DNA of 64,000 nt, taken from assembly GCF_030028105.1 (NCBI RefSeq), contig NC_092379.1:18887309-18951308 (forward strand). The letters run 5' to 3'. The position numbers and the translations under genes were made by a program. Below the pieces are notes generated by a model, which searched no databases, was not told where the DNA came from, and worked only from the letters and a program-made list of their open reading frames with translations. Positions 1 through 64,000 of the stretch are shown one piece after another (position 1 is the stretch's first letter; the number at the start of each line of letters is the position of its first letter). The stretch is from Mobula birostris. Taxonomy: Eukaryota.

Positions 1-929
1 ACTGGACCATGACACATACAGTCAAGATGGTGTCACAAATGCTGATATCTCTCTAGCCCTCTCTGTTAAAGGAACACACCAATATCCTTTTAACAGGTCA
101 ATCTTTGTAAGGTATTTTGCCTTCCCCACTTTATCAATGCAGTCATTCACTCTCTTTCCTTGTTCTTTCTTGTTTCCAGCTTCTTGTTCAACCATCTTAC
201 TTTCCTCTAAATTCTTTCTGTAAGAATGCTCCTTGATTGGCTGGGCTGAATTTACAATGACGTCATGCCCTGCAGCCATACACCATCTTGGAATGTCAGA
301 AAATAAATCTATGTTTGCTAGTTAATTTTTCAACTGTTTTTGCAGTGTAGGTTCCAAATGATGGACCTTGTCAGTGATATTTTTCAAAACAATGGAACTC
401 TTCAATCTTGTTGATACTAGATTCAGTGGGTTAAAATGATTTTTCACCTCATTCCCAGCCTCTGCCACCACGACTGTTTTCCTAACTACCCACAGGTGCT
501 ACCCTATCAAATAAGTGTTTATTTTAATTTGAACATTCTGCAAACTTTCCTTTGCAAGGTCACAAACATTGTTAAGTCTTTTCCACACATTGACCCATAT
601 TTCCAAATCAGACCACAGTTCTCTGAGTAGGGTCAAATGTCCTTTTCGTCTGTGACCGAACACAGGTTCAAATAGACTACACTCCAATGATTTTTGAATT
701 ATATCTCCAACAGCAAATAAGAGTAGGGAAACCCCCTCATCTCAGTTTTGTTCCAATTTTTAACACAACATTGTATCATTTCTTAATGCATGTATGCATT
801 TCTAAATGACAATAAAAGAGGACTGAGTGTTCTCATAATCTTTAAAAAAAATATATTTTTATCATGGTCTTAAGAGTGGAGTTGAACCGTTCCAAGGCTC
901 TCTCGGACTCTGTGTGATGTGCAGATGAC

Positions 930-3310
930 CCAATGTGCTTAGCTCCAAATTCTCCAATTATCCCTGGAATGTTCTCGAAGTAACTGTATGCTGACAGGCC
1001 GACTAGGGGGAATGCCATACTAGATCTAGTATTAGGTAACGAACCGGGTCAGGTCACAGATCTCTCAGTGGGTGAGCATCTGGGGCACAGTGACCACCAG
1101 TCCCTGGCCTTCAGCATTATCATGGAAAAGGATAGAATCAGAGAGGACCGGAAAATTTTTAATTGGGGAAGGGCAAATTATGAGGCTATAAGTCCAGAAC
1201 TTGTCGGTGTGAATTGGGATGATGTTTTTGCAGGGAAATGTACTACGGACACGTGGTCAATGTTTAGAGATGTATTGCAGGATGTTAAGGATAAATTTGT
1301 CCCAGTGAGGAAGATAAAGAATGGTAGGGTGAAGGAACCATGGGTGACAAGTGAGGTGGAAAATCTGTTCAGGTGGAAGAAGGCAGCATACATGAGGTTT
1401 AGGAAGCAAGGATCAGATGGGTCTATTTAGGAATATAGGGTAGCAAGAAAGGTGCTTAAGAAGGGGCTGAGAAGAGCAAGAAGGGGGCATGAGAAGGCCT
1501 TGGCAAGTAGTGTAAAGGAAAACCCCAAGGCATTCTTCAATTATGTGAAGAACAAAAGGATGACAGGAGTGAAGGTAGGACTGATTAGAGATAAAGGTGG
1601 GAATTTGTACCTGGAGGCTGTGGAAGTGAGCGAGGTCCTCAATAAATACTTCTCCCTGGTATTCACCAATGAGAGGGAACTTGATGATGGTGAGGACAAT
1701 ATGAGTGAGGTTGGTGTTCTGGAGCATGTTGATATTAAGGCAGAGGAGGTGTTGGAGTTGTTAAAATACATTAGGATGGATAAGTCCCCAGGGCTGATGG
1801 AATATTCCCTGGGCTGCTCCACGAGGCGTGGGAAGAGATTGCTGAGCCTTTGGCTAGGATCTTTATGTCCTCGTTGTCTACGGGAATGATACCGGAGGAT
1901 TGGAGGGAGGCGAATGTTGTCCCATGTTCAAAAAAAGTAGTAGGGATAGTCCAGGTAATTATAGACCAGTGAGCCTTACGTCTGTAGTGGGAAAGCTGTT
2001 GGAAAACATTCTTAGAGATAGTATCTGTGGGCATTTAGAGAATCATGGTCTGATCAGCATGGCTTTCTGAAGGGCAGATCATCTCTAACAAGCCTGATAG
2101 AGTTCTTTGAGGAGGTGACCAGGCATATAGATGAGGATAGTGCAGTGGATGTGATCTATATGGATTTTAGTAAGACATTTGACAAAGTTCCACATGGTAG
2201 GCTTATTCAGAAAGTCAGAAGGCATGGGATCCAGGGAAGTTTGGCTCGGTGGTTTCATAATTGGCTTGCCTGCAGAAGGCAGAGGGTCGTGGTGGAGGGA
2301 GTACATTCATATTGGAGGGTTGTGACTAGTGGTGTCCCACAAGGATTGGTTCTGGGACCTCTACTTTTCGTGATTTTTATTAACGACCTGGATGTGGGGG
2401 TAGAAGGGTGGATTGGCAAGTTTGCAGATGACACAAAGGTTGGTGGTGTTGTAGGTAGTGTAGAGGATTGTCAAAGATTGCAGAGAGACATTGATAGGTT
2501 GCAGAAGTGGGTGGAGAAGTGGCAGATGGAGTTCAACCCGGAGAAGTGTGAGGTAGTACACTTTGGAAGGACAAACTCCAAAGCAGAGTACAAAGTAATT
2601 GGCAGGATACTTGGTAGTGTGGAGGAGCAGAGGGATCTGGGGGTACATGTCCACAGATCCCCTAAACTTGCCTCACAGGTAGGTAGGGTAGTTAGAAAGC
2701 TTATGTGGTGTTAGCTTTCATAAGTCGAGGGATAGAGTTTAAGAGTCGCGAGGTAATGATGCAGCTCTATAAATCTCTGGTTAGGCCACACTTGGAGTAC
2801 TGTGTCCAGTTCTGGTCGCCTCACTATAGGAAGGATGTGGAAGCATTGGAAAGGGTACAGAGATGATTTACCAGGATGCTGCCTGGTTTGGAGAGTATGG
2901 ATTATGATCAGAGATTAAGGGAGCTAGGGCTTTACTCTTTGGAGTGAAGGAGGATGAGAGGAGACATGATAAAGGTATATAAGATATTAAGAGGAATAGA
3001 TAGAGTGGATCGCCAGTACCTCTTCCCCAGAGCACCACTGCTCAATACAAGGGAACATGGCTTTAAGGTAAGGGGTGGGAAGTTCAAAGGGGATATTAGA
3101 GGAAGGTTGTTTACTCAGAGAGTGGTTGGTGCATGGAATACACTGCCTGAGTCAGTGGTGGAGACAGATACACTAGTGGAATTTAAGAGACTACTAGACA
3201 GGTATATGGAAGAATTTAAGATGGGGGTTTATATGGGAGGCAGGGTCTGAGAGTCGGCACAATAATGTGGGCCGAAGGGCCTGTAATGTGCTGTACTATT
3301 CTATGTCTAT
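930..3310 (+). mobile_element. CR1 LINE ORF2 (end of endonuclease plus RT) and 3' UTR, 5'-truncated, frameshifted
   Basis: ORFs 1068-1430, 1452-1889, 2115-2714 (YMDFSKTFDKVPH, GVPQGLVLGP, KFADDTK), 2954-3250; CTATGT-type tail. Confidence 0.9.
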
Positions 3311-5431
3311 GTTAAAGTTAATACCCTGGTCAAATTGAATTTCTTTGGGCAGACCTACCAGTGTGAAAAACTTACTGAATGCTTTTACTCCAGTCTTTGC
3401 CTGGATGTTTCCGAGTGGCAAGGCTTCAGGGAACTGAGACACAGCACACATAATTGTTAACACATACTGATGACCAGCTGCAGTCTTTGGCAATGGGCCT
3501 ACACAATCCACTGTGACCCTTGAAAAAGGTTCACCAAAAGCAGATATCAGTTTAAGTGGTGCTACTTGAATAACCTGATTAAGTTTCCCATCAACGTGGC
3601 TGGTGTGTCAAGTCCTGCAATAATTCACACCATCCTATCTTAAACTAGACCAGTAGAATTCCTTCATAATCCTATTCACTGTCTTTCTCTCTCCAAAATG
3701 TCCACCGAAAGGCATGTTTAAAATTTCATCCCTGTAAGTTTCGGAACTACTACCTGATGCTCAATGGCCCAATCCTCACTTGCAGGCACAGTGGCTGGTC
3801 TCCACTTTCTCATCAACATCCCATCTTTAAGGTAATATCTCACTGACTCTCTCTGAACCTTCTCTTCTGTGAGAGCTGTCTCCTTTAAAGCCACCATATC
3901 TGAATCTTTATTCTGTTCCTCCATAAATTCCTTCCTCGATAAGGACAAACCTTTTGTCATACATCTTACTCTCATCAGCTTTACTACCCCCTAAGTCCTG
4001 CTGGAATATGAAAGGTAGAAAAGTCGATGACACATCATCCTGGAGAGGTGTCAACCTCCCCCCATTGTTTACTAAAGTTAGCATTATCAATAGACTTATA
4101 AAAAAACATGTGTATATTGTGGAAGAGGCCAAACAATCCATTTATCTCATTCCTACGACCTTTATTCTGACCTGTCTCCTTAGCAACTTCCACCAATGGT
4201 GTCTCAAAACCATATCAATTCTCCTTTTTCTCCACAACATCGTCATGCATAACATCATAACCTTGAAGGTGTTTACCTCCAAATGTCAAAACAAAATTCA
4301 ACAGAGTGGCACGTACTTCCTCAGCAGGCCTTTGTCCTGCAAGCACGGTCAAATGTCGTGAAACCAATCTAACTTTCACAATTACTTTATTCAAAAGTCC
4401 AGAAACAACACCTTTCCCAATATCTTCAGTAACATTTACCTCACCGATTTTTATCTTATTACTAACTTTTAAACCTCCCCCCCCCCCCCACCAATACAAG
4501 TGACTAAGAATTCTCAATTTCCACTGGTACCAAGGTTAACCCCTTTTTCACTGAACCATAACCATCTGACACAAAAGAACGGCATTCCTTTCCAACCAAG
4601 TCGGACACCTCAGACCTTAACTGAGCTTCAACACAAGGTTCAGTACCCTGTAAATCCACAGATACTTCAACAATCTGAACACAGGCAATCGGGACAGCTG
4701 CCTCTTCTGGGCCTTCATCACTTGCCCCAGTTTCAAATTCAAGGTCACCCCGAACCTCCCAGCTACTCTCTGGGTAACTCTCATCTGGAGTAGACTCAAC
4801 CTCGTGGGATAAACCAACTTCATCTGCTGTCTTAGCAGACCCCTGCAAGGTGGCGGCATCCTCTTCAACTAGGTATGCATTTACATCAGCAGGAACACAA
4901 TTTTTAAATTCTTCAAACAAAACAAGCTCTTCCCAGCTGTAAAAATCATCAGGGTCTGACACTAAACCTCTCGGCTGCCACATCTCCCTCTTGAACTGTC
5001 TCTGTCTTTCTACCTCTTCTCTCTGTTTTTCTGCCTCTTCTGCCTTGAGCTGTTTCAGTTGCAACTCATGTTCCCTTTTTAATTTTTCCAACTGAAGCTG
5101 AAGCTCAGCCTCAGTAAGTACTTTATCTTCAGCAAACATTTTCAACACATCCTCAGTAAATTGTGTCGTTGAAATATAATATTCAATTTTTTTTTGAATT
5201 TCTACCTTAGCCATACCCTTCTTTACCGTCTTAAGTTCCAGCTCCTCAACAATTGTCTGCAATTCATCCTTTTTAGCTCTCTTCAAAACCACAGGGTTTG
5301 ACAATGCCAGAAATTTCCTAACATCCATTTCTGCTGTTTTTCCACATGACCAAATCAAAAGGGATTTTCCCCAATCAATTCCAAATAAGCCCCAACCAAT
5401 TTGTTCATATCCCAGATGCAGGCCCCAATTT

Positions 5432-6233
5432 TGATAGGGACCCAGGACGGGCTAAAGTTCCAGCAGAAATGGAAAACACTTTGGAGTCCAGTATTGCTAT
5501 TAACTAATGGTATTTATTAGTAAGTACAGAATACAGTAATATAAATGCAGATATATCAAACAGGATTGCAATGATTATATATAAGTAAGTGTGGAAATAT
5601 ATGAAAACCAAGCTTCTTCAAGTCTAGGGGTAAATAGATAGTCTTATGATGATGAGTAAAGCTCAGTTCAGTTCGTGGTATTGAGTTGAGTGTTGATGGA
5701 GAGAGGGAGAGGGAGAGATTTGAGTCTTCAGGTGAGCTGATGCTGTCGATCTTCCCGTTGTCCTCCAAAATCCTTTAGAAGTCACCGACTGTGACCACAA
5801 CAAAGGGACCATTCTTCTGTGGTGGAATTATCAACCCGTGTGAGGGTTGGACACACAAATGACTCCCCACCGGTCACTCCCTTTTCACACTGTGAGAGCC
5901 GCTGATTGATCCGCCTGATCGATCCTCCAAAACCCACCTTTTCTGTGGGCACAACAAAACTCATTCAGTGTCCAAAACCATGTGTCTCCAGGTCTAAGAG
6001 CTGACCTTCTATTTATCTCGCTGTGCTGAATACTAGCTGTCCATCAGGCAGCTCCTCCCTCCTCTCTCTGCAAGAACACAGAAGCTGCCAGCGTCCCTGT
6101 AGGAAGTATAAACAAACTGTGAGCAATCTTTGCCTCTCTCTCTTTCTTTTTAACAAAGTGTCTGGTGTTGAGCAACTCCCTCTCTCTCTTTTCAAAAGCA
6201 CAGTTCATAGGGGTAATTAGAGACCCCATCACA
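5432..6233 (-). repeat. 5' LTR of the Gmr1-like element
   Basis: On minus begins TGTGATG and ends CCCTATCA (TG..CA); followed by TGGGGCCTGCATCTGGGAT, resembling a tRNA-Pro primer-binding site, then gag. Confidence 0.7.
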
Positions 6234-6249
6234 ATATATCTAACATGAT

Positions 6250-9200
6250 TACCAATTTGCGGGACTGTCCTGAATCCTTAAAGGAGCTGCACCAGCTATC
6301 CGCACTGCGAAGAGTTAGAGTGTCTAAGTTCCAGAAGCTGGATCTGTTGGGTGCGTCTCTTAACAGGACCCATCACCTATGGCTGACTGCTGACAATCCT
6401 GGCTGTTTGTAGAGACAGTGATGATAGACGTCAAAGAGGGCCAGATCTAAGATGTCTCTATCAGGCACCCAGCACCTCTACTGTGGTCCGAATTCTTCCC
6501 AGTCCACGAGGTATTGTTGAACACCTGGAGCAGTACGCAAGTACAGAAGTCTTCTCACCGTGAAGACCTGTTCCCCCTCAATAAACCAGAGTGGCAGCAG
6601 GGCTGGTGGTGGTGGGGCTAAGGGACTGATGCAGACAGGTTTTAATTTATAGATGTGGAAGGTGGGATTCATTTTTAGAGTCTTGGGGAGCTGCAAGGTA
6701 TAAGCCATGGGGTTTACTTTCCTTAGGACTTTGATGGATCCAGTGAATTTGCTTGCCAACTTTCTAGATTCCACACAGAGATACGAATTATAAGTGGACA
6801 GCCAGACCTGTTGCTCAGGGTCTAAATTGGGTCTGTCTTCTCCTTCAGTTTGCTTTGGTCTCTGACCTCTGGATGGAGGCCAGAAAAGTTTCTCATGCCC
6901 TAATCTATTTCTGCTTGCAGCATTGGGTGAAATCTTTGGCTGCAGGGACCCCAACCTCTGCCTCCTTGCATGGAAAGAGGGGCAGTGGATAACCAAACTG
7001 TCACTTGAATAGTGACATCCCATACGCTGAATGCTGTAAGATGTCCACTCATAAGGTCTTTCTGAGGCCAGGCATCTGAAGGTACATTCTAAATCTTGTT
7101 TAGTCCACTCCATCTGACCTTTGGATTGAGGGTAAAACCCAGAGGAAAAGCTTACTGCTGCCACTATCAGTTTACAGAACACTCTCCAGAAATATGATGT
7201 TTATTGTGGACCACAATCTGAGACAACATCCACCAGGAATCTGTGGATCCTGAAGACCAGCACCAGGACTATTTTGGCTGTCCCCCCTGCAGATGGTTGC
7301 TTCTTCAAGACAATGAACTTGCAGGCTTTCAAAAACCAATCGAAAATTACCATGATGACCGGCTTCCCCTTGGTTGGCAGGAGACCCATGACAAGGTCCA
7401 TGGAGGTGTGTGTCCAATGTCTTTCCAGAACAGGACGGGGGTGGGGGAGCCCTTGAGATCAGGAATGAGGCTCCTTGTTCCAGTCACACACCTTACATGC
7501 TTCCACGAAGGACCGAACCTCTTTTGTCATTCCAGGCATCCAGTACCTCCACTTGGTAAACCTGAGGGTCCTGGCAATCCCTGGCAGTGTGGTCATTTTT
7601 GACGAATGACCCCATTGGAGTACTTGTGACCAGAATGAAGTTGGGACAAAGAGCTGACCTAGAAGGCTGTTCTTAGAAATTCCCCCCAATCGCTTGGGCC
7701 TTGTGATCAGGATCGTCGTTTGCTCATCCAATTGCTGTGACCACACTGACTTGCGGCAAAATAGGGGTAGGTTGCTCCTCTCATTCTGGTTCGTCAAACT
7801 CACGGGACAGGGCTTCTGGCTTCTGGTTCTTTGACCCCAGTCAATAGAACAGGATGAATTCAAAAAACAAAGACAACCTGACCTGCTCGGAATGCAGGCT
7901 CTTGGCCTCCTGAATATAAGCCAGGTTCTTCTGGTCAGTCCAAATGATAAAAGGGTTCCTGGCCCTCTCAAACCAGTGACGCCATTACTCCAAAGCTAAG
8001 AACTGCAAGGGGCTCCCAATTCTCGTTGTCATAGTTCCTCTCTGCCGGGGATAGCCACCTGGAGAAGAATGCGCACAGGTTTAGTTTACCATCCAAAGGT
8101 GATCGTTGAGACAAGATGGCATCCACTCCATTGATTGAGCTGTCCACCTCCATGATGAAGGGGAGGTCCCAGTTAGGAGAAACCAAATTAGAAGCTGTTG
8201 TGAACCACTGTTTGAGCTCAACAAAAGCAGACTCTGCTTCGGTAGTCCAGACGTAAGGGTGTGTAGAATTCTTAATTAGCAAAGGCAGCAGACCTGCACT
8301 GAGCTGAAGTTGCTTATGAACTTCTGGTAGAAATTTGCAATCCCCAAGAAACATTGGATTTGTTTGCTGCTAGATGGTGGCGGTCAGTCTCTGACTGCCT
8401 GGGTCTTGGTAAGTCTTGGTAGGCTCCATCTTGAGATTGCCATTGGAGATGATGAACACCAAAAATGAAACAGTCGTCACGTGAAACTCAGACTTCTCCA
8501 ACAGAACATCAACTCCATGCTCTAGACGCCTCTTTAAAATGTCCCTGACGTTAACGTCATTTTTCTCCATGGACTTTGAAAAGGTTACGGTATCATCAAT
8601 GTAGATGAAGGAATACTTATCAAGAATATCCATAATGGCTGGAGCATTCACGAGGCTGAAGGGCATCACCAGATACTCGTAGTGCCCCGTTGGTGTATTG
8701 AATGCAGTCTTCCACTCATCACATTCCCTTATATGGACCAGATGGTACACACTCTGTCATTCCAGATTTGTGAATACTCTCAGTCTTGGAGCATTTCGAA
8801 GTCCATGAATGGCAGTGGGTAGTGATATTTGGCCATCATGCAGTTTAATCTTCTATAATCAATGCACGGCGGAGGGCTTCCGTCCTTCTTTCGTATGAAG
8901 CAGAAGCCTGTGCCAGCGAGTGAGGTGAGGAGCCGAATGAAGCCTGTGGCAAGAGCCTCCTTAATATACTCTTCCACTACACTTCTCTCTGGGCCCAAGA
9001 GTGCACTTAATCAACCCTGCAGGGGACAAGTACCAGGCAGCAGGTATCGCACAGTTGTGGGGTTGGTGTGTTGGAAGAGTTGAGGCCTTTCCCTTGCTGA
9101 AGGCTTCCTCCATGTCCTTGTAGATGGATGCACTTTCAATGGGTTTGGGTGTTCTATCTCCTTGGACTCTCTTTCGAAGATGATCCCTGAGGCTTTTTAG

Positions 9201-9660
9201 GCAGTGGGGTGATTCAACTGACCTCAGAGTCCGCTCCCTAGGCTCACAAAGCTCATTCATGGAAACGAGCCAAGTCAGAGTCTAAATCCCAATCAGGATC
9301 CTCAGGCGGCGGCAGCGAGGTGTTACAGAGGGTTCTTTTCCTCCTGGGAACAGGTTTCAAGGCTCGGCATAATGGAGTCTGTTCCATTACTCGAGACCTG
9401 GTAGCTGTGTTCTTAAGGTTGGCTGCAAGTTTCCCAGAGAGTTCGGGCATCTCTTTGGTCTAGTTCCTGTGGGATTCAGACTCGATAGTGTCAGAACTCA
9501 TACAGTCTCATCGTCTGGAATCAGTTTCTCCATCCAGGAGGGCAGGACTAAGTCACCAGAAGGTCTTGGATTACTTCGCACTGAGGCTGCCCCCTTTTTG
9601 GTCATTTCTCATGGGAGTGTCTGAGTCTTGGAACACCATGCCACAAACAAACCCTCTTAC
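6250..9660 (-). mobile_element. Gypsy (Sushi-like chromovirus) retrotransposon, decayed gag-pol
   Basis: RT (PCIDYRRLN; TAFNTPTGHYEYLVMPF; YIDD), RNase H (MEVDSS...CAFFSR), integrase (MDLVMGL...IVSDCGPQ), C-terminal chromodomain (VRRLL...QYLVDWEEFGP). Confidence 0.85.
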
Positions 9661-10029
9661 AATGACGGACCAAGAAATTGAGGGGGAGGGCCAGGAGGGG
9701 ATTTGGTACTCGAATTAGTGTAGTAAAGGGAACAGATAATATTAGGTGAGGAATGTGAAACCAACGTTTTGTTTCAATGATTCTCCCCTCCCTCCAGTCC
9801 ATGGAGGATTATGCTGGGATAGCCAAGGGTACTCGAGGATCAGGGGTACGTGGAGAATCAATTATGTAGAAACTAATATCATCCCCATGATCTGCTACCC
9901 TCATCTGCAAATCCACAGTCTGTTGCTGGATCCACCCAGAACCTAGTGGGCAACCGTCCAAGACAGTTGCAGGCATGGCTTGGCTCAACACTCACAGCGG
10001 GCAGTAACTTACAGGTAAGTTACAGTACC

Positions 10030-11095
10030 TGGGCCTTTGTCCCTCCCTCCGCAATTGGATGCTCCGGTTAGGAAGACCACGATTCGTGATAATATCTCCT
10101 CCTTGCTGACGATCAACACTGGTGCACGTCAGGGGTGTGTGCTTAGCCCACTGCTTCTCTCTCTCTATACCCATGACTGTATGGTTGGGCATAGCTCAAA
10201 TACCATCTATAAATTTGCTGATGATACAACCGTTATTGGTAGAATCTCAGATGGAGATGAGAGGGCGTACAGGAGGGAGATATACCAACTTGTGTCGTGG
10301 TTCCACTGCAACAACCTTGCACTCAATAACAGTAAGACGAAAGAGCTGATTGTGGATTTCAGGAATGGCAAGATCAAGGAACACATACCAATCCTCATAG
10401 AGGAATCAGAAGTGGAGACAGTGAGCCATTTCAAGTCCCTGGGTGTCAAGATCTCTGAGCACCTAACCTGCCCCCAACATATCGACGCAGCTATAAAGAA
10501 GGCAAGACAGTGACAATACTTCATTAGGAGTTTGAAGAGATTTGGTAGGTCAACAAAAACACTCAAAAGCTTCTATAGATGTACCATGGAGAGCATTCTG
10601 ACAGGCTGCCACACTGTCTGGCGGGGGGCGGGGGTGGGGTGTTGGGTGGCTACTGCACAGGACCGAAAGAAGCTGCAGAAGGTCGTAAATTTAGTTGGCT
10701 CTATCGGGGGTACTAGCCTACATAGTACCCAGGACATCTTCAAAGAGAGGTATCTCAGAAAGGCAGCGTCCATTATTAAGGACCCCCAGCACCCATTCCC
10801 ATCAGATAGGAGGTACAGAAACCTGAAGGCACACACTCAGCGATTCAAGAACAGCTTCTGCCCCTCTGCCATTTAATTCCTAAATGGATATTGAACCCAT
10901 GAACACCCCCTCACTTTTTAAATATATACTATTTCTGTTTTTGCATAATTTTTAATCTTGTTCAATATATGTAAACTGTAATTTATTTATTTATTTATTT
11001 TTCTTTTTATATTATGTATTGCTTTGAACTGCTGCTGCTAAACTAACAAATTTCATGACACATGCTGGTGATAATAAACCTGATTCTGGATGTTG
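10030..11095 (+). mobile_element. Rex1/Babar-like LINE, RT C-terminus and 3' UTR
   Basis: TGARQGCVLSPLLLSLYTHDC...KFADDTTVIGRI (10037-10513), 10532-10876, tail gtgataataaacctgattctg. Confidence 0.75.
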
Positions 11096-11229
11096 AACCA
11101 ACCAGTGAATTAATGGGATTGGGATTAGTGACTGCTACTGTTATAGTCCTCCTGATACTGAACGGTCTTAGCAGTCCTGACTGTTCCAGCCTGGGATGTT
11201 CAATCATGCCCACAGAACCTGGTCTTAGA

Positions 11230-12830
11230 CTCTCCCAGTATAGGAAAAATCCTCTCCACATCCACTCTTATCAAGGCTTTTCAACATTTGATCAGTTTCA
11301 ATAAGGTCACCACTCATTATTCTGAATTCCAGCAAGTACATGAAATTCTCTCCTTATGACAAGCCTTTCAATCCCAGAATGATTTTTGTGAACTCTCCTC
11401 AATGTGACCACATTCTTTCTTAGATAAGGGGCCCAAAAGTGCTCACAGTACTTCAAGTTGGGCCTCACCAATGCTTTCAAAGACTCAACGTTACATCCCT
11501 GCTCTTATCTTGTAGTCCACTTGGAATGAATGCTGACATCACATTTGCCTTCCTCACCACTGACACAACCTGCAAATTAACCTTTAGGAAATCCCGCACA
11601 AGGACTCCCAAGTTCCTCTGCACTTCAGATTTTTGAAATTTCTGTCCATTTAGAAAACAGTCTGCCCTTTTATTTCTTCTTCCAAAGTGCATGACCATAC
11701 AATTCCAAACATTGTATTCCATCTGCTGCTTCATTGCCCGCTCTCCCAATCTGTTTTAGTCCTTCTGTAGCCTCTCTACTTCCTCAAAACTACCTGCCCC
11801 TCCACCCATCTTGATTCATGTGCAAACTTTGCAACAAAGCCGACAATACCATCATCCAAGTCATTGACATTTTTCATTAAAAGCAGTCCCACCACTAGTC
11901 ATCGGCAGCCAAACAGAAAAGTCTCCCTTTTATCCCATTCTTTGCCTTGTAGCAATCAGCCACTTTATCCATGCTAGTGTCTTTCCTGTAATACCATGGG
12001 CTCTTAACTTGTGAAGCAGCCTCGTGTGCGGCGCCTTGTCAAATGCCTTCTGAAAATCCAAGTACACAATATCCACCGATTCTATTCTGCTTGGTAACTC
12101 TTCAAAGAATTCCAACAAATTTCTCAGGCAGGCTTTTCCTCGAGAAAACCATGCTGACTGTGGCCTGCTTTATGATGTGCCTCCAAGTACCCAGAAACTA
12201 CAACCTTAACAATCAACTCCAAAATCTTCTCAACCACTAAGATCAGATTAACTGGCCAACAATTTCCTTTCTTCTGCCTCTCTCCTTCTTGAAAAGAGGA
12301 GTGACATTTCCAATTTTCCAGTCTTCTGGAACCATTCCAGAATCTAGTGATTTGTGAACAATCATCACTAATGCCTTCCCAGTCTCTTCAGTCACCTCCT
12401 CCAGAACCCTGGGGTGTACACCATCTGGTCCAGGTGACCTACCTACCTTCAGACCTTTCAGTTTCTCAAGAACCTTCTCCCTAGTAATGGCAGAGTCTCC
12501 CACTTCTGCCCCCTGACACTCTCGAAATTCCCATACAGCTCGTGCCTTCCACAGTGAAGACTGATGCAAAATACTTCTTTAGTTCTTCAGTTTGTCCACC
12601 ATTTCCTTGTCCCCTATTACTATCTCTCCAGCATCATTGTCCAGTAGTCTGATATCCATTTTCTTCTCTCTTTCACAATTTATGTATCTGAAGAAACCTT
12701 TGGTATCCTTTTTAACAGTATTGGCTAGCTTACTTTTGTATTCCATGCTTTTCTTCTTTAAGACCTTTTTCATTGCCTTCTGGTGGTTTTTAAATTCTTC
12801 CCAGTCTAACTTCCCACCAATTCTTGCTCC
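11230..12830 (-). mobile_element. CR1 LINE ORF2 fragments
   Basis: YLDFQKAFDKAPH, SPGPDGVHPRVL, KANVMSAFI in successive minus-strand ORFs. Confidence 0.85.
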
Positions 12831-15626
12831 ATTATATTAACTTCCTGCCATAGGGATTGCGTTTACCAGTCTATAGTTTCTGGCATTTTATGGGATCGAT
12901 TCCCATCAATGAGAGGACTCCTTCATCCGGTTATCAGCAGTCATTTGGACAAAGCCCCAGGATGAGATTGAAAGGAAGAAATCTCAGTCTGTCTCTGTGG
13001 GAATGCCCCCAAACGCAGTATTGTGCAAAAATATACTTGGATCAGAATTTGGAGAGTCACACGTTCACAAAGTCGGGGAGATTTCCAGTGCCTAGAACAC
13101 AGGGTGCAGAGCAGGAAGTGAGAAACATGTCCCGGATTTGGATATTAGTCCAGTACACTGGCCTTTGAGGATCTCTCCCTCGTACTCTGACCTCTCCCTC
13201 CTTGTCCTTCCTTGTTTCCCTCCCTCTTTCACCTTCCACCTTCTCTATTCATTTCATCAAGGGGTTGAGTTGGTGATGCAGATACACAAGTTCAGATCAC
13301 ATCACGGCAGCTGGGATGTTTAAACTCAGTTCATTAAACATGTAACTGTGGCTTTGACGAAATGGATTGATGTCCGTGTTTCAAGGAAGGGAATCTACTG
13401 ACTTTACCTGGTCTGGCCTGTATATGTCTCCAGGCCCACGGTAATGTAATTGACCTTTAACTGCACTGTGAAATGACCCAGTAATCCACCCAGTTCAAGA
13501 GCAGTTGGGATGGGAAAGAAATGTTGTTCTACTCACATCTCATGACTGAATAACTAAAAGTCATCCACGGTTATATTGTATCATGACGGATCCATCACAG
13601 TTTAGATTTGTGATCAATCCCATGAGATTGGGATTGATTTTAATTTAAATTGCAGATATAGCATTAGGAATGACTCTTGTCAATAGTTGGATTGGCCAGT
13701 CCTGCTTACACATGAGTGACCAGTGTAAGTTCAGGTTATGGGCATGGGAAATCTCCACAGGATCTGGTCCTAAGTCATCTCCTTAGCTGCAATAACTTCC
13801 CCAGTATCTGAGTCAGTGCCATGCCCCCTCATGACATGCTCTGCACTCCAGGTTATGGGCACAGGGAGTCTCCTACAATACATGATTGTGGGTGCAGTCT
13901 CTAAAATCTGCTCCATATATATTTTCCCAAATGTCCGAACATGGTGCATTCCTCAGATATGGGGTTGGGAATCTGATACTCGGATTCTTCCAAATAGCTG
14001 ATTTTAAATTGCTTCTCAAACATGGGAATCACCACCCTTCCCGAAGATCATTCGTGCATTCCCAAGCTCTTGTCATACTTCCTCATGAATGATGTTGAGA
14101 ATTAACCACAATTTCTGGTCCTGTGGAGGAGTATTTTTCTCATTGTCTGCTCTTTCATAGTTTTCCCCAATGTCTATTCCTGGAGTATATTCCTTCAATA
14201 TCTGGTCCTGTGTGCCTTCCTCTAATGTCTGTCCCTTGGACTTACTCTGCTCAAATCAGGTGCTGGTGTCCATCACACAAACATCTGTTGTATTCTATTC
14301 TATCTTGGTTTGCATTAATTTCGTACCTGTTTATCTTTTCTACTCCTGGTGTTGTATTTTCCTGCATTGGCATATTTTAAAAAAAATGCTATTTCTTGCT
14401 GACATCCCATTCAAACATGTGCCTGGTCGATATCCAGTTCTGCTTCACCTGTACTTGTACCAACACCTCCACACTCTCTGATGGGTTTCCTTCAGCTTAG
14501 CACCGAGCAGGCCAAAAGCTTTGGTCCCCACAGTAAGTTCTGTTTCACGGCAGTGATGCTGTTAAGTGCCTTTTCAGTGGCCTGAGAACAAAAATTCAGG
14601 GTGACTTGACAGTTCACTGTAGTGCAGAGGGACAAAGGTGCTGCCTTTCAGCTGAGACATTGAAGGGAGATTGTGCATACAATGGAGAAGCTCCTGTACC
14701 TACAGCTTTATAGGACATGGAGGGTGGAGATTAGGATAATGTGTTGAAATATGGGATTGAGACCCTCATTATTAAACATTCCACCAATATCTGTATCTGG
14801 GATGTGTAACACGGTTCTGAAAAACTCTTCCAATGGGCCTCTGTGTTTTCCTGAATATCTTTCTCAGGGTGCAGCACCTTGGTATTCCTACCATGGGAAA
14901 TCCATTAAGAACATGAACAGTATGTGTGGGGCTACACTCATATATCACAGGCTGGAAATCTCTCCGATATTTGTCCCGGGATGCACTACCCATTTGTTGT
15001 ACTTGGACGCATGTGAAGTCACTGCAGTGATGAGGGAACTAAGATGGGCTGAATGGTTTTATCAACTCCAGACACTTCATTTTCTCATTTACTTTGTTTT
15101 TTAATTCACATAATTTCAAATCATGATATAAACTCCAGCAGAATAATGAAAGAAAAGCTACAGGCAATGATTTCCATAACGTCTGATTTCCAAAATATGA
15201 CAGAACAAGATCCCAAGCCCCCTCTCCACCACAATCCCCGTCCCCATGTCAACTTCTTGCTCCATAACAATAATACCCATTTCCTCACCTCCCTCTTCTC
15301 TTTCACTAAGCACACCCATATTCCCCGCTCCCCATTCCCAAGCCTTAACCCTGCCTTCCTCTGCCCTCCTGTATACCCCCTCCAGTGTCACATATCCTGC
15401 CATTTTCCCAATGTATCATCCACTGCTGTCCCTCCACCCACCGAACCGGCTCTGTGCCCCCATTTCCCATCTGGCATCCCCGGTACATTTAGAGGTTTAT
15501 TTCCTGAAATGAGCAGTTGCAGTGCAGTAGCCTCGGATTGCCGAGTGAGTGAGATGGAGACTCCATTTCCAAACATCGCAGCCACACGGGGATCTCTTGA
15601 CTGAATGTGGGGCGTGTGTCTGCTGG

Positions 15627-15638
15627 TCACTGCTGAAC
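15627..15638 (-). CDS. Candidate IgW TM2 exon (VQQ*), with poly(A) signal at 15496-15501
   Basis: Acceptor actctcctgtctatatttcag|GTT CAG CAG TGA; phase 0 matches the TM1 donor (..ATC AAG|gt); AATAAA about 125 nt after the stop; lies in a non-repeat island. Confidence 0.5.
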   Translation of the reverse strand, partial: VQQ

Positions 15639-15869
15639 CTGAAATATAGACAGGAGAGTATGATATTGTGTGTGACAAGGTGCAGCACAGACATTAACCT
15701 GTGAGGACAGGTGAACTAAATAACAGATGGTCTGTCCTCATTCCAGGAGGTGGAATCCCATAAAGAGATGTCTGTCATTAGTCTCCGAGGTCACACCAAA
15801 ACAAAAACCTGAATACCAGTTCAGACCTTTAGGGTGATCCACAGTTGGGCTAATGTTTTAGTTCCTGAC

Positions 15870-17590
15870 TAAAACCATAAGATAAGACATAGGAGCAGAA
15901 TTAGGCCATTTGGCCCATTGAGTCTGCTCCAGCATTTCATCATGGCTGATCCAATTTCCCTCTCAGCCCCAATTACCTGCCTTCTCCCAGTATCCCTTCA
16001 TGTCCTGACTAATCAAGAATCTATCAACCTCTTCCTTACATATACCCAGTGAGTTGGGTACCACAGCTGCCTGTGGCAATGAATTATACAGATTTTCCAC
16101 TCTCTGGCTAAAGAAATTCCCCTTCACCTCTGTCACCATCACATCAGCCAGTGCATTCCAGACATCCTCCACTCTCTGAGTATAAAACTAAGCCCTCACA
16201 TCCCCTTGATCCTATCCCCCTCACCTAAAATTCATGCTCTCTGGTAATACATATTTCAACCCTGGGAAAGAGATACTCTCTCTCCACTCTATCTTTGTCT
16301 CTCATAATCTTGTAAACCTCGAGTAGATCCCGCACCCCCCAGCCTCCAAAGCTCCAGAGAAAACAACCCAAGTTTATGTGGCCTCTCCTGATTGCATGTT
16401 CCCTCGAAACCAGGCAGCATCCTGGCAAACCTCCTCTACACCCTCTCCAAAGCCTCAACATCCTTCCAATAGTAGGGCAACCAGAATTGTCCGCAATACT
16501 TCAGTGTGGTCTAACCTGAGTTTTATAAAGTTGTAACATAACCTCCTGACTTTTGAACTCAATGCCTCGATTAATAAAAGCAAGCATTCCTTAAACCTTG
16601 TTAACCAATTTATTGACCTGTGTAGCCACTTTCAAGGAGTATGACCTTGGATCCTATGATCTCTCTGCTTAACAATACTGTAAAAGACCTTCCCCTTAAA
16701 GGTGTACTGTCTCTTTACATTTGCCCTCCTGAGGTGTAACACCTCACATTTATCTGGATTAATCTCCATCTGCCATTTCTGAGTCCACATCTGCAGCTGA
16801 TCAATGTTGTGCTGTATTCTTTGCCAGTCTTGCACACTATCCACAACTCCACCAGCCTTGGTATCATTCGCAAATTTACAAATCCACTCATCCACATTTT
16901 CATCCAGATTACTTATATACATTACAAACAGCAGAAGTCCCAGCACAGATACCTATGGGACTTCACTAATTACCGACCGCCAGCTTGAACAAATCCCCTA
17001 AACCATTAGCCTCTGTCTTCTATTCGCAAGCCAGTTCTGAATCCAAACAGCTGGTTTGCCACGGACCCCATGTATCTTAATCTTCTGGATTAGCCTCCCA
17101 TGAGGGACTTTGTCAAATGCCTTACTAAAATTCATGTGGACAGCATCCACTGCCCTACCGTCATCAATCTGTCTTACCTTGTCAAAAAACTATCAAGTTG
17201 TAAGGCACAACCTGCCACGCATAAAGCCATGCTGGCTCTCCCTAATTAGGCCATGGCTTTCCAAAAGGGGATATCGAGGTACAACATTAGCCACTCGCCA
17301 GTCCTCTGAGAACTCACCTGTGGCAAGATAGGACACAAAGAGACTGGTCTCTTGCCTCCTTCAATAACCTGGAGTAAATCCCATCTGGGCTGTAGGACAT
17401 CCATCTTAATCCTGATCAAGAGGCCCAACACTTCCTCCTCCTTGACTCTAAATGCCCAAATGTATTTATCTCCTCAGCACTGATCTCCATATCCTTTTCT
17501 TTGGTAAATACTGAAGCAAAGTACTCATTTGGCACCTCATTCATATTCTCTGCATCCAAGCAAATATTACCGCTCCCCCCATCCTTGAGT
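15870..17590 (-). mobile_element. CR1 LINE fragments (several 3' pieces)
   Basis: ICKFANDTKAGG, GNFFSQRVENL, typical CR1 3' UTR (ggagcagaattaggcc...). Confidence 0.8.
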
Positions 17591-17734
17591 GGTCACATCC
17601 TCTCCTGAGTTATCCTCTTATTCTTGATGTATGTATAAAATGCCTTGAGATTCACCTTAATCCTACTTGTCAAGGACTTTTCATGGCCCCTCCTGGCTTC
17701 CGTCATTCCCTTTAGTTCCTTTATATAGAACATA

Positions 17735-20540
17735 GAACATAGAATTGTACAGCACATTATAGGCCCTTCGGCCCACAATATTGTGCCGACCCTCAAACTC
17801 TGCCTCCCATATAACCCCCCCACCTTAAAGTCCTCCATATACCTGTCTAGTAGTCTCTTAAATTTCACTAGTGTATCTGCCTCCACCACTGACTCAGGCA
17901 GTGCGTTCCATGCACCAAGCACTCTGAGTGAAAAACCTTCCTCTAATATCCCCCTTGAACTTCCCACCCCTAACCTTAAAGCCATGTCCTCTTGTATGGA
18001 GCAGTGGTGCCCTGGGGAAGAGGCGCTGGCTGTCCACTCTATCTATTCCTCTTAATATCTTGTACACCTCTGTCATGTCTATGGGAGAGTATAGGAGCAG
18101 GGATGTGATGTTGAGGCTCTATAAGGTGCTGGTGAAACCTCACTTGGAGTACTGTGGGCAGTTTTGGTCTCCTTATTTAAGAAAGGATGTGCTGACGTTG
18201 GAGAGGGTACAGAGAAGATTCACTAGAATGATTCCGGGAATGAGCGGGTTAACATATGAGGAACATTTGTCTGCTCTTGGACTGTATTCCTTGGAGTTTA
18301 GAAGAATGAGGGGAGACCTCATAGAAACATTTCGAATGTTGAAAGCAACGGACAGAGTGGATGTGGCCAAGTTGTTTCCCATGATGAGGGAGTCTAGTAC
18401 GAGAGGGCATGACTTAAGGATTGAAGGGCGCCCATTCAGTACAGAGATGCAAAGAAAATTTTTTAGCCAGAGGGTGGTGAATCTATGGAATTTGTTGCCA
18501 CGGGCAGTAGTGGAGGCCAAGTCATTGGGTGTATTTAAGGCAGAGATTGATAGGTATCTGAGTAGCCAGGGCATCAAAGGTTATGGTGAGAAGGCGGGGA
18601 GTGGGACTAAATGGGAGAATGAATCAGCTCATGATAAAACGGCGGAGCAGACTCGATGGGCCAAATGGCCGACTTCTGCTCCTTTGTCTTATGGTCTTTT
18701 GTCTCTTGTCATCCTCCTTCTCTCCAAAGAGTAAAGCCCTAGCTCCCTTAATCTCTAATCCATACTCTCTAAACCAGGCAGCATCCTGGTGAAACTCCTC
18801 TGTACCCTTTCCAATGCTTCCACATCCTTCCTATAGTGAGGCAACCAGAACTGTACACAGTACTCCAAGTGTGGCCTAACCAGAGTTTTACAGAGCTGCA
18901 TCATTACCTCGCGACTCTTAAACTCTATCCCTTGACTTATGAAAGCTAACACCCCATAAGCTTTCTTAACTACCCTATCAACCTGTGAGGCAAATTTCGG
19001 GGTTCTGTGGACATGTACCCCCAGATCTCTCTGCTCCTCCACACTACCAAGTATCCTGCTATTTACTATGTACTCTGACTTGGAGTTTGTCCTTCCAAAG
19101 TGTACTACCTCACAATTCTCCGGGTTGAACTCCATCTGCCACTTCTCAGCCCACTTCTGCATCCTATCAATGTCTCTGCAATCTTCGACAATCCTCTATA
19201 CTATCAACAACACCACTAACCTTTGTGTCATCTGCAAACTTGCCAACCCACCCTCCTACCCCGACATCCAGGTCATTAATAAAAATCACAAATAGTAGAG
19301 GTCTCAGAACCAATCCTTGTAGGACACCAAAAGTCACAACCCTCTAATCCAAATGTTCTCCCTCCACCATGACCCTCTGCCTTCTGCAGGCAAGCCAGTT
19401 CTGAATCCACCTGGCCAAACTTCCCTGGATCCCATGCCTTCTGACTTCTGAATAAGCCTACTGTGTGAAACCTTGTCAAATGCCTTACTAAAATCCATGT
19501 AGATCACAACTGCACTACCCTCATCTATATGCCTGGTCACCTCGTCAAAGAACTCCATCAGGCTTGTTGGACACGATCTGCCCTTCACAAAGCCATGCTG
19601 ACTGTCCCTGATCAGACTATGATTCTCTAAATGCCCATAGATCCTATCTCTAAGAATCTTTTCCAAAAGCTTTCCCACCACAGACGTAAGGCTCACTGGA
19701 CTATGATTACCTGGACTATCCCTACTTCCTTTTTTGAACAAGGGGACAACATTCGCCTCCCTCCAATCCTCCGGTACCATTTCCGTGGACAACGAGGACA
19801 TAAAGATCCTTGCCAGAGGCTGAGCACTCTCTTCCCTCGCCTCGTGGAGCAGCCTGGGGAATATTCCATCAGGCCCTGGGGACTTATCCATCCTAATGTA
19901 TTTTAATAACTCCAACACCTCCTCTCCCTTAATATCGACATGCTCCAGAACATCAACATCACTCATATTGTCCTCACCGTCTTCAAGTTCCCTCTCATTG
20001 GTGAATACTGAAGAGAAGTATTCATTGAGCACCTTGCTCACTTCCACAACCTCCAGGCACATCTTCCCACCTTTATCTCTAATCGGTCCTATCTTCACTC
20101 CTGTCATCCTTTTGTTCTTCACATAATTGAAAAATACCTTGGGGTTTTCCTTTATCCTACTCGCCAAGGCCTTTTCATACCCCCTTCTTGCTCCTCAGCC
20201 CCTTCTTTTGCTCCTTTCTTGCTTCCCTATATTCTTCAATAGACCCATCTGATCTTTGCTTCCTAAACCTCATGTATGCTGCCTTCTTCCACCTGACTAG
20301 ATTTTCCACCTCACTTGTCAACCATGGTTCCTTCACCCTACCATTCCTTATCTTTCTCACTGGGACAAATTTATCCTTAACATCCTGCAAGAGATCCCTA
20401 AACATCGACCACATGTCCACAGTACATTTCCCTGCAAAAACATCATCCCAATTCACACCCGCAAGTTCTAGCCTTAATGCATCAAAATTTGCCCTTCCCC
20501 AATTAAAAATTTTCCAATCCTCTCTGATTCTATCCTTTTC
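17735..20540 (-). mobile_element. CR1 LINE ORF2 plus 3' end, with a nested plus-strand CR1
   Basis: ORFs 20175-20543, 19334-20167, 18755-19162, 17894-18076; very similar to the copies at 930-3310 and 53390-54605; (ctatgtt)n tail near 17730. Confidence 0.9.
18080..18697 (+). mobile_element. CR1 3' fragment of another subfamily, nested in the minus-strand CR1
   Basis: EYRSRDVMLRLYKVLVKPHLEYC...; the host sequence catgtct^cctctcatcc is split, with TGTCT on both sides. Confidence 0.8.
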
Positions 20541-20544
20541 CATG

Positions 20545-22900
20545 ATTTATACTCCTCACGTGCTTCATTTGATTCAAACTTCTGAAGGTTTACATACTTT
20601 TTCTTCTTGACTAAGTTCATCACATCTCTGGATATCCAAAGTTCTCTTATATTTCCATCCCCATCCTTCCTTCTAACAGGTACATACCTTTCCTGTACTC
20701 TGTGTAATTGCTCTTTAAACATCTTCCACTCTTTAAGAAGGGAGGAAGGCAAAAAAAAGGAAATTATAGGTCAGTTAGCCAAAACTCAGTGGCTGGGAAA
20801 GTGTTGGAGTCTCTTATTAAGGATGAGTTTTTGGGGTATTTGGAGACTAATGATGATATAAGTCAAAGTCAACATCGTCTCTACAATGGGAAATCTTGCC
20901 TGACAAATCTGTTAGAGTTCTTCAAGGAAGTAACAAGCAGGGTGGACAAAGGAGAGGCAGTGGATGTCATTTACTTGGATTTTCAGAAGGCATTTGTTAA
21001 GGTGCCACACTTGAGGCTACTCAACAAGATAAAATCCGATGATGTTACAGGAAACGTACCGGCATGGATAGAGGAATGGCTGACAGGCAGCAGGCAGTGA
21101 GTGGGAATAAGAGGGGCCTTCTCTGGTTGGTTGCCATTGACGAGTGATGTTCCGCAGGGATCAGTATTGAGACCGCTACTTTTCAGATTGTTTGTTTATG
21201 ACTTTGATAATGGAATTGATGGCTTTGTGGCAAAGTATGAAGATAGGTAGAGGGGTAGATAGTGCTGAGGAAGCAATGCAATTGCAGCATGACTTAGACA
21301 AATTGGAAGATTTGGAAAAAAGTGGCAGATGAATTACAATCTAGGGAAATGTATGATAATGCATTTTGGTAAAAGGAACAATAGTGCGGACTATTATCTA
21401 AATGCGGAGAAGGTTCAAACATCAGAGGTGCAAAGGGACTTAGGAATCCTTGTGTAAGATTCCCAGAAGGTTAATTTACAGGTCAAGCCTGTGATGAAGA
21501 AAGCAAATGGAATGTTGGCATTTATTTCAAGGGGAATAGAATATCAAAGCAAGGAGATAACGCAGAGGCTTCATAAGACACTAATCAGGCCACACTTGGC
21601 ATACTGTCATCGGTTTTGGGCCCAATATCTCAGAAAGGATGTGTTTTCATTGGAGAGTCCAGAGAAGGTTCATGAGGATGATTCCAGGAATGACGGAGTT
21701 AAGGTATGAGGAGCAAATGGCAGATTTGGGCCTGTACTCACTGGAATTTAGTAGAATGCGGGGGAATCTCAGTTACCAAATGTTTACCAAACATCTACCA
21801 AATGTTGAAAAGACTAGATAGGATGGATGTGGAGTGTATGTTTCCTCTGGTGGGGGTATATGGAACAAGAGAGCACAGCCTCAAACTTGAGGGGCAATCT
21901 TTTAGAACAAAGGTAAGGAGGAATTTTTTTAGCCTGAAAATGCTGAATCTGCGGAATGCTCTGCCACAAACTGCAGTAGAGGCCAAATCATGGATGTATT
22001 TAAGGTGGAAGTTAATAGTTTCCTAATCGGTCAGGGCATCAAAGAATATGGCGAGAAGGCAGGTGTATGAGGTTGAGTGGAGTCTGGGATCAGCCGTGAT
22101 GGAATAGCAGGGCAGCCTTGATGGGCTGAATGGCCTAATACTGCCCCCGTCTCACGGTCTTATGTCTGATATGGACTTGCCAGAGAAAAGGTGTTCCCAA
22201 TTAACGCTTCTTAGTTCCTGCCTAATGCCCTTGTAGGTTGCCCTGTGTCAATTTAAATCTCTTCCACAAGGACCATACCTATCCTTGTCGATAGCTATCC
22301 CAATCCCAATTTATCCGCATATTGAAATTCCTGATTACTCTCTTAACATTGCACTTTTGACATGCATTTTCTATCTCTCATTGTAATTTGTAGACTGCAT
22401 CTTTGCTACTGTGCGGAGGTCTGTATATAACTCATATCAAGGACTTTACCCTTACTGTTTCTTAGCTCTACCCACAACAACTCTACAACTTCTGATCCTT
22501 TGTCACGTCTTTCTAATGATTTGATTTAATTTTTTTCCCAACACAGCTACACCACGCCTTCTACCTATCTCCCTGTCCTTTCAATTCAATGTTTTTTCTT
22601 TGGGCATCACCCCAAGGTTCATCACCCTTTTCCATTTCAACTCATCCCATTGACTGCAATTTTGCCCTAACATCAGCCTTTGCTTGCTAGCAGACTCACT
22701 ACACACTGCCTCTGTTTGTAAACCAACGAATAGGTCCTCAGCTCTATCACTCCATTTTCCATCCCCTGCCAAATTAGTTCAAACCCTTCTGAACAGCTCC
22801 AGCAAACCTGCCCACAAAGATATTTATCTGCCTTGGATTCACGTGCAACCCATGAATATTCTTCCACCTTTTCCTTATCAAGACCCAGAAGACCCAGCAT
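20545..22900. mobile_element. Mixed CR1 ORF2 fragments (plus-strand RT ~20720-22170; minus-strand pieces on either side)
   Basis: YLDFQKAFVKVPH, KKANGMLAFISRGIEY; frameshifted. Confidence 0.8.
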
Positions 22901-22999
22901 ACTGATGCAGCTTCAGAGAAGGCACAACAGCTGCTGTATTTGTTTAGGAGCTTGAGGAGTTTTGGTATGTCACTGTGGAGAGCAGTCTCACTGCACACT

Positions 23000-24550
23000 G
23001 CTTCTGTTTGTAAACCAACGACAGAATATTATTTACTATCATGATAAATGATATATTTTCTAATAGAAATAGTAGTATTGGAATATCATTATTTGTGGAT
23101 GATGGAGCTATATGGAAAAGGGGTGGGAATGTGGAATTTATAACACGGAAACTTCAAGAAGCAAATGTTAAGGTGGAAGATTGGGCATGAAAATAGGAAT
23201 TCAGATTTTCAGCAGAGAAATCCAAAATAATGTTTTTCACTAGGGAGAGGACAGAACAACACTTGAAGCTATTACTTTATGGTATGGAATTAGAAAATGT
23301 GGATACCTTTAAATTTTTAGGAATCTGGTTTGATAAAAGACTCACATGGTCAACACATAGTAAAGAAATAATAACCAAAAGTAAGAAAGTGCTAAATGTT
23401 ATGAGGTGTTTAAAAGGAAAGGAAAGGGGAGCTGACAGGGGCAATAAGGACAATACCAGTGGTGGCAATGCAGGTGGAGTTTGGAGAGACACCTCTGGAA
23501 CTGAGAAGATCACAACTTGTGTTAACATATTGGGTAAACCTACAAGGGCCTGGAGAACATCATCCAAGTAAACGGCTTTTAGATTGATGCTGGGAAAAGG
23601 AAAGAAAGAAATTCAGAAGTTTTGCATGGACTATTGAAGGGAAAGCAGAAAGGACAGGAGTTAGTAAAAAGGCAGTGAGTGATACAATGCCTTTTCCTGA
23701 GCTGTCTCCATGACTGTGTGAAGCACCAGGGGTGGATCCTAAATTATTCCAAAAGAGACAGAAAAATAGAGAGGTGATTTTAAATCAAGATATAGTTGAA
23801 ACTTATGTAAATAATGGTCATTATGTATATTTACAAATGCAAACAAATGCTTCAAAACTGGCAATATTAGATTAGGGGTAGGATTGGTGGTGCCTGATTT
23901 TAACATGAAAAAGCAGGTGAGGATAGATGATGATTTCTCAGTGTATACAGATGAAATGACAGCTGGACTATTCACTTTGCAGTGGGTGGAGGGGGTAAGA
24001 TCAATTAGATTTGCAATATTGTCTGATTCAAGGACAACAATCAGGAGTCTAAAAGATTTACATTCAGAGGCAAGACGAGACATTGTAAGTAAGGTAATAC
24101 AAACCTTATTTCGACTATATAATAATATCCAGAAAGAAATGGGATGGTTGAGGAATGCAGGAAAGAGCAGGAGGCAGGAGGTGATAACATCAAAATTGAG
24201 ATTTGGGCACACAGGATTAAGGTACATCGTTTTTCATGAAGAAACACAATAATGGGAGTTGTGATTATTGTAATCAACAAGACATAATCAAGAGAGTGGT
24301 TGGTTGATTTTAGAGTTATCACAGAATAAAATTCAATTTAAAATTAACAGCATTTTGCAGAAAGGATTGCAGGATTATTACCTTAAGTATATAATGCAGT
24401 TCGTTAAGAACACAGGTCTTTTTATAAATTTGATACAAATATAAATATGGGGTCAAATTTAAAAATGTGTGTCATGATATGTTGACCCACACTCTGGTTC
24501 AGTAGTGGCGGTAATGCACCCTCAAGCTTTTTGCCAACCACCATAAAAAC
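23000..24550 (+). mobile_element. I/Nimb-clade LINE 3' portion (RT thumb plus RNase H-like domain)
   Basis: FKFLGIWFDKRLTWSTH; SVYTDEMTA...FAILSDS; SKLRFGHTGL; tail ccacactctggttcagtagtggcggtaatgcacc. Confidence 0.7.
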
Positions 24551-24879
24551 CTTAGAACATTATCGACTATTGAAAGGCCCAGACGGGGTTGATGGGGAAA
24601 GGATGTTTGCGAGAGTGTCGGGATGCCAGTATACACAGGCCACTCCCACCATAGGCTGTTTGCCAAGGGAAGACAGGAGGGAAACACCAGAGAAAAAGTC
24701 AGGTAGACACAGTGAACCAGAACTCCCACCTACCTGTTTCTATCCCTGCCGCCATTGGTTAAAAGGTCTGCTGGTCCTCCCACCCGTCTTTCATCTGGTT
24801 AGAGAAACATACAGACCATCTACCTCTATTGGTTGGAGGTCTGCATGTTCCCACCCTCCCTTTTTATCTCCATTGGTTT

Positions 24880-25740
24880 GCGCACAGATCTGACATACGG
24901 CTTGCCCTACCAGTGGTCACATTTTTTAAAGTCGTTGTGGGGGTTGAATCGCATGAAAATTTTTCAGAAAGGTTCAATTCCTCGGCACAGATTCATCCTG
25001 CAAATTAACCATGAGAGAATCCTGCACAAGGATTCACAAAACCCTTTGCATCTCAGAGTTTTGTATTTTCTGTCCATTAGGAAAGAGTCAACCATTTCAT
25101 TTCTTCTACCAAAGAGCATGACCATACAATTCCCAACATTGTATTCCATCTGCCTCTTCTTTGCCCACTCTCCTAATCTAATCTATTTAACTGTTTCTGT
25201 ATTGTCCCTGCTTCCTCAAAACTACTTGCCCCTCGACCTATTGTCTGCAAACTTTCCAACAAATCCATCAAGTCCAACATCCAAATCACTGACATATAAT
25301 GTAAAAAGGTAAAATCTTTCTGAATGTTGTGGTGTACACCATCTGGTCCATGTGACTTATTTACCTTCAGACCTTTCAATTTCTCAAGAATCTTCTCTGT
25401 AATAGTGGTAGCTTCACACACCTCATGACGCCGACACCTGGAACTTCTAACAGACTGCTAGTGTCATCCTCACTGATGCAAGGTATTTATTCAGTTTGTC
25501 CACCATTTTCTTGTCCCCCATTATTACCTCTCCAGTATTTTTTCCAGTGGTCCGATACCCACTCTCGCATCTCTTTTACACTTTATGTATCTGAAGCAAG
25601 ATTTGGTGTTCTCTTTAATACTATTGGGTAGCTAACTTTAGTATTCTGTCTTACTCTTCTTACTGATGTTTTTAGATGCCTTCTGTTGGTTTTAAATGCT
25701 GCCCAATCCTCTAACTTCCCACCAATGCGAGCTCAATGAT
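24880..25740 (-). mobile_element. CR1 ORF2 fragments
   Basis: MEYNVGNCMVMLFG; LKGLKVNKSHGPDGVH. Confidence 0.7.
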
Positions 25741-25819
25741 ATGCCCTGTCTTTGGCTGTTATGTTGCCTTTGACTTCCATTGTTGTGTCATCTTGCCATG
25801 GTTGTGTCATCTTGCCTTT

Positions 25820-27428
25820 TGAACGCTTCTTCCTCCTCAAATCCCCGTCTGAATCCTCAGGCAATGGCAGCGAGGCATTACAGAGGGTTATTTCCCTCTT
25901 GGAAATAGACTTCGAGGTTCAGCGTAAAAGAATCTTTTTCCTTCCTTCAGACCTAGTGGCTGGATTCCATAAGCTTGGCTGCAAGTTCCCCAGACTGTTC
26001 AGATATTTCCTTGGTCCTCTCCTGAACGAGAGGTCCCAACTAGATGGTGTTGGGACTTGCAGTGTATTGACGGGAAATGGCTTGTTCATCCTTGAGGGCA
26101 GGACTTGGTCACTCGAAGGTCTCAGGTTACCTCACACGGAAGGCAGCCCTCTTATTGGTTGTTGGTCACGGGAGAGTCTGAGTCTCAGAACACCATGGCG
26201 CAAACAAACCCTCTTATGATGACTGGAGCAAGCAATGATTCTCCCCTCCCTCCAGTCCACAGCTGGGGACATTCGGCCCACCAGTGACAGTCTTTCCCAC
26301 AGTAAAAGCAGCGACCTTGACTCTGACGCCGGGACCTTTCATCGGCGGAGACTCCAGTACAATCGACCTGCATGGGTCCAACTGGATCTTGAGTCGGCGA
26401 CGGGCTGGTTATGGTCCGAGGTTCGGGGGTGAAACTGCGATGCGTAGGGACTGGGATTGGACCGGCTCACTTTGACTTCCTGAAGTGGTCCCACTTTTGG
26501 TCTGCCAGATGATTATTGAGATGGATGGACTGATCACTCAAAGCTTCTGCGATCTCAGTTGGCTTTCCTGAGGAGAGGCATCCTTCAGTTCATCCGTGGC
26601 AGTAGAACATGCCCACGGCCTCCCCATTCCAACCACTCTTCTGGGCCAAGGTCCAAAATTCGACTGCATTGTCGGCCGCAGACCATACCCACTGTTGAGC
26701 TCGCTGGCACCGATGAGGTGATTAAACACCTTCCTCATGGCAGCCATGAATTCCTCTGAATCCGAAGAGGTCTCAGACCTACATTCCAAATGCGTAGTGG
26801 CCCAGGCCAGGGCTCTTCCAGTCCGGAGAGAGATAATGAAGGCCACCTTTCCTCACTCTGAAGGGAATTGGGACAGCTGTAGTTCAAACATGAATGAGCA
26901 TTGGGTGAAGAGCCATGGCAAGAACCCGAGTCACTGTCGAATCTCTCTGGGGTTGAATGATGTGCTGGCTCCATACAAGCATGAAATGGCTTTTCCAAAC
27001 GACCTTGGCTTCCTCCTTGCAAAAGTTGTTGAATGGCTACCTGGTGTTCGTGAATCTCCAGGCCTTGTCTGGAAATCCTTGTCACCACAGTGGACGAAAG
27101 ATTTTGATATCCCACTGGGTCCATGTTTGCTCAATTGTAATGTGACAAGAGTCCTTGATGAGAATGGTTTGGACCCAATTGCCGGGGTAAACGAAGCAAG
27201 GTTCTAAACACAGTATCAAACTAGATCTGAGCGCAAAACAAATGCTGGATGATATCACCAGTTGGCTTATGATTGAGCACCGAACCTCTGTTCAGCTGTT
27301 CCTTAAATACTTAATTCTTGGTGCCCAAACATGATTATCAATTAGCAGGACCATCCTGATTCCCTAAAGGGGCCATGCCAGCTATCCATACTCCCGGAAG
27401 TTGGTGCAGTTGGGAGTGTCTTGTAATA
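25820..27428 (-). mobile_element. Sushi-like Gypsy: LTR (27136-27428) plus decayed gag, related to the 6.2-9.7 kb element
   Basis: gag start MDPVG just after the LTR end; zinc knuckle MQVD...CFYCGKDCHWWAECP; shares caaacaaaccctctta with ~9645; LTR matches 50959-51281 in reverse. Confidence 0.75.
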
Positions 27429-27429
27429 A

Positions 27430-28050
27430 CGACTTCTGGCTAGTCACGCTTGCCGTTGAGAATACCATGGACACAATCTTTGATATCCCTGTTCCTGGCA
27501 GCAGGGATGCAACATACCATCTGGGTGTCTCTATCGAGCCCACAGAGCCTCGTCCCTGTTCTTCTGATGAAGGAATCTCCTATCATAACTACATTCCTCT
27601 TCAACTCTCTCCTCTTCTGAGCCACATCACCAGACTCAGTGCCAGAGACCCGGTCATTCTGGCTCCCCCCAGTAGATGGATTCCTCTCCATTGTATCTAA
27701 AGTTAAATGCTTGTTATTGAGGGGAACAGCCACAGGTGTTCTCTGCACTGGTTCTGCATTTCCCCTCAATCTCCTGACAGTCACCCAGTTACCTGTCTCC
27801 TGCAACCTTGGGGTAACTATCTCTCTGTAGCTCCTGTCTATCACTTCGTCATTCTCCCGTATGAGTCGAAGGTCATCGAGCTGCAGCTCCAGTTCCTTAA
27901 TACATTCTCTCAGTTGCTGCAACTCGGCGCACCTGGTACAGATGTGTTCACCTGGGAGACTGGAGTCTCCCAGACTTCCCACATCCCACACAGAGTGCAA
28001 AACCCTGCCCCTGAAACCATTCTCACTAAACTACCATGTCCTAATAGATG
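27430..28050 (-). mobile_element. CR1 ORF1 fragment (zinc finger plus SGNH-esterase-like domain)
   Basis: HICTRCAELQQLREC...VVMIGDSFIR. Confidence 0.8.
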
Positions 28051-28229
28051 AGGAGTGAACAAATAGGAACAGAAAGAGAGAAACCTTGTGGTCTTATGGA
28101 AGGTGGAGCAGGGTTGAAATGGAGGAAATTCATGAGACATAATCTCCCACACACACAGCCTTGTTGACTAATCCTAATCAACCCAAGTTTTTTGAAATAG
28201 CTCTTAACCCTCAGGTCTCCTCCATTAAA

Positions 28230-29700
28230 ACCATAAGATATAGCAGTAGAATTAGGCCATTTTGGCCCATCAAGTCTGCTTCACCATTTCATCATGGCTG
28301 ATCCACTTTCCCTCTCAGTCCCAATCTCCTGCCTTCTCCCTGTATCCCGTCATGCCCTGACTAATCAAGAATCTATCAACCTCTGCCTTGAATATACCTA
28401 AAGAATTGGCCTCCACAGCTGCATGTGGCAGCAACTTCCACAGATTCATCACTCTCTGCTGAAAAAAATTTGTCCTGATATCCTTTCTAAAACAGGCCCC
28501 TCAATTTTGATGCTGCGTTCTCTGGTCATAGACTTTTCCACCATGAGAAGCATCCTCTCTATATCCACTCTATCAAGGCCTTTCAACATTTGATCAGTTT
28601 CAATAATGTCAGCCCTTATTCTTCTGAATTCCACTGAGCACAGGCCCAAAGCCATCAAACGGTCTTCATATGACATGCTTTCAATTCTGGAATCATTTAC
28701 ATGAATTCCTTTGAACCCTCTCCAATGTCAGCACATCCTTTCTTAGATAAGGGGGCCGAAATTGCTCACAGTAGTCAAAGTGAGGCCTTACCAGTGCTTT
28801 TGAAAGCTTCAATATTACATCCTTGCATTTATCTTGTAGTCCCTTTGAAATTAATGCTGACATCACATTTGCCTTCCTCACCACTGACTCAACCTGCAAA
28901 TTAACCTTCAGGGAATCCCACACAAGGACTCCCAAGTCCGTTTGCACCTCAGATTTTTGAATTTTCTCTCTATTTAGAAAATAGTCTATGCTTTACTTTT
29001 ACGAGTTCCTTTACTTTTAACTCTGGTTCATTGCACAACCCCCAATGCAGAATAGCTAATTGCCTGGTGGGCTCAATCACCAGCTGCTCTGAAAAAAACA
29101 AGCTCGTAGGCATTCTACAAATTCCTTCCCTTGGAATCCGGCACCTTAATGATTTAGTACAGCACAGGCCGTTCAGCCCACAATATTGTGCTAAACCAGC
29201 TATAAAGCAAATCAAAACCGTCCAGACATCAATCCCTCCTACTTACACCATGTGCAGCGCCCTCCTACTTCCTTACAACAACTGAGAAAGAGATACTCTC
29301 TGTCCACTCATATGCCTCTCATAATCTTGTACACCTCTATCTGATGCTCAGAGGAAACAAACCAAGTTTATCCAGCCTCTCATGATAGCACATGCCCTCT
29401 AAACCAGGCAGCGTCCTGGTAAACCTCTTCTGCAACCTCTCCGAAGCCTCAGCATATTTCCTATAGTGGGCCAACCTGAACTCTACGCAATACTCCAGAT
29501 GTGATCGAACCAGGCTTTTATAAAGTTGCAAAATAACGTCCTGACCTTTGAACTCAATGCCGCAACTAATACAAGCAAGCCTTCTGCAAATCTTGTTAAG
29601 CCCCTTATTGAACTGTGTAGCCATTTTCAAGGAGATTGAACTTGGATCACAAGATCTCTCTGCTCAGCAACACTGTTAAGAACCTTGCCATTAAAGGTGT
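28230..29700 (-). mobile_element. CR1 3' fragments
   Basis: KANVMSALISKG...HFDYCEQF; GIEFKGQDVILQLYKSLVRSHLEYC. Confidence 0.8.
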
Positions 29701-29789
29701 GCCCTTGTTCCCTTCATAAACAGAGGTACAATATTAGTTCTGATGACTTATGCATCTTAATTCGGAGCAGGAAGGCTGCCAGTGAACGG

Positions 29790-32700
29790 CTAAGGATTTC
29801 TCGAGCGAAGGCATTTTGCTACTCGGGGTAAAAGAGAGGCAAGACTGCGCAAGCACATGACATCAACCAGTAGAGCAGGAAAAGTTCGAAAAGAAGACCG
29901 CCATATTCAGTGGGCAGCATTCAGAGCAGGCAACGGAGTGAGAAGTAGCAGAGTGAGAGGGCTTTAGCTCAATGGGCTTAGGCAGTAGCGAGGCAAGGTG
30001 GGTTTACCTGTGTTCATAGCGGAAAGGAAGTATGTGTGTGAGGCTGGTGTTCTGTGCTCGGTGTCAGATGTGGGAGGTCCTGGAGTCTCCTAGTCTCCTA
30101 GACAGCCATATCTGCACCCAGTGTGTCAAGCTGCGGCTCCTAAGGGACCGCGTTAGGGAACTGGAGATGCAGCTCGATGACCTTCGTCTGATCAGGGAGA
30201 GTGAGGAGGTGATAGAGAGGAGTTATAAGCAGGTGGTCACACCGGGGCCATGGGAGACAGACAAGTGGGTAACAGTTAGGAGAGGGAAGAGGAAGAGTCA
30301 GGTACTAGAGAGTACCCCTGTGGCTGTACCCCTTGACAATAAGTACTCCTGTTTGAGTACTGTTGGGGGGGACAGCTTACCTGGGGGAAGCAACAGTGGC
30401 TGTGCCTCTGGCACAGAGTCCGGCCCTGTGGCTCAGAAGGGGAGGGAAAGGAAGAGAATGGCTGTCATGATAGGGGACTCTATAGTTACGGGGTCAGACA
30501 GGCGATTCTGTGGATGCAGGAAAGAAACTTGGATGGTAGTTTGCTTCCCAGGTGCCAGGATCCGGAATGTTTCAGGTCACGTCCAAGGTATCCTGCAGTG
30601 GGAGAGAGAACAGCCAGAGGTCGTGGTACATATTGGTACCAATGACATTGGTAGGAAAAGGGAAGAGATCCTGAAAAAAAGACTACAGGGAGTTAGGCTG
30701 TATTTGATTTGGTATTCGGAAATGAACCTGGTCAGGTGTCAGATCTCTCAGTGGAAGAGCATTTTGGAGGTAGTGATCATAATTCTATCTCCTTTACAAT
30801 AGCATTGGAGAGAAATAGGAACAGACAAGTTAGAAAAGCGTTAATTGGAGTAAGGGGAATTATGAGGCTATCAGGCAGGAAATTGGAAGCTTGAATTGGG
30901 AACAGATGTTCTCAGGGAAAAGTATGGAAGAAATGTGGCAAATGTTCAGGGGATATTTGTGTGGAGTTCTGCATAGGTACATTCCAATGAGACAGGGAAG
31001 TTATGGTAGGGTACAGGAACCATGGTGCACAAAGGCTGTAATAAATCTAGTCAAGAAGAAAAGAAAAGCTTACAAAAGGTTCAGAGAGCTAGGTAATGTT
31101 AGAGATCTAGAAGATTATAATGCTAACAGGAAGGAGCTTAAAAAGGAAATTCTGGGAGCCAGAAAGGGCCATGAGAAGGTCTTGGCAGGCAGAATTAAGG
31201 AAAACCCCAAGGCATCCTACAAGTATGTAAAGAGCAAGAGGCTAAGATGTGAAAGAATAGGACCTATCAAGTGTGACAGTGGGAAAGTGCGTACGGAGCC
31301 AAAAGAAATAGCAGAGGTACTTAATGAATGCTTTACTTCAGTATTCACTATGGAAAAGGATCTTGGTAATTGTAGTGATGACTTGCAGCAGACTGAAAAG
31401 CCTGAGCATATAGATATTAAGAAAGAGGATGTGCTGGATCTTTTGGAAAGCATCAAGTTGGATAAGTTGCCGGGACCGGATGAGATATACCCCAGGCTAC
31501 TGTGGGAGGCGAGGGAGGAGATTGCTGAGCCTCTGGCAATGATCTTTGAATCGTCAATGGTGACAGGAGAGGTTCTGGAGGATTGGAGGGTTGCAAATGT
31601 TGTTCCTTTATTCAAGAAAGGGAGTAGAGATAGCCCAGGGAATTATAGACCAGTGAGTCTTACTTCAGTGGTTGGTAAGGTGATGGAGAAGGTCCTAAGA
31701 GGCAGGATTTTTGAACATTTGGAGAGATATAGTATGATTAGGAATAGTCAGCATGGCTTTGTCAAGGGCAGGTCGTGCCTTACAAGCCTGATTGAATTTT
31801 TTGAGGATATGACTAAACACATTGATGAAGGAAGAGCAGTAGATGTAGCGTATATGGATTTCAGCAAGGCATTTGATAAGGTACCCCATGCCAGGCTTAT
31901 TGAGAAAGTCAGGAGGCATGGAATCCAAGGGGACATTGCTTTGGGGATCCAGAACTGGCTTGCCCACAGAAGGCAAAGAGTGGTTGTAAATGGGTCATAT
32001 TCTGCATGGAGGTTGGTGACCAGTGGTATGCCTCAGGGATATGTTCTGGAACTCCTACTCTTCGTGATTTTTATAAATGACCTGGATGAGGAAGTGGAGG
32101 GATGGGTTAGTAAGTTTACTGATGACACAAAGGTTGGTGGTGTTATGGATAGTGTGGAAGGCTGTCAGAGGTTATAGTGGGACATTGATAGGATGCAAAA
32201 CTGGGCTGAGAAGTGGCAGATGGAGTTCAACCCAGATAAGTGTGAAGTGGTTCATTTTGGCAGGTCAAGTATGATGGCAGAATATAGTAGTAATGGTAAG
32301 ACTCTTGGCAGGGTGGAGGATCAGAGGGATCTTGGGGTCCAAGTCCATAGGATGCTCAAAGCAGCTGCCCAGGTTGACTCTGTGGTTAAGAAGGCATACG
32401 GTGTATTAGCCTTCATTAATCGTCAAATTGAATTTCGGAGCCGAGAGGTAATGTTGGACCCTGGTCAGACCCCACTTGGAGTACTGTGCTCAGTTCTGTT
32501 CGCCTCACTACAGGAAGGATGTGGAAGCCATAGAAAGGGTGCAGAGGAGATTTATAAGGACGTTGCTTGGACTGGGGAGCATGCCTTATGAAAACAGATT
32601 GAGTGAACTTGGCCTTTTCTGCTTGGAGCGACGGAGGATGAGAGGTGACCTGATAGAGGTGTATAAGATGATGAGAGGCATTGCCCGTGTGGATAGTCAG

Positions 32701-33010
32701 AGGCTTTTTCCCAGGACTGAAATGGTTGCCACAAGAGGGCACAGGTTTAAGGTGCTGGGGAGTAGGTACAGAGGAGATGGTATGTTTTTTTTTATGCAGA
32801 GAGTTGTGAGTGCGTGTAATGGGCTACTGTCAACGGTGGTGAACGTGGATACGATAGAGTCTTTTAAGAGACTTTTGGATAGGTACATGGAGCTTAGAAA
32901 AATAGAGGGCTATGGGTAAGCCTAGTAATTTCCAAGTTAGGGACATGTTCAGCACAACTTTGTGGGCCAAAGGGCCTGTATTGTGCTGTAGGTTTTCTAA
33001 GTTTCTATGT
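29790..33010 (+). mobile_element. Near full-length CR1 LINE (5' UTR, ORF1, ORF2 lacking most of the endonuclease, 3' tail)
   Basis: ORF1 from 30032 (CARCQMW...CTQC; IGDSIV; HIGTND) fused at ~30700 to ORF2 (GSDHN...; 428-aa RT ORF 30891-32177); (ctatgtt) tail ~33005. Confidence 0.9.
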
Positions 33011-33019
33011 TCCTATGTT

Positions 33020-34660
33020 AATCCCTTTACGGAGGCCCAATACTTCCTCCAACTTTACCTCGAAATGCCCAAATTTATTTGTACATTCAGCACTGATCTC
33101 TTGGTCATCCACATCTTTTTCCTTTGTAAATACTGAAGCAAAGTACTCATTAAGTACCTCACTCACATTCTCTGCATCCAAGCTGATATTCCCCCCTTTA
33201 TCATTAAGTGGTCCCACCCTCTCCCGAGTTATCCTCTTACCCTTGACTTATGTATAGAATGCCTTGGGATTCACCTTAATCTAACTTGCCAAGGACTTTT
33301 CATAGCCCCTGCTGGCTTTCCTAATTTCCTTTAGTTCCTTTCTGGCTTCTTTATACCCCTAATGTGCTTTGTTTGATTCAACCTTTACATACTTGATCTT
33401 TTTCTTCTTGACTAAACTCATCACCTCTCTGAACATCCAGGGTTCTCTTATCTTTGCATCCTCATCCTTCCTTCTGACAGGAACATACTTTTCCTGTACT
33501 CTGTGCAATTGCTCTTTAAACACCTTCCACATGTCTGATGTGAACTTGCCAGAGAAAAGGTGTTTACAATTAACAATTCTTGGTTCCTGCCAAATGCCCT
33601 TGTAAATTGCCCTATGCCAATTTAAAATTGTTCCACAAGGATAATACCTATCCTTGTCAATAGTTATCCTGAAAGTTAACGAGTTGTCACTCTTCCCTTA
33701 CTGTTCACCCACTGAAAGATCAGTCACCTGGCCAGGCTCATTCTCCAGTACCAGGAGCAGTATGGCCCCTCCTTTCATTGGACCATACACATATTGATTT
33801 GAGAAACCTTCTTGGATGCACTTAACAAATTCAGCCCGATCAGAATCCCTTAAACTCTCCCATGTAGCATCAGCAAATCTTGAAGCCAGGTTAATTGTTC
33901 CCCTGCAGTTCAGGTGCAATCCATCTCAATCAACCTGCATACTGAAATTCCCATTGATTATCTTAACATTGCACTTTTGACATGCATCTTCCGTCTCCCA
34001 TTGTAATTTGTAGACCACATATTTGTTATACTATTTGCAGGTCTGTTTCTAATTCCCATCAGGGACTTTCACCCTTGCAAATTCTTAGCTCTACCTAGAA
34101 CGGTTCTATACCATCTGATCCTATGTCACCTCTTTCTAATCATTTAATTTAATTTTTTACCAACACAGCCACACCACACCTTCGGCCTACTTCCCTGTCC
34201 TTTCGATACAATATGTATCCTTGGACATCAAGCTCCCAGTTATACAGTAATCTTCTTTCAGCCACAATTCAGTGATACCCATAATGTCATACATGCCAAT
34301 CTGTAGCTGTGTTACAAGTTCATCTAGCATAGTGTATTCCGTATACTATGTGCGTTCAGATATAACACCTTCAGTCTTGTGTTTATCACAGTTCAAAATT
34401 TTGTCTCCCTTTTACATTGTAACTCATCCCGTTGACGGCAATTTTACCCGAACATCAACTTCTTCTTGCTAGCAGTCTCACTACACACTGCTTCTGTTTG
34501 TAAACCAACAACTTGATCCTCAACCCTTTCACTTCATTTCCCATCCCCCTGCCAAATTTGTTCCAACCCTTCTGAACAACTCTAGCAAACTGGTCTGCAA
34601 ATCTATTTGCCTCCATCGATTCAGGTGTAACCTGTCCCTTTTCTACAGGTCATAACTTCT
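33020..34660 (-). mobile_element. CR1 ORF2 N-terminal fragments
   Basis: ENEPGQVTDLSVGE; GPLNDKGGNISLDAENVSEVLNEYFASVF. Confidence 0.75.
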
Positions 34661-34848
34661 GCTTACCAAGGCCCAGAGTCTTCGAGTAAAGAGGAAAGGT
34701 GTAAAGTTCCCAGGGGTTGTGAAGGGCTTCAGACTGCATTGTCTGTTGACTGTGCTGTCGTTGGGATTGCAGTGTCAGAGAATGCAATGTGAAGTAAGGA
34801 AGGTGAAAGTTTGGGTTTCATGGGAGTCTCTGTTAGTCACTTGGTTAC

Positions 34849-34991
34849 CTTGATAACGGTGACGAAGGTGCTGTAGAGGAAACTGACGATGAACAGAATG
34901 GCAAAGGCAGCAACTGTAAGCACATTGTCATCTCCATCCACGTGTCCCTGTTCTTCCTTCCCCTCCTCTCCTGTCAAGTCTGTGCAGATTC
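34849..34991 (-). CDS. IgW heavy-chain TM1 exon: (G)ICTDLTGEEGKEEQGHVDGDDNVLTVAAFAILFIVSFLYSTFVTVIK
   Basis: Acceptor tttctcaattctttcag|GA ATC; donor AAG|gtaacc; antigen-receptor TM motif F..LF..S..YS..VT; acidic spacer with one Cys; read-through of the donor gives VTK*. Confidence 0.9.
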
Positions 34992-36957
34992 CTGAAAGAA
35001 TTGAGAAAGTGAGACTGTTAGTTTCTTGTCGATGTTTCTTGAAGATCAACATGGCAATAAACTTGAGTAAACTTAATGACTCAAATCATGTTTCCCCACA
35101 GCATGTCATTTGTAACCAGGGAGCAGCTGGATAGAGCTAAATGAACTAGTTTCTCCGAAACGACTATGTTCGCTCCGTTAAAAATATTGACCAGATATTC
35201 ACTTAGCGTTCATTAAACATCATCCCAGTTTGTAATTTACTCTGGGAAGTGCATGTATGTTCAGCAGTCCCTCCAAGACAGTTTATCCAAAGACCTGCTG
35301 TTAGTTCCTGCGTATTCATTTCATTGATTATTATCTCTGCAGTTAAAGCCTTTCAGACTGCTAACAGATCTGCCAGCCTTGTGTGAGTGGCAAAGTTTGT
35401 CATGTGTGTTTCTGCCCAATATCTAAACCATGAATAAATCTAGTGAATAGTGTCAGCACTGAACACATTGCTGCAGGTCACAGGGCATCACTGTCTACAT
35501 ATTGTCCCTTCTTTCTGTAACCCTCCACTTTCTGAATGAGATCACTAAATGTCTTCACAAAGTTGATGAAATATCTTTCCCTGTCAATTACCTTTGTATA
35601 TTTGAAACTGCGGACCAATCCAGAATGTTCTGTCATCTGTACAGTAGAAACTAGAATACACATACACCTATAACCATTTGAATGTCTGTCTGCCTGTCTA
35701 TATAATGAAGGACAGAACCAACCAGGCAACACTTCCAGCCCCTCATGTTTGAGTCACACAGTTGTATCCCAAAACATACCGGCACGGAACACTGGCAGCC
35801 GAATGCTTTCCGTACCTTCTTTATTGAACTTTGATTGCACAAACACAGGCTGACATTCAACCTCTCATGTAGTCTACAGAAGTTTCCAACAGGATCAGAC
35901 CTGACACTAGGAAGTTTTTAAAAAAAACTGCAGGATCTCAGACATGTTAGTAATTTATTTTGATGTATTTAATCATGGAAATATATATTTCCATTTTGAG
36001 CTAATGAGAAAGAACTTGCAGGTAACCTTGCTTGTTTCAGGGAGATAAACCACATTGTTGTAGGATCAGCCACCAACTGGAGGTTGACCAGTGGGGTAGC
36101 TGGCCACGGGAATCTCTGCTGCAAAGAACTCAGTGACCTGACACTTGTCCTTTTATCTGATGAGGAAGTGTAGCTTTAGAGGGTTCCTACTGGGAATGGA
36201 CTTTTTTATTCATCTGAAGTTTTCCTGGAATATTCTGCTCTTACACCATTCAGGCTAATATTTACACCAGGAGTGATCTCTCCACATCTAAAATGTAAAG
36301 GCTTTTTACTTTTGGAAATGAAAGAGAAATTGTGGAAAGTGTTCAGTGGGTTAGAAAACACTTGTGAACAGAGAAAGGGATAACATTGAGAGAGCATCAC
36401 AAGTGTACTCTGTACCATTGCTTCAGCACTAGTTCTGTGCCTGGCTGAGTACTGTGCATCTCTCTGGTTTACTGGAACTCAACAACTGTCTGGTGTCCAG
36501 TTACATTCCACGATGCCTGCTCCAGTGAAACTCAGTTCCTCCAGTTCTGCTGACAGATAGACTTGCTTCATGTTTCTGAGATGCTGGTGTGAGAACATTG
36601 ACCCTGCAGTCATTATTTCATCATTCCCTCACTGACAAGGCCGGCATTCCTTGCTCTGCTCCAGCAGGTCCGTCACAGAGCAGTGAAGAGTTTGGTGTGG
36701 GAATTATGGATACAGGTAAACAGGGTAGGAAGGGCAGTGTCCTTCACCAAAGAACATCAGTGAAATAGTTTGTAATCTAAAACTGGCTTGAAGCATTGAA
36801 TGAACTCTGATTCTTTCCCACTCTCTGCCTCTGCATTATTAATCCACTCACACAACTACAACAATGCCAGACTTGCCGTTACCTATTGACCTTGCTTGTC
36901 CCTGGGTTGTGGCTGTGGCAGAGGATGTCAACAGTACAGTGAATCTCAGAATCATAC

Positions 36958-37281
36958 CTTGAATGTTTTTCACATCCTGCCTGACACTGGTGTTGGAGGG
37001 GGGATGAGACACTGTGCATCTGAAAACTGAGCCTTCCTTCCACTCCTCTGTGCTCACGGTCAGGTCGTAGCTGGCAATGAAAGTCCCTGCCTGTTCCAGA
37101 GCAGTTGGTCTCACACTGGTGTTGGAAGAGATCAGAGAGTCCCCTTTCTCCCAGGTGGCGGTTATTTGGTCCGGGTAGAATCCAGAGGCAACACACTCGA
37201 GGGTGACCGTGTTCCCACTGTTGGTCTCTCCCTCTGGCGGTGGCAGCAGTCTGACTTTGGGACTTTTTGTCTCCAGTGGAA
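36958..37281 (-). CDS. Ig heavy constant exon, IgW CH4-like (similar to IgNAR C3)
   Basis: 324 bp, phase 1-1, cag|TT CCA...CAA G|gtatga; KVRLLPP..TLECVASGFYPD..W..PTALEQ..EW..FRCTVSHPP; no stops. Confidence 0.92.
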
Positions 37282-37364
37282 CTGATGGGCAAACAATGGA
37301 AATGTCAAACATTTTTACTGAGGTAACCAACGTTGTCCATTTTAATCGCTGACCTCTTGCCCAC

Positions 37365-37667
37365 CTTTGGTACTTTTTGTCCGTGCTGATACTGGTGAGG
37401 TTGCAGAAGGTTGTTGGGCAGAGCAAGTGTACTCCACCCCACTGGTCCACTCCTCCACACTGGTCTGGAGTTGGCTGATCACTGTATCTTGGGTTCCTTC
37501 CTCTCTTGGTTTTTTGGTCACATTTGCTTTAACTTTCTCCCTCTCGTTCACCTTCCAGTGGATTTGGACCTGGCTCAGATCAGCACCCACAATCATACAC
37601 ACCAGAGTAGCGGTCTGGTTGATCCACATCTCTTCAATGGAGGGATTTTGGATAAAGACGGACAACT
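37365..37667 (-). CDS. Ig heavy constant exon, IgW CH3-like (similar to IgNAR C2)
   Basis: 303 bp, phase 1-1, tacag|AG TTG...AAA G|gtgggc; NPSIEEMWINQTATLVC..W..EEWTSGVEYTCSA; no stops. Confidence 0.92.
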
Positions 37668-38489
37668 CTGTAGATGAGTAATAGAAAACTTACAAACTGG
37701 ACGATATCTATTGTCAGCTGGCTTGACAACTTCAGCTCAGACTTATCCTGAAGCTCAACTTGTACATAATTGTACAATGGGGTGAAATCAGGTTTGTCTG
37801 CAGAGTGGGTTTGCTCATCTCTGTTTACAACCTTTGAATGAGAAAACAAAATCAAACATCAAGGAGCTTCTTTCCTTGGGACCCAGTTGGGTCACAACAG
37901 GGACTACAGGACAGTTGCCCAGCTACGTGACATTTAGCTGCTGCAATGCCAATCAAATGCACTATCAGAGCTGTCAATTGCAATGAGAGATGCAGTTTCT
38001 CATGAAAGATGACATTTCCTGAAATCTTCTTGTCTTGGAGCATGTGAGAGCCTGTAGATCCATTTGTGACATTGAGCTGAATCAATGAGCTGCCTCATAT
38101 CTGTTAGGACTGAGCCTGAGATTCCTCCAGAATGAAAATTCTGATGCTGACTTTCGAATCTCCCATGAAAAATCTCTCTTTTCATTTCTGTAACTTGCCT
38201 GCCCTAGTCAATGATCTCACTTTGTTCCAGTTGTCCTATTCACTTCATCTATTTCCATCTCTACACTTTAAACCTCCCTGCCATTCTATTTCCTGTGGAG
38301 TCTGCTTTTCACTTGCTGGACACTCATAGACATGGCTTTGTGTCCCATCATCCACATCATTAGTAATATCAGTGAATAGTTGCAGGGCGGACAAAGATCA
38401 TTGCAGGGCACTGCTCACGATTAAATCCTGCTGGGTTCAGTCCCCTGTCACATGACACAGTGATAATGGAGTTGTTGATGAATGATTGC

Positions 38490-40330
38490 AAACAATTTCA
38501 GTCCATTAGTCTACAGCAGATCCAGGCATGGTGTGGGGCAGCCACCTCAGGCCAACATCGGGCAGTCACTGGAAGAGCTGAGCGCCGTGATCAGTAAACA
38601 CGAAATAGCACACCCGGATATGAACCAGGACATCTTGAGGAAGTCTCTGAACAATGACCACTCACATATCTCCTGTGGAACCAGAGGAGCCAACACTTGA
38701 CCACTGTGATACCACCATCAACCACGGTTACCGTGCCAGCACATGGCCACACTTTGGTAAGGCTGATCACCTGGATGTACTTCAACTCCCAGCATATAGG
38801 CAGAGACTAAAGACCACAGTGTTGGTAGCAAGGACCAAGAAGATATCGTCAAGGAAGGCAGAAGTGCGCCGACAGGACTTTTGAGTTGGTGAACTGGATA
38901 ATATTACTGCACAACAATTTTTTCAAAAATGTTGCTTCCTCAGAGTTTTTTTTGTTTATGATAGACTGCTTGAAGTTGAACACAAATATAATTTCAGACT
39001 ACTTGGATCACGTAGGAATTTGGAGAAACAACAAATTAACTTTTATTGAATATAATGTGTTTAATTGCATAATGGTGCTGATGCTTTGCAATAGTTCAAC
39101 TAAGATGAAAATATTTTGTTAATGATTTTCATTTGTGCTCAATGTCTGCGGCTTCTTGCTTAACTGTCCAACAATAATCCACCAGCATTGATGGATTCCA
39201 GTTGCCCTGATATCTTTTCTCCATGACCGCAACGTCCTGGTGAAACCTCTCACCATGCTCGTCACTAACAGCACCAAAATTTGCAAGAAGTCTAAATGGG
39301 AGTGGAGAAAATGAATCTTTAGTGACATGTTGCATTTCAAGGTTTTGTATGCTTGAAGCATGCTTTCAACCAGCTGCATGTAGTTTGGTGCTCTATAGAT
39401 ACCGAGAAAAGTTTCAACAACTTCCTTGAATGACTTGTGATTTTCTCCGGTCCCACTAGAAATTCTTCAAATTGCCTGTCATTGATGACCTGTTTGATTT
39501 GTGGACCAACAAAAATGCTTTCCTTAATCTTGGCATCAGTTATTCTGGGAAGCATCTGTCTCAAATATCAAAATCCTTCATAGAAATGTTTGTGCCTGGT
39601 GATAACAAATTCCATCCTTACAGTCCTGAACCCAAAAATTATTACTAAAAACTGTCCTGCCATGCAGCAGCCGCGCCGCCTAAGCATGCCTGGACAAGAT
39701 AGGAATCTTTCCAGCTTACATTGTAGGCAACATTTTAATTGACTTGAATTATGAATTGAAATAATAAACATAGGTGACTTCAAAAATGGTGCGTGATAGG
39801 GAAATTTCATGATGATTTTCATGATCGGTAGCCCAAAATTCAAAAGATACAGCTAAAGGTATTCAGGAAGCAAGATCTTTGTTGTCCAGTGTATTCAGAG
39901 ACTTATCTTCAAATCGGAATGAATATGCCACAGTTGTCACCAACTTTGTCAAACCCTGTGTGGATAAGTGTGTGCCTTCAAGAACATACCGGACATACCC
40001 AAAGCAAAAGCTGTGGATGGACCAGGAGATTTGTAGTCTGCTGAGGGCTCGATTTATGGCAGTCCAGGCTGGTGATCTAGCATTAGACAAGAAGCCCAGG
40101 TACGACCTGCGGAAGGCTATTTTAAGAGTGAATAAACTCATCTTGGTCAAGATGATGCCAGAATGCAATCCTCGCTCGGTCAACCTCTTCCAGATAGCTC
40201 ATGAAGATATCCTTTTTTGGTCTTTTATGTCTGTTTTTCTCCTTAAATATGTTTCTGGGACTGTTAGAGTTAGAGACTGCGATTTTGATTGGAGATTGTT
40301 TCAGTGATCCAGTACCTTGCTGACTCTGAG
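38490..40330 (+). mobile_element. Rex1-like LINE ORF2 fragment split by a DNA transposon
   Basis: TRGANTLDHC...HFGKADHL...ELVNWII|FRDLSSNRNEYATVVTNF reads continuously once 38905-39894 is removed. Confidence 0.75.
38905..39891 (-). mobile_element. Internally deleted DNA transposon, Chapaev3-like, with TIRs and a 3-bp TSD
   Basis: Ends TACTGCACAAC.. / ..GTTGTCCAGTG; TAT duplicated at 38902-38904 and 39892-39894; transposase remnants MSLKIHFLHSHLDF, GAVSDEHGERFHQD..MEKRYQGNWNPSMLVDYCW. Family assigned from recalled motif. Confidence 0.7.
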
Positions 40331-41649
40331 AAGATCCTGAGCATGTACTCAGATCACCTCGATGCAATGAAACTTCAAGACAGGGTGCGAGCCGACGATT
40401 GACTCCATTTCGCCATTTAAAGCATTCATTAAGCGAGTGAACGTCTTGGCGCCGATGCCTGTCTTTTGATCGCTGCTGGAGATGGATTCTGTGAGCGGCC
40501 TTTTGCTTTGTGTCTTGCTGTGACAGGCGGGTCGGCCTCTCTGCCTCGTGTGGTGTCCCTCTCCTGTCTTTCAATGAATGTCGGTGATATCGGAGATGGT
40601 ATTGTGGTTCTGTATTTGTGGATTCGACTGTTGTGTTTATGGACTGTGGACATTTTCAGACTTATATTCTGTGTTTTTTATCGCCCGTTCCTTTTCTGTT
40701 TTGTAGTGTGAGGGGAGGGTGTTTGGGGGTCGGTGTTCTGTTAGCTTTTTGTGTGGGGGAGGGGTTGTTTTGTGGGGTCGGTGTTACTGTTCTGTTTTGT
40801 GAAGGGGGGTATCGGGGGGGGATTGATGATTGGGATGCCATTTTTGTCAGTGGGGGGATGGGGTGAGTTTCATGTTTCTCTCTGAACGACTTTCATGTTC
40901 TTTCTTGTTTTCGTGGCTATCTGGAGAACACAAATTTTAAGTTGTATGTGGATACAGGCTTTGATAATAATGAACCTTTGTACAATTCCAATTGAACTTA
41001 GTGAAGGAATCAGATGCCCTTCAGCTCTGTCAGACTTTTCAGGCCATTACTTCCTACAAGGTGAAACCTAACAACATCACTGTGATGTTGTTAAACATGT
41101 TTTTTGCAGGTTTCTCAGTTATGTCCCATATCAGCACTGTCTTGATGTTCAGCAGTCACTTGGAAATGTTCCCCTTATTGCTGAATGCTGGTGTTATTCC
41201 ACAAGAAGTATAGAATTCTGTCAATGCTTGAGTAATTCTAACAAAACATTCTTCTTTCTGGTATTCCTTGGGATCACTGAGTTGCCCTCTTGGACTGAAT
41301 TCAGTGTCCGGCACGTGGACCAATGTAACTTTAGCAATTTGTCTGATCCAGGATTTAAACACAAAGCATAACAGATTGGACAGGAGACTGGTTAGACCCC
41401 TGTGTCTTGTCTCACCGATTTGTCTTGTGCCCAACATTATCAAAGGGTCATCCGTCCTTTGACAGAGTCAATTTAGAATTTCAGCCCCGTTCACCTTCAT
41501 CACCTCATGCCTCACAGCCATTGGGTGAAAAACAGGTTCCAGTTCTTGCTGACTGGAGTTAGACAACAGGGAATCTGGCCAAAGAAACTGGAATTGGGAT
41601 CTGAGTCACACTGAAGCAACAATGTACACAAATGAATGAGTGTATGGAC

Positions 41650-42290
41650 AACCAGAAACACAGGAGATTCTACAGATGCTGGAAATCTTGAACAACACAC
41701 ACAAAGTGCTGGAGGAACTCGGCAAGTCAGGCAGCATCTATGGATGGAAATAAACAGTCGATATTTTGGGCTGAGAGATTTCACTGGTACAGGAAAGGAA
41801 GTGGGCAGAAGCCAGAATAAGAAGGTGGGAGGAGTAGAGAGGAATACATTCTGTCAGATGAGAGGTGAGACCAGGTGAGGGGGAAAGTGTGTGGATGGGG
41901 GAGGCAGTATGAAGTAAGAAGCTGGTAGGGCATAAGTGGAAGAGATAAATGGCTGAAACAGAAGGAATCTGAGAGGACAGTGGACCATGGAGGGAAGTGC
42001 AGGAGAAGGGGAACCAAATGGAAATGATGGGAAGGTGAGGAGAAACGAAGGGATGAGGGTGTATCTAGTATGAGGAATAGAATAAAAGGGAGAATAAAGG
42101 AGTGGGGGATCATTACTGGAAGTTAAAAAATAAGTATTCATGGAATCAGTTTGGCAGGTACCTGGATGGAATATGAGGTGTTGCTACTCCAACCTGACTT
42201 TGGCCTCACCATGGCAGTAGAGGAGCCCATGGACAGACATGACAGAATGGGAATGGAAAGTCAAATTGAAATAGGTGGCCACGAGGATAA
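41650..42290 (+). mobile_element. Penelope-like element terminal fragment
   Basis: cacacaaagtgctggaggaactcggcaagtcaggcagcatctatgga followed by a purine-rich tract; similar to ~62520-62600. Confidence 0.55.
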
Positions 42291-42809
42291 TAGAAATGTG
42301 ATTGGAGAGGTAGTCAGTTTCAATCGTGTTTTATTCTCTCTCTGTTAAACTTCAATCCCAATGGATACCAGAGGCAGGTCTAGAATCCAGTAAGTGGATA
42401 GCAATAAAATTCATTGATGAATTGTATACACAGCCAATCACTTTATTTCACACTTTCCTGCTGAACAATGATACTGTTGGGTAGAACCATCGGAGAATGT
42501 TGCATTGAGATTACTCTGGTAAAAGAACTTTGGCACAGGCTCCGAAAAACAGCTGGGACATTTTCCACCTGGAAATGGAAGATTCATAGATTTAAGTGTT
42601 AGATATTTTTACCTCTTTTCCCATGCTTGGAAAAAAGGAAGCCCCACATATTCCCACTCTGTATCCTTTGTATATCACATCCTATCAGGATGAGGTTTTG
42701 TCAGCCATGATAAATGAATGTGCTCTCTGAACCTGGTCGAGGATCTGAGGACACAAGGTCACAACATTCACTTGAGGATTGGGCATCAATTCAAAATTAA
42801 TCCCGCCAC

Positions 42810-42877
42810 CTACATTTCAGTGAGTGGACAATCGACAGAAGAGTCTGTCAGGAAACACTGGAAATAGACTCTGGAGA
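42810..42877 (-). CDS. Candidate IgW short-form secretory exon (xSRVYFQCFLTDSSVDCPLTEM*)
   Basis: ttttgtatttgtttcag|TC acceptor, phase 1; 21 codons with two Cys then TAG; AATAAA at 42442-42447 and 42330-42335; lies between the CH1 remnant and CH3. Confidence 0.5.
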
Positions 42878-43039
42878 CTGAAACAAATACAAAATTGCAG
42901 AGATATTTTTTTGAGGAACTAACACTGAGAAGACAGTGAAAAGGGAACAGGGAGATTTTCTCTAGAAGGTAAAACATGGGACGTGAGCTTTGCTCACTAA
43001 ATTATTTTCATTATAACTACAAACATAGACAACTAAAAT

Positions 43040-43501
43040 TATTGCACCAACACCGCCGGGTATTTCTTATTTTTTTTTAGCATGTCATACCAGACATTCA
43101 GCCATTCTTGTCTGGCACGTGGTGTCAGGATTAACCGGGTCACGTTATGAACGTTCCTGACTCGACCCTTATATATTTCTTACGAGGCCAAGTGGCTATC
43201 TCGACACTCAACCGGGCACGGATGGACAGCGTGCTCGGGAGTGGGGAAAGCGTGCTAGGGAGTGGCCTAACCAGGATTTGAACTCGGGAACATTCGCTCC
43301 AGAATCTGGTGCTGATCTCACTGCGCCACCAGCCGGCCTGGAATTTCTTAATTCCAGTGGTGATGTCCCCACTGTTAGTGGACCATGTCTGACTGATGCT
43401 CTCAGGCTAATAGTCCTTGACCAGACAGAGGAGGCTGATGCCTTGGTCAGATTCTGTGTTGCAGGAAGGAGTGATGTAGACTGATGGTGCGGACTTGACC
43501 T
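43040..43501 (-). pseudogene. IgW CH1 exon, inactivated
   Basis: cag|AG GTC: EVKSAPSVYITPSCNTESDQGISLLCLVKDY*PESISQTWSTNSGDITTGIKK; TAG at 43409-43407; SINE insertion; resumes KKYPAVLVQ* and the exon homology then ends. Confidence 0.88.
43070..43339 (-). mobile_element. tRNA-derived SINE inserted in the CH1 exon
   Basis: A box TGGCGCAGTG, B box GAGTTCAAATCC, poly(A) end; 11-bp TSD TAAGAAATTCC (43350-43340) / TAAGAAATACC (43069-43059). Confidence 0.88.
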
Positions 43502-46500
43502 CTGAAATGGAAAGAAATTCACAGGCGGTTCTCTGAATAAATGCATTACTGGCAGAGAAAGGAGACGTTTTATAAAGCAGTAATTTTCAAAATTATTCAC
43601 CTCATGAAACAAAGCTGATATCACTTTAACACTCAGCTGTGAGTCTGTGTCGCTGAGGTAGGAGGGTGTGGATCAATCCCACAGTGGCAACTTGGACTCA
43701 CAATCCAGGCCAACACTTCAGTGCAGGACTGAGGCAGTGACCCAATGTCCGATTGGTGGAATTTCAGCCAAAATACCAAAGTGACAATCTGTCTCTCCTC
43801 CAAATACAATTCCTGATTCGGAAAAGTCTGTTAGCACTTGATCAATGAAGTTTACAAAAAAAGTAAGATTTAGAAGTAACTTATTGGAATAATTCTGATG
43901 TGTTCAGTGTTGCTGTTGATGAGAGGAGTGATTGGTGTGGATATAGTGGTACCGAGTCTCCAGCACCATGTGTGCAGTATAGTGGAGGTTGGGAAATGGA
44001 CTCTGCTTCTGAAATTCAACTCAACAGACTACATGATGCAGCTGACACTGCCTCACATATTTACCGTGTGTGACTGAGCAAGAATTCCAACCCCACTGAG
44101 TCTGTGGAAACTACTGGCTAACTGGGAGGGAATGGTAACTTGCATCAGAAAGGACAGAGGAACTGTGGAAATACATTAGCCCAGACTCTGTGGAGAAGTG
44201 TCGGCCAACACAACCGACAGTGACGATGAGATTCCTGGGGAGATGGAGAATTCTCAAAGTGTTGTTAGATGTAGGTGATATTCTCACTGAACGACCAGCC
44301 CAGAGAGGAAATGCAGGTTGTAGCAATTCCCAACCACTTAAGGTGTGAAATACACTTGAAAGCACTGTTTCTTAATTCATTTCACAGGAAAAGGAGACGT
44401 GTTGACTTACTAAGGTAGGTAAAGGTGTGAAGATCAATTAGCTAATTGACCAATTGACAGCTTTGACAGGTGGATATGTGGTTTGACCAGTTGTCAGAGT
44501 TACCTTGAACAGTGTTGTGGACGGGGTTTGTTCTGACCCACTGACGTGACATCATTCACCTCATGATTGACACTGTCAATGACAGATTGTTGCTGGTGGA
44601 TGAGGTTAAAATCACCCAAAAAGACTGTGTGGACACAGCAGGAGCTCTGGGAGTAGGAGACTAGCGGGAGGGTATGTGTCAGACAGTGTGAATTGCAGTA
44701 GATGAGGGCTTTGTTGCCCAACAGTAAGATGGTCAACAGACACACACAGGCTTCAGATCGATTCTGCTATTGGAAGGGCAGCAAATTCAACATTTGGAGT
44801 GGAAGTGGAGTGGTGGGAAGGTCACAATTTCATTCAGGGGCAAAATAATGAAATATTCACTTCACAGTCATCACTCTGGGACAAAAGGCATAAAATATTG
44901 AAATCTGGGTTTCAAATAGAATGAATATAAATCAATAACTATCTCAAGTAGATAGGAATCGATATAATGTAACTGGTCAGTAATGACAGCTGCATTGTTT
45001 TGAACCATTTCAAGGTGACACTGGGGACTGTGAACTCAGAATATTTGCCTTCCTGAGCAAACACAGGTGATTCAGGTTGACAGGACAGGCAGAGCAGAGA
45101 AATGGTCCCTTTCTCATTCCTTTCAGACTGGGCCTGAAACAACCAGTGAAATGCTGACGTCAGACTCCCCATCGGGGACACAACTTCTGTCAAACAGTGG
45201 GACAAGCTGACCTGTGCTGTGATTGAAGTGTCACAGGAGAGAAAGCACAGGGCACGGTGCCAGCCGGACCATGTCCACACAGACCGGGCTGAATGGTGCT
45301 GGTTCAAACCTACTGGGACTCTCCCCACACTCCTACACTGGGAAAGGTGGGACCTCACTGGGTTTCTGGATGCTGGCGGCTTGTGTTGAGGTGTATCAGG
45401 GCCTCAGCATTAAATAGCCTCAGACAACACCCTGCTGGGACTCTGGGTCCAGAACACCCTGATGGGAGGGGTTTGTCTTGTGTTAATGCTGTCATGTAAT
45501 TAACAGGTTCAAAATGACTTGGAAACATTAAAGTTAATGTAAATTCCTGTGGCAACAATTAATTTTGCATATTTTGTTTAAAATAATAAATCTGAAATGC
45601 ATTAAAACATAATAATCAGACAGAAATCATTCCTGGATAAATCCCTTCCCAAGGCCCGGAATCCCCAGTCAGATGAATGGAAAATGTGATCCTTTGTCAG
45701 GTCCGGCCTGTGAGGGAAACGTGGAGGTGGATTTCCCAGTGTTACCCTGGGAATTCCAGCAGGACCTGGTGCCATGTGGTAGTGTGTGGTCACTGCTCTG
45801 GAGGCATATGTCACTCAGTAAATCCTGGGTTACAGTGGTCTGTGGAACTGTGAGATTGACTCCAGTGTAAGTGACTGAACACTAGTTGTCTCCTTCAGAC
45901 TGCCAGGCACAACCAGCACCATTTCACCCACACTATCCTCAGCTTCCCAGGTAGACAGTACCTCAGGAAAGGGCTGGTCAGCTGTAGTCTGAGGAGCCTT
46001 ACTGCTCTTTATCAGTGTCAACCCCTGACAGCAGGGGAATTGCTGGCCCAAAGACTAGGGACCATATGGATGGCCTATAACTAACTAGTGTTTGTCTATT
46101 CATCTACTGCATAGTCAGAATTCAGCTGAGGACTTCTCAGTGGTGGGGAACTTTAGGAATTGTAGGCCGAAAGTGACCATTCCCTTCCAACATCACCCAA
46201 GCGGACTAGATTGTCATGTCGTAGTTCAGTTTGTGGGAACAAGATGCAGACAAGTTGGAGGTTTAGTCCCCCACATGAAGTGACACACTGCAGAAGTACT
46301 TGCTGGGTTGGAAAAGGCTCTGGGATGTTCTGGGGTTGTAGAAGTCAATGAAAAACAGATTGTTTTCTTGAAAATAAATTCTGTAAAATAACACTGGAAA
46401 CAGCGTAGTTGCCAGAAATCAGACTGACGGAGTCTGGTGAAAGGTCACTGATGTGAAACATTCACTCTGCTTCTCACCCACAGATGTTCCCTGAGCTGCT

Positions 46501-46652
46501 CAGTGTCGGCAGTGCAGGAGGCACAATAATGTCAGTCGGTGAGATTTGCAGCTGAGGATCTTTTACATCCCGGGACCAGCAGGTGGTAAGTACAGTTCTG
46601 TCTGGATCAGTGATCCTCTGGGTCTTTGTAAAAACACCCAACAAACTGACTG

Positions 46653-46996
46653 CAGGGTGCTGGGGTGAAGAGAGGAACTGGATCTGGGTGGGTCACAGGG
46701 TGCTGGGGTGAAGAGAGGAACTGGATCTGGGTGGGTCACAGGGTGCGGGGGTGAAGAGGGGAACTGGATCTGAGTGGGTCACAGGGTGCTGGGGTGAAGA
46801 GGGGAACTGGATCTGGGTGTGTCACAGGGTGCTGGGGTGAAGAGGGGAACTGGATCTGGGTGGATCACAGGGTACTGGGGTGAAGAGGGGAACTGGATCT
46901 GGATGGGTCACAGGGTGCTGGGGTGAAGAGGAGAACTGGATCTGGGTGGATCACAGGGTGCTGGGGTGAAGAGGGGAACTGGATCTGGGTGGATCA
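46653..46996 (+). repeat. G-rich minisatellite, 8 x 43 bp
   Basis: Unit cagggtgctggggtgaagag(a/g)ggaactggatctgggtgg(g/a)tca starting at 46653, 46696, 46739 ... 46954. Confidence 0.95.
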
Positions 46997-49450
46997 GCTC
47001 AGAAGAAATTTGCAATGAAATAACACTTGGGAATTTGTACGAAATGATTGCCCAGAATCAGCAGATTGGGGGAGACTCAGTCTGATTTTAGTCTGTATTG
47101 TACTAAGTGGATAGAATATCGGGTAGTATGAACGAAAGATGGGCAGTTTTATTTATTCATCCTTTGGGATCTGGGCTTTGCCGGTAAAGTCTGAATGAAT
47201 TACGCATCTGAGCTGCTATTCAGAGGGCATTTGGAGACAAACACATTGATGGATCAGGAGTCATAAATAGGCTCGAAGGGTCAGGATGACAGATCTCCTT
47301 CCCTGAGGGACATCAGTAAAACTGAAGGGTCATCATTACCAATGATTGGATTTAAAAACAATACCAATTATTAAAATCTTGGAAATCCGACCACAGATCC
47401 AAATCTGTATTATGAACTGAGTATAAATTTGTCAATTTTGTTATGGTGGTATCCGTGGACTGTTCATCCATCCCTCTGCACTACTCATTTGCTTTGATGT
47501 ACTGTCCTGTTTCCAATCACTCCAAATCCAACCTTGTGCCTGTCCATTGGATCACTGTGTCCACGGTGTCCTGGACAATATTTCTCCTTCAATAACATCA
47601 CCAGAACAGACTGTCTGATCGTTCTCGCCTTGCCGTTTGTGGATTCTGCTGTATGCAGAGTGGCTCCACATTCCCGACTCTACAACAGGGCTGTACTTTG
47701 AAACAACTTCATTGCCTGTGAAGACCTCGGGGGCACCATGAAAGGTGCTCTGTAAATGTCAGCACTTTATCTCACAACCACTTTTACTGAATCACCAGCA
47801 ACACTGGTTAACGTAGGAAAACACTTGTTAAACAAACCCAGTCGGGGGATGGAGGAGGACAAGAAATTAGATGAGTTGCTCTGTCTGTGAACTAAGAATA
47901 AACAGTTCATTTGAACAGTAAAGTTCAACTCGTGTCCCGTGAGTGTGTGATGGGACAGGTTGGGGGAAGCTTCACTCTGTGTCTAATCTCTGCTGCCCCT
48001 GTCCTGGGAGGGATGGGACAGTGCAGAAGGATCTTTGTATCTAATCCGTGGCTGCCAGGACAGGACATGGGAGCTGTGATCTGCATTTAACTCATGCTCT
48101 GTGTACTCTGGGGTGCTTGTTGGAATCCCTTTGAGGAAGAATTTCCCAGATTTACAAGATAAATACTGATTCCATTGAATGATAGAGCAGAGAGTGAGGC
48201 CGTTCATCCTATTGTTTCTGTGCTTCATTTAGCTGAGCAAACCCAATAGACCCATTGGTCTCTCTGCTCTTCCCTGTATCCCTACAAAAGGCGGATCTCA
48301 TCCTGTTCCCTCTCCACACTCACTATTGGCCATCACCATCATTCAGGCAGTGTGTCCCAGATCACAAACCTTCATCAACAAACCTTCCCTTAAATGCTCC
48401 CCTATTACACATTATTGAATTGAACGCTTCCCTCCCCACCCCACCTGCACCACTCCCCACTCCCCCACCCAACAATGCAAGGCTGCCCGGAACGTGTGAA
48501 GGAATTGAGATTTCAGTTCCCCGCCTTACCTTTCCTGCACCACTTCCCCACTGCCTTCCCAACTCCAAAAATCTTCCCCACAGTACCCCACCTCCTCGCC
48601 CATCAGGGAATAAAACTAAAACCTCAATTCCATCAATTAATCCTGGGATATCGCCGATACTTTTGCTGTATCCCAGGACGGACCTCATGCCGGACATTAC
48701 ATGATGGGACTGACACCCACCTGTACCCTGGGGATATTGAGACATCAACCAGATCATACATGTGTACACCGTTCCCTCAGATTATGTCTGAATCCCATTA
48801 CCTTCAACATGAAAGCAGCCGACAGTAAAACCCAATCCCAGTAATTTGACACCGAACAGATCCATTGTTGTCACTGACAGGGAACAAGTTCAACTGCACT
48901 GAAACGCTCAGCCCCTGAACGTGGCTTCAGTCGGTGCTGAGGATCAGAAGCCAGACTTGAACCAAACACTGAGCTCACTCAGCACAATCGGCCGGTGTCA
49001 AGGCACAGTCTGGTGACAAGATCCGACCCCATTCCCCTGAGCCTGTTCCCGGTCTGTGGACAGTGCACTGGTGGGTGGGGTGTGTACCCTTGTACTGTTA
49101 CTGTGCTCTAGAGAAACCCGCCGGTTCGGGGAGATTCATGTACTTTCTCTAAATATCAACATGATCCCTGTCCGGACCGGGAGCAGCCGCTTCCAGGATT
49201 TCCATCCCAAACTCTGTCCTTGTCTCTTGTTGGCGTGTGAGTAAAGGCATTTTCACAATTTCCCTGTCTGCGGACACCGGCTCCCGCCATCCCCCAGAAT
49301 CAGAGTCAAATCCTTTTGGGCTTTTAATTGTCCAGAAATGGGCATTTGCGCCCAGCAGTCCGAGTAAGGCTTCAGGGATTTGACTCTGGGAAGCAGCAAT
49401 GCGGAATCCGTGGAGACAGACTGCGCTGCAGACGCTCCTTTGTCGGGACC

Positions 49451-49478
49451 AATTTCTGTTCAGCTCCCCATCACCGTG
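49451..49478 (-). promoter_or_regulatory. Recombination signal sequence with 12-bp spacer
   Basis: CACGGTG-ATGGGGAGCTGA-ACAGAAATT; no nonamer at a 22 or 23 bp spacing. Confidence 0.8.
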
Positions 49479-49487
49479 CTCCCACCC
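49479..49487 (-). other. D-like segment (GGGTGGGAG) fused in frame to VH
   Basis: Lies between TGT GCG AGA (CAR) and a 12-RSS; encodes GWE. Confidence 0.65.
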
Positions 49488-49783
49488 TCTCGCACAGTAA
49501 TAGGTGGCAGTGTCGTCCAGTCTCAGGTTGTTCATTTGCAGATAGACGGTGCTGCTGTCCTTGGAAACAGTGAACCGGCTCTGGACTCCAGGCGCGTTGT
49601 ACTTGTTACCACCACTCGATATGTCTGCCAGCCACTCCAGCCCTTTCCCGGAGACCTGTCTCACCCAGTCCATGCTATAGCTGCCGAGGCTGAACCCACT
49701 GACCGCACAGTCAGTCTGTGAGAATGTCCGGGCTTTACCACAAGCTGACTCGGGCTGTGTCAGCACGACGGCGGACCGCACGC
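49488..49783 (-). CDS. IGHV: Ig heavy-chain variable exon (VH), IgW cluster
   Basis: ttgacag|GC GTG CGG TCC; AVVLTQPES...C22...[14 protein letters not shown]...[31 protein letters not shown]. Confidence 0.95.
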
Positions 49784-49892
49784 CTGTCAATAAAAAAGAG
49801 CAGAAATTAATAAAATGTTCTACGGTCAGGGGTTCACAAAGCCTCTGAGAAACAGCCGGTCCCGGTTGAGCGACAAGCGGCGGGACACCCAC

Positions 49893-49938
49893 CTGCCAGA
49901 CAAGACAAGGGAAGACAGAAATAAGGCACGACCCCCAT
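49893..49938 (-). CDS. VH leader exon ([16 protein letters not shown])
   Basis: 46-bp phase-1 exon, donor G|gtgggt, 109-bp intron to VH; joined leader ends in GVRS. Confidence 0.85.
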
Positions 49939-49939
49939 C

Positions 49940-50160
49940 GCCCTGAACACTGAGCCGGACTTGGACACTTTGAGATCGGCGGCTTCAGCTCAGGCCGGCT
50001 TTGTCCGGAGTCGCAGTGAGCGCTGTTTAGATAGGGACGTGGGCTGTGAGTGAGAGAGGGAGCCGCGGTTTGAACAGGCTCTCACACACTGAAACCAGAG
50101 GCGCAGCTTCCTGTCCCCACCCACAGCAGCGATTTCAATTCCCCAAAAGATGTTTGTCTC
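49940..50160 (-). promoter_or_regulatory. Putative VH promoter
   Basis: TATA-like TATCTAAA (50033-50026), ETS-like CAGGAAG (50113-50107), CpG-rich; no ATGCAAAT octamer seen. Confidence 0.4.
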
Positions 50161-50689
50161 TGCAACAGGCGGCAGGTCAGCGGCAGTGACCAGATCCGGA
50201 TTAAAGATCGGTCACTCTCTGTTCGATTCATCAATTTCAGCGATGAACAGTTTGTTTAAACTGAAACACACAGAATCCCAGCGAGAGAGAATGAGAGACA
50301 CCAGTCAGTGGACAGATATCCCCCGGGAGACAGGGACTGAGAGACCAGTCAATGGACAGATATTCTCCTTAGAGACATAGGCTGAGACTGTCTTTGCAGG
50401 AAAATGTATGAAGCAACAAAAAGAGTTACCACACAATCTTCTCACTGCTCCCACACCACAAGAATCAATGCTAAACAGCGATTCCTGGTGGAAATGGGTG
50501 GAATTTACACTTATAAGGTATTTTCTCTTTCAGGGACTTGGCACCATGAATTTCAGTGCCAAGCCCTCAGCAGTTCTCCCCACAAAATCTTTTTAACCTG
50601 TTTCAGTGTGATACTGGTTGAGGGATCAATGTCGGAACAGATAGTGGAGAACTTTCCAAACCTTTTATGTCCACCTGACACAACAACCC

Positions 50690-52740
50690 CACCATGGCAC
50701 CAGTCAAAATAGTGAAACTTCTTTTTACCCCCAAGAGGACCACAATCTTGTCAAAGAGTATCGTGGCTTGTGTGCCTCAGTGAACCAGAGATCTATGTTG
50801 GCTTACATCGGGGTCTTGTGCTTTAACTCTAGGTAGGGTCACCCATGCCAAACATGTGAAAGGATAGAGACTGAACAAAGAACGGTTCACCGTTCCTCCA
50901 GGTTTGGAGTTTCAGGTCAGGGTTAGTGAACCTGACTTATTATAAAGAAAATTGTAATTGTTACGAGATGCTCCCAACTGTGCCAGCTTCCAGGATTTAG
51001 ACTCTCCAACTCTCTGGAGCACAGATAGCCGGTAGCAGCCCCTTTAAGGTTCAGGATGATCCCGCTAATTGATAATCATGTTTTGGGCACCAAGAATTGA
51101 GTATGAAAGAACACCTGAACTGATGTTCAGTGCTCAATGGTAAACCCTACTAGTGATATTGTCTAGCATTCGTTTTGTGCTCAGACCTGGATCCAGTTTG
51201 ATACCGTGTCTCGATCTTTGTTTCGGATACTCCAGCATTTGGGTCCAAAGCATCTTCATCAAAGACTCTTGTCGCAATTATGGAAACAGCAATGAAGAAT
51301 CCTTCTACATCTGAGTGTGATAGTGTTCCCTAGTCACCACCCGGGACTTGCATGGCTGACAGGAGTGAAAACAGAGAGGAAACTATGGGTATGGTGAAGG
51401 GAGCCATGAACTTTGCCAAGACCAAGACCAAAAATGTTTTTTGGAATTGTCGAACCATGTACAACACTGTCAAGCTAGCACAAATAACTACGGTAATGTG
51501 TCATTACAGCCAACGTACACTGGCATCAGTGAAAGCAGATGGTCAGGGTCTGGCAGACTAAAGGCAGCAGCTGGTGCAGCAGTTTTATATTCAGGAAGGG
51601 AAGATGGTCAACGTCATGATGGATTAGCTGTCATTTTGAAGAAAGGCATTGAGAAGTGCCCAGTGGAATGAAAACCAATCAACAGTCGGCTGGTGAGAGT
51701 CAGGCTGAGAGTGAAGCAAGTGAACATGACTGTGATCCAGTGTTATGCTCCAAATAACAATAGTGACATTGAAGAATAGGATATCTTCTACAAATGGTGG
51801 AGTTAGAGTTAACACCACGCCGTGACATAATCATCATCATTGGAGATCTAAATGGCAAAGTGGGAAATAACAACTCACACTTCATTAGGGCCATGGATAC
51901 GCAAGGATATAGGATGATCAATAACAATGGTGTTAAGTCTGGTGGAATTCTGTGCCATGAACAATCTGGTCACAGGAGAGACCCTCTTTCCACACCATGA
52001 AATAAACAAACTGACATGGAGCTTACCCAATGGATGTGACAAGATCCAGATTGACCATTTGATGATAAATGGTATGTGGAGACGATCCTTGCAGGGTGTA
52101 AAGGTGAAGAGAGGAGCAGATACAGGAAGTAATCATCACCTTGCTGTAGCAGTGATGAAACTCATGCTGAGAAGCACTGGGACCACAGCACATGTACAAA
52201 GATGTTTTGATGTTGAGAAACTTAAGAACATCAGTGTGAGATCTGCCGTCACCATTCAGCTTAAGGAGGGCTTTCAGACATTGGCGGGGATGTGTCAGTG
52301 GACAAGATCAACACGATGTAGAAACAGATTGCATCAGTGTTCAACAAGAGCAGCGAGGCTTGTCTACATTACAGCGCTGGAAAAAATAACAAAGCATGGA
52401 TACAGCAGGAAACATGGACAGACTTAGAAGAAAGATGGAAAATTAGGAAGAAAATGTTCAATGCAAAGTCAACACGAATTAAGGTGAAACTTTAATTGGC
52501 ATTCACTGAAGCTAGCAAGAAAGTGAAGAGCTTCTAAGAGTGGATAAGAGAGTCTACATAGAAGACCTTGCACTGGCGGCCACAAGAGCGCCAGTCGATG
52601 TGATCAGGAAAATATATACAAGATTTCAAAACTGGTATGTGGAATGTTCCAAGCCAGATCCAGTAGCCCCATGAGAGGCAAGAAGGGTCTGCTTTTGACA
52701 AGAGAATGGAGCACGATGGACAGGGTATTTCAGAAATTTA
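50690..52740 (+). mobile_element. RTE-clade LINE, 5' region and endonuclease, decayed
   Basis: VIQCYAP; IIIGDLNGKVG; LVEFCAMNNL; TWSLPNG..QIDHLMI; RGADTGSNHHL. Confidence 0.8.
50959..51281 (+). repeat. Solo LTR of the Sushi-like family, inserted in the RTE 5' region
   Basis: Starts TGTTACGAG; reverse-complement similarity to 27136-27428 (attgataatcatgttttgggcaccaagaatt). Confidence 0.7.
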
Positions 52741-53389
52741 CTGAGTAGACGCAGAGGACCTCTGGAAGGCCCCCTGTTCAGATTAAGTCAAGCCACATCT
52801 CCGACAGGAAGCTGAGAAGGAAATATCCCAATATCACTGTCCAGTTTCACCCACCTGTCAAGAATGAGAATATGAAATGTGTTTCTAGTAAATCAACAGC
52901 TGCACACAGAGATCCTGTTCAAATTTATCCCGTGCACTGAGTGTCAGAAGGAGGTTGTTCAGCCCTTCCGTCTATTCCCTCCAAAGCTGACCTATGTCCG
53001 ATCTCCATTTACCCTCCTTGGCTCATATTTTAATAATTGAACTCAAACAAAATTCTATTAATTTTGAAATTTCAACTGACACCTCCTCCCACCGCCCCTC
53101 ACCCCAGTCTTGACCAGTTCCCAGGAAGAGATCCAGATTTCCAGTGCCCTGTATATCCTGAAGTAACAGATTCTTTGTGTTATTCTTCTGCACCATTCTT
53201 GAAAGTTTTTAAACTCCCCAATTACACTGGCCTTCAATTTTCCACACTTCGGGGAACAAGAGACCAGACCTAATATTCTATCCTAGTCCCACTAGCACTT
53301 CACTGGCCCTGGTCCACACAACCCCTTCTCCAAGGGGTGATGCCAAGAATCACAGCCAGTGCTTCAGATGTGGTCTAATTAGAACATAG

Positions 53390-54605
53390 AATACAGCACA
53401 TTACAGGCCCTTCAGCCCACAATGTTGTGCCAACCCTTAAACCCTGCCTCCTATATAGCCCCCCACCTTAAATTCCACCACGCACCTGTCTAGTAGTCTC
53501 TTAAACTTCACGAATGTGCCTGCCTCCACCACTGACTCAGGCAGTGCATTCCACGCACCAACCACTCTCTGAGTAAAAAGCCTTCCCCCTTGAACTTCTC
53601 ACCCCTTACCTTAAAGCCATGTCCTCTTGTATTGAGCAGTGGTGCCCTGGGGAAGAGGCGCTGGCTATCCACTCTATCTATTCCTCTTATTATCTTGTAC
53701 ACCTCTATCATGTCTCCTCTCATCCTCCTTCTCTCCAAAGAGTAAAGCCCTAGCTCCCTTAATCTCTGATCATATTGCATACTCTGTAAACCAGGCAGAA
53801 TCCTGGTAAATCTCCTCTGTACCCTTTCCAATGCTCCCACATCCTTCCTATAGTGAGGTGACCAGAACTCCAATTGTGGCCTAACCAGAGTTTTATAGAG
53901 CTGCATCATTACATCGCGACTCTTAAACTCTATCCCTCGACTTATGAAAGCTAACATCCTATAAGCTTTCTTAACAACCCTATCTACCTGTGAGGCGACT
54001 TTCAGGGATCTGTGGACATGTACCCCCAGATCCCTCTGCTCCTCCACACTACCAAGTATCCTGCCATTTACTTTGTACTCTGCCTTGGAGTTCGTCCTTC
54101 CAAAGTATACCACCTCACACTTCCCCGGGTTGAACTCCATCTGCCACTTCTCAGCCCACTTCTGCATCCTATCAATGTCTGTCTGCAATCTTTGACAACC
54201 CTCTACACTATCTACAACACCACCAACCTTTCTGTCATTTGCAAACTTGCCAACCCACCCCTCCACCCCCACATCCAGGTCGTTAATAAAAACCACGAAA
54301 AGTAGAGGTCCCAGAGCAGATCCTTGTCGGACACCACTAGTCACAATCCTCCAATCTGAATGTACTCCCTCCACCACAACCCTCTGCCTTCTGCAGGCAA
54401 GCCAATTCTGAATCCACCTGGCCAAACTTCCCTGGATCCCATGCCTTCTGACTTCCTGTACAAGCCTACCATGTGGAACCTTATCAAATGCCTTCCTAAA
54501 ATCCATATAGATCACATCCCCTGCATTACCCTCATGTATATGCCTGGTCACCTCCCCAAAGAACTCCATCAGGACTGTTGGACATGATCTGCCCTTCACA
54601 AAGCC
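53390..54605 (-). mobile_element. CR1 LINE 3' portion with a 363-aa open RT segment
   Basis: ORF 53508-54599 (YMDFRKAFDKVPH; SGVRQGSALGP; KFANDRK). Confidence 0.9.
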
Positions 54606-55529
54606 ATGAAATCTCTACTCCACAGTAGTGTAATTTCCACCCCTCTGTATCCCTGTTTTCCCCATTAACTGCAGCACATTGAGACCTTTAGCTTAAATTC
54701 ATCCTTAGGATTAATTAGAACCCAAACCTGCCAGTGGTCTCTCATCTTTCACATTCCCTCTCTGTCCGCTGGGATTGGTCATTCCCTTATGGAATCTGAG
54801 TCAGTCAGCTGACACAGCAGAAACAAGACCTGTCCAAACAACAACCTCTGTGACTGTGGGCAGTTTACCTCCTTATGTTTCTCACCACCCCTGAGTATTT
54901 TCATACGTACCTGCCTCGACCTAAAGAGAGTGGGAGAAGAACATGGTGAAGGAAAGGAAACTCAATAGATTTTGTTTCTCTCCCGTGACTCTGGTAATAC
55001 ACAGAGTTAAATGAAACGTACAGCACAGCAGCAGATTCAGACCAATTATTTCATGCCATTGTTTATTTTCTGCAGGAACCTCCAGTCACTCCATCTTTGT
55101 GCATCTGGGTTAACTTCCTCTTCTGTTCCCTTTCACAACATTCACTTCTGTGGGAGAGATCTATATTCTCCCATCCTCTGGATGAATAATCCAAGTTGGA
55201 TGATTAGTGATTATTTACAATAGTTTTAATCCCCCTGAAGACTTTCTCCTCCACCCTATCAGGTATTTTTCTCATCTGTGAGGTGGAAATATGCTTTACC
55301 CTTCAACCTTCTCATGACCCGCCTCTCACATATTACTAATGAGTCCAACAATGTCCCCCTTTTTTCACAGGAAAGAGCCCAAAAGTCAAATCCAGTACAT
55401 TCCAGCATCAAGGAGGCAGTGTCCCTGCTGGGAGAATTCCATGGGACTGGGTAAGAGGAGAGTACAGATTGCTTTTTGTCCAAGTTGAAACATAGGTTTC
55501 ATGCCTGCATTAATCTGGGTGAAACTTCA

Positions 55530-56045
55530 TGAACCCTCAGTTCTGGTTGCTCCATTGTAAAGATGTGGAGGATTTGGAGAGGATGTAAAAGATGTTCACG
55601 AGCATGTTGCCTGGATTAGAGAATATTAGCTGTAAGGAGAGGTTGAACAGTCTTTGACTGTATACTCTGGAGTGTAGGCTGAGAAGCAACCTGATAGAGG
55701 CTGATAAAAGCATGAGACTCATCGATAGGGTCGACAGTCAGAGTCATTTTCCCAGAATAAAATGTCATTTCCAAAAGAGATTTAAGATGAGGGGTATAAC
55801 ATTCAAAGGAGATTTGTGGGTTGTATTTTTACACGCAGTGATAGGTGCCTGGAATGCACTGGCAGGAGTGGTGGTGAATCAGCATGATAGGACAGTGGAG
55901 ATACATTTGAAAAAGCACATGACCATTCAGGATATGGAGGGATATGGATTCTGTGCAGATAGTTCGGTTTAGATTAATTTGGCGTTGTGGTTGTCATAGT
56001 CATCATGGGCTGAAGGGCCTGTTCCTGTGCTCTGCTGTTCTGTGT
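55530..56045 (+). mobile_element. Old CR1 3' fragment
   Basis: VDSQSHFPR...VIGAWNALAG; tail gggctgaagggcctgttcctgtgct. Confidence 0.6.
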
Positions 56046-57954
56046 TGTAGGTTTACTTGAAGGTCAGTAACATTTGTGATTAATAGCTGACAGATGTCTG
56101 AAACTCTGCGATAACATTAACACTCAGTCCTTACACTTCCTCTCAGGTTTCACAGGCAGGTTTAATTTGAGCAGGGGGCCCTCCCAGTGGAGCTGTGTTA
56201 CTAAAAAGAATAAACACACTGCTTTACATATGGAAATACAATTCTAACGTTGTGCTTTGCACCAGCCTACGTTTATCACACAGAATGAGACAAAATGAAT
56301 CGAAGCCGAAGGGCAAAATATGCAGAGACAGCAAGACCCTCTCTTCATTACAGAGCATTTGTCTCGTGTCAGAAACAGGCTCACTGTAATGATGATTGAC
56401 TGTTACTGATTGATTTATTGATTATGTTATGGGAATGAGCAGTTCAAATGTAGGTATACCTGCACTTTATGTTCTGAAGCAGTTGGGAAACTCCCACCAA
56501 CAACTGAAAGTGTGTTTGCTCAGACTGAGCACAGAAGCTCATCCTGATGACTGTAGTTCAGGTGATCAGATGATTGTGAATTGGCAGCAATAAAGTGGAA
56601 AATAAGGAGAAACTAAAAGATGCCACGGACTGCCTTGTCAATGTTCCATCGATGGGCAGAATCCCGGTGTGACATGCTGGAGCTCACGTTTGTTGATGAG
56701 AATGAAGGCTGCCCGGTGAATCAACTTTAGACTGAAACAGCAACACAGACAACAATCTCTGTGGGAGCTGTGGGGGGGGGGGGGCGAGGTTATCAGTGGC
56801 CTGGAAACTCTCAGGCCCTGAAGATCAGGGATAATCAACTTGCGTATTCAGAGAGAATCGATGATCTGTCATTGCAACATTGTCAGATAATGAGGTCTGC
56901 AAGTATAGGTATCTATTAAACCTTTCTTTCTGACATCTGGACAATAAAATGTGTAGTTTTATTCCTATAAGAGCCTTGGGCCAGTAGATTGCTATTTGAT
57001 TTTTGTGATTACCTTGAATAAAATAACATCACCTGAATTGGATTTGTGTCTCTTTAAACTCTGATTGATAGATCTCACAATACCTGCAAATAACTGTCCT
57101 GAGGAGGGTAGTGTGATGGTACTACCTTATTATTTGGGGAATTTTGACCTTTCAGGTGTTGGATTGGACTGTATAATTGTTATTTGGCTTGTAGTTTAAC
57201 TTTCTTATGTTTGTTTGTTTTTAAATAATTACCTACATAGATGTAACAGAGGGTTGCCATTCCATGCATCTCCTGGAAACTCCCAATTTCAGTAGCAGGT
57301 ATCACATTGCTCGAATAGGGACTATCTCACTGATTAATTTAAGCAGTGGGATTTGAATGGAATGTCTGCTACCAGTTTTCAACAGTCATAAGCAATGGGT
57401 TTTAATGCCCCTTCTTGACCTCTGAAGAACTCTTCATCAGGACATCAGGACCCAACACAAGTTTAAGTTTTGATCAACAAATCCATCAGACAGGCTGGGG
57501 AACCCAGCATTTGGGGTGGCATGGTAGTGGTGAAGTATATAAGGGGTTAACATGGTCAGTTAAGCATAGCAGGCTGTTTTCTCTGAAAGAAACCATTGAT
57601 GATCGACAGATGTGCTATTCAATGCTGATAAGTATTTCTTCTTGAAGTTAGCCAGCTGGTGTTTCAGGGTCCTTGTCCTTGTGCAATTATTTGCAGAGAT
57701 AAGACCAGCCTGTTCTGTGTATGAGACCTTATGCCTATTCTGTAATTTGTCTTTCGGGAATGTCATGGAGTAGATAAGTTTGGCTCCAGCCTGTCTTGTG
57801 TGGGGGTATCTGAATGAATATACTCATGTTGTAAGGGGAATTGTGAGTTAGTTGGTGGACTGTTCCTGTTTGGGCGACTAACTGAGTAAGCCCCGGGTGC
57901 TTTGAATAAAGAATTTGTACTTATACGGTCTCTGAGTGACTTTATGCAGATTCC

Positions 57955-58245
57955 ACTTCCACAGTAGTGTAGTGGTTAGCAGAATGCTTTCCAGTGCAGG
58001 TGACCTGGGGTTCAATTCCTGTCACTGCCTGTAAGGAATTTGTAATTTCTCCCCGAGAATGTGTGGGTTTCCACCGGGTACTCCAGTTTCCTCTCACAGT
58101 CCAAAGACAAACCGGTTGGTACTTTAATTAGTCATTGTAAATTGTCCTGTGATTAGACTAGGATTAAATCAGGATTCCTGGGCAGTGTGGCTCGAAGGGC
58201 CAGAAGGGCCTATTCCATGCTTTATGTCAGTAAATAAATGAATTA
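57955..58245 (+). mobile_element. tRNA-derived SINE (V-SINE/HE1-like)
   Basis: gtagtgtagtggttagc...ggggttcaattcctg head; core gtgtgggtttccaccgggtactccagtttcctctcacagtccaaagac; CR1-like tail. Confidence 0.75.
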
Positions 58246-58559
58246 AATAATTTACATGGACTTTACTGACCTCTTGTCAGGAATTCATTCTGAAATGATT
58301 CGTGAGTTTCCTCTCACTCTCCTCCATATGGGAGTCCACTCTACTGTCAATTACTCTATCTGAGGAGCTTCCTTAACGAAGTCCACAGATTCATTCTAAT
58401 GAATTTAAACCTGCAGTACTGTCTTTCTCTTCCTCTTTAATTTAAATCTATCTTATGGATGTCATTTCCATTCCCTTCACTCCTCCATCTCTCTATGTCT
58501 GATGTCTCATTGAGCCAGGAAATTGTGGTGCAAACCATTTCAGCACATCATCCCGTTGG

Positions 58560-61500
58560 ACTGAGGCATTGCTTCCAGATTCCTCCTCTGACCAGACATT
58601 TCCTTACCTGCCATTCCCTCTCCTTCTATGATCTGACATCTGATTTATGCCCTGATGGGTCATCCCACACAGCAGTATCCAAAGAGGTGTACTTGTTGCT
58701 GAGGAGAATGGCTACAGCGGAACCTTGCAATGACTGCTGAATCCCCTTACCTCTTCTGTTGGTCACCCATCTACTGTGTGAAGCCCATACTCTGGGTGTG
58801 ACCACCTCTTCAATAGTCTCATCTATAATGTCTTCAGCCTCCTGGATGATCCTGAGTACATCCAACTCCAGCTCCAGTGGAGTATTACACTGGGGTAAAG
58901 GAAATTACAGAGTCATGAGAGAGGAGTTAGCCAACGTTGAATGGAAGGGGACACTAACAGAGATGATGGCAGAGGAGCAATGACAAGTATTCTGGAGGCA
59001 GGATGACATTCCATGGCTGACAAGGGAAGTCAAAGACAAAGTATAAACAAAAGAAAGGGCCTATAATAGAGCAACAACTAGTGGGGAGTTAGAGGATTGG
59101 GATGCTTTTCAAAACCAACAGAAGGCAACTAAAAAAGCTGTAGGGAGAGAAGAGATGAAATATGAAGGTAAGCTAGCCAATAATATCAAAGGGGATACCA
59201 AAAGGTTTTTCAGATATATGAAGTGTAAAAGTGAGGCGAGAGTAGATATCGGACTGCTGGAAAATAACACTGGAGAGGTAGTAATGGGGGAACAAGGAAA
59301 TGGTGGATGAATTGAATAGATATTTTCCATCAGTCTTCACTGTGGAACACGCTCACAGTTTGCCGGAGGTTTGAGAGTGTCACGGGGCATAAGGGAGAAG
59401 GTGCTTGGGAAGCTGAAAGGTCTGAAGGTAAATCAGCCACCTGGACTAGATGGACTACACCCTAGATTTCTGAAGAGGCAGCTGAAGAGATTGTGGAGAT
59501 ATTAAGAATAATTTTTCGAGAATCACTAGATTCTGACATGGTTCTAGAGGACTGGAAAGCTGAAAATGTCATTCCACTCTTCAACAAGGGAAAGAGGCAG
59601 AAGAAAGCATATTATAGATCAGTTAGGCTGACCTGAGTGACTGGGAAGCTGTTGGAGATGATTGTTGAGAATGAAGTTTCAAGGTCCTTGGAGTCACATG
59701 AGAATTAAACGGGAGGAGCAGATGGCAGCCCAGCGCAGCGCGCGCAGCTGTCTGGTGAAATGATATCGTAATTGTAAGTAGGATGCCGTGCACAATCCTG
59801 ATTTGTTGGAGACAGACGTTGGAAGGCACAGAGGAACATATGGAGAAATTTCTGAAATGCTCGGTTCGCTGCCGCTGCTACTGTGCGGTCGAGGATCTCT
59901 GGAGGGAAGGCCCCAAAATCCCGGCTTTGCCTGCTGCTGGCAACCGTGGCTGGGGTCGAAGCGTTCGGCAGAGGTGGTGCTCGGTACTCGGTGTTGGAGG
60001 GCTGATCGGAGCTCGAAGTTTTCGGATGACTCAGAGTTGGACTGTGGTCAGGCATGGCAGGGAGAGTTTTCTTCCTTTTCCCGTCTGCGTGAGATGTGGG
60101 ACTTTCGAGAGACTTTGAACTTTTTTACTGTGGCATGGCCTGTTCTTCATCAAGTTATGGTCTTGTTGCACTGTTGTAACTATATGTTAAAATTATGTGG
60201 TTTTTGTTAGTTTTTCAGTCTTGGTCTGTCCTGTGTTTCTGTGCTATCACACTGGAGGAATATTGTATCATTTCTTAATGCATGCATTACTAAATGACAA
60301 TAAAAGAAGATTGCGTGTCCTCATGATCTAATCTAATCTAAATGGCCAAGTCAACATGGTTTCCTTCAGGGGAAATCTTGTCTGACAAACCCATTGGAAT
60401 TCTTTGAGGAAATAACAAGCAGGATAGACAAAGGAGAGCTGGTGGATATTATGTGCTTGGATTTTTAAAAAGCCTTTGACAAGATGCCACACATGAGGAT
60501 GCTTAACAAGATAAGAGCCCATGGTATTACAGGAAAGATACCAGCATGGATAGAGCATTGGCTGAATGGCAGGAGGGAAAGAGCAGGAATAAAGGGAACC
60601 TTTTCTGATTGGCTGCCGGTGACTAATGGTGTTCCACAGGGGTCAGTATTGGGACCGCTTCTTTTCACATTTGGATGACAGAATTGATGGCTTTTTGGTC
60701 AAGTTTGCGGACAATATGAAGAAAGGTGAAGGGGCAGGTGTTGTTGAGGAAGCAGGTAGGCTGCAGAAGGACTTAGATTAGTGAATGGACAAACAAATGT
60801 CAGATGGAATATACTGTTGGGAAGTGTATAGTCATGCACCTTGGTAGAAGGAATAAAAGCGTAAACTATTTTTAAACGGGGAGAATACCCAAAAATCCAA
60901 GATGCAAAGGGACTTAGGAGTTCTCGTGCAGAATTCCCTGAAGTTTAAATTGTAGCTCAGTGGTGAGGAAAACAAATGCAATGTTACCATTCATTTCAGA
61001 GGACTAGAATATAAAAACAAGGATGTAATTCTGGGTTTTTATAAGGCATTGGTGTAGTCTCACTCGGAGAGTTGAGAGCAGCTTTGGGCCCCTTATCTAA
61101 GTAAGGATGTGTTGACATTGGGCAGAGTTCAAAGGAGGTTCATGAAAATGACTCTGGGATTGAAAGGCTAATCATATTTGGAGCATTTGATCGCTCTGGG
61201 CCTGTACTTGCTGGAATTTAGAAGAATGAGGGGGATCTCATTGAAACCTATCAAATGTTGAAAGGCCTAGATAAGGATGCATGTGCAGAGAATGTTCCCC
61301 ACGGTGGGGGAGTCTAGGACCAAAGGGCACAACTTCAGAATAGAGGGACGCCCTTTTAAAACAGAGATGAGGAACAATTTGTTTAGCCTAAGGGTGGTGA
61401 ATCTGTAGAATTAGTTTTCACATGCAGTTATGGAGGCCAGGTCACTGAGTGTATTTAAAATGGTGGTTGATAAATTCTTGATAAGTCAGGGTGTAAAAGA

Positions 61501-61870
61501 TTATGGGGAGAAGGTAAGAGAATGGGGTTGAGAGGGAAATGGATCAGCCATGATCAAGTAGCGGAACAGACCCAATCAGCTGAATGGCCAAGTTCTGCTC
61601 CAATATCTTATGGTCTATATGGTCACTGAAAGTGGAGTCACATGTAGACAGGGTGGTGAAGAAGACTGTTGGTATTGTGTGTAAAAATTGGGAGCACATG
61701 GTGGGATTGTACAAGGTGCTGGTGAGATTGCATATGGGGTATTGTGTTCAGTTTTTATTCGTCCTGCTGGTGAAAAGATGTTATTAATCTGGAAAGAGTG
61801 CAGAAAAGATTTACAGGGATGTTGCCATGACTGAGTTAAAGGGAGAAGCTGTCTAAACTAAGACTTTCCT
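58560..61870. mobile_element. CR1 fragments (ORF1 minus ~58560-58880; ORF2 plus ~58880-61870)
   Basis: RWVTNRRGKG..LSNKYTSL; NKIRAHGITGKI..GVPQGSVLGP. Confidence 0.8.
59705..60340 (+). mobile_element. About 640-bp non-autonomous retroposon nested in a CR1
   Basis: CpG-rich head, (ATCTA)n tail; its 3' end recurs at ~770-840; splits the CR1 sequence cacatga^aatggccaagtcaacatgg. Confidence 0.55.
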
Positions 61871-63159
61871 TGGGGTGAATATACAGATTGCAGAACATAT
61901 AATTTATTTACAGTTACTGAGGGGAGTCAAAATAACAGTGAGATGGATGTCTTTCTGCTACTGTACTTGGTTATTAAATCTCTAGCAACCTCCAGCTTAG
62001 ATCTGGTGAAAAGCTCTGGCTTGCAGGAGACCGAGTGGAGATTTTATAGAGATGCAAAAAATGAAGAGGGCAATGGATAGGAAAAGTTCCCACAAAATGC
62101 TGTCAATGTGACGAGCTTGGATGGGCATCTTGGTCAGCATGGACGAGTTGGGCCGAAGGGCCTGTTTCCATGCTCCTTGACTCTCTGACTCTCCAAATGC
62201 AAGTGCAATTTACCGTGGGCAATTAACCTACCAACAATCCTGTAGGATGTGGAAGAAAGACATATTTCAATGTGACATATTCATCTGAAAAGCTCCGGCA
62301 GACTCAGGAACTCCCGATGGTCTGGAATCCTCCTGTGCACTGTTTTACCCACATCCTCCACACTCTCAGTCTGACTGATACACTGACACCCAGTGGCTGT
62401 CGGTTGGTATTACAACAATCAGTTTGTTGTAATATTTGGAGGTGTTCCTCTGACCCCAGTGGTTACAGTTTATCACTGCAAGGTAACAAATGCTTCGTCA
62501 AATTGTCTTCCATCCAGACACAAGAGTCTGTAAATGCTGGGATCTGGAGCTACACACAATCTACTGGAGGAACTCAGCGGGTTGAGCAGCATCGGTGGAC
62601 AGAAGCTGTCAAATCCCTGAATGAGGACAGTCCGTGAGCATCTGGTTTACAACAGACAGAATGAAATTACCGGAGTAAAGAAAACCTGCTGATGTTGAAA
62701 ATCAGAAGGAAAAACTCTTGGAAGCACTGGACAGACAATATAGATTGTACATCAGTGGTAGCGGGAAAGAAACGGAGTGTCGGTGAGTAGACCAGATACA
62801 TCTCCAAATATGCCAACTTATCTATGTCAACGATCGTCAAAACAACTAAAATAGCAAAAGCAGAGTCCAATGAACAAGAGCTCAAATCAAGCTCTATTGA
62901 AGACATCGGATAAATGCAAATTATTGCAAGGTAATGATATATTGACAGAAAAAGCCAACGAGGGAAAGCAGGGATTGTATAAAATGTCCCATCAGTGAGA
63001 AACTACTGAATGAAAACCCTGTCCTTTCCCTGTCTGTCACTTTCAATGTGACAAATTCATCTGAAGAGCTCCTGTAGTCTCAGGACCTTCTGGCACAATG
63101 GAATCCTCCTGTGCACTGTTTCACCCACACCGTCCAGCAGTGTCTCTGTGCCTGACTGG

Positions 63160-64000
63160 ACGCAGTATATCACCCCAGCCGACTCACAGGTGAAGTGTTG
63201 CCTTACCTGGAAGGACTGTCTGGGGCCCTGAATGGTGGTAAGGGAGGAAGTGTAAGGGCACGTGTAGCACTTGTCCCGCTTACAAGGATAAGTGCCGGAG
63301 GGAGATCGGTAGGGAGGGAGGGGGGGGTGGCAAATGGACAAGGGAGTCATGTAGGGAGCGATCCCTGTGGAAAGCAGAGCAAGGGGGGTAGGGAAAGATG
63401 TGCTTAGTGGTGGGATCCCGTTGGAGGTGGCGGAAGTTACGGAGAATAATATGTTGGACCCGGAGGCTGGTGGGGTGGTAGGTGAGGACAAGGGGAACCC
63501 TATTCCTAGTGGGGTGGCGGGAGGATGGAGTGAGAGCAGATGTGCGTGAAATGGGGAAGATGCGTTTGAGAGAAGAGTTGATGGTGGAGGAAGGGAAGCC
63601 CTTTTCTTTAAAAAAGGAGTACATCTCCCTCGTCCTGGAATGAAAAGCCTCATCTTGAGAGCAGATGCGGCGGAGACGGAGGAATTGTGAGAAGAGGATG
63701 GCATTTTTGCAAGAGACAGGGTGAGAAGAGGAATAGTCCAGATAGCTGTGAGAGTCAGTAGGCTTATAGTAGACATCAGTAGATAAGCTGTCTCCAGAGA
63801 TAGAGATAGAAAGATCTAGAAAGGGGAGGGAGGTGTCCAACATGGACCAGGTAAACTTGAGGGCAGGAGGAAAGTTGGAGGCAAAGTTAATGAAGTCAAT
63901 GAGCTCAGCATGCCTGCAGGAAACAGTGCCAATGCAGTCGTCGATGTAGCGAAGAAAAAGTGGGAGACAGATACCAGAATAGGTTTGGAACATAGATTGT
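63160..64000 (-). mobile_element. Penelope-like element, RT and start of the GIY-YIG endonuclease
   Basis: FLRYIDDCIG; YYKPTDSHSYLDYSSSHP..FSQFLRLRRICS; CKRDKCYTCP..FTCESAGVIYC. Confidence 0.88.

What the first reader, a model, noticed from the sequence alone, without database searches (positions are those of the whole stretch)
49451..49497. Germline-joined V-D: VH ends in a D-like tail and a 12-RSS rather than a 23-RSS
Seen: CAR is followed directly by GGGTGGGAG and CACGGTG-12-ACAGAAATT. Known: in cartilaginous-fish IgH clusters V carries a 22/23-RSS, the last D carries a 3' 12-RSS, and RAG-made germline-joined VD/VDJ clusters exist. Inference: RAG acted in the germline here and left an in-frame, invariant V-D(D) poised to join a 23-RSS JH.
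Basis: partly seen in the sequence, partly recalled or inferred. Interest (0 to 1): 0.8.

Follow-up and report, generated by a model that had tools for sequence, protein, structure and literature searches.

The report
Half-joined, J-less manta antibody gene
In this giant manta ray antibody (IgW) gene the V piece is already fused to D remnants in the inherited DNA, a state long known in sharks and rays, and this copy has also lost its J piece and other parts, so it is most likely a decaying gene.

Summary
On the minus strand a VH exon ends TGTGCGAGAG, then GGTGGGAG, then CACGGTG-12-ACAGAAATT (49478-49451). The genome is Mobula birostris, and the cluster is IgW.

Three sawfish (Pristis pectinata) IgW loci settle the reading. 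The unjoined sawfish cluster is V-23RSS, 12-D1-23, 12-D2-12, 23-J. The manta window is collinear with it at 77-82% identity. It differs in two ways:
- 858 nt, from the V 23-RSS through the D2 coding sequence, are replaced by 8 nt.
- 214 nt holding the J RSS, J and the start of the intron are missing, at a 7-nt microhomology (GATATTT, 49157-49151).

It is not "poised":
- J is deleted.
- FR1 carries a compensated +1/-1 frameshift.
- The nonamer carries a base that most related manta contigs lack.
- CH1 has a stop codon, and CH2 is absent.

The joint is multi-copy in manta DNA (about 6-8 loci by contig depth). It was therefore probably inherited by cluster duplication rather than made at this locus.

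This scan has already noted at least six other VD-12RSS IgW clusters on the same chromosome. Germline-joined VD-J genes have been known in cartilaginous fishes since the 1980s. Verdict: a new member of a known kind, of low to moderate interest.

The parts
49893..49938 (-). Leader exon (ATG 49938-49936; GT donor 49892-49891)
   Evidence: [16 protein letters not shown] matches batoid IgW leaders. It is also part of the NCBI gene model P0002.
49487..49783 (-). VH exon, ending TGT GCG AGA G. One nt is trimmed relative to the manta germline V end GCGAGAGA.
   Evidence: It aligns to sawfish V at 81-83%. Paralogue V ends come from the DNA contigs.
49710..49743 (-). FR1 segment read out of frame. A +1 insertion (TT at 49743/49742) and a -1 deletion (between 49711 and 49710) turn [11 protein letters not shown] into [11 protein letters not shown].
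   Evidence: Frame comparison, DNA alignment to sawfish V, and near-identical RNA contigs lacking the extra T (table 4).
49479..49486 (-). GGTGGGAG: D1/D2-derived (and possibly N) nucleotides of the germline V-D-D coding joint
   Evidence: It replaces 858 nt of sawfish L002 (4460-5317). GGGTGG is the 3' end of D1 in L003. GGAG is the 3' end of the unjoined D2 of the related species.
49451..49478 (-). 3' 12-RSS of D2: CACGGTG, ATGGGGAGCTGA, ACAGAAATT. Most related manta RNA contigs have C at nonamer position 8 (49452).
   Evidence: The 49452 A>G variant is, table 3.
49158..49450 (-). D2-J intergenic sequence, retained
   Evidence: 82% identical to L001 10745-11069, L002 5318-5642 and L003 3899-4214.
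49151..49157 (-). GATATTT: junction of the J deletion. 214 nt of the sawfish cluster (J 23-RSS, J coding, about 90 nt of intron) are absent here.
   Evidence: Alignment A1 and blastn blocks. J-bearing manta copies diverge exactly here into TGCTGAGATTATTGGATGTGACGGGCAAGT, which matches the sawfish sequence that begins about 60 nt upstream of the J heptamer and runs toward its RSS.
43506..49150 (-). J-CH1 intron, collinear with sawfish. It holds a 43-nt tandem array at 46567-47039 and a block at 45747-45967 that a stingray gene model uses as an exon.
43335..43505 (-). CH1 pseudo-exon. It has an in-frame TAG at 43409-43407 (LVKDY*PESISQTW), and its second half is degenerate.
42441..42569 (-). Secretory tail exon of the short IgW (IgX-type) form. 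No CH2 lies upstream of it.
37366..37668 (-). CH3 exon, open, with good splice sites
   Evidence: 58-65% identical to IgW CH3 of P0110 and P0111.
36959..37276 (-). CH4 exon, open, ending in the donor CAAG|GTATGA
34906..34989 (-). TM1 exon
   Evidence: 68% identical to the Squalus IgW transmembrane form.

Best explanation
This is an IgW heavy-chain mini-locus of the giant manta ray. Its V segment was joined in the germline of an ancestor to D1 and D2 by RAG-type recombination. The joint removed the V 23-RSS, both intersegment spacers and most of both D segments. It left V, 8 junctional nucleotides and the intact 3' 12-RSS of D2. The joined cluster was then copied to several loci.

In this copy a later deletion, not made by RAG, removed J with its 23-RSS. 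It lies between two GATATTT repeats. The 12-RSS therefore has no partner in cis.

The copy has also picked up a compensated frameshift in FR1, a nonamer base that most related manta contigs lack, a stop codon in CH1, and loss of CH2. It is still transcribed as an unrearranged read-through RNA. It most likely makes no antibody chain.

Shown here: the two deletions, the homology of the RSS, the multi-copy joint and the defects.

Inferred: RAG as the agent, the order of events, and non-function.
For: Identity of the locus:
- The genome is M. birostris.
- The isotype is IgW, from the CH1, secretory tail, CH3, CH4 and TM exons.

Comparison with sawfish:
- L002 is unjoined and shows V-23, 12-D1-23, 12-D2-12 and 23-J.
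- Window 50387-49487 matches L002 3575-4459, 49478-49156 matches 5318-5642, and 49157-47941 matches 5857-7075. L001 and L003 give the same picture.
- An 858-nt gap is replaced by GGTGGGAG. A 214-nt gap removes J.
- Sawfish L003 is itself a germline VD1-joined cluster. Such joins therefore occur in batoid IgW genes.

Manta and related DNA contigs:
- Paralogous V genes end with a CACAGTG heptamer and a 23-RSS-type spacer.
- An unjoined D has a heptamer on each side in the related species (5' spacer 12 nt; its 3' RSS is read from the homologous manta sequence).
- The joint-bridging contig has depth 59, against about 10 for single-copy contigs.

J-bearing copies: contigs of the RNA-labelled runs diverge at 49151 into sequence that matches the sawfish stretch just upstream of the J RSS.

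Defects: FR1 indels, CH1 stop, no J.

RNA: coverage continues across the RSS, and no joints were reported.

Literature: VD-J and VDJ germline joins made by RAG in germ cells are established (PMC5192425, PMC2193156).
Against: - The junction is only 8 nt, so assigning bases to D1, D2 or N is not secure.
- No manta unjoined cluster could be read at length. The manta, M. hypostoma and stingray assemblies were too large to fetch. The parent structure is therefore inferred from sawfish plus short contig ends.
- The tissue of origin of the DNA runs is unknown.
- Contig depth is only a rough guide to copy number.
- The V reading frame is open, because the two FR1 indels compensate each other. CH3, CH4 and TM1 are also open. 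Total loss of function is therefore not proven.
- Logan contigs drop rare variants. Rare rearranged transcripts could have been missed.
Confidence: 0.88

Rival explanations
1. The sequence after CAR is not an RSS but a decayed J. On this reading the gene is a germline VDJ join: in another frame it reads [11 protein letters not shown], close to FR4 WGAGTSLTVTS.
For: The frame-3 translation [11 protein letters not shown] matches sawfish model P0023 (RWWGAEHKLVPT) in 10 of 12 residues. That model uses the stretch as an exon spliced to CH2.
Against: - In all three sawfish loci this stretch lies directly 3' of D2. The true J (YLEYWGKGTSLTVTS, with a 23-RSS and a donor) lies about 370 nt further on.
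- In the related species the stretch follows a D flanked by mirrored heptamers.
- The gene models appear to use RSS heptamers as splice sites (inferred from the protein sequences and the locus DNA).
Confidence: 0.02
2. The 12-RSS arose in place from the V's own 23-RSS by an 11-nt spacer deletion. GGGTGGGAG would then be ordinary V-end variation, with no V-D joining.
For: A back-translated stingray/devil-ray 23-RSS spacer looked loosely like the 12-nt spacer (my own reading).
Against: - The real manta 23-RSS spacer (AGAGAGACCGGAACTGGACCGG) and the sawfish one are unlike ATGGGGAGCTGA.
- Everything downstream of the heptamer is homologous to the D2-J spacer, not to the V-D1 spacer.
- Protein-level tests against V-D1 read-through tails were at noise level.
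Confidence: 0.01
3. The VDD exon is still in use. Either its 12-RSS recombines in trans with the 23-RSS J of a neighbouring IgW cluster, or the GT inside the heptamer (CACG|GTGATG) serves as a splice donor onto downstream exons, giving J-less or chimeric chains.
For: - The V reading frame was kept open by a second, compensating indel.
- CAC of the heptamer and the A-tract of the nonamer are intact.
- The locus is transcribed.
- Stingray model P0026 reads YYCARDWGGYG and then continues into sequence homologous to window 45967-45747 and CH3.
- Another IgW cluster lies about 22 kb beyond the window.
Against: - No joint of any kind was reported in four RNA runs over 44000-49999.
- RNA depth does not drop across the putative donor.
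- The manta counterpart of the stingray 'exon' has a frameshift and a stop.
- Published work finds rearrangement confined to single clusters (PMC2435157, PMC5192425).
- The scrambled FR1 loses a core leucine.
Confidence: 0.07

Closest known systems
Germline-joined VD-J / VDD-J IgH clusters of cartilaginous fishes (horned shark IgM; skate IgM and IgX; reviewed in PMC5192425, mechanism in PMC2193156)
   Same: V is fused to D-derived nucleotides in inherited DNA. The V 23-RSS and the intervening DNA are lost, and the 3' 12-RSS of the last D is kept. The gene belongs to a multi-cluster family in which open and joined members coexist.
   Different: - The isotype is IgW, in a myliobatiform ray.
- The joined form has been amplified to several loci.
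- This member has also lost J, so the one remaining step cannot occur in cis.
Sawfish (Pristis pectinata) IgW clusters L001-L003 on CM019866.1
   Same: They are collinear with the window at 76-84% identity through the V, the D2-J spacer, the introns and the C exons. The D2 3' RSS is nearly identical: CACGGTG, GTGGGGAGCTGA, ACACAAACT.
   Different: - L002 is fully open.
- L003 is joined only V-D1 and keeps D1's 23-RSS, D2 and J.
- L001 has lost D1.
- All three keep J.
Other manta IgW clusters noted by this scan: VD-12RSS facing a 23-RSS J; clusters with a dead CH1 or without CH1/CH2
   Same: Same chromosome and the same type of V-D-12RSS end. Decay of CH1/CH2 also recurs.
   Different: Those notes describe a J downstream of the joint. 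This cluster has a clean J deletion. I could not read their sequences.

Membership tests
Germline-joined VD(D)-J immunoglobulin heavy-chain cluster of cartilaginous fish | V coding end abuts D-derived nucleotides, with no V 23-RSS | tested here: met
   TGTGCGAGAG+GGTGGGAG+heptamer. 858 nt of the open sawfish cluster are replaced by 8 nt.
Germline-joined VD(D)-J immunoglobulin heavy-chain cluster of cartilaginous fish | The RSS after the joint is the 3' 12-RSS of the last D, by homology to open clusters | tested here: met
   82% identity from the heptamer through the D2-J spacer to three sawfish loci. An unjoined D carries the same RSS in the related species.
Germline-joined VD(D)-J immunoglobulin heavy-chain cluster of cartilaginous fish | Open relatives exist with V-23, 12-D1-23, 12-D2-12 and 23-J | tested here: met
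   Sawfish L002. Manta DNA contigs end GCGAGAGA|CACAGTG followed by a 23-RSS-type spacer.
Germline-joined VD(D)-J immunoglobulin heavy-chain cluster of cartilaginous fish | The joint is present in germline (non-lymphocyte) DNA | tested here: inconclusive
   The joint is in the reference assembly. A bridging DNA contig has depth 59, against about 10 for single-copy contigs, which a rare somatic event could not produce. The tissue of the runs is unknown, and no second individual's DNA was tested.
Germline-joined VD(D)-J immunoglobulin heavy-chain cluster of cartilaginous fish | A J segment with a 23-RSS lies downstream in the same cluster | tested here: not met
   The 214-nt segment with the J RSS and J is deleted at 49157-49151. 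No WGxGT J occurs in the window.
Functional IgW heavy-chain gene | Intact V domain framework | tested here: inconclusive
   The reading frame is open, but 11 FR1 codons are read out of frame. Folding was not tested.
Functional IgW heavy-chain gene | Intact CH1 and CH2 exons | tested here: not met
   CH1 has a TAG at 43409-43407 and a degenerate second half. No CH2 lies between CH1 and the secretory tail exon.
Functional IgW heavy-chain gene | Rearranged, spliced transcripts in lymphoid RNA | tested here: not met
   Only read-through coverage was seen, and no joints were reported in four RNA runs. Contigs can miss rare forms.

The most novel reading that the evidence does not exclude
An orphan VDD exon with a conserved 12-RSS and a frame kept open by a compensating indel may still be used. 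It could recombine in trans with the J of a neighbouring IgW cluster. Alternatively it could splice from the GT inside its heptamer onto CH3-CH4-TM, giving an invariant chain without J or CH1.
Probability: 0.06. Interest if true: 0.55.

Novelty: new member of a known kind. Interest (0 to 1): 0.25.

Why it matters
It gives a base-by-base example of germline V(D)J joining in a ray IgW gene. An open counterpart in another batoid order shows exactly what was removed, and the classic 23 / 12-23 / 12-12 / 23 RSS layout is shown to hold for batoid IgW.

It also shows what can happen to a part-joined gene afterwards: amplification to several loci, then loss of J and decay. That bears on the old question of whether joined genes are useful or are by-products of RAG activity in germ cells. 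It adds no new principle.

Tried and rejected
- **J reading of the RSS.** I read the '12-RSS' as a J remnant ([10 protein letters not shown]). The sawfish loci refute this.
- **12-RSS derived from the 23-RSS.** I considered derivation from the V 23-RSS by spacer deletion. The spacers are unlike.
- **Inversional join.** I considered an inversional V-to-D join, taking the G-rich element at 49060-49130 as an inverted D or signal joint. That stretch is ordinary J-C intron, conserved in sawfish in the same orientation.
- **Inverted V.** An 'inverted V' suggested by a 25-nt inverted repeat at 45953-45977 has no V-like frame.
- **J candidates.**
  - 49075-49020 is intron.
  - 48579-48524 has AGTTTTATT-23-TACTGTG, 49 nt and a GTAAGG donor. 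It lies in a G-rich repeat within intron that is collinear with sawfish, and has the lowest RNA depth.
- **V-D1 spacer test.** I compared the downstream region at protein level with V-D1 read-through tails. Scores were at noise level.
- **Pattern searches.** Searches for J and for the alternative contig flanks in the window gave no matches.
- **Fetching other loci.** Manta, M. hypostoma and stingray DNA could not be fetched because the files are too large.
- **Protein searches.** A protein search with the read-through tail found only the window's own model.
- **Earlier findings.** The search of earlier findings by sequence and by the heptamer word returned nothing.

Full report
**What is there**

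The minus strand carries these features:
- a leader exon (49938-49893);
- a 109-nt intron;
- a VH exon ending TAT TAC TGT GCG AGA G at 49487;
- GGTGGGAG (49486-49479);
- CACGGTG (49478-49472);
- a 12-nt spacer, ATGGGGAGCTGA;
- ACAGAAATT (49459-49451).

As a pattern the RSS is weak. It has 1 heptamer and 3 nonamer mismatches, and 24 sites in the window pass the same threshold. Its reality had to come from homology.

**Organism and isotype**

A protein search returns the window's own NCBI model from Mobula birostris (P0002). It also returns batoid IgW/IgX heavy chains.

tblastn with skate, sawfish, dogfish and a Logan IgW long-form protein places these exons on the minus strand:
- CH1 at 43505-43335, with an in-frame TAG (LVKDY*PE) and a degenerate second half;
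- no CH2;
- the short-form secretory tail exon at 42569-42441;
- CH3 at 37668-37366;
- CH4 at 36959-37276;
- TM1 at 34989-34906.

The cluster is therefore IgW.

**What paralogues look like**

Gene models from devil ray, stingray and sawfish read through the V end as CAR-D-TVRE.G..P.QKPSE. That is CACAGTG-23-ACAAAAACC.

Manta DNA contigs laid on 49380-49530 show paralogous V genes. They match up to 49487 and then continue A CACAGTG AGAGAGACCGGAACTGGACCGG. Ordinary V genes of this family therefore carry a 23-RSS.

In a second, closely related species (coded organism B), one contig matches 49380-49468 with one mismatch in 89 nt. Another contig of that species matches the window up to 49482 and then continues upstream. 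It reads TTTGTGG-CCTGCGGTGAAG-CACCGTG-ATAT before GGAG-CACGGTG. That is an unjoined D with a heptamer on each side and a 12-nt 5' spacer. Its 3' RSS is read from the homologous manta sequence.

**The decisive comparison**

Manta, M. hypostoma and stingray DNA could not be fetched. Three sawfish IgW loci could.

L002 is fully open:

| Element | Sequence |
|---|---|
| V | ...GCGAGAGA / CACAGTG-23-ACAAAAACC |
| D1 | CACAGTG / ACTATATACTGGATGG / CACAGTG-23-ACACAAACC |
| D2 | GGTTTGTGA-12-CACCGTG / ATATGGATATAC / CACGGCG-12 (GTGGGGAGCTGA)-ACACAAACT |
| J | AGTTACTGC-23-CAGTGTG / ACTATCTT...TGGGGGAAAGGAACGTCGCTGACGGTGACTTCAG / gt |

The manta window is collinear with L002:

| Window | L002 | Content | Identity |
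|---|---|---|---|
| 50387-49487 | 3575-4459 | upstream sequence and V | 81% |
| 49478-49156 | 5318-5642 | D2 3' heptamer through the D2-J spacer | 82% |
| 49157-47941 | 5857-7075 | J-C intron | 78% |

L001 and L003 give the same blocks.

**The two differences**

1. L002 4460-5317 (858 nt) is replaced by GGTGGGAG. That span holds the last V base, the 23-RSS, the V-D1 spacer, D1, the D1-D2 spacer, the D2 5' RSS and the D2 coding sequence.
   - This is a deletional V-D-D coding joint that keeps D2's 3' 12-RSS.
   - GGGTGG equals the 3' end of D1 as seen in L003 (ATAACTGGGTGG/CACAGTG).
   - GAG/GGAG equals the 3' end of organism B's D2.
   - With 8 nt the split between D1, D2 and N cannot be fixed.
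   - L003 is itself a germline VD1-joined cluster with D2 and J intact. Partial germline joins therefore occur in batoid IgW genes.
2. L002 5643-5856 (214 nt) has no counterpart in the window. That span holds the J nonamer, spacer and heptamer, the 48-nt J, and about 90 nt of intron.
   - The junction is GATATTT (49157-49151).
   - The sawfish right flank also reads GATATTT.
   - Manta J-bearing copies read GATATT|TGCTGAGATTATTGGATGTGACGGGCAAGT at the left flank. This matches the sawfish sequence that begins about 60 nt upstream of the J heptamer and runs toward its RSS.
   - The deletion therefore lies between two 7-nt direct repeats. It looks like microhomology-mediated loss, not a RAG event (inference).
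   - No J-like frame (WGxG..., LTVTS) exists elsewhere in the window.

**State of this copy**

- **FR1.** Relative to the sawfish V and to near-identical manta transcripts, the V has a +1 insertion (49743/49742) and a -1 deletion (49711/49710), 33 nt apart. The frame stays open, but [11 protein letters not shown] becomes [11 protein letters not shown], and the leucine two residues before Cys is lost.
- **Nonamer.** Position 8 is T here. It is C in most related manta contigs of three of the four RNA-labelled runs and in about 40% of depth in the fourth (49452 A>G on the plus strand), and C in sawfish.
- **C region.** CH1 is dead and CH2 is gone.

**Transcription**

Two of the four RNA-labelled runs (X7, X8) are deep. 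In them coverage continues across the RSS at a few thousand, against about one million on the conserved end of V. One contig with zero mismatches to this copy covers 49422-49482 at depth 361. No joints were reported in any of the four runs over 44000-49999.

This fits unrearranged 'sterile' read-through transcripts, as in the NCBI model. Such transcripts are described for shark Ig genes (PMC5192425).

**Copy number and origin**

In DNA contigs of the reference species, a contig bridging the joint (49453-49520) has depth 59. Neighbouring unique contigs have depth of about 10, and the summed depth at the joint is about 82.

Roughly 6-8 loci therefore share this joint. This matches at least six other first-stage notes of VD-12RSS IgW clusters on this chromosome. 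Two follow-ups called those clusters a known kind.

The join was therefore probably made once in an ancestral cluster and spread by duplication.

A stingray model ending YYCARDWGGYG hints at a similar joined form in another family. It continues into sequence homologous to window 45967-45747 and CH3. I could not read its DNA.

**Comparison with what is known**

Reviews state that cartilaginous-fish Ig clusters can be partly (VD-J) or fully (VDJ) joined in the germline. They attribute these joins to RAG acting in germ cells (PMC5192425; PMC2193156). Skates hold many joined heavy-chain genes (PMC2435157).

This finding is a clean new example in manta IgW, with a later J loss. It is not a new mechanism.

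**Verdict**

- The germline V-D(D) join is supported.
- 'Poised to join JH' is not supported for this copy.
- Novelty: a new member of a known kind.
- Interest: about 0.25.

Noticed in passing
window 34000-50400 versus L001, L002 and L003: The whole manta IgW cluster, introns included, is collinear with sawfish clusters at 76-84% nucleotide identity. The two species belong to different batoid orders. This is unusually slow divergence, or it reflects constraint on the intron sequence.
   Followed up: partly
window 46567-47039: A tandem array of about 11 copies of a 43-nt unit lies in the J-CH1 intron. Sawfish has about one and a half units at the homologous place (L001 13855-13927).
   Followed up: no
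window 45747-45967 (minus): A stingray gene model (P0026) uses this intron block as a coding exon between the V-D end and CH3. It is 71-76% identical at protein level. In manta it carries a frameshift and a stop.
   Followed up: partly
window 50280-50387; L002 670-3588: A repeat of about 47 nt lies upstream of the V promoter region. Manta has two copies. One sawfish cluster has a minisatellite of about 60 copies. There is no octamer ATGCAAAT near this V.
   Followed up: no
window 49472-49478: The heptamer CACGGTG and its mirror CACCGTG on the 5' side of D2 are conserved from sawfish to manta, with G/C at position 4. Gene models in sawfish and stingray appear to use RSS heptamers as splice donors or acceptors (inferred from the protein sequences and the locus DNA). 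No such splice joint appeared in the manta RNA contigs.
   Followed up: partly
L003 3447-3490: The sawfish cluster L003 is a germline V-D1 join: GCGAGT ATAACTGGGTGG CACAGTG, followed by D1's 23-RSS (22-nt spacer in this copy), with D2 and J intact. L001 has lost D1 and the 5' RSS of D2.
   Followed up: yes
manta DNA contigs laid at window 49486: Two DNA contigs continue from the V end into CTGCTTTTACGAGACTGGGACTGGGTCGAG. RNA contigs continue into CTGCTATTTCGACGAGTGG (YFDEW). These may be fully VDJ-joined germline relatives.
   Followed up: no
window 30032-32919 (+): Long ORFs of a LINE-type reverse transcriptase lie downstream of the TM exon region.
   Followed up: no
window 36959-37668; no CH5 or CH6 in the window: CH3 and CH4 are open with good splice sites, and TM1 follows at 34989-34906. 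No CH5 or CH6 lies between them, as in the dogfish four-domain transmembrane IgW form.
   Followed up: partly
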